The notes beneath the pieces were generated by a model that worked only from the letters and a program-made list of their open reading frames with translations, had not been told where the DNA came from and made no database searches. A stretch of 64,000 bases of DNA from an uncultured Fibrobacterota bacterium (GTDB lineage Bacteria > Fibrobacterota > Chitinivibrionia > Chitinivibrionales > FEN-1185). Shown here piece after piece: positions 1 to 64,000 of the stretch. The stretch covers positions 225,323 through 289,322 of the forward strand of contig CAVWBU010000041.1 of assembly GCA_963753345.1 (NCBI GenBank), given 5' to 3'. How positions within the stretch are numbered: position 1 is the first letter of the stretch; every line of letters begins with the position of its first letter. The position numbers were made by a program, and so were the translations under genes.

Positions 1-504
1 GCGCGCCGTGAGTTCCTTTTCGCCGTTGGGCTGTTCTTCCTCGTCGAAGGTGATGCCCGGCGAACGATGAAGCTGGCTCACGATAACGCGCTCGGCGCCG
101 TTGATGACGAACGTGCCGCGCTCGGTCATGAGCGGAATTTCTCCCACATACACTTCGTTTGAGATCTTTTCAACGAATTTCTTGACCTCGCCGTCCTGCT
201 CGTACACGAGCAGCGACATGTCGACCTTGAGAGGCGCGGCAAAGGTCATTCCTCGTTCCTTGCATTCCTTGATCGTGTATTTGGGAACTCCGAGTTTGTA
301 CCCGTCGAACTCCAGTGAGTAGTATCCCTTGACGTCGTTGACCGGAAAAAGACTCTGGAAGACGCCGCTCAGCCCCTCCTTTTTTCTCAACCGGGGAGGA
401 ACCTCGGCCTGCAGAAAGCCGCTGTACGACTTGGTCTGTATCTCCAGAAGATCCGGCAAGTCCATGACTCGTGGAATGCGGGAATAACTTCTACGTTCTA
501 CCAT
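1..504 (-). CDS. rpoB: RNA polymerase beta subunit, 5' part (runs off window)
   Basis: Manual translation MVERRSYSRIPRVMDLPDLLEIQTKSY...GTFVINGAERVIVSQLHRSPG; follows rplL. Confidence 0.97.
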   Translation of the reverse strand, partial: MVERRSYSRIPRVMDLPDLLEIQTKSYSGFLQAEVPPRLRKKEGLSGVFQSLFPVNDVKGYYSLEFDGYKLGVPKYTIKECKERGMTFAAPLKVDMSLLVYEQDGEVKKFVEKISNEVYVGEIPLMTERGTFVINGAERVIVSQLHRSPGITFDEEEQPNGEKELTAR

Positions 505-704
505 TCGGGTGTCCCCTCAGTTTTTGCGTTGAAGACATCAGCGCGCACAACACACCATATGATGAAAACGCGGAAAGAAATCCGCATTTCCAATAGCGAG
601 CACGAAACGCTCTTCTGAGCATTCCGTGCCCACGCTGAAAGGAAGAGATTGTTGTATGGATACGAACAACGGGTATCAGGATTCCTTGGGTGATGAGCGC
701 GTGC

Positions 705-1091
705 TCACTTGATTTCAACAACCGCGCCGTTTTCTTCCAACTGTTTCTTGATGCTTTCGGCCTCTGCCTTGGGAATGCCTTCCTTGACGGCCTTGGGAGC
801 GCCTTCAACAAGGTCCTTCGCCTCTTTGAGGCCGAGTCCGGTCACTGCGCGAACGACTTTGATCACTTGGATCTTCTTTGCGCCGCCCTCTTTGAGAACA
901 ACGGAAAATTCCGTCTGTTCCTCTGCGGGGGCCGCTGCCGCCGCGCCTGCCGCAGGTGCTGCGGCGGCCGCGACCGGTGCAGCGGCTTTTACGCCGAATT
1001 TGTCCTCGATGGCCTTGATCAGATCGCACAGCTCAAGAACAGTCTTGCCGCTGATTGCATCAACCAGTTCCTCATTTGTTAAAGTCGCCAC
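705..1091 (-). CDS. rplL: 50S ribosomal protein L7/L12
   Basis: Ala-rich hinge, [25 protein letters not shown]. Confidence 0.98.
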
Positions 1092-1143
1092 AGTAATACC
1101 TCCGTATCTGATAAGTTAAAGTTTTGGTTTTCAATGACACCCG

Positions 1144-1701
1144 TCAGGATGCCGGGGGTTCCGATTCCTTCTTCCGCCTTACGGCATCCAGCGTGCCGGC
1201 AAACGCGGTAAGCACGCCGTTCAGCGTACCGGCGAACTTTGCCATAGGGGCCTGCAGCACGCCGAGCAACTGCGACAGCAGCACATCCCGCGAAGGGATG
1301 TCCGCAAGCCGCGCCGTGTCTTTCCCGCTGAAGGTGGTGCCGTCGACATAGGCCACCTTCACCGGCAGCAGTTCAATGTTCTTAATGTCTTTGGCGCATT
1401 CTCTCTGGAAGTCCCTGATGATTTTTGCGGGCGCCATGCCTTCCTGATGAGCCACGACAACGCCGATCTGCCCCTTGAGGAAAGGCGTGAGGTCTTTTTT
1501 TCCGCACCGTTCGAACGCGATCCTGGCAAGGGTGTTCTTTACAACGATATATTTCATGCCCTTCTTGCGGATTTCGTTGCGCAGCTTGGTGATCCTCGCC
1601 ACATCGATCCTGTTGATGTCGGTGAGATAGATGCCCTTTGCGTCCTTGAATTCCTTTTCCAGGACTTCTATTGTTTTTGTCCGCTCGGTCCGAGTCTCCA
1701 T
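1144..1701 (-). CDS. rplJ: 50S ribosomal protein L10
   Basis: LRNEIR...VVKNTLARIA, LADIPSRDVLLSQLLG; lies between rplA and rplL. Confidence 0.96.
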   Translation of the reverse strand: METRTERTKTIEVLEKEFKDAKGIYLTDINRIDVARITKLRNEIRKKGMKYIVVKNTLARIAFERCGKKDLTPFLKGQIGVVVAHQEGMAPAKIIRDFQRECAKDIKNIELLPVKVAYVDGTTFSGKDTARLADIPSRDVLLSQLLGVLQAPMAKFAGTLNGVLTAFAGTLDAVRRKKESEPPAS

Positions 1702-1782
1702 TGATATGCAACTTTCTTAAAAGTGACGGTGTTCCCTATCCTATTATTATTTCCATCCGTTATAAAATCCGGAGCGCCCCGG

Positions 1783-2481
1783 TCACGCCTTTGCTTCCAC
1801 GACCGTGGCGAGCTTAACGCCCTGGCCCATGGTGCTTGTCAAAACCACTTTCTTGAGAAATTGTCCTTTTGCGGACGACGGCTTTGCCTTTGAAAGCGCT
1901 TCCAGAAAAGCCTTGACGTTCTCGTTCAGTTTTCCCGCTTCAAAGGAAAGTTTGCCGAGCGGCGCGTGCACGATGCCGCCCTTTTCGGCCCTGAATTCCA
2001 CTTTCCCCCGCTTGAGTTCCTTGATGGCCTTGCCGATGTCCATGGTGACGGTCCCCACCTTCGGGTTAGGCATGAGGCCCCGCGTTCCCAGGATCTTTCC
2101 GAGCTTTCCGACCACTTTCATCATGTCGGGAGTTGCGATGCATGCGTCAAACTCAAGCCATCCGCCGGTGATCTTCTCCGCCATATCTTCCGCGCCCACG
2201 TAATCGGCCCCGGCGGTCTTGGCCTCTTCGGCCTTCGCGCCCTGGGCGAATGCGAGAATGCGCACTGTTTTTCCGAGACCGTTGGGAAGTACCACGGCGC
2301 CACGGACATTCTGATCGCTCTTCTTCGGATCAATGCCGAGGTTGATAGCCACCTCGAGCGTTTCGTCGAATTTCGCGGCCTTGTTTGCCTTGAGAAAATC
2401 GATCGCTTCGGAAAGCGAGTATTCCTTTGTTTTGTCGATCTTGGCCCGCGAGGCCTTCCACTTCTTGCCGTGACGTTTCAT
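1783..2481 (-). CDS. rplA: 50S ribosomal protein L1
   Basis: [28 protein letters not shown]. Confidence 0.98.
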
Positions 2482-2510
2482 GTATCCGGTCTCCCTTTGT
2501 AAACTTGGCT

Positions 2511-2936
2511 TCAGTCGGCCACGTTGACGCCCATGCTGCGCGCCGTCCCGGCCACCGTCCGCATCGCCGCGTCGAGGCTTGCCGCATTGAGATCGGGCAT
2601 CTTGATTTCCGCGATCTTTTTCACCTGTGCCTTGTTGAGGGTCCCCACCTTGTCCTTGTTGGGAACGCCCGACCCTTTCTCCAGCCCCAACTCCTTGAGA
2701 ATGAGGACCGACACGGGAGGAGTCTTGGTGATGAACGTGAACGAACGGTCGGAATACACCGTGATGACGGCCGGAATGATCATTCCGTTGGCGTCCTTTG
2801 TTCTGGCGTTGAACGCCTTGCAGAACTCCATGATGTTGACACCATGCTGACCGAGCGCAGGCCCCACGGGCGGAGCGGGATTGGCCTGGCCGCCCGGGAT
2901 CTGCAGCTTTATGATTGCATTTACTTTCTTTGCCAA
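2511..2936 (-). CDS. rplK: 50S ribosomal protein L11
   Basis: [23 protein letters not shown]. Confidence 0.98.
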
Positions 2937-3000
2937 AGGACGTACCCCTTTCGACGTTGATTCGCTATCGCTGCCGAATGCCCGCGGTTCTTAGTTTTGG

Positions 3001-3531
3001 TTAGCTGATCGGATTCACGTGCATGAAGTCGACCTCCACGGGCGTCGACCTTCCGAACACGCTCACCATAACCTTGATCTTTCCCTTTTCCGGATGAATC
3101 TCATCAACCACGCCGTCGAAGTCCTTAAAAGGACCTTCCTTGATCTTCACCGCATCGCCGATTTCGAACGGAACCTCAGAAATCTGCTGACGCGTGCTTT
3201 TCTCGGTCTGGCCGAGGATCCGGTTCACTTCCTCTTCGCGAAGCGGTTGCGGCTTCTTGCCGCCGACGAACCCGGTCACCCCGTTTATGTTGCGGATAAA
3301 ATGCGACGTTTCCTTGTTGAGTTCCATCTCCACGATAATGTAGCTCGGAAAAAATTTGCGCGTTGTCTTGATCTTCTTGCCGTTCTTGATATGCACGACA
3401 TCGTGCGTCGGCATGAGCACCTGACCGATCAGGTCTTTCATCTCGCCGGCCGCGATGAGGTCGGTTATGTATTCCTGCACCCTGGCTTCCTGACCCGAGT
3501 ACGTGTGGACGGCATACCAACGTTTTGCCAT
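3001..3531 (-). CDS. nusG: Transcription factor NusG
   Basis: WYAVHTYSGQE, KOW motif GPFKDFDG, VFGRSTPVE. Confidence 0.98.
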   Translation of the reverse strand: MAKRWYAVHTYSGQEARVQEYITDLIAAGEMKDLIGQVLMPTHDVVHIKNGKKIKTTRKFFPSYIIVEMELNKETSHFIRNINGVTGFVGGKKPQPLREEEVNRILGQTEKSTRQQISEVPFEIGDAVKIKEGPFKDFDGVVDEIHPEKGKIKVMVSVFGRSTPVEVDFMHVNPIS

Positions 3532-3552
3532 GCAGATTCCTTGAAACTGGTA

Positions 3553-3744
3553 CTAAAGATTTATCCTGAGCAAAAGACCCACAAACCGGTTGATCACCTG
3601 GTCGCACAGGTAAACGTACACTGCCATGAGGAGGCTGAGAACGATAACAAGCAGCGTGGCGCCGAACAGCTCGTTCCTGGTGGGCCAGCTCACCTTGAGC
3701 ATTTCCGCCCGGACGTCTTTGAGGTACTGAATGATTTTCTGCAT
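3553..3744 (-). CDS. secE: Preprotein translocase SecE
   Basis: EMLKVSWPTR plus one TM helix; upstream of nusG. Confidence 0.95.
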   Translation of the reverse strand: MQKIIQYLKDVRAEMLKVSWPTRNELFGATLLVIVLSLLMAVYVYLCDQVINRFVGLLLRINL

Positions 3745-3766
3745 TGCTGTTCTCAGTCTGTTGAAT

Positions 3767-3839
3767 CAGGTCTGGAGGGACTCGAACCCCCAACCAATGG
3801 TTTTGGAGACCACTACTCTACCAATTGAGCTACAGACCT
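3767..3839 (-). tRNA. tRNA-Trp (CCA)
   Basis: Cloverleaf AGGTCTGTAGCTCAATTGGTAGAG...CTCCAAA...GGTTCGAGTCC. Confidence 0.95.
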
Positions 3840-3973
3840 AATAGGGCCTCACTTCACGACCGAAATCCGACATACTCAAGACACCGTACTTTTCTGACGG
3901 GACACTCCCGGCCATTTTCGATTTCGCATTGATACTCGCACGCAGCAGGGAAACAAAGAGAGGCAATCGGTAC

Positions 3974-4126
3974 TCAACGCGCTTCTTTATGAGCCGTACG
4001 CTTCCGCTCGAACGGGCAGTATTTTTTTAATTCAAGTCGCTCCGAATGCTTGCGCTTGTTCTTGTACAGCGAATAATTGTGCCTTTTGCACGATGTGCAT
4101 TCCAACTGGATGATCTCTCTTGCCAT
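3974..4126 (-). CDS. rpmG: 50S ribosomal protein L33 (not in ORF track, 50 aa)
   Basis: Manual translation MAREIIQLECTSCKRHNYSLYKNKRKHSERLELKKYCPFERKRTAHKEAR; lies between tuf and tRNA-Trp. Confidence 0.95.
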   Translation of the reverse strand: MAREIIQLECTSCKRHNYSLYKNKRKHSERLELKKYCPFERKRTAHKEAR

Positions 4127-4208
4127 CTGTACCGCCGATACGTTGTGAACTTGTTACAAAAACGTTGCTGCACGGGTGTGCCGCAGGGCACACCCGGCCT
4201 TTTCTAGG

Positions 4209-5414
4209 TTACTCGATGATTTCCGCTACCACGCCGGACCCGACCGTCCTGCCGCCCTCGCGGACGGCAAATTTGAGTCCCTTTTCCATGGCGATCGGCG
4301 CAATGAGTTCCACCTCAAGCGTTGCGTTGTCGCCGGGCATGAGCATTTCCACACCCTGGGCAAGCGAAAGGTTTCCGGTCACGTCGGTGGTGCGGAAATA
4401 GAACTGCGGCCGATACCCGGTGAAAAACGGTGTGTGGCGTCCGCCTTCCTCTTTGGAAAGAACGTACACCTGCGCCTTGAATTTCTTGTGCGGCGTAATC
4501 GAGCCCGGCTTTGCAAGCACCATGCCGCGCACGATATCGTCCTTTTCCACGCCGCGCAACAGACAGCCGATGTTGTCGCCGGCTTCGGCGCGGTCGAGCA
4601 GCTTGCGGAACATTTCCACGCCCGTCACGACCACTTTGCGAGTGTCCTTGATTCCCACGATTTCCACTTCGTCCCCGACCTTCACGGTGCCGCGTTCCAC
4701 CCTGCCCGTGCCCACCGTGCCGCGGCCGGTGATGGAGAACACGTCCTCGATGGGCATGAGGAAGGGCTTGTCGGTCTCGCGCTTCGGCGTCGGAATATAT
4801 TTGTCCACGGCCTCCAAAAGATCGAGGATGGGCTTTGTCTTTGAGGCATCTTCGGGATTCTGGAGCGCGGCCATGGCGCTTCCGCGGATGATGGGAATCG
4901 TGTCGCCCGGGAATTCGTACTTGGTGAGGAGTTCGCGAACTTCGAGCTCAACGAGCTCGAGAAGTTCCGGATCGTCAACCACGTCGACCTTGTTGAGGAA
5001 CACCACGATGTAGGGAACGCCCACCTGACGAGCAAGGAGAATGTGCTCGCGCGTCTGGGGCATGGGGCCGTCGGCCGCGCTCACCACGAGGATGGCGCCG
5101 TCCATCTGGGCCGCGCCCGTGATCATGTTCTTCACATAGTCTGCGTGGCCGGGGCAGTCGACATGAGCGTAGTGACGGTTCTCGGTCTCGTACTCCACAT
5201 GCGACGTCGCAATGGTGAGGATTTTTGTTTCGTCGCGGCGTCCCTGGGATTCCGACGCCTTGGCAACTTCGTCGTACGAAACGTATTTCGCCAGACCCTT
5301 GGCGGACATCACGCGCGTAATCGCGGCCGTCAATGTGGTTTTACCATGGTCCACGTGGCCGATGGTTCCGACGTTCACGTGCGGCTTTGTGCGTGAAAAC
5401 TTTTCCTTTGCCAT
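4209..5414 (-). CDS. tuf: Elongation factor Tu
   Basis: [25 protein letters not shown]. Confidence 0.99.
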
Positions 5415-5482
5415 TGAAGCTCCCCTTGATATTGTGAAAAGAACAGGTTGTTGGTTTTATCCAGACTCGTTCGTTTCCGAAA

Positions 5483-5556
5483 AGCCCACGACCGGGGTCG
5501 AACCGGTGAACCTCATCCTTACCAAGGATGTGCTCTACCAACTGAGCTACATGGGC
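5483..5556 (-). tRNA. tRNA-Thr (GGT)
   Basis: GCCCATGTAGCTCAGTTGGTAGAGC...TTGGTAA...GGTTCGACCCC. Confidence 0.94.
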
Positions 5557-5569
5557 GACAAATTCCAAG

Positions 5570-5642
5570 AGCGGGCAATGAGACTCGAACTCACAACAGC
5601 CACCTTGGAAGGGTGGAGCTCTACCAATTGAGCTATGCCCGC
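5570..5642 (-). tRNA. tRNA-Gly (TCC)
   Basis: GCGGGCATAGCTCAATTGGTAGAGC...CTTCCAA...AGTTCGAGTCT. Confidence 0.94.
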
Positions 5643-5652
5643 TTGAGGAAAT

Positions 5653-5735
5653 TGGGTAGGGATGGTTTCGAACCACCGCAGGCGTCAGCCAATGGATTTA
5701 CAGTCCATCCCCTTTAACCACTCGGGCACCTACCC
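5653..5735 (-). tRNA. tRNA-Tyr (GTA)
   Basis: GGGTAGGTGCCCGAGTGGTTAAAGG...CTGTAAA, long variable arm; Thr-Tyr-Gly-Thr-tuf cluster. Confidence 0.94.
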
Positions 5736-5768
5736 AGTATCTTGCTAAATCGTAATACCGCTCTCGAA

Positions 5769-5844
5769 TGGAGCCGATGGAGGGACTCAAACCCCCGACC
5801 ATCCGATTACAAGTCGGATGCTCTATCAGCTGAGCTACATCGGC
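5769..5844 (-). tRNA. tRNA-Thr (TGT)
   Basis: GCCGATGTAGCTCAGCTGATAGAGC...CTTGTAA; encoded CCA; T-loop reads TTTGA. Confidence 0.9.
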
Positions 5845-5902
5845 GTTTTGGCGCAAAAAAGTTTTCTAAATATACTATATGTTGATAATCAAAGCCAAAG
5901 GA

Positions 5903-6493
5903 TTATAGTTTTTTTACGATCGTATCGATAAGGCCGTATTTGACCGCTTCTTCGGACGACATGAAGTAGTCCCTGTCGGTGTCTTCTTCGATCTTCTTGA
6001 GGGGCTGGCCTGAGTGGTCGGCAAGGATCTGGTTGAGCTGATCGCGCACCTTGAGCATCTCCTCGGCCTGGATCTTGATCTCCGAGGCAGGGCCGAAGAA
6101 ATTGCCCGCGATGAGAGGCTGATGGATCATGATCCTCGCGTTCTCCCAGCTCTGGCGCTTTCCTTTTGCGCCCGCGCACAGCACCACCGCTCCCATGCTC
6201 GCCGCCAGGCCCATGCACACCGTTCTGATATCGGACTTGGCATACTGCATGACGTCGTAGATTGCGAGCCCGGAGCTTATCATGCCGCCCGGGCTGTTGA
6301 TGAACAGTGTGATGTCCTCGCTGTTCTGGCCGTCGAAGTAGATGATCTTCTGGACCACCGACGCCGCAGACTCGTCGTTGATTTCTCCCCACAGAAAGAT
6401 CTCCCGGCGTTTGAGCATCTGCTCTTCGATGTCGCTGCCGACCACCATTTTCCTGAGTTCATCGGCCAGGGAATTTACTTTTGCATTCATCAT
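5903..6493 (-). CDS. clpP: Clp protease proteolytic subunit
   Basis: INSPGG, GLAASMG, RIMIHQP, DTDRDYFMS. Confidence 0.96.
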   Translation of the reverse strand: MMNAKVNSLADELRKMVVGSDIEEQMLKRREIFLWGEINDESAASVVQKIIYFDGQNSEDITLFINSPGGMISSGLAIYDVMQYAKSDIRTVCMGLAASMGAVVLCAGAKGKRQSWENARIMIHQPLIAGNFFGPASEIKIQAEEMLKVRDQLNQILADHSGQPLKKIEEDTDRDYFMSSEEAVKYGLIDTIVKKL

Positions 6494-6517
6494 GGTTGAT
6501 CTCCTGTTTCGAACCTT

Positions 6518-7999
6518 TTATGAGTGAGCGCCGATCCGGCATTCCGCAACGCCGCCCGGCAGGTCTTTTATCGCCACGCCCATGCCCAACAATTCCTTGC
6601 GGATGGAATCCGCTTTGTCAAAGGTCTTATTCTTCCGGGCCTCCGTGCGCTGCGCCATGAGCGCAGCGATCTGCTCCACGAGCGACTCCTGCGGCGCCGT
6701 CTGCGAAACGATCCTCAGCCGCACGCCGTTCTTTTCGATTTCGGAAACGGCCTCCTGCGTACGGTCGTCCTTGAGCAGATCGAGGCCGAGCACGGCATCG
6801 GCGCGCTCGACCGCACTGTATTTCTCCTCGGCGCCGACGGCAGGGTCTTTCAGCAGCGTCCACAGGTGCGCGCAGGCGACCGGTATGTTCATGTCGTCGC
6901 AAAGCGCGTCGTAGAAGGGCGCGAGAATCCGGTCCAGCGCCTCGCTGGACACGGCATCAGCCGACGGTGGCTTCCTGGTTTCGGCAAAAATCAGTTTCTT
7001 CAGGTTCGCAAGGCCATGTCCGGCGGCCTTGAGCCCTTCCCACGAGAACATGAGGGGGCTACGGTAATGCGCAGAATAGCAGAACATCCGGTACGCAAGC
7101 GGCGATATCCCGGCTTCCTTGACAGAGTCCAATGTGAGAAAATCGCCGGAAGACTTTGCCATTTTTCCCTTGTCGAGCACCAGGAATTCACCGTGCAGCC
7201 AGTATCGCACGAATGGGTTTCCCGTGGCTGCTTCAGCCTGCGCAATTTCGTTGGTGTGGTGCACGCGCACGTGGTCCTGGCCGCCGCAGTGGATGTCGAG
7301 CGGCTGCGGGCAATAGGCAAGCGACATGGCGCTGCACTCGATGTGCCAGCCCGGAAACCCCTTTCCCCACGGGCTGTCCCATTCCATCTGCCGCTGTTTG
7401 TCTTTGGGTGAAAACTTCCACAGCGCGAAATCGGTCGGGCTCTTCTTTTCTCCCATGTCAACCCGGCTGCCCGCTTGCAAATTCTCGATGTCGAGTCTTG
7501 CGAAATCGGCGTAGGCAGGGAATTTGGCGGTGTCGAAATAAATGCCGTCGCCCGTCCTGTAAGTAAACCTCTTCTTCTCGAGCGCCTTCACCATTGCTAT
7601 CATCTGGGCGATGTGGTCGGTTGCCTTGGGCCAGAGATCGGGATCGAGGATATTGAGGTCTTTGATGTTCTGTTTGAAGACTTTTGTGTAGTGGTCGGCG
7701 ATCTCCCAGACGGTTTTCCCCTCCCGGGTCGCCCCTTTTTCCATTTTATCTTCGCCTGAATCTGCGTCGGAAGTGAGATGCCCCACGTCGGTGATGTTGA
7801 CAATATGCTTTACCTTGTACCCGAGCGCAATCAGCAGCCGTTTGAGCACGTCCTCAAAAATATAGGTGCGGAGGTTGCCGATGTGTGCGTAATTGTACAC
7901 CGTGGGGCCGCAGCAGTACATGCAGACAGGGTCGTGCAGCGGCACGAACTCCTCTTTGGTGCGCGAGGCGGTGTTGTATAGAAAAAGTCTGGGCTGCAT
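6518..7999 (-). CDS. cysS: Cysteine-tRNA ligase
   Basis: [25 protein letters not shown]. Confidence 0.97.
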
Positions 8000-8132
8000 A
8001 ATTTCCTGTTAGGAAGTTAAAAGTTGAATGTTGGATGTTGAAAGCTGGACCAGCAGAACATTCCCATATTCCGATCCGCCATCCGCGCCATGTTCCTTCC
8101 TGCTTTCAACTTTCAACTTTTAACTTGCAACT

Positions 8133-9173
8133 TTAAAACGTAAGCTTCACTTTTCCATTTCCCGCTACGACAGTTCCCACTACTCTGGGTTCGAATTTCG
8201 AAATCTCTTTTGCCCGTAAAACCTTGTCCGCGTCGGCAGGCCTTACCGCAAGCACCATTCCGATGCCCATGTTGAACGTCCGGTACATCTCGTGATTTTC
8301 CACGCCGCCCTGTTTCTGCATCCACGTGAAAATCGCGTCGGGCGTCCATGTCCTGCAATCGATCGCGGCATCGCAGGATGTCGGCAGAATACGGTCGACG
8401 TTGTCGGTGAATCCGCCTCCGGTGATATGCGCGCACCCGCGAATGAGGCCGCGTCTCATAAGCGAAAGCACCGGGGAATACGGCCGGTGCGGCCGCAGGA
8501 GCTCTTCGCCGAACGTGCGGCCCGTTTCCGCGAACACGTCGAAATACGATTTCTTCGCGACGTCCTTGACGATTTTCCGCGCAAGGCTGTAGCCGTTGGT
8601 GTGCAGGCCGTTGGACGTGAGCCCGATAAGCACATCGTCTCTCTTTATTTTGCTCCCGTCAATCACGTCCTTTTCGTCAACAACACCCACGATGGTTCCC
8701 GCGATGTCGTAATCGCCCGCCTGATACATGCCCGGCATTTCGGCCGTTTCCCCGCCGATGAGCACGCAGCCGGCGGCCCGGCAGGCTTTGGTGAGGCCCG
8801 AAAGCACCTTGACAAACACGTCAGGCTCGAGTTTCCCCGTGGCGATGTAGTCGAGAAAGTACAGCGGCTTTGCGCCGAGAACGAGGATGTCGTTGATGCA
8901 GTGGTTGACAATGTCCATGCCCACGGTGTGGTGGATGCCGGTCTCGGCCGCGACCTTGAGCTTGGTCCCGACCCCGTCAACCGAGGACACAAGAATGGGC
9001 CGCTTGTAGCTTTTGAGCGACGCGATGGAAAACATTCCGCCGAAGTGGCCGAATTTGCCCACCACGTTCTTGTTGAACGTTGATTCGACAAGCTTTCCGA
9101 TGCGCTTTCGCGCGGCGTTCCACACGGGAATGTTGACGCCCGCATCGGCATAACTGAGGGACGTGGATGCCAT
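8133..9173 (-). CDS. purM: Phosphoribosylformylglycinamidine cyclo-ligase
   Basis: DGVGTK, GGETAEMP, HTNGYSL, HITGGG, TFNMGIG. Confidence 0.97.
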   Translation of the reverse strand: MASTSLSYADAGVNIPVWNAARKRIGKLVESTFNKNVVGKFGHFGGMFSIASLKSYKRPILVSSVDGVGTKLKVAAETGIHHTVGMDIVNHCINDILVLGAKPLYFLDYIATGKLEPDVFVKVLSGLTKACRAAGCVLIGGETAEMPGMYQAGDYDIAGTIVGVVDEKDVIDGSKIKRDDVLIGLTSNGLHTNGYSLARKIVKDVAKKSYFDVFAETGRTFGEELLRPHRPYSPVLSLMRRGLIRGCAHITGGGFTDNVDRILPTSCDAAIDCRTWTPDAIFTWMQKQGGVENHEMYRTFNMGIGMVLAVRPADADKVLRAKEISKFEPRVVGTVVAGNGKVKLTF

Positions 9174-9439
9174 AGTAGGTTCTCTGGTCTGGAAAATTGT
9201 TGGACAAAGGCCTGGCTTCCGCCTTTGTGATTCGACCGCATATTTGCAGGGGGCAAAACGAAAAAAAACTTAAGACAGCGTTATCCCCGGATTTACGGGC
9301 CGCCCCACCGGGGGTCATCGCAAGGCGCTATAAAATAGGTCTGGCAGCAAACGAAGTCAACCGCCTGGTGCAGTTGGCGCAAACTCGGCGGGGTCAGGAA
9401 TCGGCCGTGCGGAAGACAGGCGCGGAACGCGAGCGCGCT

Positions 9440-9784
9440 TCACTGCGCGCGCGTGTAATACACCGTTACGCCTTCTTCAATACTCTGCGCGCCCATCCTC
9501 ACCTTGAAAATGGCAGCATACGAATTTGGATTGTCGGGAATAGGGATATGTCCCCCGAAATGGCCCGTGTCGTCAACCGTGAAAAGAATGCCGGTGTCCG
9601 CTTCGGTCTCAGAAACATGTACTACGGCGCCCACGGTGGTGAGTCCTTCGATGGGGATGGACGTCGTGTGAACGGTGTCGCCGTCGCGCGGCTGCAGAAT
9701 TGTCAGGAAAAGCCTAGAACCATTGTTGGGAGCGCAGGTCATCAGAACCGCAAAAAGAGCAAGTGCACATTTTCTCATATTCAT
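9440..9784 (-). CDS. Small exported or lipoprotein, possibly Ig-like
   Basis: Signal-like N-terminus ending LMTC; ILQPRDGDTV beta-rich segment. Confidence 0.6.
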   Translation of the reverse strand: MNMRKCALALFAVLMTCAPNNGSRLFLTILQPRDGDTVHTTSIPIEGLTTVGAVVHVSETEADTGILFTVDDTGHFGGHIPIPDNPNSYAAIFKVRMGAQSIEEGVTVYYTRAQ

Positions 9785-9947
9785 GCTCTGTCTCCTTTGG
9801 TGATAAACCGGCCGTGTGATTTACTGGAAAGATATACTACCCGCGGCGGGAAATCAAGAAACGATGATGTCCGGTGACTGGGTTGCAGGACAATGCAATT
9901 TGTCAATAATCCCCGCGCTGTCAATCCGCGGTAAGAAATCCGAAATC

Positions 9948-11624
9948 CTAGTCAAATTCCCGGTACTCAATCTCGTAGGAATACCCCTGCTCGGTGAGAA
10001 ACAGCTGTCTGTTCATCGCGAAATCGAGTTCTCTGGATTCGCGCGTGACAATTGAATAGAACACTGCCTGTTCTCCCGGCTTCTTGGGCCGCAGGATGCG
10101 GCCCAGGCGCTGGGCCTCCTCCTGCCGCGAGCCGAACGAACCGGAAATCTGGATGGCCACGTTCGCGTCGGGCAGGTCCACGGCGAAATTTCCCACTCTG
10201 GAAAGAATAAGGACGCGTATCTCGCCGGTGCGAAACTTTGCGTACAGCTCGTCGCGCCGGTCGTTGGGCGTTGCGCCCGTGATCACGGGCACGGAAAACT
10301 GCGCCGCGAATTCGTGGAGCTGCGAAAGATACTGGCCCATGATGAGCACCTGGTCATCCTTGTGCCTCTGCAAAAGTTCCTTGGCAACAGGGACCTTGCG
10401 GGTGTTCTCGTAGGCGAGGCGGATTTGTTCGCGGGGGCTCATGCCGAAGTACCTAAGCTTGTCGTCATGGGGCAGGTCCACGCGGATCTCAACGCACCGC
10501 GCCGTGGCGATCCATCCCTGGCGTTCAAGGTCTTTCCATGGTACATCGAACTTTTTAGGACCGATAAGCGTGAACACGTCGTTTTCGTGCCCATCCTCGC
10601 GGATGAGCGTCGCGGTGAGCCCGAGCCTTCGCCGCGCCTGTATCTCGGCCGTGAACTTGAACACCGGCGCCGGAAGCAGGTGCACCTCGTCGTAGATGAT
10701 GAGTCCCCAGTTCTGCGAATTGAAAATGCCGTAGTGGACAAAGGGGTCGGTTTTCTTTTTGCGGTAGGTAAGGATCTGATAGGTGGCCAGCGTGACCGGC
10801 CTGATGTCCTTGGATTCGCCCGAGTACTCGCCGATCGCCTCTGCAGGGATATCTGTTTTGTCAAGAAGCTCCCGTTTCCACTGGCGGGCCGCGGTCACAC
10901 TCGTGACAAGAATGAGCGTTCTTCGGCGCAGCAGCGACATTACATACATTCCCACAATGGTCTTGCCCGCGCCGCACGGCAGCACCACCACCCCGCTGCC
11001 TCCCGGCATCTGGGGGTTGCCAACATAGCTCTCTGCGGCCTGAACCTGGTATTCCCTTATTGTAAACTGTGCCCCGCTCAAACATTCTTTTCTAAGGGCG
11101 AGCGTGAATGGGTCGCCGTCCACGTACCCTGCAATGTCGTGAACCGGGAACCCCAGAGAAATGAGAACCTGCTTGATGACCCCGCGGTTCTGCTCCGGCA
11201 CGAGGAAGCGGTTCTCGTCGATGCGCTCGCCCAGCAGGCCGGCAAGTCTGGCGTTGCGGCTGAGGTGATGGAGCATGCCGGTATCGGAGCAGCGCAGCGC
11301 AAGCCCGGCCTCGTGGTTCTCGAGCACGAGTTTGCCGAACCTTCCCATGAGTTCGGCTATCCCTTCAGGGACGTTTTTCGGGAGGTCGTACTTTGAGAAT
11401 TTTTCCAGGTTCGCCACCACGTCCGCGGGCGTCATGCCCAGTGCCGCGGCGTTCCACAGCGACAGCGGCGTGATGGCATAGGTGTGAATATGCTCCGGAC
11501 TTTTTTCCAGGTGCGCGAACATGGTGACCGCGTCTCTCGCATCTGCAAAGAGCGGGCTGTTCACTTCGAGGAGAAGCGAGCTGTTGCTCTGGACAATAAG
11601 GGGATTGGCAAGGTTTATCGGCAC
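9948..11624 (-). CDS. Bacterial XPB (Ssl2/Rad25-like) DNA helicase
   Basis: LEKSPEHIHTYAITPLSLWNA, LPCGAGKT, DEVH, QRLGRILR. Confidence 0.93.
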   Translation of the reverse strand: MPINLANPLIVQSNSSLLLEVNSPLFADARDAVTMFAHLEKSPEHIHTYAITPLSLWNAAALGMTPADVVANLEKFSKYDLPKNVPEGIAELMGRFGKLVLENHEAGLALRCSDTGMLHHLSRNARLAGLLGERIDENRFLVPEQNRGVIKQVLISLGFPVHDIAGYVDGDPFTLALRKECLSGAQFTIREYQVQAAESYVGNPQMPGGSGVVVLPCGAGKTIVGMYVMSLLRRRTLILVTSVTAARQWKRELLDKTDIPAEAIGEYSGESKDIRPVTLATYQILTYRKKKTDPFVHYGIFNSQNWGLIIYDEVHLLPAPVFKFTAEIQARRRLGLTATLIREDGHENDVFTLIGPKKFDVPWKDLERQGWIATARCVEIRVDLPHDDKLRYFGMSPREQIRLAYENTRKVPVAKELLQRHKDDQVLIMGQYLSQLHEFAAQFSVPVITGATPNDRRDELYAKFRTGEIRVLILSRVGNFAVDLPDANVAIQISGSFGSRQEEAQRLGRILRPKKPGEQAVFYSIVTRESRELDFAMNRQLFLTEQGYSYEIEYREFD

Positions 11625-11940
11625 AATCTTTCCAGGTTTTTCTGCGCGAATAGCGCAAGACTTCGGAAAATAACCTATGCCGGGAATTTTATAAACCTCT
11701 ATTAGTCATGTTTTCATATTTTTCGGGGGAGAAGTATCTCCCCCGGCCTCGGCCCTACGGTCCTCGGCACTCCCCTCTCCAGGGTGCACCCCAAGTAGAA
11801 ACAGTTGCAAAACCAGACAACTGTGTGGGGGCACCCACGAAGAGCAGTTGAAAAGTTGAAAATTTCAGGGGAAGCCATGGGTTATTTATTTAGGTCACCG
11901 ATTGGCGCGAGAATAATATTCTTGACTGAATAGAATCCAT

Positions 11941-12098
11941 CTGCCGCTGCGTTAGGGGGACCGGAGGGTGAGCTGAAGCGAATTGCCGCCTGACCACGGC
12001 CCGCAGGGCCCTCGTGGCAGGCGGCAACGAGGCGAATAGCCGAGCCCGTAGGGAGACCGACCCGCCCCTCGTTTTTTATGAGGGGCGGGGAACGCCCA
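11941..12098. repeat. Structured intergenic repeat, copy 1
   Basis: Shares scaffold gcgttagggg...attgccgcctga...caggcgRcaacgaggcgaaYagccgagcccg...ccgacccg...aacgccca with 17388-17536. Confidence 0.85.
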
Positions 12099-12293
12099 TT
12101 TTCTCCTGCATACTATCAAGTGGTGTCCCCACCAAGAATTTCATTAATTATTATTGGCTCTTGTCGTACCATTGACTATTGATTTTACAATTAGTAATTT
12201 ATAAACGAATCTTTTTTGGCGACACATTGTGGCGAACAAACATATGCCGCTTCATTTCCAAAGCGGTATTTTGTTTTTTGGGGGGATTCCATC

Positions 12294-13580
12294 ATGCCAA
12301 ACGCAGTTGTGGTCGGCACGCAGTGGGGCGACGAGGGCAAGGCAAAAGTCATCGACTACCTTGCGAGGCAGAGCGACATCGTCATCCGTTTTCACGGCGG
12401 CGCAAACGCGGGCCATACCGTTATTGCCGACGGGAAGAAGTTCGTTTTCCACATGGTCCCCTCGGGCATCATGTACCCGGGCAAGACCTGTGTGGTGTCC
12501 AACGGCGTGGTGTTCGACATCGAACAATTCCTCAGGGAAATCGACGAGCTGCTTGCCAAGAACGTGCAGGTGGAGGGAAGGCTTTTCGTTTCCGACCTCG
12601 CCCATCTCGTGATGCCTTATCACAAGCTCCAGGACAGCGCCAGCGAAACGGCAATGGGTTCGCAGAAGATCGGCACCACCGGCCGCGGCATCGGGCCGGC
12701 CTACGCGGACAAGGCGATGCGCACCGGGCTGCGGGTCGGCGACCTTGTCGACGGGGAATCCTTTGCGGCAAAGCTTGCAAAGACTTTTGAGAGCAAGAAG
12801 CAGCTTCTCTCATTTTATAAGCAGCCTTTCACCCTGGACCTCGACCAGATGACCGAAACCTACCGCGGGTTCCGGAGGCGGATGCTCCCGTTTATCGCGG
12901 ACACCGGCGACCTGCTTTACAAAGCGGTGCAAGGCGGCAAGAGCCTGCTGTTCGAGGGCGCGCAGGGCACGTTTCTCGACATCGACCACGGCACCTACCC
13001 GTTCGTCACGTCGTCGAACACGGTCGCCGGCGCGGCATGCACGGGCGCCGGTGTCGGCCCGTCGCTTGTCAACCACGTGATCGGCATCGTAAAGGCCTAC
13101 ACCACGCGCGTAGGGAACGGTCCGTTCCCCACCGAGATTCCGGGCGACCTCGGCGAACGCATCCGGACCATGGGCGGCGAATTCGGCGCGACAACGGGAC
13201 GGCCGCGGCGCTGCGGCTGGTTCGACAGCGTGCTCCTGCGGCGTTCCGCCCAGTTAAACGGCCTCACCCGGCTGGCGCTCACCAAGCTCGACGTTCTGAG
13301 CGGCCTTGACGAAATACAAATCTGCACGCATTATGAAGTGGACGGGAAAAGGGTCGATTTGTTCCCTACCTCTTTGGACGCCGTCCAGAAGGCCGTCCCG
13401 GCGTACGTAACCATGCCGGGATGGAAGACTGATCTCTCGAAATGCAAACATCTCACCGACCTGCCCGACAAAGCGCTCGCATACGTCAAGAAGCTGCAGT
13501 CGGTCTGCTACAACATTCCGCTGCTGCTGGTGTCGGTGGGACCCGAGAGGATCCAGACGATCGAGGTGGAAGCGCTGTAG
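12294..13580 (+). CDS. purA: Adenylosuccinate synthase
   Basis: GTQWGDEGKAK, IGTTGRGIGP, EGAQG, ATTGRPRRCGW; start moved to MPNAVVVG. Confidence 0.97.
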   Translation: MPNAVVVGTQWGDEGKAKVIDYLARQSDIVIRFHGGANAGHTVIADGKKFVFHMVPSGIMYPGKTCVVSNGVVFDIEQFLREIDELLAKNVQVEGRLFVSDLAHLVMPYHKLQDSASETAMGSQKIGTTGRGIGPAYADKAMRTGLRVGDLVDGESFAAKLAKTFESKKQLLSFYKQPFTLDLDQMTETYRGFRRRMLPFIADTGDLLYKAVQGGKSLLFEGAQGTFLDIDHGTYPFVTSSNTVAGAACTGAGVGPSLVNHVIGIVKAYTTRVGNGPFPTEIPGDLGERIRTMGGEFGATTGRPRRCGWFDSVLLRRSAQLNGLTRLALTKLDVLSGLDEIQICTHYEVDGKRVDLFPTSLDAVQKAVPAYVTMPGWKTDLSKCKHLTDLPDKALAYVKKLQSVCYNIPLLLVSVGPERIQTIEVEAL

Positions 13581-13596
13581 GAAAAGGGAGATTCCC

Positions 13597-14325
13597 TTGC
13601 GTCTCAAGCTCCTTGCCTGCGAGGTCTTCACCCGCGAAATCGGCCTCTGCTTGGCGGAAGTACCGCATACCGTCGATGTCGAGTTCACCGCAATTGATTC
13701 GCACGACAGCCCCGACGCTTTGCGACAGTCGCTGCAGGCCGCGATTGACAAGGCGGAAGCATCCGGCCGCGACTGCGACGCGGTCCTGCTGTGCTACGGC
13801 CTGTGCGGAAACGCAACCGTGGGGCTTGTCGCAAGATCCGCGCAGCTCGTTATTCCCCGCGCGCACGACTGCTGCACCATTCTCCTCGGTTCGAAGAGGC
13901 TCTTTAGGCAGCATTTTGGGGCGTGTCCGAGCCAGTCGTTCTGCTCGCGCGGGCACATCGAGCGCGGCTCGCGAGCGCACGTTCATCACGCGTGGATGCT
14001 GTCGGCCGGGAAGCGGCGGGAACTGCTGGCGAGGCTTTACGGAGAAGAAAATGCGGACGATCTCGCGAAAGCCATGGCCGGGCCCGATACCGGGCGGCTT
14101 GTCTATGTCAACGTGAAACCCACCGAGAGCAGGGAATGTATTGACGCATGCGGAAAAACAGCTGCCGATGAGAACCGGGAGTTTGTACAGCTTGACGGAA
14201 GCCTCGCACTTATTCGCAACCTTATTTCGGGCAATTGGTACCCTGATGATTTTCTTGTTGTAAACCCCGGTTGCAGGATTTCCGGCGTTTACGACTGGGA
14301 CCGTGTGATGGAAGCCGCTGAGTGA
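13597..14325 (+). CDS. DUF1638-like Cys-containing protein
   Basis: LLACEVF, YGLCGNA, PRAHDCCTILLGS motifs. Confidence 0.75.
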   Translation: MRLKLLACEVFTREIGLCLAEVPHTVDVEFTAIDSHDSPDALRQSLQAAIDKAEASGRDCDAVLLCYGLCGNATVGLVARSAQLVIPRAHDCCTILLGSKRLFRQHFGACPSQSFCSRGHIERGSRAHVHHAWMLSAGKRRELLARLYGEENADDLAKAMAGPDTGRLVYVNVKPTESRECIDACGKTAADENREFVQLDGSLALIRNLISGNWYPDDFLVVNPGCRISGVYDWDRVMEAAE

Positions 14326-14397
14326 TGGGCTGCATCAGCGCAATCAGCGGTGATTGACGGAAGGCAATCCCCTCCTTGATTGATCCTTCTGCCGAGA

Positions 14398-15156
14398 CTA
14401 ATCGCCGGGAGGATGGTCCTTTGTCAGGTCATCAACAATACTCTTCAATTTTCCAAAATGGCTCCCCTGCCAGTACACCTTGCCGCATGACGCACATCGG
14501 TGGAATTCTCGATAGCATTCCTTGGTCTTCCGCGGCACCAGCGCAAGAACCGATTCCGCGGACGCCCGTTCCATGGCGCCGTTGCACAGCATGCACCGCG
14601 AAAACGGCCTCATGGCAGGCACGAGGTCGAACCGCCGCACCACTTCGCGGGCCTGCTCGCGCGGCCGCGTGCTGCGCACGCAGTACCCGCGGCTGACTGC
14701 TTTACGCTTGAGAATTCCCCTGTCGCGGGTGAGAACACACCGTTGGTGCGAAACGGCGGCCTCAACAATTTCCTCATCGGCGTAATCGTTTTTGTACAGG
14801 GTATCGAATCCCGCAAGGCGCAGCAGGCGCGCAAGCGCGCCCAGGTGCACGTCGCAGATAAACGAAGGCTCCCGCAGCGGCGCCGGCCGCAGCTTTACGA
14901 CAGGAGATATGTCGAGCGATTCGAACAACGGATACACCGCCGCCGCATCGCCGTTTTCGAGCCGGTGGCCGAACTCGACGGAAACGCCGTTCACCACGAT
15001 CAGGTCGATTTCGGTGTGCGGCACGCCGAGCGCCTCTACGGCGTCCTTTACCGAAGGGCTTCCGTCGAAACGGTACTCAAACCGCTTTCTGCGCTTGTCC
15101 AGCGGCAGAAAATCGTTGAGCTCCTCGTAGAACCTGAAGGTGCAGGCGGACCACAT
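14398..15156 (-). CDS. Mut7-C RNase domain protein with N-terminal ubiquitin-like domain
   Basis: RFYEELNDFLP, GVPHTEID, DVHLGALARLLRLAGFDT, C-terminal CxxC...CxxCGKVYWQGSH. Confidence 0.9.
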   Translation of the reverse strand: MWSACTFRFYEELNDFLPLDKRRKRFEYRFDGSPSVKDAVEALGVPHTEIDLIVVNGVSVEFGHRLENGDAAAVYPLFESLDISPVVKLRPAPLREPSFICDVHLGALARLLRLAGFDTLYKNDYADEEIVEAAVSHQRCVLTRDRGILKRKAVSRGYCVRSTRPREQAREVVRRFDLVPAMRPFSRCMLCNGAMERASAESVLALVPRKTKECYREFHRCASCGKVYWQGSHFGKLKSIVDDLTKDHPPGD

Positions 15157-15321
15157 GACGAAAGAATAATTCGCGCCGCGGTATCGGAGAAACGTGTGCC
15201 TGCGGTTTCGTCTGATCCCCCGTTCCTGTCCGCCCGCGATTATTTTATTGATGCGCGCACCCCTTCCCTGTCACTAGGGACGAGGTTCTTCAATATTTTC
15301 CACCTATATCCGAGAGGCCAT

Positions 15322-16260
15322 ATGAAGAACAGGTTGGCACTGCTGTTTCTCATATTTCTTGCCACCGCTGCAACCGCCGGGAAACCGAAACGCGACGTGT
15401 TTGTTTTTATTCCGGACCTCACTGAACGAAAGCTTGGCTTTGCGCTTTCCCCGGAGGAAAAGGCGGAGAACAAGGACTTCATAGCGCGCAGGATCGGGCG
15501 GCTTGCAAAAGGGGTTCCGTGCATTGCGAAATGCAACACGGCATCTGTGGATTCGGCGAAAGCGAAACGCGCCATAGTCGCCGTTTTTCTGATCAAACAA
15601 TTCTTCCTGTCCTATTACAGCATCGGTTATCGTCAGGGAACAACAAACGCGCTGCTCGCGGTTTTTGATACTGCGAACGGGTATTCCCGGCCTTGTTTTA
15701 CCGTCTCCGGCTGCGATACGGGAACCACCTGGTGGGGCAACTACAAACCTTTCACCACGTCTCTGAGATCGGTGATCTATTCTTTCGAAGACTCTTTCAA
15801 GAAGGCGAAGGACCGAGGTCAATCCATATCATCAGGAACTATTGAGGAACTTGCGCTTTCATCGCCGACCGCAGATTGCGATGCCACGGTGTATTTGAGA
15901 ACGCCGCAGTTCACGCCCGAAACCATAGGGTATGCGCCGACCGATGAGGAGATGCACGATTTCTCGAACGAAATAGCGTATTATCTTGAATCGATAACCG
16001 GAAAACGCGTCCTCATTTTCGAAAAGGGTGCGGAAGACAGCATTTCCTCTTGCGCAAAACAATTCGCGGAATTCGAAATTTCCCGGAAGAACAGCACTTT
16101 CTCTCTTTTGTTGTTTCCAAAATCCACAGAAGCCGGCATTACATTCAAGAAAAGTCTTGTGGCAGGAAAAGATGCCGATTGGAGTGACAGTGAACTCTTC
16201 TGCAACCTCATCTCCGATGCGTTCCTAAGGTTCTCCAGAGACTTTTTGGCAAAGAAATAA
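15322..16260 (+). CDS. Secreted hypothetical protein
   Basis: GAGG then MKNRLALLFLIFLATAATA signal peptide; true start lies inside the 14500 ORF. Confidence 0.7.
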   Translation: MKNRLALLFLIFLATAATAGKPKRDVFVFIPDLTERKLGFALSPEEKAENKDFIARRIGRLAKGVPCIAKCNTASVDSAKAKRAIVAVFLIKQFFLSYYSIGYRQGTTNALLAVFDTANGYSRPCFTVSGCDTGTTWWGNYKPFTTSLRSVIYSFEDSFKKAKDRGQSISSGTIEELALSSPTADCDATVYLRTPQFTPETIGYAPTDEEMHDFSNEIAYYLESITGKRVLIFEKGAEDSISSCAKQFAEFEISRKNSTFSLLLFPKSTEAGITFKKSLVAGKDADWSDSELFCNLISDAFLRFSRDFLAKK

Positions 16261-16283
16261 TCCTGAAAACAGGGTGAACTACT

Positions 16284-17291
16284 ATGACAAACATTGCCAG
16301 AACTTCAAATCCCCTTTTTGCACTCACCATGGGCGACCCCGCCGGCATCGGTCCGGAAATCGCCCTCAAGGCGCTTTCTTCTCCGGAACTTCCCGCCGGA
16401 TGCGATGTTTTCATCATCGGCGATTTCTGCATCTTGGAAAAAACCTCGGCTCAACTCAAACGTGCAGACAGGTTCCACGCAATGTCGTCCGCTCAGGATT
16501 TCCGGCGCGGCAGCATCAACATACTTGACATGAAGGAGATCGACTGCAAAGATTTCGCCGTGGGAAAAACACAGGCGGCATGCGGAAAGGCATCGTTCAA
16601 TTATATAATTAAGGGAATTGACCTGTGCCTTGACAAGCAAATAGGCGGCATCATAACCAACCCCATCAGCAAGGAAGCGCTTCACCTCGCCGGCATCAAC
16701 TACCCCGGCCACACCGAAATCCTCGCCGACAAGACCGGCGCCACAGATTTCTCCATGGTGTTCGCGCTTGACAATGTCTATGTCGCGCATGTCACCACGC
16801 ACGTGAGCCTGCGCGACGCCATCGGACTTGTCACCTGCGACAGGGTGCTCATGAACATCCGTCTTCTGCACACAACGCTCAAACGCCTCGCCGTAAAGGC
16901 GCCCCGGATCGCGGTGGGCGGACTCAACCCGCATGCTGGCGAGAACGGGCTGTTCGGCGACGAGGAAATAAAACACATTGCACCCGCGGTGGAACTTGCC
17001 AAAAAGGAAGGCATCGGCGCTTGGGGCCCGTATCCGCCCGATACAGTATTTTCGCGCGCGTTCAAGGGCGAATTCGACGGCGTGGTTGCCATGCTGCACG
17101 ACCACGGGTTCGTGGCGCTCAAGTCGCGCGATTTTGAGAACGGGGTGAACATCACCGTCGGCCTTCCCATTATCCGCACGTCGGTGGGCCACGGGACCGC
17201 ATTCGACATTGCAGGAAAAGGCATCGCTTCGGAAAAGAGCCTGCTGGCGGCGATCAGGGCGGCGGTGATGCTGTGGAAAAATAAGAGTTGA
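16284..17291 (+). CDS. pdxA: 4-hydroxythreonine-4-phosphate dehydrogenase family
   Basis: TMGDPAGIGPE, GHTE, GLNPHAGE, RTSVGHGTAFDIAG. Confidence 0.93.
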   Translation: MTNIARTSNPLFALTMGDPAGIGPEIALKALSSPELPAGCDVFIIGDFCILEKTSAQLKRADRFHAMSSAQDFRRGSINILDMKEIDCKDFAVGKTQAACGKASFNYIIKGIDLCLDKQIGGIITNPISKEALHLAGINYPGHTEILADKTGATDFSMVFALDNVYVAHVTTHVSLRDAIGLVTCDRVLMNIRLLHTTLKRLAVKAPRIAVGGLNPHAGENGLFGDEEIKHIAPAVELAKKEGIGAWGPYPPDTVFSRAFKGEFDGVVAMLHDHGFVALKSRDFENGVNITVGLPIIRTSVGHGTAFDIAGKGIASEKSLLAAIRAAVMLWKNKS

Positions 17292-17387
17292 CAGTTGACG
17301 GTTGGCGGTTGACAGTTGAAAAAGCCCGGAAGGATGACCCAAAGCTTCAGTCTGGCGCGAAACAAAACTTGACAGATTTGATTTCCT

Positions 17388-17536
17388 CTGCCGCGCGTTA
17401 GGGGCGACTGAAGTGGTCCCGCCATAGCGGGATTGCCGCCTGATCCCTCCCCGAAGGGGACTAGGGACAGGCGACAACGAGGCGAACAGCCGAGCCCGAA
17501 GGAGAACCGACCCGAGCGCAGCGAGGGAAACGCCCA
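17388..17536. repeat. Structured intergenic repeat, copy 2
   Basis: Homologous to 11941-12098 with different but still paired internal hairpins. Confidence 0.85.
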
Positions 17537-17560
17537 ACTCTTTTCCTTCTTATTTATCTA

Positions 17561-18385
17561 CTAATTACCGCTTGCGCACCTAAACCCGATCATACTGTCC
17601 CTGGTCTTCGGCTCGTCGCTCCCGCGCGCCGCGCACCTGACCCTCTTTGCATCGTCCATCCACGAGCCGCCGCGCTCGACCTGGAACCGTCCCGTGCTTG
17701 ACAAAGGATTTCGCACCGTACTCGTGCGGTACATGTTGTCCGAAAACTTGTCGGCGCACCATTCGCGTACGTTGCCGAGCATGTCGTACAGGCCAAGCGC
17801 GTTGGGCCGTTTCTGGCCCACCGGATGGGTCCTGTTTCGGGAATCGCCGGCGTACCACACGCACCCCGTGTCCATGACCACGCCCCAGTAGTACCGTGTG
17901 GTCGTTCCCCCGCGGGCCGCAAATTCCCATTCGGCCTCGGTGGGCAGGCGCTTGCCCAGCTTGTCGCAGTACTCTCTCGCTTCATACCACGACACGTATT
18001 CCACCGGGCAGTTCGGGCACTTGCCGAACGTCGAAGGGTTTTTCTTTGTTGCGCGCTCGTATTCGGTCTGCGTCACTTCGTATCTGTCAATGTAAAAACC
18101 GTCAACGCACACCTGGTGCTGGGGCCGCTCGTCGGCGTCACCCTCGCCCTCCGGACTCCCCATCACAAAACACCCGCCCTCGACATGCGCCATGTTGACA
18201 TGCGAGGGTCCCGCCGGAACTTCGGCCTGCAGCGCCTGGGCGTTGATTGCCGAATCGGATTCGGAATCGGGCTGGACGGTGTCGGCGACGCCGGGAATGC
18301 GGAGGTACATCTTGACTTCTCCGGCGTGAGCGGACAATGCCGTAAGAAAGACAATGGTTGATATGATTGCAAGGAAGAGTCTCAT
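17561..18385 (-). CDS. FGE-sulfatase (SUMF1) domain protein, secreted
   Basis: Signal peptide; RLPTEAEWE, GLYDMLGNVREW, RGGSW, GFRC. Confidence 0.9.
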   Translation of the reverse strand: MRLFLAIISTIVFLTALSAHAGEVKMYLRIPGVADTVQPDSESDSAINAQALQAEVPAGPSHVNMAHVEGGCFVMGSPEGEGDADERPQHQVCVDGFYIDRYEVTQTEYERATKKNPSTFGKCPNCPVEYVSWYEAREYCDKLGKRLPTEAEWEFAARGGTTTRYYWGVVMDTGCVWYAGDSRNRTHPVGQKRPNALGLYDMLGNVREWCADKFSDNMYRTSTVRNPLSSTGRFQVERGGSWMDDAKRVRCAARGSDEPKTRDSMIGFRCASGN

Positions 18386-18469
18386 TGATCCCGCTTCTTT
18401 GACTGATTGGTATTTATGCGCTTCACTTGACAATTGCACTTTTCCCATTCTTGTGCACCGCGTATACGG

Positions 18470-19117
18470 TTACTTGGCTTTCTGCGACAACGTGTCTTTT
18501 GCGGCCGGCACGGTCTTCTTTGCGGCAGGTACGGCCGCGACCTCAACCAGCGACACCTTGGTAATCACGACGGGCGTTACGGGCACGTCCTGGTACATGC
18601 CCGAATTTCCCGTGGGCTCGTTCTCGATGGCCGTCACCACGTTGAGTCCCGACACCACTTTTCCGAAAACGCAATAGCCCCACCCTTCCGGGTCCTTGCT
18701 CCTAAAATTAAGGAACGCGTTATCCTTGACGTTGACAAAAAACTGCGCGGTCGCGGAATTGGGGTCGGGCGTTCGCGCCATGGCAAGCGTGCCCAGGCCG
18801 TTCTTGAGGCCGTTGTCCGCTTCGTTGACCACCGGCGGCCTGGTGGGCTTTTCGGTCATGTCCTTTGTAAAGCCGCCGCCCTGGATCATGAAATTCTTGA
18901 TGACGCGGTGAAAAATGGTGCCGTCGTAAAATCCGTCATGAACATACTGGAGAAAATTCGCCACGGTCTTCGGGGCCGCCTTGGAGAAAAGCTCGGCAAC
19001 AATGGTGCCCTTGGTGGTCTCGATCTTCACGCGCGGGTTTGCTGCGCCGTCGGCGGCGAATGTGGTCAATGACCCAGCGAGAACTGCGGCTGTTGCAATG
19101 GCAATCAACTTCTTCAT
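18470..19117 (-). CDS. Cyclophilin-type peptidyl-prolyl isomerase, exported
   Basis: FHRVIKNFMIQGGG, AMART, SATAQFFVN; signal peptide. Confidence 0.95.
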   Translation of the reverse strand: MKKLIAIATAAVLAGSLTTFAADGAANPRVKIETTKGTIVAELFSKAAPKTVANFLQYVHDGFYDGTIFHRVIKNFMIQGGGFTKDMTEKPTRPPVVNEADNGLKNGLGTLAMARTPDPNSATAQFFVNVKDNAFLNFRSKDPEGWGYCVFGKVVSGLNVVTAIENEPTGNSGMYQDVPVTPVVITKVSLVEVAAVPAAKKTVPAAKDTLSQKAK

Positions 19118-19271
19118 GAAAGACTCCTTGCTAATACTTGTTGATGAATTGATGGGTTATTGGGTTAATGATTGAACGCGCTCATGAGTTGTTGGATTGA
19201 AGGGTGAAGAGCGATAAAGAAGATATGCCTTCCGGTGACGCTTCAATTCATCAACCATGCAACAGTTCACT

Positions 19272-19556
19272 TCAGTCCCACTTGAACGGCGACTCGTAAT
19301 CGCCTTCGATCTCCTCGGGTTTTTCCTTTGCCGTCTTGAACTTCTGCTCGATCTCGGCCTTGCGCTTCGCCTTTTCCTCCGCCGCTTTCTTGAACTTGTC
19401 CTCCCACTGGGAGCTCTTTTCCTTCTGCTGCTTTACAAAATCATCAAAATCAGTCTTCTTCTGGTCGGCCGACTTGTGGTCCACCACCCTGCCGGTCGAC
19501 TGGTCCACCCAGAGGGTTCCCTTGCACAGGGGACACTTCACTTCAAAAAGGCTCAT
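19272..19556 (-). CDS. Small hypothetical protein (CxxC plus charged helix)
   Basis: VKCPLCKGTLWVD; GGAGG RBS upstream. Confidence 0.7.
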   Translation of the reverse strand: MSLFEVKCPLCKGTLWVDQSTGRVVDHKSADQKKTDFDDFVKQQKEKSSQWEDKFKKAAEEKAKRKAEIEQKFKTAKEKPEEIEGDYESPFKWD

Positions 19557-19807
19557 TACATGCCTCCGGCTTTCGGGTGAGAACCGGGAACGCGCTCCCG
19601 GATGCTCGATGACTAGTCTCTAAAATAACTTTTAAATGATTTCCCCGACCACTTTTTTCCCTGCCGCCCCGAAGTTCGGCTCAAGACACTACAACCTTGC
19701 CCGGCGGCCAATTTATATTATTGCGGACCTTCCACCGCGCCAAGCCTGTCTGCAACCGAATCGGGTGCCGCCCCGGGCGGCGCCACGTGGAACCATTTCG
19801 TCGTATT

Positions 19808-20665
19808 ATGGAAAATCAATCCGAACTTCCCTTTGAAGGATTTAAGCGCTTCGTTCAGGAACCGCTCGAAGCGGACGACCCGCTTTCCTTCGACCGGGTG
19901 AAGAATATCCTCCTCGAAAACCCCGGCGCGCAGAGCGACCCGTTCAGGTTTCTCGTGCAGCGCTTGACAGGAAAGACTTTCCGCGGCCGGGACGCGCGCG
20001 ACCGCTGGCAGAAGATCCTTGCGCACAAGGCCGACATGCAGGCGAAACTCGGGCGCCCCGTCACCATCGGGGTCGCCGCCGCCGACTACTTCGACGTCAT
20101 CGGACCCGCTGGAACCCCGATGCTTGACGACCCGGCGCTTGCCGACCCCGCCCTGCCCGGAAGCGGCGTCGACCGCGAGGAATGGATCAACCGCGCGTAC
20201 GCGCCCGGCTACCACCTGGAAAAGCTCAAGGAGGAAATGATGCGCGCCAAACGGTACCGGCATGCGCTGTCGGCGCTGTTGCTCGACGTCGACCATTTTC
20301 ACAAAATCAACCAGGATTTCTCGTTCAAGACCGGAGACGAAGTGCTCACCCTTATCGTGAAGATCATCAAGAAGACGGTCCGTGCGGTCGACATCATCAC
20401 GCGCTATTCGGGCGACCGGTTTCTTATCATTCTCCCCAACACCAACCGACGGGAGGCCTGCGAGCTCGCCGAGCGCCTTCGCGCCAACGTCGGGGAACGC
20501 ACCGGCCGCATCAAGGGGCTTTCGGCCGGCGTGACGGCAACGCTCGCGGCGGGCCAATCCTCAAAGGAAAGCGCGTCCGCGGAATTCATGAAATCCCTTG
20601 AATGCACCCTGGAAGAGGGCAAGAAGAAAAGCCGGAACGCGGTATACATATGCGAGGGATGTTAG
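19808..20665 (+). CDS. GGDEF-domain protein with degenerate active site
   Basis: LLLDVDHFHKINQ, GDEVL, RAVDIITRYSGDRF. Confidence 0.88.
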   Translation: MENQSELPFEGFKRFVQEPLEADDPLSFDRVKNILLENPGAQSDPFRFLVQRLTGKTFRGRDARDRWQKILAHKADMQAKLGRPVTIGVAAADYFDVIGPAGTPMLDDPALADPALPGSGVDREEWINRAYAPGYHLEKLKEEMMRAKRYRHALSALLLDVDHFHKINQDFSFKTGDEVLTLIVKIIKKTVRAVDIITRYSGDRFLIILPNTNRREACELAERLRANVGERTGRIKGLSAGVTATLAAGQSSKESASAEFMKSLECTLEEGKKKSRNAVYICEGC

Positions 20666-20746
20666 CGAATTTGTTTTTGCGGCCCGGTGATTTTGATTAT
20701 ATTAGTACGTTGTGTTTCAAGTCTTTAAAATCGGGGTGGTACGGCT

Positions 20747-21091
20747 ATGGAAATCGGCGGCCGGGAATCGAACAAGTTTCATATCATCGATGTTGTCGGA
20801 AAAATAGACAGACTCAAGGACTCGATCATTCTCAAGTCGTACATCAACACGCTGCTTGAGAAGAACATTCTCAACATCGCGCTCAACCTGTCCCAGGTCA
20901 CCTATCTCGACAGCGGCGCGCTCAACGTTCTCATTTACAGCCACAACACCCTCAAAAAACGCGACGGAGTGCTGGTCATTATCGAACCGAACGAATACGT
21001 CAAAGACGTGCTCGACGTTGTTGGACTCAACAAACTGGTCAAAATCTACGCGACCGAGGAGGAGTTCGAGAATGAAACAAAGCGTGGTTAG
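20747..21091 (+). CDS. STAS-domain anti-anti-sigma factor
   Basis: LNLSQVTYLDSGAL signature. Confidence 0.9.
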   Translation: MEIGGRESNKFHIIDVVGKIDRLKDSIILKSYINTLLEKNILNIALNLSQVTYLDSGALNVLIYSHNTLKKRDGVLVIIEPNEYVKDVLDVVGLNKLVKIYATEEEFENETKRG

Positions 21092-21419
21092 CGTCCTTAC
21101 CTGCATGCTGGTCCTGGCAGTGGCCGGCGGCTGTTTCATGAAGCCGTTTATCAAGCCGACCCAGGAAAAAATCGATCAGTATCTGCAAGCCCACCCGGAC
21201 CTTCCCGATCTCGACAAGCAATGCATCACCGACGGCAGGTTCGAAGTCGGCATGAAAGTGGAAACGCTGGAATTCCTGCTTGAAAAGCCGGACAAACTCG
21301 AAGTCGTGAAGCAGCCGTGGGCCACCCAGGAGAACTGGATCTACAACAAGAACGGGAAAAAGACGTTCATCATCGAAGAGAAACATGTGGTGGGCATTCT
21401 CGAAACGGCCAAGAAATAG
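21072..21419 (+). CDS. Putative lipoprotein
   Basis: MKQSVVSVLTCMLVLAVAGGC lipobox; overlaps STAS stop. Confidence 0.7.
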   Translation: MKQSVVSVLTCMLVLAVAGGCFMKPFIKPTQEKIDQYLQAHPDLPDLDKQCITDGRFEVGMKVETLEFLLEKPDKLEVVKQPWATQENWIYNKNGKKTFIIEEKHVVGILETAKK

Positions 21420-21495
21420 CGGCCGCTTCCGTTTGATGTAAGCGCATCAGGGCGAGAAAACCATCTCGCCTTTTTAATTTGCAAAGGGATCTGAC

Positions 21496-22128
21496 GTGCA
21501 CATTTTCGACATTGTCTGCGGGTGTGTTGCGCTCATCTTTGTCATTCTCGGCATCAGGCGGGGGCTCGTGGAGGAGGTGGGCCGCGTCGCGGCCGTTGTG
21601 GGCGGCTTTTTTGCGGCCCTGTCGCTGTACCGGCAGGGCGCCGTGTACCTCAGGTTCCTGCGCCTTTCCGACACGGTGCTGTCCATTATCGCATTTCTGG
21701 TGATCTTCCTTGCCTGCCTCATTGTCATCGCGTTGCTCGGCATGGTCATCAAGAAGATCGTGCACTTCACCATGCTGGGCTGGGCCGACCGCCTGTGCGG
21801 CGGCCTGCTCGGATTTGTAAAGGTCTTCTTCCTCGTGTGGATCGTCGTGATCGCCGTGCGGTCTTTTCCGATCGGCCGCGTGCAGAACTGGTTCAAGCCC
21901 TCCATATCCTATTCGTTCTTCGTTGCGATATCGCCCGTTTTGCGCGCCCGCGGGCTGATGCCCTCCTACGGGCCGGTGCAGAATATTCTCAAGGCGAACC
22001 CGGTTCCCGCGATCACCAAAGCGATCGAAACAGCGGCGGCCGGTGCGGACTCGGCGCTGCGGAAGCAGGAGCATCAGGCATCTGTCAAGAGTCCCGCCAA
22101 ACCGGCCGCAAAGGCCCCGGCACGGTAA
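21496..22128 (+). CDS. cvpA: CvpA family membrane protein
   Basis: GIRRGLVEE, LGWADRLCGGLLG, 4 TM segments. Confidence 0.85.
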   Translation: MHIFDIVCGCVALIFVILGIRRGLVEEVGRVAAVVGGFFAALSLYRQGAVYLRFLRLSDTVLSIIAFLVIFLACLIVIALLGMVIKKIVHFTMLGWADRLCGGLLGFVKVFFLVWIVVIAVRSFPIGRVQNWFKPSISYSFFVAISPVLRARGLMPSYGPVQNILKANPVPAITKAIETAAAGADSALRKQEHQASVKSPAKPAAKAPAR

Positions 22129-22136
22129 GGGGCATC

Positions 22137-22955
22137 ATGGACCTTTTCTTTTCCATCGTTTCGGTTCTCTTCGGCCTTGTACTGGGGTCGTTTTTCAACG
22201 TCCTCATTTACCGCCTGCCGCGACGCGAATCAATTGTAAAGCCCGGATCGCATTGCCCGAACTGCAACAGGCCGGTAAGGCCCTGGGAAAACATTCCCCT
22301 GGCAAGTTTCGCGTTCCTGCGGGGAAAATGTGCGGGCTGCGGCTGGAAGATTCCCCTGCGCTACCCTCTTGTCGAGGCGGCAACCGGCGCGGCAGCGCTG
22401 GTGCTTTACATCTGCGTTGTTGCCCCGGCTGTCAAGACCGGGCTCACTCCAGTGATCGCGGCAACCCTCGCGCTTCAGGTGATAATCCTGCTGCTCATGA
22501 TCCCCATCGCGATCATCGATTTTTCGCACTTTATCATTCCGGAGGTGATCACGGTGCCGGGAATTCTCCTCGCGGTCCTCGTTTCGTTCCTGCCCGGCGG
22601 CATAACACCTCTGCAGTGCGGCCTCGGCATTCTCATGGGCGGCGGATTTCTTTACAGCGCGGGATTTGTCGGACGGCTTGCATTCAGGAAAAAGGAAACC
22701 ATGGGCTTCGGCGATGTGGAATTGCTGGCTCTCGCAGGCGCCGCGTTCGGATGGAAAATCGCCTTTCTGACCATATTGTTCGGGACGCTTGCGGGACTTG
22801 TCGGCGCTTTTGTGATATGGCGCATGGGGAAGCTGGCAAAGAGCCACATCATGCCGTTTGGCCCGTATCTTGGATTTGGGCTCTGGGTCGCCGCGCTGGC
22901 GGGAGATCCGATTGTGAAGTTTTATTTTTCCATTTTCGACAGGCTGCTTAGGTAG
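22137..22955 (+). CDS. pilD: Prepilin peptidase (A24)
   Basis: GSFFNVLIYRLP, SHCPNC, GKCAGC, MGFGDV, MPFGPYL. Confidence 0.92.
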   Translation: MDLFFSIVSVLFGLVLGSFFNVLIYRLPRRESIVKPGSHCPNCNRPVRPWENIPLASFAFLRGKCAGCGWKIPLRYPLVEAATGAAALVLYICVVAPAVKTGLTPVIAATLALQVIILLLMIPIAIIDFSHFIIPEVITVPGILLAVLVSFLPGGITPLQCGLGILMGGGFLYSAGFVGRLAFRKKETMGFGDVELLALAGAAFGWKIAFLTILFGTLAGLVGAFVIWRMGKLAKSHIMPFGPYLGFGLWVAALAGDPIVKFYFSIFDRLLR

Positions 22956-23490
22956 GGCGAAGCCGGTCTTTGAGGGTCAAGGAAATCTAATAATAGAATC
23001 AAATTCAAGATATGGAAGGGCCTAGCCGGCCCTTAGACCCGCCAAGGAAAATGCTTATTAAATCGCCCCACCAACCTCCCCCCGGGGAGGCTTTTTTCAG
23101 ACGACTTTTCAAATTTCATGCCCAATAACGCAAGCCAAAAATACAGGGTGCGGTAATTCTAATTTCGCGGATTGATAAAGTGAAGTGTTTATCAGCAAGA
23201 TTTTTCCAATTAGGCAAATTATGTGCAGTGTGTGCAATGACGGTATTCACCAGATACTTATTAATGCTTTGGACTTGAATGGATACAACATTTTTACTTC
23301 ACAACTGCCGCTCCAAGGGTGCGCGCTTGTGTAAATCCATTTCCATATTTTCTCCCTCTCCCCATGGGAGAGGGCGGGGTGAGGTTTTCGGCCTTGCCAC
23401 AGACCCAACCACGCTGCACCCCGCGAAGCTCCTAAAAGAATTTGAATTTATTGGTTTAATTGTGGCAATTCTCCCCATAGTCCGCATGCA

Positions 23491-24846
23491 ATGACAAACA
23501 CATCACCAAAACAAACCCTCGGCGGCGTGGACATCGGCTCCCCGATTCTTCGTCAAGCACTTGTCTACAGCCTCTGCGACGGCATGTTCGCCTCGGTGAT
23601 GACCGCCCTTGCCGAAACGTTTTCGGTGGCCGCGGCCGTGCGCCTGCAGGCGCCCGCAATGACCATTGCGCTGCTGGGCAGCGGGCCGCTTCTGGTGGGC
23701 TCGGTTGGTCAATTCCTTTTGCCGCTGTTTCTTGACAAAAGGCATTCGCGCAAACACTATGTGGTCGCCAGCGTGCGCGTTCAGGCGATGTTTCTGATAC
23801 TGGCGGGCCTCACGGGCTGGCTCCCCCCACCGCTCAACGCCTGGGCCTACGTATTCGCCTTTGTGCTCTACGGCTCGTCGGGAAACCTCTTTGCAGGGAT
23901 CTGGACATCGTGGCTGCGCGACTGCGTCCCGCCCGCGGTTCGCGGAAGGCATTTCGCCTGGAGAAACAGGTTCTTCGCGCTCACGCAATTGCTGTGCGCG
24001 ATAACCGTCGGCGTGCTATCGCGCAAATACAGCTCCCAGAACGCGCCCTGGATGTTCTTTACGGTAATCTTTTTCGTCGGGAGCCTTTTCCGGTTCGGTT
24101 CGGCGCAGTTTCTGTCGATGCAATACGAGCCGAACCCGTCCTGCCTGCCGGACAGATCCCAGGTGTTCGGCTTCAGGCCTTCAAAGAACTTCCTGTGGTT
24201 CTGTGCCTCGGTCGCGCTTTTACAGGGGACCACGGCCATTGCAGGGCCGTTCTTCAACGTGTGGTTTCTCCGCGACCTCAGGTTCGATTACCTGACCTTC
24301 ACCATAGGGACTGCGTCCATGATCGTCGGGACCATCGCGTTCCTGCCGGTCTGGGGCAGGCTTGTCGACGCGGTAGGAACGTCGCGCGTGCTGCGGATAA
24401 CCGCGCTCATGTGCGCGTTTGTGCCCGTTCCGTATCTGTTCGGCTCCACCCCGCTCGTGGTGTGGCTGTCCAACTTCTATTCGGGCATTTCGTGGGGCGG
24501 GTTCAACATTGCAAATGTCAACTACCTGCTGCACATGACCGAAAAGGACAAATCGGACCACTACATCGGATTCGCGGCGGCCGTCACCGCGGTATCGATG
24601 TTCGTGTTCAGCCTGCTTGGCGGCTTTCTTTCCACCAGGCTCCCCCTTCTGTTCAGCTATGGGCTTCAGACGCTCTTCTTCGTTTCCTTTGCGGCGCGGC
24701 TTGTGGTGGTCCTGTTCTTCTTCAGGAAGTTCCGCCAGCCCCAGATGAGAGTGGAGGCGGGCGCAGTCGAACTTGTCAATGAGGCGGGCTGGTACAGACT
24801 GGGAATGGAAATCATACGGCAGGTGTTCAGGCCGGTGGGGAAATAG
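23491..24846 (+). CDS. MFS transporter
   Basis: About 12 hydrophobic segments; WGRLVDAVG motif-A-like. Confidence 0.85.
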   Translation: MTNTSPKQTLGGVDIGSPILRQALVYSLCDGMFASVMTALAETFSVAAAVRLQAPAMTIALLGSGPLLVGSVGQFLLPLFLDKRHSRKHYVVASVRVQAMFLILAGLTGWLPPPLNAWAYVFAFVLYGSSGNLFAGIWTSWLRDCVPPAVRGRHFAWRNRFFALTQLLCAITVGVLSRKYSSQNAPWMFFTVIFFVGSLFRFGSAQFLSMQYEPNPSCLPDRSQVFGFRPSKNFLWFCASVALLQGTTAIAGPFFNVWFLRDLRFDYLTFTIGTASMIVGTIAFLPVWGRLVDAVGTSRVLRITALMCAFVPVPYLFGSTPLVVWLSNFYSGISWGGFNIANVNYLLHMTEKDKSDHYIGFAAAVTAVSMFVFSLLGGFLSTRLPLLFSYGLQTLFFVSFAARLVVVLFFFRKFRQPQMRVEAGAVELVNEAGWYRLGMEIIRQVFRPVGK

Positions 24847-24849
24847 GTT

Positions 24850-25341
24850 ATGCCTTGGTATCTCCGCATCCTGGTCGGCACGTCGCCGCGGCGAACGCTC
24901 GTTCGCACGGCAATCGTTGCCGTTGTCGCCTTTGTCCTTTTCCGGTACTTCTTCATCCCCATTCACCTGGCGGGCGCAAGCATGGAACCTGCGTTTAAGG
25001 ACGGGTCGGTGAACATCGTCAACACGTTCAGCTACAGGTTCCGGCCGCCAAGCCGGGGTGACGTGGCAGCGATAAGATTGGCTGGCACCCGGGTGATGCT
25101 CTTCAAGCGGATCGTAGGGCTGCCGGGCGAGCGCATCGGGTTTCGCAACGGGGTCCTTATTGTCAACGGCCGCGAATGGCCGGAGCCCTATGTCGTATAC
25201 CGCGAGAAGTGGAACATGCCGGAGGTGACGGTGGGCAGCGGAGAGTATTTTGTCGTCGGCGACAATCGCGGCACCGATATTTCGGGCCACGCGCTGGGAA
25301 GGGTTGACAAACGCAGGATCGTGGGAGGGCCGCTGTTTTGA
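24850..25341 (+). CDS. lepB: Signal peptidase I
   Basis: GASMEP, FKRIVGLPGE, VGDNRG. Confidence 0.9.
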   Translation: MPWYLRILVGTSPRRTLVRTAIVAVVAFVLFRYFFIPIHLAGASMEPAFKDGSVNIVNTFSYRFRPPSRGDVAAIRLAGTRVMLFKRIVGLPGERIGFRNGVLIVNGREWPEPYVVYREKWNMPEVTVGSGEYFVVGDNRGTDISGHALGRVDKRRIVGGPLF

Positions 25342-25847
25342 GAATACCGGGAAAGGCAGTTGCTGTTGTCGTCCTGATGGCGGCCGCGGCCGTGGTGGTG
25401 TGGCTCGTGACCCAGGACTGGGACCAGCGCCGCATCCGTAAGAACCTCGACCGCCTGGCCGCAGCCGCGTACAAGCCGCGGGGCGCGGCTATCGAAGGCA
25501 TGGACCTTTTCAAGCGCGTCGCAATCATCCAATCGCTTTTCACCACGGACTGCGTGATTTCCGCGGGCGAGCCTGCTCCGGAGATGAAAGGAACGGACGA
25601 GCTGTGCGCGCTATTCGCACAGGGAATCAAGACGGTTAAGGAGCTCAAGATCCTCTTCAAGGACGTATCGGTGACCGTGGCGCCCGATCATCTAAGCGCA
25701 ACAGCCGCCATGACCGTGGAAGCGATCGGCGAGGACTTTTCGGAAGGCAATAGAAAATTCGACGCGAGAGAAGTCGAGGTGGCCTGGAAAAAAAATGAAG
25801 GCAAGTGGAAAATAGCGGGGGTGAAGGAGGTGCAGACACTTCATTAA
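25338..25847 (+). CDS. NTF2-like membrane-anchored protein
   Basis: N-terminal TM, C-terminal WKKNEGKWKI; overlaps lepB stop. Confidence 0.6.
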   Translation: MRIPGKAVAVVVLMAAAAVVVWLVTQDWDQRRIRKNLDRLAAAAYKPRGAAIEGMDLFKRVAIIQSLFTTDCVISAGEPAPEMKGTDELCALFAQGIKTVKELKILFKDVSVTVAPDHLSATAAMTVEAIGEDFSEGNRKFDAREVEVAWKKNEGKWKIAGVKEVQTLH

Positions 25848-25890
25848 GATTGAAAAAGTTTGCCGCGAGTGAAGAGTACGGAGACTTGGA

Positions 25891-26433
25891 CTATGATGAA
25901 AGTAGTTGCCTGTTAGCAGTTAGGATATTCAAGTTTGTGGATGAAAAATCTGAATCATCTGTTATCAGTGTAAGATTATTTTCCCCACATATGCTTTCGA
26001 TCACTTGGTCATTAAAGTCGGTTGTTCCGGTCTCCATATGTTGGAGCATGCTGTCAATATCTAGTGTGAGGAATTTTGACTCCACTCGTGTGCAATAGGC
26101 AAGTATGCTGTTTACTGCTTGCCTTAAATCCACCACAACCGAAGTAAAAGTGGGAGTCCTTCTGAACTCCTTGAAACCAATATTTCTGTTACCGGTTTGC
26201 ACCTGTTCAAGTTTTGCGTATCGATATACAAATTCAGACAGTACAATCAAGTCTATGTATACGGCACAGCTCATGTTGCACATATTGCGCCATGCGGCCG
26301 AGTAAATACGTGTTCTTCGAGGTGTGGCTGGTGATGGACCATACACAAGTAGCCATATGTTTGCATCAAGAAAAATGCGCTCGTTTGCTAAAAAAGTATA
26401 AGTTTCTATGTCCTGTACGTTTCTACTCATCAC
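25891..26433 (-). CDS. PIN-domain nuclease
   Basis: IFLDANIW, VLSEF, DFNDQVI, LITDDSDF acidic tetrad. Confidence 0.85.
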   Translation of the reverse strand: MMSRNVQDIETYTFLANERIFLDANIWLLVYGPSPATPRRTRIYSAAWRNMCNMSCAVYIDLIVLSEFVYRYAKLEQVQTGNRNIGFKEFRRTPTFTSVVVDLRQAVNSILAYCTRVESKFLTLDIDSMLQHMETGTTDFNDQVIESICGENNLTLITDDSDFSSTNLNILTANRQLLSS

Positions 26434-26779
26434 TACCCAACTCCTGTTTCGCAGCTTCCTGATAGCGTTGTGGATTTTTGAAGAAATCCTTTGCCCTATC
26501 CACTACCCTCTTGAGGATGATAAGGTCTTCCGGTTTAGCATCAATTGGAGGAAGCATAGTCTCCTTTAATCTCTCTTCACTAAAAGTCCCATAGAGTTGC
26601 CCAACGGCACTATTAAGGAAGGATGATGTAAGGTCCCTTACTCCATCAAATGAAAGGCGGACTTTGTCACCTTTGTCAAGAGCGGTTTTTATCCGTGTGT
26701 AGACTACCTCACCGTCCTTGGCAGACACACATAGGCCGTCCTTTATGTCGAATGCGATTTTAACGACTTCTTCGTTCAT
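26423..26779 (-). CDS. STAS-like (DUF4325-type) protein
   Basis: VRLSFDGVRDLTSSFLNSAVGQL; overlaps PIN start. Confidence 0.8.
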   Translation of the reverse strand: MNEEVVKIAFDIKDGLCVSAKDGEVVYTRIKTALDKGDKVRLSFDGVRDLTSSFLNSAVGQLYGTFSEERLKETMLPPIDAKPEDLIILKRVVDRAKDFFKNPQRYQEAAKQELGSDE

Positions 26780-26808
26780 ACAGGGTGATTCTCCTTCTGA
26801 TACTGATG

Positions 26809-27708
26809 CTAAAATATACTATTCGGGTCAACTTCCTCCGCAAGGCAATACGACCTCTTGTCAGCTGTATTTATTTCTATATTGACTATAGTACCCGGGA
26901 AACTCTTGCAGAGCGTTCTAAGCGACTCCTTGTTGTCATGAAAGCACCAGTATCCAGAATCGGAAACAATAAGGATTTTGCCGCCATTGAGCGTAATGAA
27001 TTCTTTGATTAGCTTAAGCCCCAATCCACCAGGCCTTCCTTCTGTTGTTTTCTTAGTAGTATTATTCTCTTGGAGCGTCCACCTTATGGCTTCCTTGGAT
27101 GTAAGATCAAGCCCCAATTCATTGAATATGTTCTTACGCATACCAATTCCGAGGTCAACAATCGAGAAATCCAAACGGTTCTGCTTGGGAAAATACTGTC
27201 CGCAAGCAAAGATGCCCCTTTCACCTGTAGACGAATGGTCCACCGCATTCTGATATAGTTCGGCGATGCTTTCCCTGAATTTCTTATGGAGGGCCTCACT
27301 CATGTTTGGTATCCCTTTGCCCACAAAATGCTTAGCAATATACTCTCTAAATACCTCCGTCTTACCAATTTCAAATCTCTGATATTCAATGGTAGTTCCT
27401 TCCAAATCTTTCTCTCTTGGTACGTCAAAACCAAAATTGGTAAGAAAACCATTAATTGATAGCTCGTTTCGTAAACCGTGCCTCATTTTGAAAAGCCTGA
27501 TATTTCCGCGACCTACAAAATGGAAAAGAATGGCGCCAAAGGGAGCACACATGTTCGCATCCATCCAATCCACTCCAGCCATATTAATCTCTAGCGTGCC
27601 ATCATGGCGCGCTTGTACAGTGTGGTATAGCTTAATGATCCGTTCAAAGCCTTTCAAATCCGTGTAGATGGATCGTATTGAGATTTTCATATTGGGATCT
27701 TTAACCAA
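26809..27708 (-). CDS. GHKL/HATPase-domain protein with STAS-like N-terminus
   Basis: ELYQNAVDH (N box), DLGIG (G1), GGLGL (G2), FPGTIV. Confidence 0.82.
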   Translation of the reverse strand: MVKDPNMKISIRSIYTDLKGFERIIKLYHTVQARHDGTLEINMAGVDWMDANMCAPFGAILFHFVGRGNIRLFKMRHGLRNELSINGFLTNFGFDVPREKDLEGTTIEYQRFEIGKTEVFREYIAKHFVGKGIPNMSEALHKKFRESIAELYQNAVDHSSTGERGIFACGQYFPKQNRLDFSIVDLGIGMRKNIFNELGLDLTSKEAIRWTLQENNTTKKTTEGRPGGLGLKLIKEFITLNGGKILIVSDSGYWCFHDNKESLRTLCKSFPGTIVNIEINTADKRSYCLAEEVDPNSIF

Positions 27709-27924
27709 AAGCCTAATTTGGTATATCGGCCAACCGGTTAAGAGAAAGTAGAAATTGGAGTTGTTGCGCTCAGGCTAATGGGATTTTTTGCGCGCCATGG
27801 CAGTATGTATATTCAAGAAACTCAAATTCGTCGCATTCAGGGCAATAATATAGTATTTCTGCGTTGGTTGTTTGCTTTTTTCCATTCGGAAATACCTACA
27901 GGCGATTCACATAATCGAGGTAAT

Positions 27925-28251
27925 GTGGTGGCTACCAATTTAGAAATCGGAATGGCTGGCGAAAAAGCTGTTGTCGACTACCTAAGAGATGCGAAAGGGT
28001 TTTCCAATATTATTTGGGATACCACACAGTCTGGCGCATCAGACATAGAGGCTGTGGGAAGCAAAGTTCGGCTCCTCATCCAGGTAAAGACAAGCGTTCA
28101 CCCGGACAAACCTGTGCAACTAAGCAGTGAAGAACTAAGTGCAATAATATCCCGCGCATCTGCGAAAGTAGCACAGGCATGGGAGGCCAGAGTTGTGCTG
28201 GATCGCAATCTAAAACCCAAGGGTGACGTTGAGTGGAGAAGGCTCTCGTAG
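27925..28251 (+). CDS. Small PD-(D/E)xK nuclease-like protein
   Basis: GMAGEKAVVDYL...SDIEA...IQVKTS; GAGG upstream of GTG. Confidence 0.7.
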   Translation: MVATNLEIGMAGEKAVVDYLRDAKGFSNIIWDTTQSGASDIEAVGSKVRLLIQVKTSVHPDKPVQLSSEELSAIISRASAKVAQAWEARVVLDRNLKPKGDVEWRRLS

Positions 28252-28281
28252 ACCGATGGGCGTTTTCTTTCTTAACTCAGC

Positions 28282-29637
28282 CTACGCTTTCGTTCCCAGC
28301 CCGACGCCGCAGTAAACGGCCACTTTCGCGCGGAATGCCGCGTCGTAAATCCTGCGTCCGTCGATGATGACGGAACGCTTCATGAGCCTGTTGAACGTTT
28401 CCGCGCCCAGTTTCTTGAACTCATCCCATTCCGTGACCACGATACAGCAATCGGCCCCTTTGAGGCATTCCTCCGTGCTTGACGCATAGGAAATCCTTAT
28501 CGTGTCCTTGATGAACTTCTTCTTGGCATTGGGAATGGCCACCGGATCATAGGCGACGACATCAGCATCTTCGGAAAAGAGATGGTTTGCTATCTTGACG
28601 GCAGGCGACTCTCTCATGTCATCGGTTCCCGGCTTGAAGGAAAGTCCGAGCAGGGCGATCCGCTTCCCCTTGAGGTCACCGAGCGCCTTGCGCGCGAGGC
28701 TGACAACATGAGTTGCCTGCTCGATATTGACTTCCTCAACAGTCTCAAGAATGGCGGGTTCGATCTGCCTCAGTTGGGCGAAGGAGATGAGCGCCTTCAC
28801 GTCCTTGGGGAAACAGGAACCGCCGTAGCCGGCCCCGGCGTTGAGAAAGACCGGATTGATGCGCCAGTCCGCGCCGATGCCCTTGACGACTTCGTAAATG
28901 TCGATTCCCGGAATGGTCTCCGCAATCCTGGCCATCTCATTGATATATGAGATATTCATGGCCAGAAACGTGTTGCGGCCGTACTTGACCATCTCCGCGC
29001 TTTCCAGGTTCATCCGGAGCACGGGCACCTTCTGGCCCTTGTACAGTTCATTCGCGAATTCCTCCAGGAAATCTCCGGACCTTGTGTCGAACTCACCGAC
29101 AACCACGCTGTCGGGTTGAGAGGTGTCCTTAACCGCCGCTCCCTGTCGCAGGAACTCTGGACTCATGCAGACGCCGAAGTCCTTTCCCGCTTTTTTTCCG
29201 GAATGTTCTTCAAGAAGGGGAATGATGACATTGCGAGTCGTGCCCGGGACTATGGTACTGCGGGCAACGATAACGGAGTATTTGTCCTTTTTCTTCAGGG
29301 CCTTCCCTATTGCAATTGCGGTGTCCCTGACAAGGCTCAAATCCGCTTCTCCGCTCACCAGGCTTGGCGTGCCAACGGCGATGAAGCAGATATCGGCATT
29401 CAGGACCGCCTCCTCCCGACCGTGCACCGCCCTGAGCGTGCCTTTCTTCACCGTCCTGGCAATGATAGGCTCAAGATCATTCTCAAAGAAGGGCGCTTTG
29501 CCCGCATTGATGGTGTCGACTTTTTCCTTGTCCTGGCTCGACGTAAGGACTTTGAAATCCCTGTCCGCGAATACCGCCGCCGCGACCAGTCCCACATACC
29601 CGGTTCCCAGGATCGCGATGCATTTTCCCTTTGCCAT
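28282..29637 (-). CDS. UDP-glucose/GDP-mannose dehydrogenase family
   Basis: GTGYVG, AVGTP, PEFLRQG, GYGGSCFPKD, FKPGTDDMRESP. Confidence 0.95.
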   Translation of the reverse strand: MAKGKCIAILGTGYVGLVAAAVFADRDFKVLTSSQDKEKVDTINAGKAPFFENDLEPIIARTVKKGTLRAVHGREEAVLNADICFIAVGTPSLVSGEADLSLVRDTAIAIGKALKKKDKYSVIVARSTIVPGTTRNVIIPLLEEHSGKKAGKDFGVCMSPEFLRQGAAVKDTSQPDSVVVGEFDTRSGDFLEEFANELYKGQKVPVLRMNLESAEMVKYGRNTFLAMNISYINEMARIAETIPGIDIYEVVKGIGADWRINPVFLNAGAGYGGSCFPKDVKALISFAQLRQIEPAILETVEEVNIEQATHVVSLARKALGDLKGKRIALLGLSFKPGTDDMRESPAVKIANHLFSEDADVVAYDPVAIPNAKKKFIKDTIRISYASSTEECLKGADCCIVVTEWDEFKKLGAETFNRLMKRSVIIDGRRIYDAAFRAKVAVYCGVGLGTKA

Positions 29638-29776
29638 GACGAAGCTCCTTTGCAGATATGGAATGATAACACCAAGAAATTTCTGATTCAGGCCGAAGAA
29701 AGATCTTGACTGATAGGCATTATTATTTTCGGAAGCGGGCGGAAGTGTTCGGTATTGGCTGATTTCAAGACTAGAT

Positions 29777-29806
29777 AATATAGGTGTCTTGGCGCGTCAT
29801 TGTCAA
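29777..29806 (-). promoter_or_regulatory. Sigma70-like promoter TTGACA-18-TATATT for the sugar dehydrogenase gene
   Basis: Exact hexamers; same consensus seen 8 times in the window. Confidence 0.65.
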
Positions 29807-29911
29807 ATTCGGGAAAAGCGGGCAAGGTCAGCGCCGGCTATCAAGAGCGCGAAGCGCCATACCTTTGCATTGGGAAGTGAAACGACAAAGCGCGAAGGTC
29901 GCAAGGCCACC

Positions 29912-31516
29912 CTACCTCACCAGAAAAAACGGCACGACGGTCCGTTGTTCGCCATGCTTCACCTGCGCAAAAAATATCCCCGTAAAAGCCGCGTCGTGCC
30001 ACACGGCAGCGTTGTTCACAACAGGCAATTGCGCAACCGACCTTCCCCGCACGTCCACAATTTCCAGGAGAGCCGTTTCACCAGAGACGGAAAATGTCAC
30101 CCGGGCGGCACGGGCACAGGCGGTCAGCCTCGACGGCGACCTCCGGGAGGGCGGCGCCGCAAAAGTGGCGTTCATCGGCCTTTGGCGGCAGTTGACAAAA
30201 AGGTTGAACGTGACCGTGTCCGCACCGCCGCTGTCGGAAACGAGGCACGCGACACGGAACACATACGCCGAATCGGCGGCAGGCGTCCACGAGAGCGTGC
30301 CGCTCGGGCCCAAGGCCATGCCGGAGGGAATTGACACGGGCGAGAACGCACGGCCGAGGGTGTCGCCGCGGACCGGAAGCCTGAAGACGAAAAGAGAGTC
30401 TTTCTTTGCATACTTGTCGTCGACAATGCAACGGAATTCGCCGCCGCCGGCCCTCACCCGGGCAGCGAGGTAATTGCCGCTGCCGTCCGGCGCAATCGCG
30501 ACAGCGCTGAACCCGGAATCGCCTTGAGGAATCGTCCAGTTCGTGTCTCCCGCGGAATTGATTTTTGCGATCACGCCGCCCGCAGCGATACATCCGTTGT
30601 CCGCCGTTTGCACCATTGAAAACGGGCCTGCGGCCCGGCCGCAGGTCTTTGTCCAGAGCGTGTCGCCGCCGGCGCCGAACTTGAAAAAACAGGCCGGCGT
30701 CATATCACCGCCGGCCGCGGCGAAGAAATTTCCGTCTGCCGCGTCCGCAATCGCGGATACGTCGCCCTCGATTGTCGGGAAAACCCTTGACCAAACGGTG
30801 TCACCCTCTTCGCCGATTCTCACCAAGAAAGCACGTTGCCCCGATGCCGCATCGGCATAGCCTCCGGCCACGAAACCCCCGCCTGAAACACGGGCCACCG
30901 CGCCCAGCACGCGGTGCTCGGGCCAGAAATACTGCTTTGTCCAGAGCGTGTCGCCGCTTGGGTTGATTTTAAGGAAACAGACGCCATACGCGCCGCCCGA
31001 GGCCGAAATGCCGGAAGCATCAGCGACAATAAGGAAATTCCCGTCTTGTGCGGCTGCAATGGCCTCGGGCCAGTGGAACACGGGCCACGTATAGGTTCTA
31101 ATCCAAAGCGTGTCGCCCTGCGGCGACACTTTCATGAGATAAATGCAGTTGCCCAAGAAGCTCGAGGTGTCGATCGCGCCTGCGGCAACGATGAAATTCC
31201 CTCCCCCAGCCGGGACCGCGGCGGTCGCGGCTCCCTGAAATTCGTAGGTTTGCGCCCATAAGGCCGCGCCGCCGGGCGCAAGCGAGAACAAATGAACATG
31301 ATGGAAGATATAGAGCCAGTACTCATTGATAAGGGTAAGCGAGTCGCCCGCGACAAGGAAGCTGTTGTCCGGCGCAGGGACAACGGCGTACGAAACGGCA
31401 TTGCCCATTCCGCCGAACTGCCTGACCCAGCCGGTCTGCGCGTTGTTGGTTTGCGGCGCGGAAAGCATCACGAGCGCAGCAAGAATAGCGTACGATAGGG
31501 CGGTAGGTTTTTTCAT
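29912..31516 (-). CDS. Secreted repeat (beta-propeller-like) protein with T9SS-like C-terminal domain
   Basis: Signal peptide; repeated GDTLW motifs; tail LEIVDVRGRSV...GIFFAQV. Confidence 0.8.
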   Translation of the reverse strand: MKKPTALSYAILAALVMLSAPQTNNAQTGWVRQFGGMGNAVSYAVVPAPDNSFLVAGDSLTLINEYWLYIFHHVHLFSLAPGGAALWAQTYEFQGAATAAVPAGGGNFIVAAGAIDTSSFLGNCIYLMKVSPQGDTLWIRTYTWPVFHWPEAIAAAQDGNFLIVADASGISASGGAYGVCFLKINPSGDTLWTKQYFWPEHRVLGAVARVSGGGFVAGGYADAASGQRAFLVRIGEEGDTVWSRVFPTIEGDVSAIADAADGNFFAAAGGDMTPACFFKFGAGGDTLWTKTCGRAAGPFSMVQTADNGCIAAGGVIAKINSAGDTNWTIPQGDSGFSAVAIAPDGSGNYLAARVRAGGGEFRCIVDDKYAKKDSLFVFRLPVRGDTLGRAFSPVSIPSGMALGPSGTLSWTPAADSAYVFRVACLVSDSGGADTVTFNLFVNCRQRPMNATFAAPPSRRSPSRLTACARAARVTFSVSGETALLEIVDVRGRSVAQLPVVNNAAVWHDAAFTGIFFAQVKHGEQRTVVPFFLVR

Positions 31517-31818
31517 GGATGGGTATTGGATTGACGTTTTGTCAACACAGCATGCAACAGCGCCGCCACCGTCCGAACCAGGTAAGAATATACAGTGCAC
31601 CGGGAAGACTTGTCAAACGGATAGGGAGCAAACGTTGCGGCCGTGCGCAAAACCGCCATTCCGCACAGGCTTGCCTAGGCGCTTGCTTGCTTTTCGGAAT
31701 TACCGGTGCTATATTGATCAAATCGATGGACTGGCCTCCGTTGCAGCTGGGCAACGTGAAAAGCAAGCAAGCAATCAAATGGTGATGCATTAACTCTTAT
31801 CCCGCCAAGAGTGAGATC

Positions 31819-34621
31819 ATGAGAGCAAGACGGCTTCCCTTTGCGATAATCGTCGCATTTGCTATTCTTGGCTTTTGTTCCATGCCGCGAGCAGACCTTC
31901 CAAACCTATGGTACTTCACACAGTCACAAGACGCAACGTCGAATCCAGGAAAACTGATACTCACCTACATGCCGAGGCTCACCGAAACTCCCCAGGCCGG
32001 TCCGTATCTTCTGTCGGCAGACGTGAGCTGGATCAACAACAGCATTGGCCAGCATTGCTCTACATCGCCCATGCAGCATGTTTCCGCGAACAATTTCAAG
32101 TTTTCCATCGACGCAGGGCCGGGAGATACCATTGACTACTTTTTCACCCAGCATTGGGTAGGTGAGCCCCAAAGTTTCTATGGCTGGATTCCCTCTCACC
32201 AGTGCACGAACTCAACCGACACCAAGTGGTTCACCTACGTTATGGGCACAGGATTCGAACCCATGCCCACATGGCCCCTCATCGTGGAGGGAAGCGGACG
32301 CTTTCGCAACATGCCCCGAAGACGAATGGAGCTTTGATAATTTTTCCGGAAACTATTTCCAGAACACTGCTTTTAATTACAGGCTCATCGACTGGGGTGA
32401 TTCTCTCATGGTCTTCCTGTTCCCCAGCGAGCCCACAAGCGGGTCGAATGGCCGGTTCTGCGGCATGTCGGGATATGACACGCTCTGCGATCATGACGCA
32501 TATGCCGACAACCGAGGTTCCGGTGACAGCGTCCTTCCCGGTGGCGTGTTCAATCAGCCCACAAACATTCCCAACGCCGGCATGACCACGAACCCGTTCC
32601 AGGTGAATTGGAACGGAACTGGTTATAATCTGAACTGGTACGTCTGGATGGTCCGTTATGTCTGCTACGGGCAGTATATCGACTTCGAATTGTCTGCGGC
32701 ACGTACCCTTTCCGGCGGCCAGCTCTATTATTCCGAGCCTCAACGCTATTACATCGGGCTTGGAAAGATCGGCCATAAGTTCCAGCATCCTTGGGCAAAT
32801 CCAGCCGGTGATGCATCGATCAACACCGTCACCTTTCCCCAGTTCGCGTTGTCGCAACATGTCCGGAATGCCATTGCGGGCCGTTCTTCAGCCTTTATGA
32901 AGGGGAAAGCGCTTTTCGACACAGACTGGGGAACAGGCATGGTCTACAACTATGCCAGCCCATTCGACTGCAATGGCTCGCCCATGAGTTTCCAAGACAC
33001 TGTGCACAGCCCGTTTTTCAAACCGACCATGCGGGGACCAATATACAGGAAGGCAGCCTGTTTCAACTGCCATTTTGAGATGGGCAAAGGATATCCCGAT
33101 GACATGTTTGGAAGCGACCCCAACATCAAGCACGGTTTGTTCACCCCTTTCGAAGTCGTCAATGCCGATGGCTCCCTTGGCGGCCATCCCGTGTTCGGTG
33201 GTTCCCTCGAAACATCAGCCACCCCGCCTGCGGTGCCCCAGGGACAGCTTAACGTCACGTGGGATTCGGTTCCAGGAAAGTACGCCGATGGCACGCCATT
33301 CATGCTTCGGAAGCCGCGCTATTACTTTAGCGATCTTGGCTGGGGCGTAGACTCCATCGACCTGTCGAAAGTCAGGATTTCTCCCCGGTACATCATCAAC
33401 CTGACCGGCCTGGGAATGCTGGAAGCGATCGACGAAAACACCATTCTTTCTTTTGTCAATCTGCCGGGAAAGGCCTTCACCGGTATAGGTGGAATAGCAA
33501 ACCGCGTCGACGACGGTTTCACCGGACCCAATTCGCTCGGCAGATTCGGCTGGAAAGCCGATGTTACAAACCTCAGGACCGAAGTCTATGCTTCTGTTGC
33601 CGGGGATGTGGGCATTTCGAACATCTATTTCACTAATGAACCATATATGAACCAGAGCCCGAATCCGCCGGAGATGTCGGTGGAAGTCATGGACACCTTG
33701 CGGACGTACCTATCTCTTTTGGCACCTCCTCCGCGGCAGTTGGGAAAGGGATACATCACTTTTGAGCCTCCAAGTAACAATGCCGCCGAAGGCGGAGCAA
33801 CATGGCTCCAGGGTTACCAAGGACAGACCTTCGAGGAGATCTGGACAGACCCATCCGCCATACGCGGGAAGGACCTTTTCAGCGAGGCCAAATGCGACCT
33901 GTGTCATATTCCCGCGATGAGGACCGGAACAAAGCAATCCAATCCCTTGATACAATTCAGCGAACTTGAGAACCTCGAGATCCAGCCGTTTACCGACATG
34001 CTGATTCACGACATGGGACCGGAAGAAAGTGACACTGGTGGACCCACCAATGGGTATGTATCAGGTCTTGCCGGACCGAGCTTTTGGCGTACTTCTCCGC
34101 TTTGGGGAGAATTGTATTATCCCTATTCAAACAAAGTGGCTCTTCTCATGCACGACGGAAGGGCAAGGGGCATTGCGGAAGCCATCCTCTGGCATTTCGG
34201 CGAGGGAACGTATTCGCGCAACAAATTCCTCACCATGACTGCCCAACAGCGGGCAGACCTCATCCGTTACACCGAGTTGCCTTTTGCAGACCGCCTGGAG
34301 AAGAACGGCATGTCTACTTCGGTGAAAGGCGCGCGACAGGCAGGACTGCTGAAGACCGGCGTAATGCCATCGATCGCGTGCTATCCCAACCCGATCCGGA
34401 GAGTTGCTACGCTGCGGCTTCAGAACATGGTGGGCGCAAGCGGCGGCAGGATTCTCGTATCCGTCTACAACATGCAGGGAAAACGAGTGTTCTCGCAGGC
34501 CGTTGGTTTGGGCCAGTCGGTGGTGACGTGGAACACTTCCAGATGCGGGGCAGGAAAGTACCTTGCCACGGTTGCAGCGTACGGAAAGCTCTACACAAAA
34601 GACCTTCTGGTGATGAAATAG
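31819..34621 (+). CDS. Secreted di-heme oxidoreductase-family protein with T9SS-like tail; one frameshift near 32315
   Basis: ORFs 31819-32337 and 32162-34621 join; CFNCH and CDLCH, GRFGWKA, PFTDMLIHDMG, WRTSPLWG, MHDGRARGIAEAILWH. Confidence 0.82.
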
Positions 34622-34738
34622 AGTCCGCTTGATTTTGAGATCGGGCCAACACATTCGCGGCCAGCCGTTTCACTAAAACGTTTTTTTTCAAATCAGAGGA
34701 TCAATCCAGATTGCTAATTGAGAATTGGCGTGCGGCCT

Positions 34739-35245
34739 ATGATACAAATAAGGTCTGCGGAAAAATCGGACAAGAAGACCATAGACGGGATACTGGCTTC
34801 CTCCTTTACGCGTATCTACGCCTATTACGCAAAAAAATCATTTGCCAGCCTCGAAAACGCCCTGGTTGCCGTAAACGATGGAGAAGTCGTCGGGGTCATT
34901 AATTGGCGCGTGTATGCCGTCCCCACAATAACCATAGGTTACCTTTTTTGGCTTGCCGTGCTTCCCGGCCATAGAAGAAAGGGAATAGGATTGGACCTTA
35001 CCAATCGGGCCATACAAATCATCTATGAGAAAAACGGGCCGATTGACATTTACACTGCCGCAGAGAAGAAAAATGAAATTTCACAAAATCTGGCGGAACA
35101 AGAGGACTTTGCCATGGTCGACAAGAAGAAAATAAGGCGGCACTATGGCAAAAACTATGCGGCCCTTTTCGGCGATATGATGGTGATGCCGTGGGAATGC
35201 CTTTATGTAAAGCACCCCGATGCTGTGGCGCCAAGGGCGCTGTAG
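34739..35245 (+). CDS. GNAT acetyltransferase
   Basis: LAVLPGHRRKGIG acetyl-CoA motif. Confidence 0.85.
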   Translation: MIQIRSAEKSDKKTIDGILASSFTRIYAYYAKKSFASLENALVAVNDGEVVGVINWRVYAVPTITIGYLFWLAVLPGHRRKGIGLDLTNRAIQIIYEKNGPIDIYTAAEKKNEISQNLAEQEDFAMVDKKKIRRHYGKNYAALFGDMMVMPWECLYVKHPDAVAPRAL

Positions 35246-35266
35246 AGCTCACCTTTCGTGTTCGGT
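35236..35266 (-). repeat. Degenerate 5S rRNA fragment
   Basis: ggcgctgtagagctcacctttcgtgttcggt vs 5S ggcgcggcggagcttaactgccgtgttcggt; shares the acctttc variant with the 43574 copy. Confidence 0.6.
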
Positions 35267-35351
35267 AGAGGACCTCAATAGAACCTGGATCACAGATCCA
35301 GGCCACACGGTAAGTCTTGAGGTTCTGGCGATAGGATCACGCAGGCCACCC

Positions 35352-35393
35352 GCCCGGCGGCGACTTGCTCTCCTGCCGGGGTACCCGTGCAGT
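35352..35393 (-). repeat. Degenerate 5S rRNA 3' fragment, truncated by a MITE
   Basis: ggcggcgacttgctctcctgccggggtacccgtgcagt vs 5S ggcggcgacctactctcccgcacagttgcccatgcagt. Confidence 0.7.
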
Positions 35394-35557
35394 TGAAGAA
35401 CCCCGCCCCAAGTGGCGGGGATTCTTCCATAGCTAAGGAAATGGAATAACAAATATTCGCCCGCTAACCCCGCGCCACCACGACTACGCCTGCATACATA
35501 CTACAGGAGTAGCCGCGTAAGCGAACTCGCGGGGAATGCGCGGGCTGTGCTATTCAA
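35393..35557. mobile_element. Non-autonomous IS200/IS605-like element, copy 1
   Basis: TTGAA...TTCAA ends, two subterminal GC hairpins; second copy at 43017-43135. Confidence 0.65.
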
Positions 35558-36402
35558 TGGACCGGCAGCACAATGGATGAAATTCCTGTCTGCAAATGCA
35601 CCCGTATGAAATAGATCCCCGGCCCAAGAATATTCTTTCCGATCACGCACGGCGACGACAAAACAGGCAGGCAATAAACGGTTTCTCCCTGCCCGTTGAC
35701 AATTTCCAAACGGCCCTTGCCTTCACCAAAACCTGAAATCACATACCCTTGCCCGGCTGTTGAAATATGAAGCGCATTCCGGTACCCTGCAGCGCCCCTT
35801 GCAGGGACTGCCGTTCCTGTCAGAGTATTGCCAAAGGTCACTTGAATGCTGTCATAGACAGTGGAAGTACCCCACGGGCAAGTCGGATTCCTGGAAAATA
35901 TTCTACCTATTTTTAGAGGAACATATCGCAAAGAAAGGTAATAGTTAAATCCTGTACGAAAAACGAGGAGACGTGTGTAAAGCGAATCCGCGCCGCCCGG
36001 AACAAGGCCGTAAGGGCCAATAAGAGTGCCTGATGAAATGGGACAACCGCCTGATACAGACCCGGAACATTTTACAAAAAGATTCGTGTCCGCCAGCTTC
36101 GCAGTATCGCCTTTGTAGTCGCTGTAATCCATTGCATGCCTTGACACGTAAAAGGGCCTTCCCGACGTGGCAGTAATGGCCGGGCAGCAGAAGCACATGC
36201 AGGTGCAGCCTTCGAAGTAGCTCCAATAGAAATCAATGCTGTCGGACGGGCATGACGGGGGATTCGAAGAAAGGGTATAGGAAAAATCATTTGGGGGCAC
36301 CGGACTAAAGCTCATTCCTGAAGAGTTCGGCAGGGTAACCGTACCGGCATAGGAAGAAACAAAGAGGGTTGCCGCAAGAATAATCCCTTGAATAATACGC
36401 AT
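35554..36402 (-). CDS. Secreted Cys-rich protein with T9SS-like tail
   Basis: GGAG RBS, MRIIQGIILAATLFVSSYA; CTCMCFCC; tail LEIVNGQGETV...PGIYFIRV. Confidence 0.78.
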   Translation of the reverse strand: MRIIQGIILAATLFVSSYAGTVTLPNSSGMSFSPVPPNDFSYTLSSNPPSCPSDSIDFYWSYFEGCTCMCFCCPAITATSGRPFYVSRHAMDYSDYKGDTAKLADTNLFVKCSGSVSGGCPISSGTLIGPYGLVPGGADSLYTRLLVFRTGFNYYLSLRYVPLKIGRIFSRNPTCPWGTSTVYDSIQVTFGNTLTGTAVPARGAAGYRNALHISTAGQGYVISGFGEGKGRLEIVNGQGETVYCLPVLSSPCVIGKNILGPGIYFIRVHLQTGISSIVLPVH

Positions 36403-36629
36403 GGGTATCTCCCCGTTGAGTGACGAGAACGCCGCACCGACGCACGGCATATCCGCGTCCCGTAGTCGCGAGCGTCATGCCGCACGTACGGAACGTTTCT
36501 GTCTCTAATATAAAGTGAATGGCGCTTCGATGCAACAGAAACAGAACACAAACCCAAGAAAAGGTTTTCTGGCAGAAAACATTATTGTTGATGGATGGCG
36601 GTGGGATTTACTGCTCGTTGGGATCAAGT

Positions 36630-36696
36630 AAAAACCCCCGCCTCTTTTCAGAAACGGGGGCCTAAATTTAATCTACCGACAACTTACTCTCACACA
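36630..36696 (-). repeat. Copy of the rrn terminator plus degenerate 5S 3' end
   Basis: aaaacccccgcctcttttcagaaacgggggcctaaatttaatct nearly equals 46331-46374; then accgacaacttactctcacaca vs ggcggcgacctactctcccgca. Confidence 0.8.
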
Positions 36697-36711
36697 GGCA
36701 TGATTGAACGT

Positions 36712-39499
36712 CTAATTCCTCATCAGCACTACGCGCTTGACCGCCACCTGGCTGCCGGCGGCGGAGAGGCGGACGAAATACACGCCGTTGCTGTGCGACT
36801 GATCGGACAGCGAAATCGGGTGCCAGCCCGCACCGCAGCGGCTGCCGGAAATTTTCTTCACTATCCTTCCGTTGGCGCCGAGAATTTCAACCGAGACGAA
36901 TGATGGTTGACTGATGAAATACCGGATCATCCGGCCGTCGGTCTCGATAATGCATTCCGGACGCACCATGTGCGTCGGCAGTCCGAGATGGGTGCCTACC
37001 GGAGTGTCGAAAATCGGCACTTGAATAACGGGTGCAACAACATTGTAGGAGGCAGTGCCCTGGACAAGCCCCGGCGACGTCGCAGTTACCGTCACCGTCC
37101 CGGTTGTAAAGGTGGAAAGCACGGCTACTTTGCACATGCCGCCCTGTGCGGAAAGCTCGGGGTCGCCCGGGGCGTGGACCGTGATGGCGCCCGCCTTGAC
37201 GTCGCCGTCCGCGCCGCCGCGGTACGTGCCCGGCCCGGAAACGGCAAAGGTGATGTAGTGGCTGTCGGTGGGGCACCAGTTGCCAAGCGCGTCGACCACC
37301 GTGGCAAGAATGAACGCCGCGTCGGAGCCGTTGGCCGTAATCTGGAATGCGGTGCCGTCGGGTTTCACCAGCGGCGGTTCAACGGTCAGGAGAATATGGT
37401 CGGGATTTCCGGCGGTTACCTTCTGGTCGGAACAGACGAGGATTGTTGTTCGCGTCAAGTCCTTCGGCGAGCAGCGTTCCGGAGGCCCAGGTCACGTTCC
37501 ATTGACATTGCGCAGGCATGCTGCCGCCCACCGCGGGAACCACCGGGTTGCCCTGCTGCTGGCCGTTGATTGACAAGCGCACTTTGGGACAGTTGCTGAA
37601 GGCATTCACCGTTACCGCGCCGGAGCGGTTCCAGTGGTTTGCAAGGCTCACAACCGGCTTCACCGAAAACGGCATCCAGTTTGCCTGGTAGATCTTTGCC
37701 AGCATTTTGGGAATGCGGTTGTGGTCGAACATGGCTTCCTGGAATCCTCTGCCGAGCCCGTCTTCACCCGGCGTTTCGGAAAAATACCAATGCGCCAGGC
37801 CGAAACATTTTGCCTGTTGATAGCCGTACCAGTTCTGAACAAATACCTGGGCGAAACTGAGTTCGTTATCGTAGTCCCAGCGATAGCATCGATGCGTATA
37901 ATCCCACTCCTCCGCGCCCCATATCGGAGTTGTTGCATTGCCGTTTTTAAACCCGATCCCGCACCCCAGGCCGGAGCACGACCATACTTCGGCAATGTTG
38001 TTCGTGGCCGCATCGCCGTATCCCCGGTCCGACATCGGGTGGTAACTTATCGGGTCCCAGACCTTCTGGATGCTGTCGCGCAGATATTGCTCAAAGGTCT
38101 TGTCGATGGGGCCGTTGCTGACTTCCCACGAGAGGATCGAAGGGTTGTTACGGTCACGGATAATCATGTCGCGGTGGCATTCGGACTTGAGCACCCTCTT
38201 GTACCCGGTATCCGGACCGGCAGTGATCTGGCTGGTGGCGAAGTTCCCCTCAAGTTCGCCGCTTGGCTGCATGAGCATGATGCCGTATGCGTCGCAGGCC
38301 GCCGTGAATTCCGGGCTGCCGGTGGAGTGGCCGGGACGCCAGAGCCTGCCGCCGTATTGTGAGCATATTTTCGCGTCGCGCCACTGCTGTTCCTCGGGAA
38401 CCGCGGTGGCCAGCGCGGGATAATCGTAGCGCGAACCAACGCCCCACATCTGATGCGCATGGCCGTTGATGACCGGCATCCCGTTGTTGTCCCAGGTTAC
38501 GGTGCGGATGCCCAGCGGGCTCTTGAACGCGTCGACGGTGGTGCCGCCGACCTGGACAATGTGATAAACCTTGTACATGTACGGTCCGCCGTAGGTGCTG
38601 GCGGCCGGATACCACAGATGCGGATTGGAAACAGTGTGGGTCTGGTCGAACACATAGCTCTTGCCTGCGGCTATGGACTGCGTGCTCGTCTGCGAGGACA
38701 CTATCGCGTTTGAAGCGTCCACGATCTCGGTAACAAGCGTGGCATTCTGCGCGGTGGTGTACTCGTTTTGCACATGGGTCATCACGCGCACCGTAGCGGA
38801 GGCGTCGCTTGCCGCTGTCGCGCCGACGCAGGTTCCCCAGTTATTGACAACAGAGTAAACGTTGGCGGGTATATACAGTTTGTCGGTGATGTGCATCCAC
38901 ACCGGCCGCCACAATCCGTAACAGCCCTGGCCGAACCGGAAATCGTAGGAAAAGGTCGGCGTGGAGAAGAACGGCCCGCCGTCTCCGATACGCACCGCCA
39001 GCACGTTGTCCGCGCCGCCGAAAACGACATAGGGGGTAAGGTCGACGATGACGGGCAAAAATCCCACCACATGCGTCGCGTTGGGGTTTCTCCCGCTGTT
39101 GCCTTTAATCAAGCTGTCGTTTATATAGACCTGCATCCCGATATGCGACGCCTCGAACTCAACGAATATCTTCCTGTTGGAAAAACTCTGGTCGAGGGAG
39201 AAGTGCTTCCGGTACCAGGAGAGTCCGCCCATGTTCGGAGCCGGCCCGCCGGCAGCCGTGTTGACGTAAATGTCGTTTTCATTCCATGTGTGCGGCAACC
39301 CGACGGTAGTCCATGCTGCGTCGTTTAGCCCCACGGTCTGGCCATTCAGCGCATCGCCCCTGGTAAACTTCCACGGTGTTGCCCCGAAGTTGATTTTCAG
39401 CCTGTTGCCCTGGTCGGGTGCGGAGCCTTGTGCCTGTAAAGATGTGATTGACAATACAAGGACGGCGAGGATGGATACAAAGAACTTTTGGTGATTCAT
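36712..39499 (-). CDS. Glycoside hydrolase family 2 with T9SS-like tail; one frameshift near 37440
   Basis: WYRKHF, PHLWYP, GIRTVTW, IRDRNNPSILSWEVSN, NAFSNCPKVRL; ORFs 37379-39499 and 36712-37458 join. Confidence 0.88.
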
Positions 39500-39894
39500 G
39501 AAGTCTCCCCCTTGAATGTTAATCGTTTAAAATCATCTGATGATGAATTATTCATAGCTTGTTTAGCATGACGAAATAAGCGCCTGTCTCTTACAAGAGA
39601 ATATAAGGTATCTTGCTATTTTTGTCAATAGCGGTAAAGGATTTGGCATCAAACGGTGAGATATCCGCAGAGGTGTTCAGGGTGAACGTGTATGGATTTT
39701 TCAGGGAACAGCGCGCCACGGTCATCGCTTCGACACTTCGATAAACTCAGTGCATCGCTTCGCTCAGTGCAGGTCCTGATCGTGCACCGTTTGCAAAGAG
39801 TATTTCCGAGGACGACAGTTGAACAAATTTTTTCATTATTGGTCACCCAGGGCACCCGTGCGTTGCTTAAGCTTTCGAATTAGGAGACGAACTC

Positions 39895-39923
39895 TTGACA
39901 TGGTCATTTAGAATGACTATATT
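39895..39923 (+). promoter_or_regulatory. TA promoter TTGACA-17-TATATT containing inverted repeat GTCATT-N3-AATGAC (likely operator)
   Basis: Read directly, about 30 nt upstream of the antitoxin ATG. Confidence 0.75.
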
Positions 39924-39951
39924 ATAACAACAAGCGATAAAAGGGGCGATT

Positions 39952-40185
39952 ATGAAAACAATGGCCATCAGCTCATTCAAGGCGCATGCCTTGCGGGTCA
40001 TCGATGAGGTCTCAAGGACGCATGAGGGGATCGTGATTACCAAACGGGACAAGGCAATGGCGGAATTGCTGCCCTATCGGACCAAAAACAAGACCCCAGT
40101 CCCCGGGAGACTGTCATCCGCGCTTGTACACGAAGGGGACATTGTTTCTCCCCTGGGCTGCTCCTTATGGGAATCCTGCAAATGA
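39952..40185 (+). CDS. Phd/YefM family antitoxin
   Basis: ISSFKAHALRVIDEV...IVITKRDK. Confidence 0.88.
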   Translation: MKTMAISSFKAHALRVIDEVSRTHEGIVITKRDKAMAELLPYRTKNKTPVPGRLSSALVHEGDIVSPLGCSLWESCK

Positions 40186-40580
40186 AATACCTGCTTGATA
40201 CCCACGTCTGGATCTGGTGGAACATGAATCCGGGGCAATTATCCCGAAAAGCAAAAAAGCTCATCGCGTACAGCGGTAATTACGACGAACTCCTGTTGTC
40301 CGCGATTTCTCCCTGGGAACTCTGCAAATTGATTGAAAAGAAGCGGCTTGCCGTCGCTTGCGATCCTGAGGAATGGATGAGGATCGCATTGGACATGCCG
40401 AAACTGAGGTTGGTTCCGCTGACACCCGCTATAGCTTACAAATCCACAGTCCTGCCGGGAAATCCTCATGATGATCCGGCGGACCAGATTATTGTTGCGA
40501 CCGCGCGCGAAGAGAACGCCGTCGTGATCTCCAAAAATGAAAGGATCAGAAATTGCAAGGATGTAAAAAGCGTCTGGTAG
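40182..40580 (+). CDS. vapC: VapC PIN toxin
   Basis: YLLDTHVWIW, SAISPWE, HDDPADQIIVATA; ATGA overlap with antitoxin. Confidence 0.88.
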   Translation: MKYLLDTHVWIWWNMNPGQLSRKAKKLIAYSGNYDELLLSAISPWELCKLIEKKRLAVACDPEEWMRIALDMPKLRLVPLTPAIAYKSTVLPGNPHDDPADQIIVATAREENAVVISKNERIRNCKDVKSVW

Positions 40581-40609
40581 TCGCACCTCCAATAACGAAA
40601 CAGGAGAAT

Positions 40610-42931
40610 ATGAGAAGAGAGATCAACTCCGCAGGCGTGATGTACGCCATCTTCTTCCTGTCCGGAATAAGCGGGCTCGTGTACGAAACGGTCTGGCTCA
40701 GAATGCTGATCCGGGTGCTGGGCAACACCGTGTATGCAACATCGGTCATTCTGGCGGCTTTTATGGCGGGTTTGGCAATTGGAAGCTATGTGATAGGCAG
40801 GATTGCAGGGCGTGTGAGAAACGGATTGCGGCTCTACGCTTTTCTTGAGCTGGGCGTGGGCTTGTCGGCGGTGGCGTTGATAGGGGTGTTCGAGCACCTG
40901 ACGCCGCTGTACCGGTTGATGTACACGCTTGCTTCGGGACATCGGACACTTCTCACGCTGTTTCAATCGATTCTCATGGTAGCGCTGCTCATCGTTCCCA
41001 CGAGCCTCATGGGCGGAACGCTTCCGGTCTTGAGCGCGTATACGAAGCGTTTTCAGACCGGGCTTTCACGGCGCGTCGGCATCCTGTACGGATCGAATAC
41101 GCTCGGTGCGTTTGTTGGCGTTGTCGGCAGCGGGCTGTACGCTATCGGCGCCTGGGGAGAATGGCAGACCATTTTCTGCGCCGCCCTCCTGAACCTGGCG
41201 GTTTCGCTGCTTGCATTCAGGATGTCCCGAGCGCCTGCGGTCGCGGAGATCGCCGCAGCGACCGGGGCCGACGGGGCCAAGGCCGGTTCAGCCGTCTTGA
41301 CTCACAGGAAACTCATCCTTTGGGCCTACGCGGCGAGCGGGTTTGCTGCCATCTCCTACGAAATCGTCTGGACTCGGATGTTTCAGATCGAGCTGGGGAC
41401 GTCCATTTACGCTTTCAGCATGATGCTGGGGTTCTACCTTCTTGGCATCGGCCTGGGAAGCCTGGCCGGAGGGATGCTTGTCCGAAAAATCAACAACAGC
41501 CTCAAGCTCTTTGGCTGGCTGCAGGTTGCGGTGGCGCTGTACGGCGTGGCTGGCATGTACCTTCTGCTCGGGTTCGACCCGGTCACTCTTATTCAAGACA
41601 TCGTTCTGTCCAATATTATCACCGTGCCGCTCCTTATCGTGACGCCCCTCACCTTGGTGCTGGGCCTCATGTTCCCCGTGGTTTCTTCGCTGTATGTCGA
41701 AGAGCGCGAAACGGGCCGCGGGGTTGGCCGGCTCTACTCGGCCAATACGGCCGGCTGCATCGCAGGATCGCTGGTGTGCGGTTTTCTCCTGATCGGCGCT
41801 CTGGGCACCAGAGGAACCATGCTTTTACTTGCAGGGATGAATGCCATGCTTGGCGCGGCGATCCTTCTGGTTGACGGTCGCCGCAGGGCCGTCCTTTCCG
41901 CCGGGCTGTCGGTCGCTGTGGTGGCGGCCGCCGCGCTGCTTTCACCAGATCCATTCCTGACGGTAATCGGCAAGTCGGTGCGTCAGATTTACGGCGATCA
42001 GACCCCCCAGGTCACCTTGTATCACCACCGGGAGCGCGCCGCGGCCACCACCACGGCGCTTGGCATCTCCGCCTATCCGTTGACAAAAGAGCTCTTTGTC
42101 AACGGCATTGGAATGACCAGACTGTGCACGGAAACCAAGCTTATGGCCCATCTGCCGCTCGCGCTCCACCGGAATCCGCACAGCATTCTCGTGATCTGCT
42201 TCGGCATGGGTACGGCCCTCAGATCGGCATGGGCGCACGGGGACATTTCCTGCGACGTCGTTGAGTTGGACGGAGAAACCTATAACTGTTTCAAATACTT
42301 TCACGCAAACGGCGACCAGGTGCTTGCCGACCCCCGGGTCAGACACTACGTTGACGACGGCCGGAATTTCCTGCTTATGAACAGACGCACCTACGATGTG
42401 ATAACCATGGACCCTGCTCCGCCGCTCTGGAGCGCAGGCACGGTGAACCTTTACACTAGGGAATTCTTCGGCTTGTGCCGCGACCACCTGGCCGGCGGGG
42501 GGATCATGTGCCTGTGGATACCGCCAGCGAGTTTTCCCGAGGTACGCATGATCATGAAAACCTATCAGAACGTTTTCCGGGGAACATGGGTCTATGGCGG
42601 CCCGCACATCGGAGGATTCCTTATGATAGGTTCCTCGGTGCAGCCGGATACCGGCATTGCCCGGTTCCGCGAAGCGCTTGGCAGCGCATCCATTATGGCG
42701 GACCTGAACGAGTGGGAAGAGCGGCCGCTTACCCCCGAAGCAATCCAAAGCCTCTTTCTCATGGGTCCGGAAGCATTGAGAATATTTACAAGCAGCGCCT
42801 CGGTAATTACGGACAACAATCCCTATACTGAGTTCCCTTTATGGAGGAGCATTTCGGACAAGTCCTACCATTATACGCTCGACGCACGGTGGCTGTGGTC
42901 CTGGAAGATCCACAATTTTCCAAAGTACTGA
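40610..42931 (+). CDS. Membrane-fused spermidine-synthase-like (SAM-dependent) protein
   Basis: SGISGLVYETVW repeated TM halves; VICFGMG, DDGRNFL, YDVITMDP, ITDNNPYTEF. Confidence 0.88.
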   Translation: MRREINSAGVMYAIFFLSGISGLVYETVWLRMLIRVLGNTVYATSVILAAFMAGLAIGSYVIGRIAGRVRNGLRLYAFLELGVGLSAVALIGVFEHLTPLYRLMYTLASGHRTLLTLFQSILMVALLIVPTSLMGGTLPVLSAYTKRFQTGLSRRVGILYGSNTLGAFVGVVGSGLYAIGAWGEWQTIFCAALLNLAVSLLAFRMSRAPAVAEIAAATGADGAKAGSAVLTHRKLILWAYAASGFAAISYEIVWTRMFQIELGTSIYAFSMMLGFYLLGIGLGSLAGGMLVRKINNSLKLFGWLQVAVALYGVAGMYLLLGFDPVTLIQDIVLSNIITVPLLIVTPLTLVLGLMFPVVSSLYVEERETGRGVGRLYSANTAGCIAGSLVCGFLLIGALGTRGTMLLLAGMNAMLGAAILLVDGRRRAVLSAGLSVAVVAAAALLSPDPFLTVIGKSVRQIYGDQTPQVTLYHHRERAAATTTALGISAYPLTKELFVNGIGMTRLCTETKLMAHLPLALHRNPHSILVICFGMGTALRSAWAHGDISCDVVELDGETYNCFKYFHANGDQVLADPRVRHYVDDGRNFLLMNRRTYDVITMDPAPPLWSAGTVNLYTREFFGLCRDHLAGGGIMCLWIPPASFPEVRMIMKTYQNVFRGTWVYGGPHIGGFLMIGSSVQPDTGIARFREALGSASIMADLNEWEERPLTPEAIQSLFLMGPEALRIFTSSASVITDNNPYTEFPLWRSISDKSYHYTLDARWLWSWKIHNFPKY

Positions 42932-43016
42932 TAGGAAGTTTGATTTTTGCACGTGTGGGAGGATTTATAATATTTTGCGCCAGGGGCAAAATTGCATTTG
43001 TTAAGAATGCAATATA

Positions 43017-43135
43017 TTGAAGAACCCCGCCCCAAGTGGCGGGGATTCTTCCATAGCTAAGGAAATAGAATAATAAATATTCGCCCGCATAACCCCGCGC
43101 CAAGTCGCGGGGAATGCGCGGGCTGTGCTATTCAA
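43017..43135. mobile_element. Non-autonomous IS200/IS605-like element, copy 2
   Basis: Near-identical to 35393-35557 except for a short hairpin loop. Confidence 0.65.
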
Positions 43136-43284
43136 GTGGGGAAGGTTTCCCCCGTCGGGCGACGCCTCGAAGCACCCGAAGGGGTGCACTTCTCCCTCGT
43201 CAGGGATTCCCAAGGGTCACAAGGGTCGTCCCCCTCGCTTCAGCCCGGCGCGCCTCCTCATGATATAGCTTATTGTCAATGGCG

Positions 43285-43405
43285 CGCCGGGAAAGCTCAT
43301 GCGCGTGAGGGTTGTCTTTCCAATTTGACGTGACCCGAGGACGCAGACACAGGGGAAATTGTCCGGGAGTTTCTTGAGCTTGGGGGTCGCCGCTCTCGTC
43401 CACAT
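43285..43405 (-). pseudogene. N-terminal remnant of an AAA_14/DUF4143-type ATPase
   Basis: KLKKLPDNFPCVCVLGSRQIGKTTLTRM Walker A, then similarity is lost. Confidence 0.6.
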
Positions 43406-43573
43406 ACTTGAAGTATGGAAGTTTAACTTGTAATTTGCAAGATATATGCAATAAGTCATTTCATCAAGAACGCCCTACCATTGGCACGTGCTCGTTCCGT
43501 AAAGAACACTGCCGAGGACCTTCGGCGGCACGGAATTTGTCATTTTAGGTCACCCGGGGCACCCGAGCGTAGG

Positions 43574-43645
43574 TCGGCGCGGCGGAGCTTACCTTTCGTG
43601 TTCGGCATGGGAACGGGTGTTTCCTCCGCGCAATAACCACAAGAA
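43574..43645 (-). repeat. 5' part of 5S rRNA (about 72 nt, 5 mismatches)
   Basis: tcggcgcggcggagcttacctttcgtgttcggcatgggaacgggtgtttcctccgcgcaataaccacaagaa aligned by eye to 46417-46488. Confidence 0.92.
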
Positions 43646-43742
43646 TATCTTTAAAAAAGCAGTCAACAGTCAGACACGGTCCGGGGGACCGTGGCACACA
43701 AATCAACCTTTTTCAATCGATCACACGGTCAGGCCACCCGTC

Positions 43743-43775
43743 CGGCGGAGATTACCTGCAATGTTCAGTGTAGGA
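43743..43775 (-). repeat. Degenerate internal 5S rRNA fragment
   Basis: cggcggagattacctgcaatgttcagtgtagga vs cggcggagcttaactgccgtgttcggtatggga. Confidence 0.6.
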
Positions 43776-43897
43776 CCTCAAGAGAACCTGGATCGCAGGT
43801 CCAGGCCACACGGGAAAATCGGTGCCCGCATTGTCTATTGCCTCGATCCCGACAGGGTTGCTTTTCAAATCAGGCAATCGTTGCCTGAAAATTCGCG

Positions 43898-44632
43898 TCA
43901 AAACCGAAGGCCAAGCTGCACGGCGGCGCCGTTATTGCGGCACGGCCCGACACCGAGGGTCAATTCTGGACCGGAGTCACTTTTTTCAACGCCTGCATAT
44001 TGTTTCCTTGCCTGTTTGCCCGAGACAAGTGCGTCGATTGAAAGCGATATGCAGCTTATGCTCCCAACGATCCCCTCTGACGCGATCACCGGCTGTGCAA
44101 CAGACTGTGGAATATCCACATTAGCAATGGCCAAGCCGATCATCACCACACCCGCGCCCACAAATAGACCATATTCGCACCATCCCGAAATTCTCAATCC
44201 AACAACGCCATCCACCTTTTCACCGCTTCTGGCCGAAGATCCGCCAATGCTAATGATCGGCACCGTAATTGCATCAAGGAGCAATCCAGATGCACCCAAG
44301 GGCAATGAAGCCGGGTCTTCTCCTTCGGTTGAAGCCGAGCCGATGCACAATCCCAAAATAATCGGCGAAACGACAAATCCCGCAATTGCCGAGCCGGTGG
44401 CAAACCCGCCGGAGTTATGGTGCTCGCTGGATTCCGTCGATAGATGGGCTTCGGTTTTCTCGCGGGCGGGAACCGGCTGCGCCGCCTTTACCGTGTCCGG
44501 CTCGCGACATTCTCCCTGCACGCAGATACGGTTTCCCTTGCAGTCGCTGTCCTTCGTACACTGGGAAAATGCGCCGTTCGCAACGGCCGCGATAATAAGC
44601 GCAGAAAAAGCGAGAGCGATGGACTTCTTCAC
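43898..44632 (-). CDS. Exported/membrane hypothetical protein with Cys-rich N-terminal module
   Basis: AGGAG then GTG, signal peptide, CTKDSDCKGNRICVQGEC, hydrophobic segments, ends QLGLRF. Confidence 0.75.
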   Translation of the reverse strand: MKKSIALAFSALIIAAVANGAFSQCTKDSDCKGNRICVQGECREPDTVKAAQPVPAREKTEAHLSTESSEHHNSGGFATGSAIAGFVVSPIILGLCIGSASTEGEDPASLPLGASGLLLDAITVPIISIGGSSARSGEKVDGVVGLRISGWCEYGLFVGAGVVMIGLAIANVDIPQSVAQPVIASEGIVGSISCISLSIDALVSGKQARKQYAGVEKSDSGPELTLGVGPCRNNGAAVQLGLRF

Positions 44633-45068
44633 ATGCCTCTCCTTTGTTGAAGTGGAAAGACTGATAGTGATTTCCTTTTTTCGTGACTGATAACTGATAG
44701 TGATTTTCTTTTTTCGCAAGCGAGCGGGCGTATAAGGAGAGTTTCTTTACAGACGCTCATTTGTCCCCTGTTTTCCCGCCCCTGTCCTCCGTCGGGGATT
44801 TCTGCGTCTTCAGGCACTTCCCCCTCGTCAGGGATTTCCAAAGGTCACAAGGATCGGAGGCATCTCCGTCTGCATCTTGACCGGCATCAAGGAACAATAT
44901 AGCTATTTATTCGGACAATTGTCAAATTGGGAAATACCGGTCTTTCTGGCTCCGGCTCGAAGCCTAATAAGGGGCTGGATTTTTCAGGCGCAGATCGTTT
45001 CGTGAAGCAAAACAACATACAAAAAAAAATAAGCCCCCGACGCTTTCGCATCAGGGGCCTTAATTTAA

Positions 45069-45182
45069 TCTGGCGGCGACCTACTCTCCCGCACAGTTGC
45101 CCATGCAGTACCATCGGCGCGGCGGAGCTTAACTGCCGTGTTCGGTATGGGAACGGGTGTTTCCTCGACACAAAAACCGGAA
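45069..45182 (-). rRNA. Second 5S rRNA copy: 3' 98 nt identical, 5' end diverged (possibly non-functional)
   Basis: 45069-45166 matches the operon 5S; own terminator at about 45031-45061. Confidence 0.8.
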
Positions 45183-45289
45183 ATTGGCCTCTGCCGGGAC
45201 GTCAATGGCACACGCGTGGGGGGATTGGTCATACAGGCCACCCGTCGCGCTATGATTTTCATGAATGTTCTCGCCAAAGTGTTCAGTCA

Positions 45290-45937
45290 TCACGGAATAG
45301 TCTTGCGAACTTGTCTGGCATACACGCTCTCCACGAGCAGTTTATTGACAACACCATCGGTCAGATTTGTCCATGTCGACATTTCGATACCGGGCTTGGA
45401 AGTGAAAACCTCCATGTCGATATTCCCGCGCGCCAGAACAGAACCGTTTGCAGCACTCCAATAGGCGTAGGCACAGGTAAACCTGAGGGAGTTTGTTATA
45501 ACATTCTGTGTGAAATCGAGGGTTACGATAATTGAAGAATATACCTTGACATTGTCTATAAGAAGAAGTATGTCTGAATCACATGAGAATGACTTGCTAC
45601 GGGCGGAGGTTGCAAGATATCGAATGTATCGCCGAATATTTCTCAGAGAATCGAGGCCGGGCTGGACCAGCCCATGATAATCACATTCCTTTACCGTATT
45701 GAAACAGGATTGCCTTTCCATGCCTTTCACAATTGAGGTCTGCAGATAGTTTCGAATGAGGATATCCTGGTCTCCGTCGCCAAACTCATTCCGCACGTCT
45801 CCGCTATACCGGATTTTGCAATTGAGAAACGTGGCAATCCCGAGAGATTTCGTCTTCAGTTCATTCTTGGGAAGGTTTACCAGAACACCGGTGCACGAGA
45901 ACATGAGTGCGAAAGGCACAACAAGAAGGCTTTTCAT
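45290..45937 (-). CDS. Putative lipoprotein
   Basis: MKSLLVVPFALMFSC lipobox; TTGACA-17-TATATT promoter at 46111-46139. Confidence 0.7.
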   Translation of the reverse strand: MKSLLVVPFALMFSCTGVLVNLPKNELKTKSLGIATFLNCKIRYSGDVRNEFGDGDQDILIRNYLQTSIVKGMERQSCFNTVKECDYHGLVQPGLDSLRNIRRYIRYLATSARSKSFSCDSDILLLIDNVKVYSSIIVTLDFTQNVITNSLRFTCAYAYWSAANGSVLARGNIDMEVFTSKPGIEMSTWTNLTDGVVNKLLVESVYARQVRKTIP

Positions 45938-46330
45938 GCAGATCCTGCGCCCGGGATGGTAACGGTGCGCGGCTGACTTCATACCATCTGATAGTAATTT
46001 CAATTTTTCATTGAGCATCAGGGTTTTGACTGAATTCTCTTTTCCCCGGCGCTTTTGAGCCGCATTGTCCGGTGCTCGATTCGCCATTCCGACGGTCCTT
46101 TTCATTTGAGAATATACGGTTTTGGAATGTTTTTGTCAACCACTTTTCCCTGCAGTTCTTGCATTTGACCCAGGAAAAGCCTTCCTTCTGGTCACCGCAT
46201 TTCGGAACCTTGTCAATCAACAAGCGAATCATCGGCTGCCCATCGTGAAAATGCCACGATGGGGAAAACATGTGATGAGCGCCACCTTCGAGCTCGATTG
46301 TCATGGTCGAGCCTTGGCCCCAAAATAAAA

Positions 46331-46361
46331 AAAACCCCCGCCTCTTCTCAGAAGCGGGGGC
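46331..46361 (-). terminator. rrn rho-independent terminator
   Basis: CCCCCGCTTCTGAGAAGAGGCGGGGG hairpin plus T tract after 5S. Confidence 0.85.
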
Positions 46362-46371
46362 CTTAATTTAA

Positions 46372-46487
46372 TCTGGCGGCGACCTACTCTCCCGCACAGT
46401 TGCCCATGCAGTACCATCGGCGCGGCGGAGCTTAACTGCCGTGTTCGGTATGGGAACGGGTGTTTCCTCCGCGCAATAACCACCAGA
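46372..46487 (-). rRNA. rrf: 5S rRNA
   Basis: TCTGGTGG...CCCATACCGAACACGGCAGTTAAG...GAGAGTAGGTCGCCGCCAGA with paired ends. Confidence 0.97.
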
Positions 46488-46562
46488 AATTTATCGATGA
46501 TAAATCTCTGACAATATCCTGATTTTAAAGCACTTCATTTCGCCGGGATGTAAATAAAAAGC

Positions 46563-49533
<2,971 letters not shown>

Positions 49534-49684
49534 ACAATTAATTACATCTCGACGAAATGATGTGCTTCAAAATCAGGATATATGTCAAAGAGCATTTATC
49601 AAACAAGTTGACGGTTGGCAGTTGACAGGTTGGCAGTATTTAAACCTGCCAACTTTCAACTGCAGTCCATCAACATTCTTTTCT

Positions 49685-49757
49685 TGGAGCTAACAGGATT
49701 TGAACCTGCGACTTCCTGCTTGCAAAGCAGGCGCTCTCCCAGCTGAGCTATAGCCCC
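49685..49757 (-). tRNA. tRNA-Ala (TGC)
   Basis: GGGGCTATAGCTCAGCTGGGAGAGCGCCTGCTTTGCAAGC in the ITS. Confidence 0.96.
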
Positions 49758-49786
49758 GCATGGAAAAACACTAGTGGCCCTGAAAA

Positions 49787-49860
49787 TGGGTCTGGATAGA
49801 GTTGAACTATCGACCCCTGCCTTATCAGAGCAGTGCTCTAACCAACTGAGCTACAGACCC
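49787..49860 (-). tRNA. tRNA-Ile (GAT)
   Basis: GGGTCTGTAGCTCAGTTGGTTAGAGC...CTGATAA in the ITS. Confidence 0.96.
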
Positions 49861-50022
49861 AGGGCTAGCTATAGTAAGGCAGGTTTAGGACCTGCCCTTT
49901 TACTAAAAAAGGAAATGCCCTTTAAAAGCCTTGATGTGTGTGACCGGTCTCCGGTCAATCGTCAGTCGTAGGTATTTTGTCAAGACGCAAAACTCCGCGT
50001 CTCTCCAATCTACCATACTCCA

Positions 50023-51585
<1,563 letters not shown>

Positions 51586-51657
51586 TTTATGAAAAGTTCA
51601 TTATCCCAACGTAAAAAAAAGAATGTAATCAGAGAACCCGATCACACACATCCAAAC

Positions 51658-51669
51658 TTTCAAAGAGCA
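51658..51669 (-). promoter_or_regulatory. rrn antitermination boxA (second copy in ITS near 49584-49594)
   Basis: TGCTCTTTGAAA in leader; TGCTCTTTGACA before 23S. Confidence 0.75.
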
Positions 51670-51695
51670 CTTGCCCGATTTTTGGGCAATTTTTT

Positions 51696-51852
51696 AATAT
51701 AATAGATAGAACAACTGTTGTCAATAACTTGACCAACAATTTTCTAATAAACCCTGTGGTTACCTGTATTTTCGGCAGGAATTCAGGAGATTTTAAAAGA
51801 ACTTCCCTGCATGAGGCGTGTTAAATATAAGGTATTTGGGAAAAAATGTCAA
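51696..51852 (-). promoter_or_regulatory. Tandem rrn promoters P1 (51824-51852) and P2 (51696-51724)
   Basis: Both read TTGACA-17-TATATT. Confidence 0.8.
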
Positions 51853-51882
51853 CAGTTTTTTTATTTTCCGCACGTATGCTTT

Positions 51883-54228
51883 TTATGCGACGGACTGCTG
51901 CTGATACAGGTATTTCTGAAACCCCGCAAACACCTTCCCTATCTCCTCCGGCTTACCCAGATCGTCCACGGCATCTGCAATCGAATCGTGATACTTGAGC
52001 CGCAATAGAGGCGTTAGCTTCTCCTGGTCAAGCTCCTCCACACCGACCGCCACGTAATGTGACAGAACGAAGTCGAGAAAGACTTGGAGTTTGCTGTTGA
52101 AATGCGTGCTGATGATCACCTTTGCTTTTACGGCGCGCTCTTCCCGAGTAAGCGGCGTCATGGCATACGCCACATGCGCCAGCACATCGAAAATATCGCT
52201 CTTTTCGGCATCGATAATCTTCTGCATCTCGGCCAACTGCTCATTGCCAAAACCCTTCTCTGCGAGACCCTGCAAGAGTTTTTTCCGTGTATCCGGAGCG
52301 CTCCACAGTGTGCGGAGTTCATTTTCATTCTTGAAGAATTCCGGCAGCTTGCCAAACAGGAGTTCCATAAACTGCTGCGCCGACATCGGTGTTCCGTCGG
52401 GATGCCAGAAGGTCGTCACCATCATGTGCTGAATTGTCCGTTCCTTGCCATCGGCTAGTTTCACTTTTATCTTCTTCTGGCTGTCTCGCTTGCTGTTCCG
52501 GCGGTTCCCGCATTTCCGGACGGGCACGGAATAGCTTCGGCGGAGGAGACACGCATAACCCGGCATCCTTCGGTTCTCCGGCTCAATGGGTTCGCCGTCC
52601 CATTCGGGGTCGCTGAAATGGTGATGCGCCTTCACAAAATCATAGATCGTGAAATAATCTTTTCCGTCGTACAGGCGTGTACCGCGCCCTATAATCTGCT
52701 TGAACTCAATGATGGAATTGATCGGCCGCATAAGGACGATATTGCGGATGTTGCGTGCGTCCACGCCTGTGGCGAGCTTCTGCGACGTGGTGAGGATCGT
52801 CGGGATGGTCTTCTCGTTGTCCTGGAATTCACGCAGGTGCATCTCTCCGAGCTCGCCATCGTTTGCCGTCACCCGCTGACAATAGCTCGGCTCTTTGCTG
52901 GTTTTCATCTGGTTGATGAGGTCTCGCACAGCCAGTGCATGGTCCTGTGAGGCGCAAAACACCAGCGTTTTCTCGTTCTGGTTGATCTGGTCCATGAATA
53001 TCTTCACACGGTGGGCTTCCCGTTCCTTGATCTCGATGATCTTGTTGAAATCGGGTTCCGTGTAGAGCTTTCCATATTCGACTTCACCCTCCATCACACG
53101 GTCGTCCGGCGTATACACGTACTCGTCAAGCGTTGTGGAAATCTGTTTCACCTTGAAAGGCGTGAGGAACCCGTCGTTGATACCTTCCTTGAGAGAATAG
53201 ATGTATACCGGGTCGCCGAAGTATTTGTAGGTGTCCACGTTATCTTTACGCTTGGGAGTGGCGGTCATACCCATTTGCACAGCAGGAGCAAAGTATTCCA
53301 GAATGCCGCGCCAATTGCTCTCGTCGTTCGCGCCGCCGCGATGGCACTCGTCAATCACGATGAAATCAAAAAAGTCCTGGGGGTATTCTCCAAAGTAAGG
53401 AGATGGCTTGCCATCCTTTGGCGGGCCGCTCATAAACGTCTGGAAAATAGTGAAAAAAAGGCTGCCGTTGGTTGGCACTCGTCCCTTGTGCCGGATACTA
53501 TCGGGCTCGATTCGTACCAGCGCGTCCTCGGGAAAGGCAGAGAAGACGTTATAGGCCTGATTTGCGAGGATGTTCCGGTCTGCGAGGAAAAGTATGCGCG
53601 GACGACGGGATGGTTCACGGCTCAGGTTCCAACGGCTATGGAACAGTTTCCAGGCGATCTGGAACGCGATAAACGTCTTCCCTGTGCCGGTAGCCAGCGT
53701 GAGCAGAATACGGCGCCGGTCTTCTGCTATGGCCTCCATCACACGATCAACGGCAATGTCCTGATAGTAGCGGCTCGGATGAGAGCCGCCCTTGTCCTCA
53801 AACGGTACGCTGGAAAAACGGTCGCGCCAAGCGTTCACTTTTGCAAACGTCATGTTCCAGAGTTCGTCCGGCGTGGGATAGCGCGGCTTCTCCCCCTCCT
53901 TGCCGGTCTCCATGTCGATGCCGTAGATGCCTTTGCCGTTAGTGGCATAGGTAAAGCGAACGGCCAGCTTGTCGGCATAGTTCTTTGCTTGCGCGACACC
54001 TTCCGTCAGCTCTTCATCCCAGGCTTTAGCTTCGATCACTGCCAGTTTACGGGTGCGATAGACAAGAACATAATCTGCGATGAGCGGCTTGCCACGCCGA
54101 CCATGGCCTTCGATACGGCCCGGCGAAATGGAATATTCCCGCAGGACCTTGCTCCCGTCAACAACGCCCCAGCCTGCGGCTTTGAGCGCGGGGTCGATGT
54201 GGTCAGCGCGGGTTTCGGCTTCGTTCAT
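51883..54228 (-). CDS. hsdR: Type I restriction subunit (EcoAI/EcoEI-like)
   Basis: MNEAETRADHIDP, ADYVL...VIEAK, LATGTGKT, DECHRG, TATP, QIIGRGTR. Confidence 0.93.
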   Translation of the reverse strand: MNEAETRADHIDPALKAAGWGVVDGSKVLREYSISPGRIEGHGRRGKPLIADYVLVYRTRKLAVIEAKAWDEELTEGVAQAKNYADKLAVRFTYATNGKGIYGIDMETGKEGEKPRYPTPDELWNMTFAKVNAWRDRFSSVPFEDKGGSHPSRYYQDIAVDRVMEAIAEDRRRILLTLATGTGKTFIAFQIAWKLFHSRWNLSREPSRRPRILFLADRNILANQAYNVFSAFPEDALVRIEPDSIRHKGRVPTNGSLFFTIFQTFMSGPPKDGKPSPYFGEYPQDFFDFIVIDECHRGGANDESNWRGILEYFAPAVQMGMTATPKRKDNVDTYKYFGDPVYIYSLKEGINDGFLTPFKVKQISTTLDEYVYTPDDRVMEGEVEYGKLYTEPDFNKIIEIKEREAHRVKIFMDQINQNEKTLVFCASQDHALAVRDLINQMKTSKEPSYCQRVTANDGELGEMHLREFQDNEKTIPTILTTSQKLATGVDARNIRNIVLMRPINSIIEFKQIIGRGTRLYDGKDYFTIYDFVKAHHHFSDPEWDGEPIEPENRRMPGYACLLRRSYSVPVRKCGNRRNSKRDSQKKIKVKLADGKERTIQHMMVTTFWHPDGTPMSAQQFMELLFGKLPEFFKNENELRTLWSAPDTRKKLLQGLAEKGFGNEQLAEMQKIIDAEKSDIFDVLAHVAYAMTPLTREERAVKAKVIISTHFNSKLQVFLDFVLSHYVAVGVEELDQEKLTPLLRLKYHDSIADAVDDLGKPEEIGKVFAGFQKYLYQQQSVA

Positions 54229-54268
54229 GATATTCAATGTAGAATGGACAATTGATAATGGACAATTA

Positions 54269-54628
54269 TCAACGGCCAATCCCTTGTTTGGTTGAGTTGA
54301 TGATGCTGGTAAGTAATTTCAAGAGTTCCTTGTTGGCATCTATGAAAGATTCAGCTTCGTTGGTATTTAGATAGCCGGTTTCCCGAAGAAGCAAAAACCA
54401 GTATTCCGTTTCGTTGGCTTCCTTGAGAGCTATCGCCATCTTATGAATAAAATCAGGTTTGCTTTCAGCCTGTTCCGCCTCACGGACCAAGGCACCGATT
54501 GCCGTGCCGGACCGCAACAATTGTTTGGATAATACACGTTCCTTCTTCTCAGTAGATAATTGCTTATACAGGTTCACAACCCGAACTGCAAACGTAAAGG
54601 CCTTGGTTTGAAGTGCTCCGTCTCTCAT
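54269..54628 (-). CDS. Four-helix-bundle protein (23S IVP/bAvd-like)
   Basis: KQLLRSGTAIGALVREA, DFIHKMAIALKEANETEYW; flanked by heptamer repeats. Confidence 0.88.
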   Translation of the reverse strand: MRDGALQTKAFTFAVRVVNLYKQLSTEKKERVLSKQLLRSGTAIGALVREAEQAESKPDFIHKMAIALKEANETEYWFLLLRETGYLNTNEAESFIDANKELLKLLTSIINSTKQGIGR

Positions 54629-54629
54629 T

Positions 54630-54806
54630 ATTCATTATCCATTGTTCGTTGGCAATTGACAATTGATAATGTACAATGGTCAATTATCATCGGGCAATCC
54701 CGTCTTTCATTGTCCATTGCTCATTGTCCACTTTCGATTGATTATTGTCAATCATTTATTTTCTATTGTTCATTGTCCACTTTCAATTGTTCATTGTCAA
54801 TTGTCC
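54630..54806. repeat. Degenerate 7-bp tandem repeats (CATTGTC/AATTGTC); partner tract at 54236-54270
   Basis: cattgtccattgctcattgtcc..., caattgttcattgtcaattgtc. Confidence 0.85.
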
Positions 54807-56070
54807 CGTGAATGCCTGGTGAAGAAGGGATTTTTTCAACGTCATCAAGCGCGGCGAGTTTCTGTTGGTAGATGGATTCGAGGTGTTGGGTTTCTTGCAA
54901 CGTAGCTTCGCAATTTCCCAGCTAATCGCGATCTTGCTCTCGGCGAGGTGGTACAGGAATCGGCATAACTCTAGTATCTACAATTGACACGCATTTGGTT
55001 GCATCAAGGTATTTACTCGCTCCTTGACATGAGTCTGAGAACTGCATTCGTAGTTAAGTGAGTAAAATAGAAATCGTCGTGCAAATAGTCTTGGGCGAAT
55101 CAGCGAGCTGTATTGCACAGCGACACGCTGGTTCAGAAGCGCACCATCATAATTCATCGGGTACAACCGCGACCTTGACCCAACGGCGATACATCGTGCG
55201 GGTCAAGGCAACAACATACGCCATTCATCAGCCGATAGCTTCGTCAAATATTGTCAAAAGTTATCGGGGAATCGCTGTCCATTCACTAACAAACTCTCCG
55301 ATCCAAATTAGTGACTCTTGATGCATTTTATGCCGTTTTACGTGAGCAATCCGTACTTTCGAATGCATATTACCATTTAGAATCAAAGCGGAAAAGTAGC
55401 AAGTGGTTTTTCAGCTCCAACCCTCCCCCATTGAGAAAAAACGAATTGCAGATGGCTTTCAAACAGGGCCCGCGCATTCTGCAGATTCTTTTCGGCGTTG
55501 GCTTTGGCGGTGGCGATGCCCTCAAACGCTTTGTCAAGGATGCCGACGATGCGGTGCTGTTCGGGAAGCGGGGGGACAGGAACCTGGGTATTTCTCAACT
55601 TGATTTGCGAAATACTTCCTTGTGCGTTTCCGGTGGCTTGCTCCACCAATTCATCTTTTCATGAAAGCAGAAAGAAGAAAAACAAACTCTGGGACGAAAT
55701 GGTTGTATCGGCAATATCCCGCATACTGCTTGATTCGTGGTTGCCTCAAACCGCGTTGGGTACTTCCCACTAGACCAGCTGTTACCGGAGCGCGACATTG
55801 CCACTAAGACCGTATCCTTCGGCAAATATTTTGGCAGAAGAATTCTCAAGTCCGCAATTTTGTAATAAATTTTGTAGCGGACCGAATTTCACCATTGACT
55901 CACTTCACTGAATTCAGGAACCAAGGAATTGTCCCTCCTTCGTAGTATTCCTTTTTAGCCATAAGCGGCGTACCACCCGCACCGGTTTGACAGACATCCC
56001 CCAGCCTTTTTATTTCCCACCCATCCTTCCCATTACTCCCATTCTTCCCATTACTCTCATTCTTGCTCAC
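54783..56070 (-). pseudogene. hsdS: Type I specificity subunit, multiply frameshifted as assembled
   Basis: GTG...GWEIKRLGDVCQTGAGGTP...EYYEGGTIPW; VPPLPEQHRIVGILDKAFEGIATAKANAEKNLQNARALFES; ends LKKSLLHQAFTGQL. Confidence 0.85.
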
Positions 56071-56145
56071 AGCATCCCCCGAATCTTCCCCAGCACCTCC
56101 GCGCTCTCCGCCGCTTCTCCAAAACCCCGTTTTTTCATTCCCCGC
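56064..56145. repeat. hsdM 3'-end direct repeat (other copies at 56770-56851 and 57396-57438)
   Basis: 82 bp with 1 mismatch to 56770-56851; 43 bp with about 5 mismatches to the hsdM end. Confidence 0.93.
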
Positions 56146-56776
56146 TCCTTTGCCCTTCCCTCGCCTGCAACCTCGCCCTTGTCATTCGCTCCCGTAAACC
56201 GCCCTCTTTCAGAAAATCCTGCTCCAAACGGCGGAGCTGTTGGTCAACCAGATAGTTGGTCTGGTGTATAAGGCAAAGCGCGATGTTTGCAACAACTTCG
56301 GGCGGGCGGGTTTCCACGAACGTGCGGTAGTCTTCATACGTTTGCGGCGTTTTGCGGCCCAGGTTTCGCACGTACTGCGCCTCTTTGGAGTCTTTGTCCC
56401 AAATGGGCAGGTCGCGCGCGCGAAGAAAGTCTTTGTAGTCGTCCAGCAATTCTTCAAGACTGGCCCGCGCCACGTTGGTGAGCTTGATCTCGGTTTCCTT
56501 GGATGTCAACGCGGCCTTGCTGCCCTCCAGAATATTCTTTTTCCCTGATCGGGCAGACTGCACCATTTGATCGATGGTGCGGTCCCCCTTAGCAAGAAAC
56601 TTATGCGCGAAGCGGAAGGTGATATCATAAATAACTTCGGCCTTCTGGAAAGACAGCAGTGTCTGGTAGTCGCCTCGGGGCGGTATTATAGGATGGGAGT
56701 TATGGGAATGATGCGACGGATGATGCCCGCTCATCATATTTATCCCATTCTTCCCATCACTCCTATTCGTGCTCAC
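56135..56776 (-). CDS. Four-helix-bundle suffix-domain protein
   Basis: RTIDQMVQSARSGKKNILEGS, VARASLEELLDDYKDFL, FLKEGGLRERMTRAR. Confidence 0.85.
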   Translation of the reverse strand: MSTNRSDGKNGINMMSGHHPSHHSHNSHPIIPPRGDYQTLLSFQKAEVIYDITFRFAHKFLAKGDRTIDQMVQSARSGKKNILEGSKAALTSKETEIKLTNVARASLEELLDDYKDFLRARDLPIWDKDSKEAQYVRNLGRKTPQTYEDYRTFVETRPPEVVANIALCLIHQTNYLVDQQLRRLEQDFLKEGGLRERMTRARLQAREGQRSGE

Positions 56777-57399
56777 AGCATCCCCCGAATCTTTCCCAGC
56801 ACCTCCGCGCTCTCCGCCGCTTCTCCAAAACCCCGTTTTTTCATTCCCCGCCCCATTCCTTCAATTTTTTCCTCCAGGCTGCTGCCGAATTGCCGTTTGA
56901 GTTCGCGCAATGCCCAGTTCTGGGTTGTCGCTTCGATTTCATAGAAGCTGCGCTCATCATGGTTGTTGATGCTCAGGAGAAAAACGTAATGCGACCAGCT
57001 CAGGGAAAACGGGGTTTTCGCAGGAGGTAATGGCGCATTCACCTTGTCCGATTGTGCAGACGGTGTCTGCGTTTTCTTTGGGGAAGGTAATTGCGCAGAC
57101 ACTGTCTGCGTAATTGCGGATTGACGTTTTGCATAGTATACATAAAAACGCCGCATGAGTTCGAGGTTCCGCTTTGAAAACCCGTCTCCGAATTCCTTCG
57201 TCAAACGTTCCGAAAGAGTTTTGAGAACCAGTTCCCCATAAGCCGCCCTGACCTTACCTCTTTGTTCTTCTTCAACAATGCGCCGGCCGATTTCAAAGTT
57301 TGTGTGAACCTGTACCAGATCGATCCCGCGCGCCACCGTTGTGCGGGCTGAGCGTATCAATTCACGAATTTCCTCGACAAACGATTTGCTCAGGTTCAC
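56773..57399 (-). CDS. DUF1016/YhcG N-terminal domain only, fused to an hsdM-like tail
   Basis: EIGRRIVEEEQRG, GFSKRNLELMRRFY, LSWSHY, RSFYEIEA; ends ESAEVLGKIRGML. Confidence 0.82.
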   Translation of the reverse strand: MNLSKSFVEEIRELIRSARTTVARGIDLVQVHTNFEIGRRIVEEEQRGKVRAAYGELVLKTLSERLTKEFGDGFSKRNLELMRRFYVYYAKRQSAITQTVSAQLPSPKKTQTPSAQSDKVNAPLPPAKTPFSLSWSHYVFLLSINNHDERSFYEIEATTQNWALRELKRQFGSSLEEKIEGMGRGMKKRGFGEAAESAEVLGKIRGML

Positions 57400-58851
57400 A
57401 GCAGCCTCCTGATTTTCCCCAGCACCTCCGCGCTCTCCTTATCCAACTTCGCAATCTCGTCCATAATCACCTTCGGGCTTCTGTGCTATTACTTCTTCCC
57501 CGCCGTTCGGGTTCTTCACCGACAAATCAAACGTCTCTTTGTCAACCCCCTTTGCATCCACGCTCCAGCTCTTCGGCGAATCAGCGGATTTCTTTTGCAG
57601 CTTTACAAATTCCGCAAGGTCGTCGTCGTTGAGCGGATTGGTCTTGCCCAGGTTGCGGCCCGGATCGAGCTGGTAGTACCAAATCTTATGTGTCGGCGCG
57701 CCCTTCTCAAAAAAGAGAACCACGGTCTTCACGCCTGCGCCCAGGAACGTGCCGCCGGGACAGTCGAGCACGGTGTGCAGGTTACAGCTTTCCAGCAGGA
57801 GCTTACGTAAAGATGTGGACGCGTTGTCGGTATTGGAGAGAAATGTGTTTTTTATGACCACACCGGCCCTGCCGCCTGCCTTGAGCATTTTAATGAAGTG
57901 TTGCAGGAACAAAAATGCCGTCTCGCCGGTGCGGATCGGGAAGTTCTGCTGGACCTCATTGCGTTCCTTGCCGCCAAACGGAGGATTGGCAAGGATAATG
58001 TCGAAGCGGTCTTTTTCCTGTATGTCGGCAAGGTTTTCCGTAAGCGTATTGGTATGCAGGATATTCGGCGCCTCAATACCGTGCAGGATCATGTTCATGA
58101 TCGCGATGACGTATGCGAGTGATTTCTTCTCTTTTCCGTAGAATGTGCGGGTCTGGAGCATGGCGAGGTCTTTTGTGGTGAGCTTTCCATTTCCCTTCAT
58201 ATACACAAACGACTCGCACAGGAAACCTGCCGAACCGCAAGCGCCGTCGTAGATGCGTTCGCCAATGCTGGGCTTGACCACCTGCACCATGGCGCGTATG
58301 AGCGGGCGCGGAGTGTAATACTCGCCGCCGTTGCGCCCGGCGTTGCCCATGCGCTGTATCTTTGCTTCGTAGAGATGCGACAGCTCAAACTTCTCCGTCT
58401 GGGAGCGAAAGCGCAGCTCGTCTATGTGGTCAATGATCTCCCGCAGGTTGTATCCGCTGGAGATTTTATTTTTGATTTCCCCGAATATCTCCCCTATTTT
58501 GTATTCGATTGTGTTGGGGCCGCTGGCCTTTTCCTTGAACTTGTGCAAGTAGGGAAACAGTTTGTTGTTGACAAAATCACGTAGATCGTCGCCGGTTTGG
58601 GCGGCGCTGTGGTCGAGCTTGCCGTCTTTTCCCTTGGGCGCGGCCCAGGTTTCCCAGCGATATGGTTTATCAAGGATGTAGGCGTATTTCTTGCCGTCCA
58701 GCGCGGCTTCATCGGCGCGGTCCTGCTCCAGCCCGTCAAGGTATTTCAGGAACAGCAGCCACGAAGTCTGTTCCGTGTAGTCAAGTTCGGTAGTGCATCC
58801 CGCTTCTTTCCAGAGGACATCGTCTATGTTTTTGAAGGCTTGTTCGAACAT
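57396..58851 (-). CDS. hsdM: Type I methyltransferase subunit; frameshift near 57485
   Basis: GEYYTPR, DGACGSAGF, NPPF; alternate frame gives the expected end HRSPKVIMDEIAKLDKESAEVLGKIRRLL. Confidence 0.93.
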
Positions 58852-59183
58852 GGAGAACCTTTTCCACCGTTTTGTCGTTAATGTTAAGGTCAGGGCGATA
58901 CAGGGCGGCTTATGTCATTATACAATTAAATCCGATATGAAGAAATATAGAATTCCCCAGCGTTGAAAACTATCCGGGTTGGCTATGGGGTCCACGAAGG
59001 TCCGCTTGAGGTCCAGCCGGGTGAATGGGTGGCTGCCTGGAAGACCCGGCGCGCGTTGTGGCATGAATGCGGATTAAGAAAGACAGGAGGGAGGAATTCG
59101 GAGCGCCATCAGGGCGGTACATCGAGGGCGAGCAATTGGCTGTGTGGGTTATAGATGACCAAGAAAGAGCGATTAGAGAAGGG

Positions 59184-59639
59184 CTACCCCAGCAAGTCTT
59201 TGTCGATCTTCTTAACGACAGGGCTTTCTTTGATGGCTTGAACAATCTTATCTTTCAATTCTTGTGGAATATCTGCATCTCGACGTTCAACTGAAAAGGT
59301 TTCTCTCACGACAAGGTATCTAAACGTTTCAAGATCAAACGACATGGCAAGATTGCATTCGACTACAGTTTCAGGGTTGGTGAGAAAGGAAAACGTTCCA
59401 GGAAGAATTGGAATGAGGGAATTCATTGCCGCATTATCCCCGGTCCTTTCATAATGTTCAATTCTGCTGTGCAGTTGGCTTGTTATAATGCAAACCAGAA
59501 TCACAGTCTCGCGGCCAACAGGAACACCCACCCAAAAGTGAGGCTTAGGGTCACCTTTTCTCTTAAAATGGCAGATTGAAAAACCGCGCTTGGGAATTTG
59601 ATTGAAGAGGGCGACGAACGGGTCGAGCCGCGCACTCAC
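59184..59639 (-). CDS. Putative toxin partner of a Panacea antitoxin (possibly PemK/MazF-like)
   Basis: Starts 3 nt after antitoxin stop; KPHFWV...VILVCIITSQ...ETVVECN pattern. Confidence 0.6.
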   Translation of the reverse strand: MSARLDPFVALFNQIPKRGFSICHFKRKGDPKPHFWVGVPVGRETVILVCIITSQLHSRIEHYERTGDNAAMNSLIPILPGTFSFLTNPETVVECNLAMSFDLETFRYLVVRETFSVERRDADIPQELKDKIVQAIKESPVVKKIDKDLLG

Positions 59640-59642
59640 GGA

Positions 59643-60236
59643 TCAACAATCCGTGAAAAGTTCGCGCGCCTGTTCCACATCGGCCTTCGTCAGGCCTAAT
59701 CGCTCGTCAATAACGCTGAAAAGCTCTATCTCCGGGATCTTCCTTCTAGGATTCGATCTAGGCTCCGCCTTGAAGACGTGCTCGTGCTTTTTCCATTCGG
59801 GGTATTCGTGCGTATAGTCACGAAGAGCAAAGGATCCCATTGCTCCGAATTCCTTGAGCGTAAAGTCAAGCGCCTTCTTATCGGAGTCCGAAAGGAGTTC
59901 AAAATCGCATCTTTGGTTTCTGCTCCTATACGAATCCTCGAATTTTTCCAGGTGGCGCTCTACGCTTGAGAGCACATCTCCGGCCAGTGAGTTGGTCCTG
60001 TTGTCGTCAAACGACAAAATGTTTTTAGCCATCAGGCCAACAGGCCCCATTTTCCTTGCCCAATATTCATCCCCGGTGACCGTGCGCCCATAGTGCAAAA
60101 GGTGGTATTTGTCGGAAAGAAAAAGAAGCTTGATAATCTGAATTCTGTCGAGCTCTCTATGAGATCTCAACAGGTACAAAATCGCTTGAATTACGGTGAG
60201 TGCTGTTTTCTGCATGATTCGAGCCCGATGGAACAT
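59643..60236 (-). CDS. Panacea (SocA/DUF4065) antitoxin-domain protein
   Basis: IIKLLFLSDKYHLLHYGRTVTGDEY...MGPV; LRDYTHEYPEWK. Confidence 0.85.
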   Translation of the reverse strand: MFHRARIMQKTALTVIQAILYLLRSHRELDRIQIIKLLFLSDKYHLLHYGRTVTGDEYWARKMGPVGLMAKNILSFDDNRTNSLAGDVLSSVERHLEKFEDSYRSRNQRCDFELLSDSDKKALDFTLKEFGAMGSFALRDYTHEYPEWKKHEHVFKAEPRSNPRRKIPEIELFSVIDERLGLTKADVEQARELFTDC

Positions 60237-60896
60237 CGGTGTGGGTCCTTTTTAATATATCCTTTTTACGCCCAATTTGCAACCCTAAAGTGAGTTCCCT
60301 CACCCTCGCTTTGATGAATGCCGATCCGAACGCTCAGCGCACACACCCTTTTTCCCCTTCTAACTCATCAAAAATACGCGCCAACGGCCCAGAAATTAAG
60401 CCTGGATTTCCCGCCTTTGTTGGAATGGCCTTGACTACGGCCCGGTGTCCGGTCGACAACTGCCACCAGTTCTTAATGATCCCACCCTTCCTCGAAACCA
60501 AGATGCCGTTTTTGAGCCAATTTCGCCCCTCATCCCTCTCGACTTCGCGGCAGGCGGCAGATTGATCGCCTGGAACGGAAGCAATGGCTCAAGAAGAATG
60601 GGGCGGCGATGGATGCGGAAAATGTAAATGATTAAAGGGAAGAATTCTTTCTTAGCGTTGACCCGATGCCGCACCCCGCGTTTTCTTCTTGCTATTGTCC
60701 AACAAGAGTTTCTATATTGTGCATGAGCTTGACGGCGGATAAGACGGGCGAAGCAGTTGAAGGGTCGGCAATGTCGCTAACTGTCAAGAATAAATCCTTG
60801 ACGCTTTCCCGCCTTCCCAAAAAGTTAAACATGCATGATTCAATCAGAATTGCCCATCCGGAAAACGCGGTGAATAACCTACTCAGGAGGCGCGCT

Positions 60897-62969
60897 ATGC
60901 AGTTCAATTTCATTCGGTGTAACGTGTTCAGTGCCCTGATCATCATTGTCGGCATGTTCGGATCGGTTCATGCAGATTGGGTGTGGACCTGGCGGGCGCC
61001 TAAGCCGACCGGCTCAACGACAAACAGCGGCTGGAACTTTTCAAGCAGCGAGTATCTGCTTGTAGGCAAGGCGGGAACGATCATCCACACAATCGACGGC
61101 GGCACGAGCTGGCAGCGCCTGCCAGCTGCGACTACGGAAGACCTTTCTTGTGTTTACTTCTCGGACGCAAATCACGGATGGGCCTGCGGCTCAAACGGCG
61201 TGGTATTGCGCACCGTGAATCACGGCAATTCCTGGTCCGTAATCCAGAGCGGCGCGGGAACCCTTAACGGCATCTGCTTTCATGGATTAGACACCGGATG
61301 GGCAGTGGGCGCCCTAGGCATGATTGTCAAAAGCACGGACAGTGGCGCTTCATGGCTCACCAATGACAGCCGTACCACCGAGAACCTTTGTGCCGTATTA
61401 TTTACCAGCGGTACCAATGGCTATAGCTGCGGAACGAATGGCATGATTACCAAAACAACAAATGGCGGCAACATCTGGCTTCCAATAGCGAGCAGCACCA
61501 GCAACGCATTGCACGATTTGGCCTCCAGCGGCACCACGATATTCGCCGGCGGAGCGAACGGCACTGTTGTCATGAGCACTGACGCAGGCCAAACCTGGAA
61601 CAGCACAGGCGCCTCGACCGGGTTCGCAGTAAATGGTCTTGCAGCCCCAGCCCCCGGCATTCTCTGGGCAGTCGGCCCCGGAGGGAGTGTCTCGGCGTCC
61701 GGTGACAATGGCGCAACGTGGCTCGACAAGAATTTGCCGCCGGGAGTGGATGAGCCCCGTCCTTTTTCCGATGATTTGTACGGGTGCGCTTTTGGCAGCG
61801 CCACGCAGGGCGTCATATTCGGCAAAGACGGCGCGCTTTATTCGACCCAGAACAATGGGGCATCCTGGAACAGCGGCGTTACCCGGTTGACCGGCCAAGA
61901 CCTCAAGTGTCCCGCATTCTCGGACACAATCCACGGGTTCTGCATCGGTGATTCCCTTTCCCTTTTCGGAACCACAGACGGAGGCGCGACCTGGCATACT
62001 GCGGGAGCGGGTATCCATTTCATCCAGCTTTTTTCCGATGGAACAGGCATACGCCTGAATGACACAACGTTTGAACAGACCTCAGATCACGGCGTAACCT
62101 GGACAAAATCAGGTACCCTGCAAAATAACAATCTGATCTTCCCTTTGTACGGGTTCATTTCGGCAAATACTGGGTATATCTTTGCGGCGGGAACTGCTTC
62201 GTACAAAACCACCAACGGCGGTACGACGTGGGCCCAAACGACGCGCGACTATGTCGACTGGCCCCAGGATTTTTCGCTGGTCGGAGATAGCTGCGTTTGG
62301 CTCCTGGATCAGTCCAGCGGCAATCCGCTACGGAGCATCGATGCGGGAGCGACCTGGACCACGTGCGCCGGTTCCCTTTACAACCCGCGGGCGGTTTTCG
62401 GCTTGAGCGCCTCTACCGCATGGTTCGGCAGTTCAAACGGCACGCTGTACAAAACAATCAATGGAGGATCCACGTTAACCGAGGTCAACCCCCAGATGGG
62501 TGCAACGTCGGTGGTGGATATCTACTTTTCGTCTGCCGACACGGGTTTCGCAGTGTTCGACAGCGGTCGCGTTGCCATGACCTGTGACGCTGGCGTAACG
62601 TGGCAGGTGGCGAGCATCGGTTGCAGCGCAAATCTTACCGCAGTGGCCGGCGCTGGCCCAGGGCGGACTGTGCTTGTCGGCGATAATGGTGTAATAGTCA
62701 CTGGCCAAAACCAGACCATAAGCGCGGTGCGTCCCTATAGGAGGGAAATCGCGCAAAACCCCGGATTCATGCTCTCACGCACCGGACGTCAGCTCCTTGT
62801 CAGCATGGCCAAACCGGGCAAAATCCGTCTCTTCGACATGGCCGGGCGTTTACTCATGCAACAGACCGGCACCCGGCTGTGCTTGCTTCTGCCGACCGTG
62901 CCTGGCATCTATATTGTGGAGGCTGTCACAGAAACCGCTACCTTTGCCCAGCGCCTCCTGGTTCATTGA
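60897..62969 (+). CDS. Secreted YCF48/BNR-repeat beta-propeller protein with T9SS-like tail
   Basis: AGGAGG RBS, signal peptide, many T-x-D-G-G-x-x-W boxes; tail IRLFDMAGRLL...PGIYIVEA. Confidence 0.88.
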   Translation: MQFNFIRCNVFSALIIIVGMFGSVHADWVWTWRAPKPTGSTTNSGWNFSSSEYLLVGKAGTIIHTIDGGTSWQRLPAATTEDLSCVYFSDANHGWACGSNGVVLRTVNHGNSWSVIQSGAGTLNGICFHGLDTGWAVGALGMIVKSTDSGASWLTNDSRTTENLCAVLFTSGTNGYSCGTNGMITKTTNGGNIWLPIASSTSNALHDLASSGTTIFAGGANGTVVMSTDAGQTWNSTGASTGFAVNGLAAPAPGILWAVGPGGSVSASGDNGATWLDKNLPPGVDEPRPFSDDLYGCAFGSATQGVIFGKDGALYSTQNNGASWNSGVTRLTGQDLKCPAFSDTIHGFCIGDSLSLFGTTDGGATWHTAGAGIHFIQLFSDGTGIRLNDTTFEQTSDHGVTWTKSGTLQNNNLIFPLYGFISANTGYIFAAGTASYKTTNGGTTWAQTTRDYVDWPQDFSLVGDSCVWLLDQSSGNPLRSIDAGATWTTCAGSLYNPRAVFGLSASTAWFGSSNGTLYKTINGGSTLTEVNPQMGATSVVDIYFSSADTGFAVFDSGRVAMTCDAGVTWQVASIGCSANLTAVAGAGPGRTVLVGDNGVIVTGQNQTISAVRPYRREIAQNPGFMLSRTGRQLLVSMAKPGKIRLFDMAGRLLMQQTGTRLCLLLPTVPGIYIVEAVTETATFAQRLLVH

Positions 62970-63212
62970 ACCGAGCGGGCGCGCCTTCGCTACAAATAGA
63001 AATAATGCCGTGCGTTTCCGCTTGTAACGTTGCACAGGGCCGTGCAACGTTACAAGCGGAGGGTTCTCCCAATTTCTGAATCTGAGCCTGCTTGATCCCC
63101 ATGCCAACCGCCCTGCCTGCGGCAGGCAGGTTTGACTATTTTTCATGAAACACTTTGATGTTGATAACTAAAAAGGGGCGTTTGCCCCTCTTCTGCCACA
63201 TGACGCAAGCCT

Positions 63213-63596
63213 TTACATTGCGAGCGCCAAATCAAACGCCCTGCTCTTCTGTGCAGCCCGGTAACCGAACAGCCGTGAGTCGATGAGGCTGTCCTGATCC
63301 CCGTTTCCATCATGGTCGATATGTTCTGCGAAACCGTTTACAAGGTCCCATCCGCTGCGACCATGATTACCTTTCCCGCTGCGGTACAATTCAACCACAC
63401 GCTCCCTCGCGTTCTTGGAACGGGTTGAACCGGAGTCAGGAATCAGTTCGTCAAGGAACTGCCTCACCTGCCGCTCATTGATTGTTTTGTGCGCGAGGAT
63501 TTTCGCCTTATTCACGAACAGGCCGAATGAGGTTATGGACAGGTCGAAACTGATAGAAGTGGATGCTGACTTTTGTATGCTATTGGGAAAAATCAT
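63213..63596 (-). pseudogene. C-terminal fragment of a DUF932-like protein
   Basis: GRSGWDLVNGFAEHIDH...SRLFG...KSRAFDLA; N-terminus absent. Confidence 0.55.
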
Positions 63597-63647
63597 TTAC
63601 TGAAAAAAGGAAAACCATGTAACTCCCTTCAAATATTTTTTCATTTT

Positions 63648-64000
63648 TTACTTTCCTCGGTGCGCGACGATTTTCCTGCACAGGTCGACGAACTGCTCCG
63701 GGTCAAGCCCGCTCTTGCAGTCGTTGATGAGCCACGAGACGATTTCGAATTCCAGGGTGCCCGCTTTCGGATCTCTATGGTCGACCGTGGGCATGAGAAG
63801 GAATTTGTCTTTGTAATCGTCGCCGCCCTCTTTTGCCTTGGTGGAATCCCAGGAGCTGATGAGCTCCCACTGCAGCAGGTCCCCGGTGAAAGGATCGTAT
63901 TGGCCCGCGTCAAGCACCGCCGCGTGTATCTTTTCCTTGTACATGCCCTTGGTGGTCACAAGCGCATAGGGCTTTTTCCGCTTGAGGTCCCTCTGGCGCA
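63648..64000 (-). CDS. Hypothetical protein, possibly HNH-like (5' end outside window)
   Basis: Frame open to window edge; YDPFTG...PTVDHRD...WLINDCKS. Confidence 0.6.
   Translation of the reverse strand, partial: RQRDLKRKKPYALVTTKGMYKEKIHAAVLDAGQYDPFTGDLLQWELISSWDSTKAKEGGDDYKDKFLLMPTVDHRDPKAGTLEFEIVSWLINDCKSGLDPEQFVDLCRKIVAHRGK

Follow-up and report, generated by a model that had tools for sequence, protein, structure and literature searches.

The window analyzed here is a 64,000-nucleotide stretch of contig C41 in the genome of an uncultured Fibrobacterota bacterium (G000; ~4.5 Mb), and it contains the single rrn operon of this genome, in which 5S is the last gene. The assembly is a metagenome bin of 55 contigs with 4.8% contamination, and all genomes compared with it are likewise metagenome bins (73% complete in the case of G001). 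Beyond the 5S gene lies a series of minus-strand genes interspersed with 5S-derived segments and other repeats (Table 1).

Table 1. Features of the rrn operon and the region distal to it, from the operon outward (window positions).
Feature	Position	Strand	Basis or description
16S rRNA gene	50026-51585		Followed by tRNA-Ile and tRNA-Ala
23S rRNA gene	46560-49534		
Operon 5S rRNA gene	46371..46487	-	RF00001, 106.7 bits, full length
Spacer and operon terminator T1	46328..46370	-	15-pair stem, T run; terminator scan
IS91-family (Y2) transposase remnant	46008..46304	-	N-terminal zinc-binding part only; homology ~46134-46238
Promoter-like site before gene 1	46111..46139	-	TTGACA, 17, TATATT; 11/12 match
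Cassette gene 1	45290..45937	-	215-aa orphan, lipoprotein-type signal (read by eye)
Weak repeat X copy	45197..45245	-	Immediately before C2; nhmmer E 4.9e-5 within 13 kb
5S remnant C2	45054..45184	-	First ~19 nt diverged, helix I broken
Terminator T2 behind C2	45031..45060	-	Terminator scan, alignment; sequence unlike T1
Promoter-like site before gene 2	44896..44925	-	11/12 match
Cassette gene 2	43898..44632	-	244 aa; signal peptide, cysteine-rich stretch, hydrophobic segments
Repeat D7b	43743..43816	-	X hairpin half fused to weak 5S-like stretch, 5S positions ~32-65
Weak repeat X copy	43687..43744	-	nhmmer E 0.001 within 13 kb
5S remnant C3	43574..43645	-	5S positions 1-72; 5/72 mismatches to operon copy
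Repeat X	43499..43569	-	Begins a few bases past C3 end; nhmmer E 9.5e-16
Dispersed intergenic repeat, 120 nt	43015..43135		Terminator-like hairpin
Opposite-strand block inside array	39952..42931	+	Small ORF, PIN-domain gene, MFS/spermidine-synthase fusion gene; Pfam
Promoter-like site for opposite-strand block	39895-39923		Promoter scan
Repeat X	39794..39862	-	nhmmer E 7.6e-19
Promoter-like site before GH2	39600..39628	-	11/12 match
GH2 glycoside hydrolase	36712..39499	-	T9SS sorting tail; Pfam, NCBIfam; two frames in window
Remnant c4	36630..36696	-	Last ~27 nt of 5S and T1-type terminator; 16 nt past GH2 stop
Cassette gene 4	35554..36402	-	282-aa orphan; signal peptide, T9SS-tail-like end
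Dispersed intergenic repeat, second copy	35393..35557		
Remnant c5	35356..35393	-	5S positions ~76-113, 76% identity
Diverged X-like element	35275..35355	-	nhmmer E 0.045, first 22 nt; hairpin half common with 43776-43816
Weak 5S-like stretch	35236..35266	-	5S positions ~38-69
GNAT acetyltransferase gene	34718..35245	+	Convergent; conserved distal flank of array; Pfam

Only the operon 5S gene forms helix I from its 5' and 3' ends, with zero pairs flagged by RF00001, and its terminator T1 is homologous to the terminators behind the 5S genes of congeners. C2 is matched by the model at 45068-45184 (79.7 bits) with flagged non-canonical pairs in helix I. The original prediction had described this copy as 98 identical nucleotides; the identity is real but was drawn too short, as C2 matches the operon copy exactly for 113 nt (45054-45166), to 15 nt beyond the 5S end. 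The five mismatches predicted for C3 were confirmed; positions 5-38 are exact, and four of the five fall beyond position 38. RF00001 places C3 at 43551-43644 on the minus strand (56.1 bits), without positions 73-117. Both C2 and C3 are pseudogenes despite scores above the gathering threshold of the model (38 bits), so 5S counts can be inflated. The third predicted segment, c4, is indeed the rrn terminator with the 3' end of 5S (87% identity over 62 nt at 36630-36691; genome-wide E 6e-15). The four strong 5S-derived segments of the genome share one strand and a 10-kb span downstream of the operon, and the rest of the 4.5-Mb genome yielded no further 5S match save one at 15.5 bits (E 4.25). C2 is diverged at its 5' end and perfect thereafter, C3 stays near-perfect from position 1 to 38 and then diverges, and both switch at the same 20-nt block. 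As judged from the alignments, this chimeric pattern is the expected product of a single crossover joining a perfect 5S to a decayed one.

Six extra same-orientation 5S segments had been proposed. Beyond these three unambiguous ones, the other three (in D7b, c5, and 35236-35266) are marginal one by one and credible as a set. Their genome-wide E values are 2.6 for two of them and 9.2 for one, and 19 equally weak matches occur elsewhere in the genome. Within the locus, they have local-alignment scores of 31, 31 and 29, compared to a median of 23, a 95th percentile of 28 and a maximum of 30 in 100 first-order Markov resamples of 12.3 kb each. D7b (81% identical to 35245-35313) and c5 thus exceed the null maximum with 31 each, while 35236-35266, at 29, passes only the 95th percentile. 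Two further observations support the weak copies. Metagenome contigs from runs X1, X2 and X4 carry 33 extra letters at 35355 that extend c5 and read as 5S-distal spacer and terminator arm, and 35236-35266 has an exact 15-mer in common with the variant that C3 carries.

Repeat X is strikingly concentrated at the locus, with two of 12 genome-wide matches and three weak locus-only matches. It adjoins 5S pieces on both sides, and copies at this locus and in a defence island of contig C27 lie directly 3' of stop codons. The 120-nt repeat is dispersed, with more than 40 matches across at least 20 contigs of the genome, and in contigs of all four metagenome runs its region is skipped or replaced (joint 43007 to 43220). 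The IS91 remnant (Pfam Zn_Tnp_IS91, E 0.0038) aligns over 35 residues, at 57% identity, with the genome's single intact IS91-type gene (C26:285223-286656). Those 35 residues are what is left of it; an IS91/ISCR element with a complete Y2 transposase, ori and ter was not found at the locus. The original prediction had overlooked this remnant and the X family adjoining the 5S pieces. It also missed that two 5S remnants come from the 5' part of the gene, an outcome that a simple 3'-end att model fails to produce.

The gaps between gene ends and the 5S remnants behind them range from 16 to 161 nt and are occupied by other dispersed repeats. Gene 1 matched no family in Pfam or NCBIfam, and its relatives are only 26-27% identical and present in one of seven other genomes of the family. 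Relatives of gene 2 (42-49%) are encoded at other loci of G000, G002 and G005, and no close relatives were found in the metagenome contig collection; the 5' region around its promoter-like site recurs ahead of other genes in the genome. The base at 37442 is missing in all four metagenome runs, and the GH2 frame is then 928 aa. GH2 orthologs are present in G001 (96%) and G005 (87.5%). At least three cassettes (gene 1, gene 2 and GH2) have their own 11/12 match to a sigma-70-type promoter.

To compare populations, we used contigs rather than reads from the four metagenome runs (X1-X4); statements on joints rest on the 15 of 29 that were listed. In contigs of X2 (1,830 nt) and X4 (1,136 nt), both ~99% identical to the window, the 1,540 bases from 43607 to 45146, with gene 2 inside, are missing. 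The joint, 43606 to 45147, lies within the sole 20-nt exact block common to C2 and C3. Contigs with gene 2 occur at lower depth alongside the shorter form in X2 and are also present in X1 and X3. Because this cassette indel is joined inside 5S homology, the 5S remnants are real recombination sites. It could simply represent a deletion, and its direction is judged from parsimony. Neither a circular form nor a donor arrangement appeared among the joints listed.

The same layout is found in three congeners, all uncultured Fibrobacterota (G001, G004 and G005). The Rfam model found no 5S in G001 or G002. In G005, seven of 11 matches to a probe of the 5S 3' part and T1 lie on a 36-kb rrn-distal contig. 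Among these seven are a 5S that lacks an internal part but keeps its own spacer and, 31 kb out, a whole 5S with terminator at 71% identity. G004 has two further 5S pieces, one of which (4869-4946) is a 5' part. The order in G001 is GH2, a 5S 3' piece with T1, and then the acetyltransferase gene; the c4-type unit is kept behind the GH2 orthologs, longer in G001 and as terminator only in G005. Orthologs of the GNAT flank gene lie beside the arrays of G001 (82%) and G005 (69%), and the most distal remnant adjoins the conserved convergent flank gene in G000, G001 and G004. Of 15 aligned units, 14 have one stem-loop sequence in common, whereas the 5S part beside it is decaying.

Gene content is not fixed among these relatives, and cargo differs downstream of rrn as the original prediction required. 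An ortholog of gene 4 (62-64%) lies within the G005 array upstream of GH2, such that the order of the two genes is reversed between G000 and G005, and no such ortholog was found on the 3.1-kb G001 contig in the interval from GH2 to the acetyltransferase gene. The window-array proteins had no match in the first 12-20 kb past the 5S of G003, G004, G005, G017 and G018. In other genera of the order, an extra same-strand copy was not found at 13 of 14 rrn-distal loci; the fourteenth (G032) has a single terminator-like extra copy.

These data support repeated acquisition at the rrn 3' end that leaves 5S-derived direct repeats, and we consider it fairly probable that a hypervariable accretion array has formed here behind the genus's sole rrn operon, at its 3' end. 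The repeated unit would be the operon end, namely 5S or its 3' part with T1, in places with the promoter region that follows. A gene would be acquired when a circular or circularized DNA, carrying the gene beside a copy of the unit to which it had become linked beforehand, undergoes a Campbell-type single crossover with the chromosomal unit. The crossover would restore a whole 5S beside 23S, leave a partial unit distal to the incoming gene, and shift older cassettes toward the conserved flank. Displaced units would keep the terminator, which would end the cassette gene upstream, and their 5S part, now useless, would decay. Since the units are direct repeats, homologous recombination between them is possible and would delete, re-insert and reorder cassettes. 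In the best reading of the data, the units double as terminators and recombination substrates, and RecA, the fallback of the original prediction, fits best as the probable enzyme of this homologous recombination. C3 and the G004 piece at 4869-4946 fall outside the simple model and need later insertions or deletions, and the concentration of repeat X, with its copies adjoining 5S pieces on both sides, is left unaccounted for by accretion.

It is unlikely that the remnants are instead passive relics of ancestral tandem 5S copies, eroded and filled by unrelated indels and uninvolved in gene gain. Whole 5S-5S pairs 273 nt apart do occur in G048 and G051 (genus g25 of the same order), the second G005 copy retains a leader resembling the 23S-5S spacer, and the dispersed repeats and IS91 remnant attest to other insertion activity. 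However, nine or more ancestral copies would be required for G005, the observed indel is joined within remnants, and C2, at 100% identity to the operon copy over 113 nt, is unlike a relic; the remnants also stand immediately behind gene ends, where they probably work as terminators. False 5S copies created in the bin by mis-joined rRNA-related reads of several organisms are highly improbable. The fragmentation and contamination of the bin, and the depth that 5S and 23S stretches draw from many organisms, make such errors conceivable, but a contig from another sample (X2) runs unbroken from the hybrid remnant via gene 1, T1 and the operon 5S into 23S, other metagenome contigs span 35528-43070, and three independently assembled congeners have the same layout. 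Moreover, the runs were found with an index of 31-letter words, longer than the common block of 20 nt; the run contigs were presumably themselves built from 31-letter words.

A dedicated site-specific system, in which an unlinked recombinase uses the 5S 3' end and T1 hairpin, or X, as an attC-like site to insert and excise cassettes in the manner of integrons or tandem tRNA-gene islands, would explain why cassettes are single genes with a hairpin-bearing repeat behind each and why X directly follows stop codons here and on C27. The genome has eight tyrosine-recombinase (PF00589) matches, all outside contig C41. Even so, we regard such a system as very doubtful. Apart from the IS91 remnant, no integrase or transposase family was found among the 14 + 38 ORFs of the window, the 27 + 2 of G005 contig C60 or the four of the G004 array, and none of the four arrays examined is adjoined by an integrase; the predicted absence of a recombinase from the window was thus confirmed among its 52 ORFs. 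The unusual conservation of the T1 stem-loop (14/15 units) is explicable by terminator function alone. Remnant starts are scattered over 5S positions of about 1, 5-20, 32, 38, 76 and 91, and the observed joint lies in the 5S 5' half at the longest common block, outside T1 and X. We also think it quite unlikely that the rrn 3' end serves as a genuine platform for gene capture, whether through a unit (perhaps with X) serving a dedicated unlinked enzyme or, because rRNA is conserved across species, as a universal homology landing pad by which the lineage takes in foreign genes for exported proteins singly.

Like integron arrays, the locus has same-orientation single-gene cassettes with hairpin-bearing repeats and variable presence, absence and order. 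The original wording of an integron-like array with att scars found no support, however: the 5S positions at which remnants begin or end are many, the one observed joint is at the longest common block and not at a fixed core, and at least three cassettes carry their own strong promoter match, with 11/12 matches before gene 1, gene 2 and GH2, whereas integron cassettes are mostly promoterless. Unlike integrons, it has no attI and no IntI, and no IntI-type tyrosine recombinase was found among the 52 window, 29 G005 C60 and four G004 ORFs. Its repeats derive from 5S and terminator and have long common homology. The core motifs of attC sites are GTTRRRY/RYYYAAC, and, read by eye, neither the T1 units nor X end in them. 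In homology-facilitated illegitimate recombination, a one-sided conserved anchor admits adjacent foreign DNA into naturally transformable bacteria, and no available anchor would be better conserved than the rrn operon. The usual outcome of that process is replacement or loss of recipient DNA and not a duplicated anchor.

The array resembles tandem tRNA/tmRNA islands in that successive insertions are delimited by direct repeats of a stable-RNA gene's 3' part (C2, c4 and c5, and units of G001 and G005), the intact gene is proximal, the oldest repeat lies beside the original flank, and divergence broadly increases with distance. Unlike in those islands, the target is a 5S rRNA gene with its terminator, the units are single genes of 1-3 kb, repeat boundaries vary, 5' fragments occur too, and the observed joint is at plain homology. 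An island-borne integrase and fixed crossover core, as in integrase-mediated islands, were not found in the arrays of G000, G004 and G005. In the part of the SAR11 account used here, HVR2 is likewise a strain-variable region beside rRNA genes, and its authors propose these conserved genes as homologous-recombination sites that spread variants. Correspondingly, content beside the rRNA genes varies among G000, G001, G003, G004 and G005, and an indel is joined in 5S homology. The SAR11 region, however, lies between 23S and 5S rather than downstream of 5S, and its cargo is cell-envelope biosynthesis, as opposed to exported hydrolases and orphan proteins; that part describes no repeated 5S remnants or per-gene terminator units.

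If the accretion reading is true, the end of the rRNA operon would be a natural slot in which single genes are added, dropped and shuffled, terminator included and sometimes promoter. 5S rRNA would then join tRNA and tmRNA genes as a stable-RNA insertion site, apparently one used without any dedicated integrase. 5S-derived repeats of this kind break short-read assemblies, and, should members of the group become tractable, the rrn 3' end might be tested as a landing pad. For this Fibrobacterota lineage of peat and sediment, such an array would provide a route to vary secreted hydrolases and surface proteins between close strains.

The window forms the final 64 kb of contig C41, in a bin of 55 contigs (4.5 Mb, 94% complete), and holds a single rrn operon. 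The original prediction that additional 5S-derived segments lie beyond the operon 5S was borne out by a search with the Rfam 5S model, in which three minus-strand matches exceeded the gathering score, namely the operon copy and two pseudogenes, C2 and C3. Because both pseudogenes pass this score, automatic annotation would list three 5S genes for one operon. C2 had been described as identical to the operon 5S over 98 nt (45069-45166); the identity is real, but the exact run is longer, at 113 nt (45054-45166). The initial ~19 nt at the 5' end of C2 have diverged, and helix I is therefore predicted to be unable to form. C3 corresponds to 5S positions 1-72, and the five mismatches first noted in it hold. 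A third segment, at 36630-36691, joins the final ~27 nt of 5S to an operon-type terminator (87% identity, genome-wide E 6e-15), and no further 5S-like sequence of note was found in the whole genome.

Features of the rrn operon and of the array beyond it (window coordinates)
Feature	Position	Strand	Remark
16S rRNA	50026-51585	minus	single rrn operon
tRNA-Ile and tRNA-Ala		minus	part of the operon
23S rRNA	46560-49534	minus	
Operon 5S rRNA	46371-46487	minus	Rfam RF00001, 106.7 bits
Spacer with operon terminator T1	46328-46370		
IS91-family transposase remnant	46008-46304		homology over 35 residues (about 46134-46238), past T1 and ahead of the first cassette promoter
Gene 1	45290-45937	minus	
5S remnant C2	45054-45184	minus	Rfam match 45068-45184, 79.7 bits
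Terminator T2	45031-45060		after C2
Gene 2	43898-44632	minus	
5S remnant C3	43574-43645	minus	Rfam match 43551-43644, 56.1 bits
Repeat X	39794-39862, 43499-43569		~70 nt
Repeat X, weaker copies	45197-45245, 43687-43744, 35275-35355	minus	touching 5S pieces
120-nt repeat	43015-43135, 35393-35557		terminator-like hairpin
GH2 gene	36712-39499	minus	
Gene 4	35554-36402	minus	

The three weaker copies of the original prediction stood only in part. Genome-wide they are not significant (E 2.6 to 9.2, with 19 equally weak matches elsewhere), but within the locus their alignment scores of 31, 29 and 31 lie above the 95th percentile (28) of the maximum score per resample over 100 resamples (median 23, top 30). 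Two of the three gain outside support: 35236-35266 has an exact 15-mer in common with the C3 variant, and 35356-35393 is prolonged in contigs of three metagenome runs, where 33 additional letters resemble a spacer and a terminator arm. A 5S-like 18-mer beside a duplicated integrase gene (contigs C15 and C25) was dismissed as a chance match, as it falls within a coding region. The end of C15 (179480-184202) matches the start of C25 (1-4724) at 99.6% identity over 4.7 kb, a stretch with a tyrosine recombinase gene in it; this is an element present twice or else an overlap left by the assembly.

For a population comparison, contigs of the four best-matching public runs (X1 to X4, peat and freshwater-sediment metagenomes) were aligned to the locus. 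In X2 and X4, contigs with ~99% identity to the window run from 43606 straight to 45147, leaving out 1,540 bases that comprise T2, a promoter, gene 2 and a copy of repeat X. The joint has long flanks and 20 letters that fit either side, and no exact match between C2 and C3 is longer than this block. Gene 2 is present in contigs from X1, from X3 and, at low depth, from X2. The gene-2 cassette is thus polymorphic among close strains, with its breakpoint in 5S homology. The X2 contig with this joint extends past gene 1, T1 and the operon 5S as far as the 23S rRNA, and an independent assembly thus bears out the proximal layout. Two other joints, one from 45160 to 46696 and one from 46466 to 46677, have sides of 25-33 letters and were set aside as 5S-23S regions of other organisms.

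Among 30 relatives searched, 14 gave an RF00001 match. In the congener G004, a second, partial 5S lies 2.1 kb beyond the first; behind the first 5S and its T1 come, in order, a GLUG-motif gene, a piece with 5S positions 1-80, two further ORFs, a 73%-identical piece of 5S positions ~32-117 and an ortholog of the window gene at 23491-24846. In G005, T1 and a promoter come next after the 5S, then a 130-aa gene, followed by an X-like element and a spacer-like leader ahead of an internally deleted 5S and its terminator. Beyond this stand ~30 kb of genes, mostly on the same strand, with T1-type units between them (these include half of a 5S at 27822-27912 and a decayed but whole 5S at 31642-31808), and the block stops two ORFs short of the convergent ortholog of the window's acetyltransferase gene. 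In G001, the acetyltransferase gene is followed by T1 with ~50 nt of 5S and then GH2 (96% identity), with gene 4 absent between them. Cargo differs between relatives, as had been expected: no window array protein matched the rrn-distal stretch of G003, G004, G005, G017 or G018, and the order of GH2 and gene 4 is reversed between the source genome and G005. No ortholog of C3 was found in five congeners, where a 961-base probe (42940-43900) returned mostly dispersed repeats.

In other genera of the order, 14 rrn-distal loci were compared: seven lack any extra match, six match only the terminator's own palindrome, and in one (G032) a single terminator-like copy is present. Genus g25, also of this order, carries tandem pairs of whole 5S genes: in two of its species, G051 (L031, C547:180-570) and G048 (L032, C315:24-414), two whole 5S copies follow the 23S rRNA, 273 nt start to start. 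Two 5S copies in G060 were rejected as a parallel because they belong to tandem rrn operons.

Four promoter matches (11/12) precede gene 1, gene 2, GH2 and an opposite-strand PIN/MFS block. Genes 1, 2 and 4 are orphans with putative N-terminal signals in translations read by eye, and none matched a Pfam or NCBIfam family apart from one sub-threshold domain match for gene 2. A search of metagenome contigs with gene 2 gave five loci, which have only its cysteine-rich N-terminal stretch in common, and no close relatives of the cassette. GH2 has a T9SS tail. Relative to contigs of all four runs, the window has one extra base at 37442, either an assembly error or strain-specific; when it is left out, the two GH2 frames become one 928-aa ORF. 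At 40859, within an MFS/spermidine-synthase fusion gene (40553-42931, 792-aa ORF), eight bases are absent from X1, X2 and X4 contigs, so the frame would shift in those strains. A ~22-nt motif occurs four times between cassette-gene promoter and start codon (42927-42948, 44660-44716, 45987-46010), and the leader region 44692-44943 reappears ahead of genes on contigs C18, C19, C21 and C26; these may represent a shared 5' leader of exported-protein genes.

Repeat X is present in 12 copies genome-wide, two of which lie in this locus; its 5' block is conserved, and its hairpin shows compensatory changes. Copies lie mostly just downstream of stop codons, three of them behind defence-island genes (C27:268736-279984; OLD-like ATPase, helicase, orphan gene), and copy number is low in four of five congeners. 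It had no match in Rfam, no Y1/RAYT transposase was found in the genome, and DNA folds of five copies were no better than shuffles, with one exception (z -2.07). A sigma-54 promoter reading was ruled out by eye, as the spacing varies. The 120-nt intergenic repeat has >40 matches in the source genome and dozens in G001, G002, G004 and G005, with none seen in G003. Because contigs of all four runs either skip the stretch 43008-43219 or have other sequence in its place, this repeat behaves like a mobile miniature element.

The recurring unit is the operon end, namely the 5S or its 3' part with T1, extended in G005 by ~100 nt past T1 with a promoter. We propose that the array would grow by single crossovers within this unit, each regenerating a whole 5S and displacing a partial one. 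Accretion of this kind is suggested by the units standing closely behind gene ends and by the broad drop in identity with distance from the operon, both as originally described, and by the most distal unit touching the conserved flank in the source genome, G001 and G004. C2 and C3 are both chimeric in a way that a single crossover of an intact 5S with a decayed one would produce, which favours insertion for the gene-2 cassette; in our judgement this indel is probably an insertion, while a deletion combined with gene conversion is possible.

The original prediction had also raised an integron-like array, on which a dedicated site-specific system would act. Against this, remnant boundaries are variable, the observed joint falls in the 5' half of the 5S, cassettes have their own promoters and, in keeping with the earlier remark that the window has no recombinase, an integrase is absent from all four arrays examined. 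IS91-mediated transduction of 5S pieces was rejected, given a single 35-residue remnant and none in congener arrays; the sole intact IS91-type copy of the genome (C26:285223-286656) adjoins an IS with a DDE transposase. Conservation of T1 would be explained by its predicted service as a terminator. Crossover accretion does not account for the 5' fragments, for why X clusters here or for the first linkage of a gene to a unit.

Directly upstream of the operon, a type I restriction-modification cluster (51883-58851; HsdR, HsdM) also holds a gene of the '23S rRNA intervening sequence protein' family and a DUF1016 gene, and accessory genes therefore adjoin the operon on both sides. Searches of a library of open-access full texts turned up no description of a bacterial cassette array bounded by 5S remnants. 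Among known systems, those nearest to the array described here are tandem tRNA- or tmRNA-gene islands and the rRNA-flanked HVR2 of SAR11 (PMC2217521, PMC4053759), with integrons comparable by resemblance only.

Follow-up and report, generated by a model that had tools for sequence, protein, structure and literature searches.

Three copies of an hsdM 3' end, two of them probable relics, in a decaying EcoAI-type restriction-modification operon of an uncultured Fibrobacterota bacterium

A stretch of 64,000 nucleotides from an uncultured Fibrobacterota bacterium (GCA_963753345.1, CAVWBU010000041.1:225323-289322), here called the window, contains a type I restriction-modification (R-M) operon in which the 3' end of hsdM is found three times, each time directly ahead of another gene, and the question is how these copies arose and what they may do. 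That type I R-M operons carry passenger genes is well known; how the passengers enter, and how the operon continues to function around them, is not. In the passages concerned, rlo/mlo ORFs are described as embedded in the type I R-M operons of the Campylobacter jejuni hsd loci (PMC5183652, citing Miller et al. 2005), and DUF1016 or RhuM genes as lying between core hsd genes (PMC9881135). The literature search returned no paper describing a repeated hsdM end behind a passenger gene. The locus lies entirely on the minus strand and comprises the following features, where 4HB denotes a four-helix-bundle gene and tail a copy of the hsdM end:

57396 to 58851, minus strand: hsdM (type I methylase), Pfam N6_Mtase (3e-61) and HsdM_N, assembled frame 58851-57439
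57396 to 57438, minus strand: tail copy A, the real hsdM 3' end (..ESAEVLGKIRRLL, then stop), tail HMM 30.7 bits
56773 to 57399, minus strand: truncated DUF1016 ORF of 208 aa with the N-domain only (PF17761, 2.9e-37, 128.3 bits; no YhcG_C)
56841 to 56873, minus strand: apparent relic of the native DUF1016 C-terminus (RKKLKEWGGE, then stop), in another frame than the current ORF
56770 to 56851, minus strand: tail copy B, apparently the right flank of a DUF1016 cassette (old stop, spacer, hsdM-tail relic, GTGA), tail HMM 22.8 bits
56135 to 56776, minus strand: 4HB-suffix gene, encoding a four-helix-bundle protein with a suffix domain (TIGR04258, 84.6 bits, cutoff 40; TIGR02436, 27.4 bits, cutoff 24)
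56064 to 56145, minus strand: tail copy C, duplicate of B (81/82 nt) including the DUF1016-type stop and spacer, tail HMM 25.4 bits
56067 to 56138, minus strand: relay ORF of 23 codons (MKKRGFGEAAESAEVLGKIRGML), its ATG overlapping the 4HB-suffix stop (ATGA) and its stop overlapping the hsdS GTG (GTGA)
54763 to 56070, minus strand: hsdS pseudogene, conserved pieces in at least 3 frames, Pfam Methylase_S on two fragments
54269 to 54628, minus strand: plain four-helix-bundle gene between hsdS and hsdR (TIGR02436, 99.2 bits), enclosed by inverted arrays of 7-nt repeats
51883 to 54279, minus strand: hsdR of the EcoAI/FtnUII family (type IB), intact

HsdR was matched by NF046051 with 827.4 bits, above the EcoAI/FtnUII equivalog cutoff of 550, which places the operon in the EcoAI type (IB), in an example where hsdM, hsdS and hsdR do not form an intact set. 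The order is hsdM, truncated DUF1016, 4HB-suffix gene, hsdS, plain 4HB gene and hsdR. This R-M operon is decaying: hsdM is frameshifted, DUF1016 lacks its nuclease domain, and hsdS is spread over at least three frames. The genome, a bin of 55 contigs with contamination of 4.8%, holds one 4HB-suffix gene and one hsdM of the EcoAI-type family, so no donor is present within it. Three of five same-genus genomes had no match to the locus and the others matched at only ~70% DNA identity; an orthologous empty site is therefore absent among them. The 53 ORFs of the window (12 + 41) were searched for recombinase, integrase, invertase and transposase domains, and none was detected. A scan for promoters and terminators gave no convincing terminator in the hsdM-hsdS interval.

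The triplication reported in the earlier note was confirmed. A 21-nt core (GGAGAGCGCGGAGGTGCTGGG) occurs without mismatch at 57418-57438, 56795-56815 and 56089-56109 on the minus strand, three occurrences against 0 expected, and 0 of 100 dinucleotide shuffles gave a match with up to 2 mismatches allowed. Copies B and C differ over 82 nt by the single mismatch that the note had counted (56794/56088), so their duplication would be recent; the repeat extends at lower identity to 120 nt (56738-56857 and 56032-56151, 93%). Copy A, compared over 43 positions, has 5 differences from C and 6 from B, and carries an AGGAGG 5 nt ahead of the GTG in its GTGA. No tail beyond these three was found in the whole assembly of 55 contigs, the next matches having E>1. 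RNA folding of the tails was no better than that of shuffles (z -0.26 and -1.37, not significant), and folding of the 4HB 5' hairpin was likewise not significant (z -1.74).

An ORF begins at the GTG of each GTGA (57399-57396, 56776-56773 and 56070-56067), namely the DUF1016_N ORF at 57399, the 4HB-suffix ORF at 56776, whose start is thus the GTG of copy B, and an hsdS fragment at 56070; a further overlap, ATGA, lies at 56138-56135. The claim that GTGA serves as stop and next start at all three sites held for the starts. At copy A the assembled hsdM frame stops earlier, at TAA 57441-57439, 43 nt ahead of GTGA. Three-frame translation located a 1-nt shift near 57486, ~20 codons before the end of hsdM, and because of this shift the C-terminal codons down to 57396, with the ending ...KLDKESAEVLGKIRRLL and stop, are read in another frame than the assembled gene.

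The neighbouring genes had been named DUF1016-N and hsdS, and the domain matches agree; both are damaged. The DUF1016 ORF runs through its former stop into copy B and aligns to the full-length protein of locus L105 only to about residue 175. The YhcG_C PD-(D/E)XK nuclease domain, present in L094, L105 and L144, is absent from it, and the gene is a DUF1016 with an internal deletion. The relic end is comparable with KKKLIEWTAGKDGGDE in L094, LKLEEWAREVGDE in L102 and QQKLMEWIEERGGGYE in L105, each before a stop. It sits just ahead of the spacer of copy B, and in other loci a similar spacer and a tail come after a full DUF1016 (L094) or after DUF1016 remnants (L095, L102), from which we take B to be a DUF1016 flank. 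The spacer is probably homologous to the DUF1016 flanks of these other loci, although MAFFT left the stretch CGGGGT..GGAGAA unaligned and its similarity was judged by eye. The first 13 codons of hsdS consist of 9-nt repeats (56020-56064; TRF period 9/18) which resemble those at the 5' end of the 4HB-suffix gene. A PDB sequence search with the 4HB-suffix protein gave no match below E 0.01.

Homologous type IB operons were scored for second tails with the tail HMM at a threshold of at least 8 bits. As the earlier note had expected, the intervening genes vary: 50 of 59 metagenome loci have no insert between hsdM and hsdS, and the rest carry DUF1016, 4HB-suffix, HepT-like with MNT, a ParE pair or ORF6N. 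In 11/24 homologous operons from many phyla, the 4HB-suffix gene is followed by a second hsdM tail, and the stop of this tail overlaps the start of hsdS. Second tails were detected in 3/9 insert-bearing metagenome loci against 0/50 with a direct hsdM-hsdS junction, and follow DUF1016 or its remnants in three metagenome loci. Locus L036 has three tails in the order hsdM-tail, 4HB-suffix, tail, ParE pair, tail, hsdS. All these counts overstate the support, since loci related by descent are not independent. The 80 metagenome loci gave 77 tail-HMM matches of at least 8 bits on the gene strand and 0 on the opposite strand. A search of 296 genomes of the phylum with a 28-residue profile, which does not reach weak second tails, showed multiple tails at a single locus only in G000 among the best matches listed. 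The expectation that inserts are always followed by an hsdM-end copy failed: none of five HepT/MNT pairs in the metagenome set has one, nor does that of G004, and none was found after the DUF1016 genes of L144, L183 and L186 or the 4HB genes of L013 and L074. The tail is therefore not required. Cassette slots, as the earlier note called these positions, are borne out in so far as many inserts precede a tail; dedicated machinery for them was not found.

The length of second tails varies: some have at least 20 codons, others about 8, and in some cases nothing is left. In L183 (..EWGKAMV, then stop) and L186 (..GRALR, then stop) the last tail codons are apparently retained, fused to DUF1016, with the tail middle gone. 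Across loci, the 3' halves of the second tails resemble one another more closely (0.75) than real hsdM tails do (0.59-0.63). Mean identity of tails within a locus hardly differs from that between loci (0.73 vs 0.72), so a continuing exchange among copies is not the rule. Of the tails that precede cargo, 12/14 are IR-type; of those that precede hsdS, 9/14 are IK-type. L071 combines a typical second tail with a divergent hsdM tail of its own (18/42 identical). Over 12 loci, 4HB-suffix and hsdM distances were uncorrelated (Spearman 0.13, Mantel p 0.24). These last three observations fit a modular make-up of the loci.

The stop of the extra tail overlaps the ATG or GTG of the next gene in 17/18 cases. 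The tail frame opens on an ATG overlapping the cargo stop in 7/17 (near-identical L068 excluded), begins within 13 nt of it in 4 more, and has no start codon in 5/17. Taken together, the overlap, the alike 3' halves and the surviving last codons suggest constraint on the start region, and the tail may have a part in translation. An obvious role of this kind is confined to its last ~15 nt, the conserved ALDAESAEVL part being unexplained. In EcoKI, coupling of hsdM and hsdS through a 1-nt overlap is established (PMC3510504); the shared feature is the hsdM stop overlapping the hsdS start, and here every junction has an ATGA or GTGA overlap. Unlike in EcoKI, the junction module is here copied and reused for inserts, sometimes through a relay mini-ORF, and coupling is a prediction. 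The view that hsdM-type coupling is preserved in the window has to be abandoned: the chain is broken by the hsdM frameshift, the DUF1016 truncation and the hsdS pseudogene, and with hsdM terminating ahead of copy A and hsdS disrupted, coupling cannot operate there.

Contigs from other samples (4 runs) were used as comparison DNA. One peat-metagenome contig, X1 (1071 nt, 96-97% identical), joins 56794 to 57418 and lacks the DUF1016 segment; the joint lies inside the A/B repeat and is ambiguous over only 21 letters. X1 belongs to a relative diverged by 3-4% and is not a read-level variant of the window genome. It shows hsdM, the right part of B, the 4HB gene and copy C arranged as in the window, and has 1 nt missing at 57486 by comparison. 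Its copy C carries the DUF1016-type spacer, and for this reason X1 most likely descends from a DUF1016-bearing form. The proposal that recombination between repeats adds or removes genes thus gains a natural example on the side of removal, while the within-locus identities given above do not favour general exchange. The region 56844-57347 is uncovered by contigs of all 4 runs, a gap that is not evidence of absence. Contigs termed X2 differ from the window hsdS by 1 missing nt at five places and 2 at one. One X2 record (record 11), which goes back by 706 and runs from the 4HB 3' end through a repeat to the 4HB 5' end, was considered as a circle or tandem copy and rejected as a probable graph chimera, since its halves differ in divergence (16/436 vs 0/228) and the shared repeat exceeds the assembler word, which we take to be 31 letters.

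The reading we favour, and hold to be somewhat probable, is that only copy A is a real hsdM 3' end while B and C are relics of such an end, and that the tails would be at once insertion scars, portable translation-start modules and recombination substrates. B and C would be the right-hand borders of two genes that entered an EcoAI-type hsdM-hsdS junction. In this operon family the hsdM stop overlaps the hsdS start (ATGA), and the last hsdM codons (I-R/K-x-L-L) carry a purine-rich Shine-Dalgarno-like run. A gene inserted at the junction would take its start region from the real hsdM end, and a partial copy would be left, or brought in, ahead of hsdS; this copy would retain the Shine-Dalgarno-like run and the stop/start overlap, often ending a short relay ORF begun on the cargo stop codon. 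As to the order of events, we infer that DUF1016 entered first, B being its native right flank, and that the 4HB-suffix gene was afterwards enclosed by that flank in two copies, B and C. The tails are direct repeats and so would also serve as substrates for homologous recombination, by which the enclosed gene could be deleted and perhaps re-inserted. Gain through the repeats would preferably involve a circular or homologous donor carrying a tail.

The second tails could instead be neutral scars, leftovers of imprecise insertion without a role in expression, incidentally involved in later rearrangements and decaying, for example after homology-facilitated illegitimate recombination that brought a donor hsdM 3' end with its cargo into a resident hsdM end. 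Their variable length, the many insert-bearing loci without a second tail and the 5/17 lacking an in-frame start codon agree with this, and the IR-type/IK-type contrast fits donor and recipient alleles. We nevertheless regard it as rather unlikely, as the greater likeness of the second-tail 3' halves, the overlap kept in all but one case and the apparent survival of the last codons when the remainder of the tail is deleted speak against scars alone. That the 4HB-suffix element makes the duplication itself, as a small selfish gene with terminal 9-nt repeat arrays and its own insertion mechanism that drags or duplicates adjacent sequence including hsdM tails, appears improbable. Such an element would fit a gene with 299 relatives in genome contigs, the best 80 of them 71-89% identical across many phyla, and with 9-nt repeats on both sides in the window; its neighbours in the examined non-R-M loci are unrelated housekeeping genes (53 of 106 neighbour ORFs scanned), and 6/46 non-R-M copies still start with hsdM ends of the ..CTGCTATGA type, where 0.0048 per scanned interval would be expected. 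However, DUF1016 and ParE cargo show second tails with no intervening 4HB gene (L094, L095, L102, L036), and flanking direct repeats were recovered in only 17/80 4HB-suffix loci by blastn-short, which is too insensitive for diverged tails. We know of no enzyme for the 4HB-suffix family.

A dedicated, integron-like site-specific cassette system with the hsdM tail as attachment site is very improbable. It would account for serially stacked cassettes with a repeated border (window, L036) and for promoterless cargo whose starts overlap the preceding stop, but no integrase, invertase or transposase domain was found in the 53 ORFs of the window, the tail borders vary in length, and the cargo of L182 is stacked without tails. 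An equally slight probability is given to an assembly artefact, in which the B/C duplication or the DUF1016 segment would be a strain chimera in the metagenome-assembled genome. The contaminated, fragmented bin, the many 1-nt differences between the window hsdS and related contigs and the uncovered region would be in keeping with this, though a hole proves nothing. Against it stand the independent contig X1 with its conserved order, the match of the DUF1016 relic end and spacer to other loci, and the ~40 other long ORFs of the window, which are intact.

Returning to relic ends that would act as start modules and recombination substrates, several known arrangements are similar in part. Integrative elements may insert in the 3' end of a tRNA, tmRNA or protein gene, carrying a replacement end. 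Shared with these are the direct repeat of the target 3' end at both borders and the complete upstream gene, but here there is no integrase, the inserts are single genes of 0.6-0.7 kb and the repeat length is variable. Integron cassettes are promoterless genes arranged serially and served by a single promoter, and every cassette has a border that can be recognised. The serial, promoterless genes with recognisable borders are common to both, yet no IntI was found in the 53 window ORFs, and the borders appear to be coding-sequence relics rather than attC hairpins, with tails lacking a significant fold. The embedded rlo/mlo and DUF1016/RhuM genes are likewise unrelated small genes among hsdM, hsdS and hsdR, with DUF1016 a recurrent passenger, but the passages describing them, unlike the locus in the window, mention no repeated hsdM end after the passenger. 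Phase-variable hsdS shufflons or invertons are a case of repeat-driven rearrangement in type I loci (PMC7672463, PMC9881135), where inverted repeats inside hsdS and an invertase alter specificity. In contrast, the repeats of the window are direct, lie outside the target-recognition domains and alter gene content, and no invertase was found among the window ORFs.

Both the entry of passengers and the continued function of the operon would be accounted for if the hsdM end were available as a reusable copy, which would supply start signals to the following gene and homology by which genes are gained and lost. Passengers could further be recognised, and their insertions dated, by a simple sequence signature, the tail copy, and the four-helix-bundle genes, widespread and unexplained, would be tied to a definite insertion site. 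Since the locus described here has decayed, its value lies in the pattern and not in a working system. More tentatively, and with the odds against it, the hsdM tail could be a recombinase-free attachment and expression module: promoterless units of tail plus gene would enter related hsdM ends by homologous recombination, stack in series, be translated by stop/start relay and leave by tail-tail recombination. If true, the cargo would include the DUF1016 nuclease, the 4HB-suffix gene and toxin-antitoxin pairs, and type IB operons of many phyla would form a shared cassette platform.

ORF-bearing 23S rRNA intervening sequences and the PF05635 four-helix-bundle proteins offer a last comparison, as both 4HB genes of the locus are members of this family and have arrays of short repeat units at their borders; here, in contrast, the 4HB genes lie inside a protein-coding operon, and a repeated hsdM tail is outside the description of that element. 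The inverted repeats at the locus are only the 7-nt arrays flanking the plain 4HB gene, and it is in the 7-nt arrays that the matches of the promoter scan were concentrated.

A 21-nt core, GGAGAGCGCGGAGGTGCTGGG, occurs exactly three times on the operon strand of the window, which is the minus strand (57418-57438, 56795-56815 and 56089-56109), and was matched in none of 100 dinucleotide shuffles. The copies of the hsdM 3' end to which these cores belong, here called tails, are:

57396-57438, minus strand: copy A, end of hsdM; differs from C at 5 of 43 positions
56770-56851, minus strand: copy B, after the DUF1016 ORF; 82 nt, 1 mismatch against C
56064-56145, minus strand: copy C, after the four-helix gene; 82 nt, 1 mismatch against B

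Likeness between B and C extends to 120 nt at 93%, and a search of the 4.5-Mb assembly returned no copy beyond these three. Each copy ends in GTGA, and an ORF opens at its GTG. With three exact cores, near-identical B and C and an ORF at every GTG, the earlier note's description of a triplicated hsdM end, in which GTGA serves as both stop and start, is therefore correct. The last tail codons carry AGGAGG (A) or GGGGGA (B and C) 5-6 nt ahead of the start codon.

Within the operon, hsdR was identified as an EcoAI/FtnUII-type (IB) subunit (827 bits against a cutoff of 550) and hsdM by its N6_Mtase and HsdM_N domains. Copy A is followed by an ORF with the DUF1016 N-domain only and copy B by one encoding a four-helix-bundle protein with a TIGR04258 suffix domain (4HB-suffix); a plain four-helix-bundle gene lies between hsdS and hsdR. 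The hsdM frame is shifted near 57486, and as assembled ends at a TAA (57441-57439) immediately ahead of copy A. Because alignment of the DUF1016 ORF to a full-length relative reaches only about residue 175, and the native C-terminus RKKLKEWGGE-stop persists in another frame at 56873-56841, the ORF is an internal-deletion derivative, now reading past its old stop into B. Conserved pieces of hsdS are spread over at least three frames. The window has ~40 other long ORFs, all intact, so the damage to hsdM, DUF1016 and hsdS is local. The extra base at 57486 is absent from related metagenome contigs, and so are six small insertions within hsdS (54763-56070); this frameshift in hsdM and the hsdS insertions reflect either genuine decay or an error in the local consensus. 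The plain four-helix-bundle gene (54269-54628, minus strand) sits between inverted 7-nt repeat arrays (region 54230-54806) with many sigma70-like hexamer matches, and a 79% homologue was seen at the same position between hsdS and hsdR in locus L146.

Copy B begins with the old DUF1016 stop (GGGGAATGA), followed by a short spacer and an hsdM-like ESAEVLGKIRGML-stop segment. B is best read as the native right flank of the DUF1016 insertion, since behind a full-length DUF1016 (L094) and DUF1016 remnants (L095, L102) lie a comparable spacer and part of an hsdM end, its stop overlapping the ATG of hsdS. C reproduces B almost perfectly, down to the DUF1016-type stop that now closes the 4HB-suffix ORF; it forms a 23-codon relay ORF, a short ORF whose ATG overlaps the 4HB stop and whose own stop overlaps the hsdS GTG. 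Also within the repeat are the 9-nt repeats, ~13 codons long, with which the 4HB-suffix gene and hsdS both begin.

For comparison, 299 relatives of the 4HB-suffix gene were found in the genome collection and the best 80 kept (71-89% identical), from Verrucomicrobiota, Planctomycetota, Kiritimatiellia, Chloroflexota, Armatimonadota, Desulfobacterota, Binatia and others. In 24 of these 80 the gene directly follows an hsdM like that of the window (up to 88% identical), with hsdS and/or an EcoAI-type hsdR next where the flank permits. A tail profile built from 24 hsdM ends was searched against 18,615 six-frame peptides, and strong matches fell on the gene strand only: at hsdM ends, in the interval from the 4HB stop to hsdS, or immediately ahead of a 4HB gene. 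A second tail of at least 8 bits follows the 4HB gene in 11 of 24 loci (L030, L035, L036, L040, L049, L051, L065, L066, L068, L071 and L072, of which L066 and L068 are near-identical), and weaker matches occupy the same place in four more (L037, L038, L083, L087). The profile found no second tail after the 4HB gene in L013 and L074, and L020, L029 and L070 were not judgeable. L036 has three tails, around the 4HB-suffix gene and a ParE pair. In L040 (4600-4900) the junction unit ..ALLK-stop plus ATGAAGAACCGCCCGCC is repeated in tandem after the 4HB-suffix gene, the units being separated by hairpin modules of 9-nt repeats.

In the remaining loci the 4HB-suffix gene has unrelated housekeeping genes on either side (53 of 106 neighbour ORFs scanned), which makes it a mobile, stand-alone gene. 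An hsdM end of the ..CTGCTATGA type still opens 6 of 46 copies among housekeeping genes, with 0.0048 expected per window. One of many such insertions in distant phyla places the gene (81% identical) between two nitrogenase-component-1-type genes (L016:941-1564).

The stop of the extra tails, that is, hsdM-end copies after a passenger gene, overlaps the next gene's ATG or GTG in 17 of 18. Starts were counted on 17, excluding the near-identical L068: seven open on an ATG overlapping the cargo stop, four more start within 13 nt, one is fused to the cargo ORF and five have no start codon. Tails are no more alike within a locus than between loci (averages 0.73 and 0.72), and between loci the 3' halves of second tails (0.75) are more alike than real hsdM ends (0.59-0.63). 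IR-type tails make up 12 of 14 ahead of cargo, and IK-type tails 9 of 14 ahead of hsdS. In L071 the locus's own hsdM end is divergent and the second tail typical, and 4HB-suffix and hsdM distances are uncorrelated over 12 loci (Spearman 0.13, Mantel p 0.24). Together these comparisons indicate that the copies are not simple local duplications and that reassortment has taken place among cargo, hsdM and the tail-plus-hsdS part. Because the compared loci are related by ancestry, their counts are not independent.

Loci were also chosen by hsdM, keeping the best 80 of 575 relatives in the metagenome collection. Among the 59 of 80 in which hsdS is visible, it directly follows hsdM in 50 and an insert intervenes in 9:

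Inserts between hsdM and hsdS in metagenome loci
Full DUF1016: L094
DUF1016 remnants: L095, L102
Divergent DUF1016: L144
HepT-like proteins: L098, L110, L161, L167, L169 (MNT nucleotidyltransferase partner visible in 3 of 5)

Of the tail matches of at least 8 bits in metagenome loci, 77 lay on the gene strand and none on the opposite strand; second tails at this threshold occur in 3 of the 9 insert-bearing loci, all of DUF1016 type, and at none of the 50 direct junctions. L183 and L186, both from the phylum sample, carry DUF1016 without a second tail, and their C-termini (..GKAMV-stop and ..GRALR-stop) resemble the codons with which second tails end at other loci; L182, of the same sample, has two stacked passengers and no tail, and one same-genus genome (L173, G004; 400-1500) has a HepT/MNT pair at the junction. 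These varied inserts, some with and some without a second tail, mark the hsdM-hsdS junction as an insertion hot spot at which a relic hsdM end is frequent, not obligatory. The earlier note suggested testing whether inserts vary and are always followed by an hsdM-end copy; they do vary (DUF1016, HepT/MNT, 4HB-suffix, ParE), and "always" fails (no second tail in the five HepT-like loci or in L144, L183, L186, L013 and L074).

The MNT frame of L173 continues into the hsdS frame without a stop. In L183 (G041, reverse strand 1365-2699) the first 46 codons of hsdM are fused to its last ~29, an internal methylase deletion with the tail kept, followed by full DUF1016. In L095 (6440-6560) 7-nt repeats (reading ..IIDNG-stop / LTMDNGQMTM) are inserted at the very end of hsdM, beside the decayed DUF1016.

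Variants were sought in Logan contigs of other public samples. X1, a 1071-nt contig (96-97% identical), covers C, the 4HB-suffix gene and the right-hand part of B; at 56794 it switches to hsdM at 57418, skipping 623 nt, the exact A-B spacing, with only 21 ambiguous letters. With an assembler word of 31, a 21-nt repeat cannot have produced a false join. Since C in X1 keeps the DUF1016-type spacer, X1 most likely descends from a DUF1016-bearing form via A-B recombination. Removal of an accessory gene by recombination between the repeats, as the earlier note proposed, thus has one case, in which the DUF1016 segment is missing between A and B. In another contig, X2, the 4HB 3' end is linked via the repeat to the 4HB 5' end; because the two halves have diverged to different degrees, X2 was set aside as a probable chimera.

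Type I hsdM and hsdS are translationally coupled via overlapping codons (PMC3510504). A gene landing at their junction would most likely take the hsdM end as its own start region, and a partial hsdM end would stay ahead of hsdS by virtue of providing the same start module, in some cases via a relay ORF, while the remainder of the tail decays. As direct repeats, tails would allow cargo loss (seen once, in X1) and possibly cargo gain. The first tail-cargo-tail structure could have arisen if a circular "tail + gene" molecule recombined with a resident tail in a single crossover, or if a donor "hsdM end + gene" was joined illegitimately upstream of the resident tail; either route would fit the IR/IK asymmetry. 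The 53 ORFs of the window that were scanned include no recombinase.

Type I operons with passenger genes, DUF1016 among them, are already known (PMC9881135; PMC5183652, citing Miller 2005). A full-text literature search, which reached neither Miller 2005 nor REBASE, returned no description of a repeated hsdM end, of which the window locus is a decayed example.

Elsewhere in the window, 5S rRNA matches were recorded downstream of the single 16S-23S operon at 43551-43644, 45068-45184 and 46371-46487 (56, 80 and 107 bits), two of which may be extra or degenerate copies. Just upstream of hsdM (59184-60236), a Panacea/SocA antitoxin-domain ORF (59643-60236) and an adjoining 151-aa ORF of no family form a candidate toxin-antitoxin pair. 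A DUF932-family ORF (63213-63596) lies on the far side of the island and, taken with the operon's patchy distribution among relatives, hints that ~51.8-64 kb was horizontally acquired.
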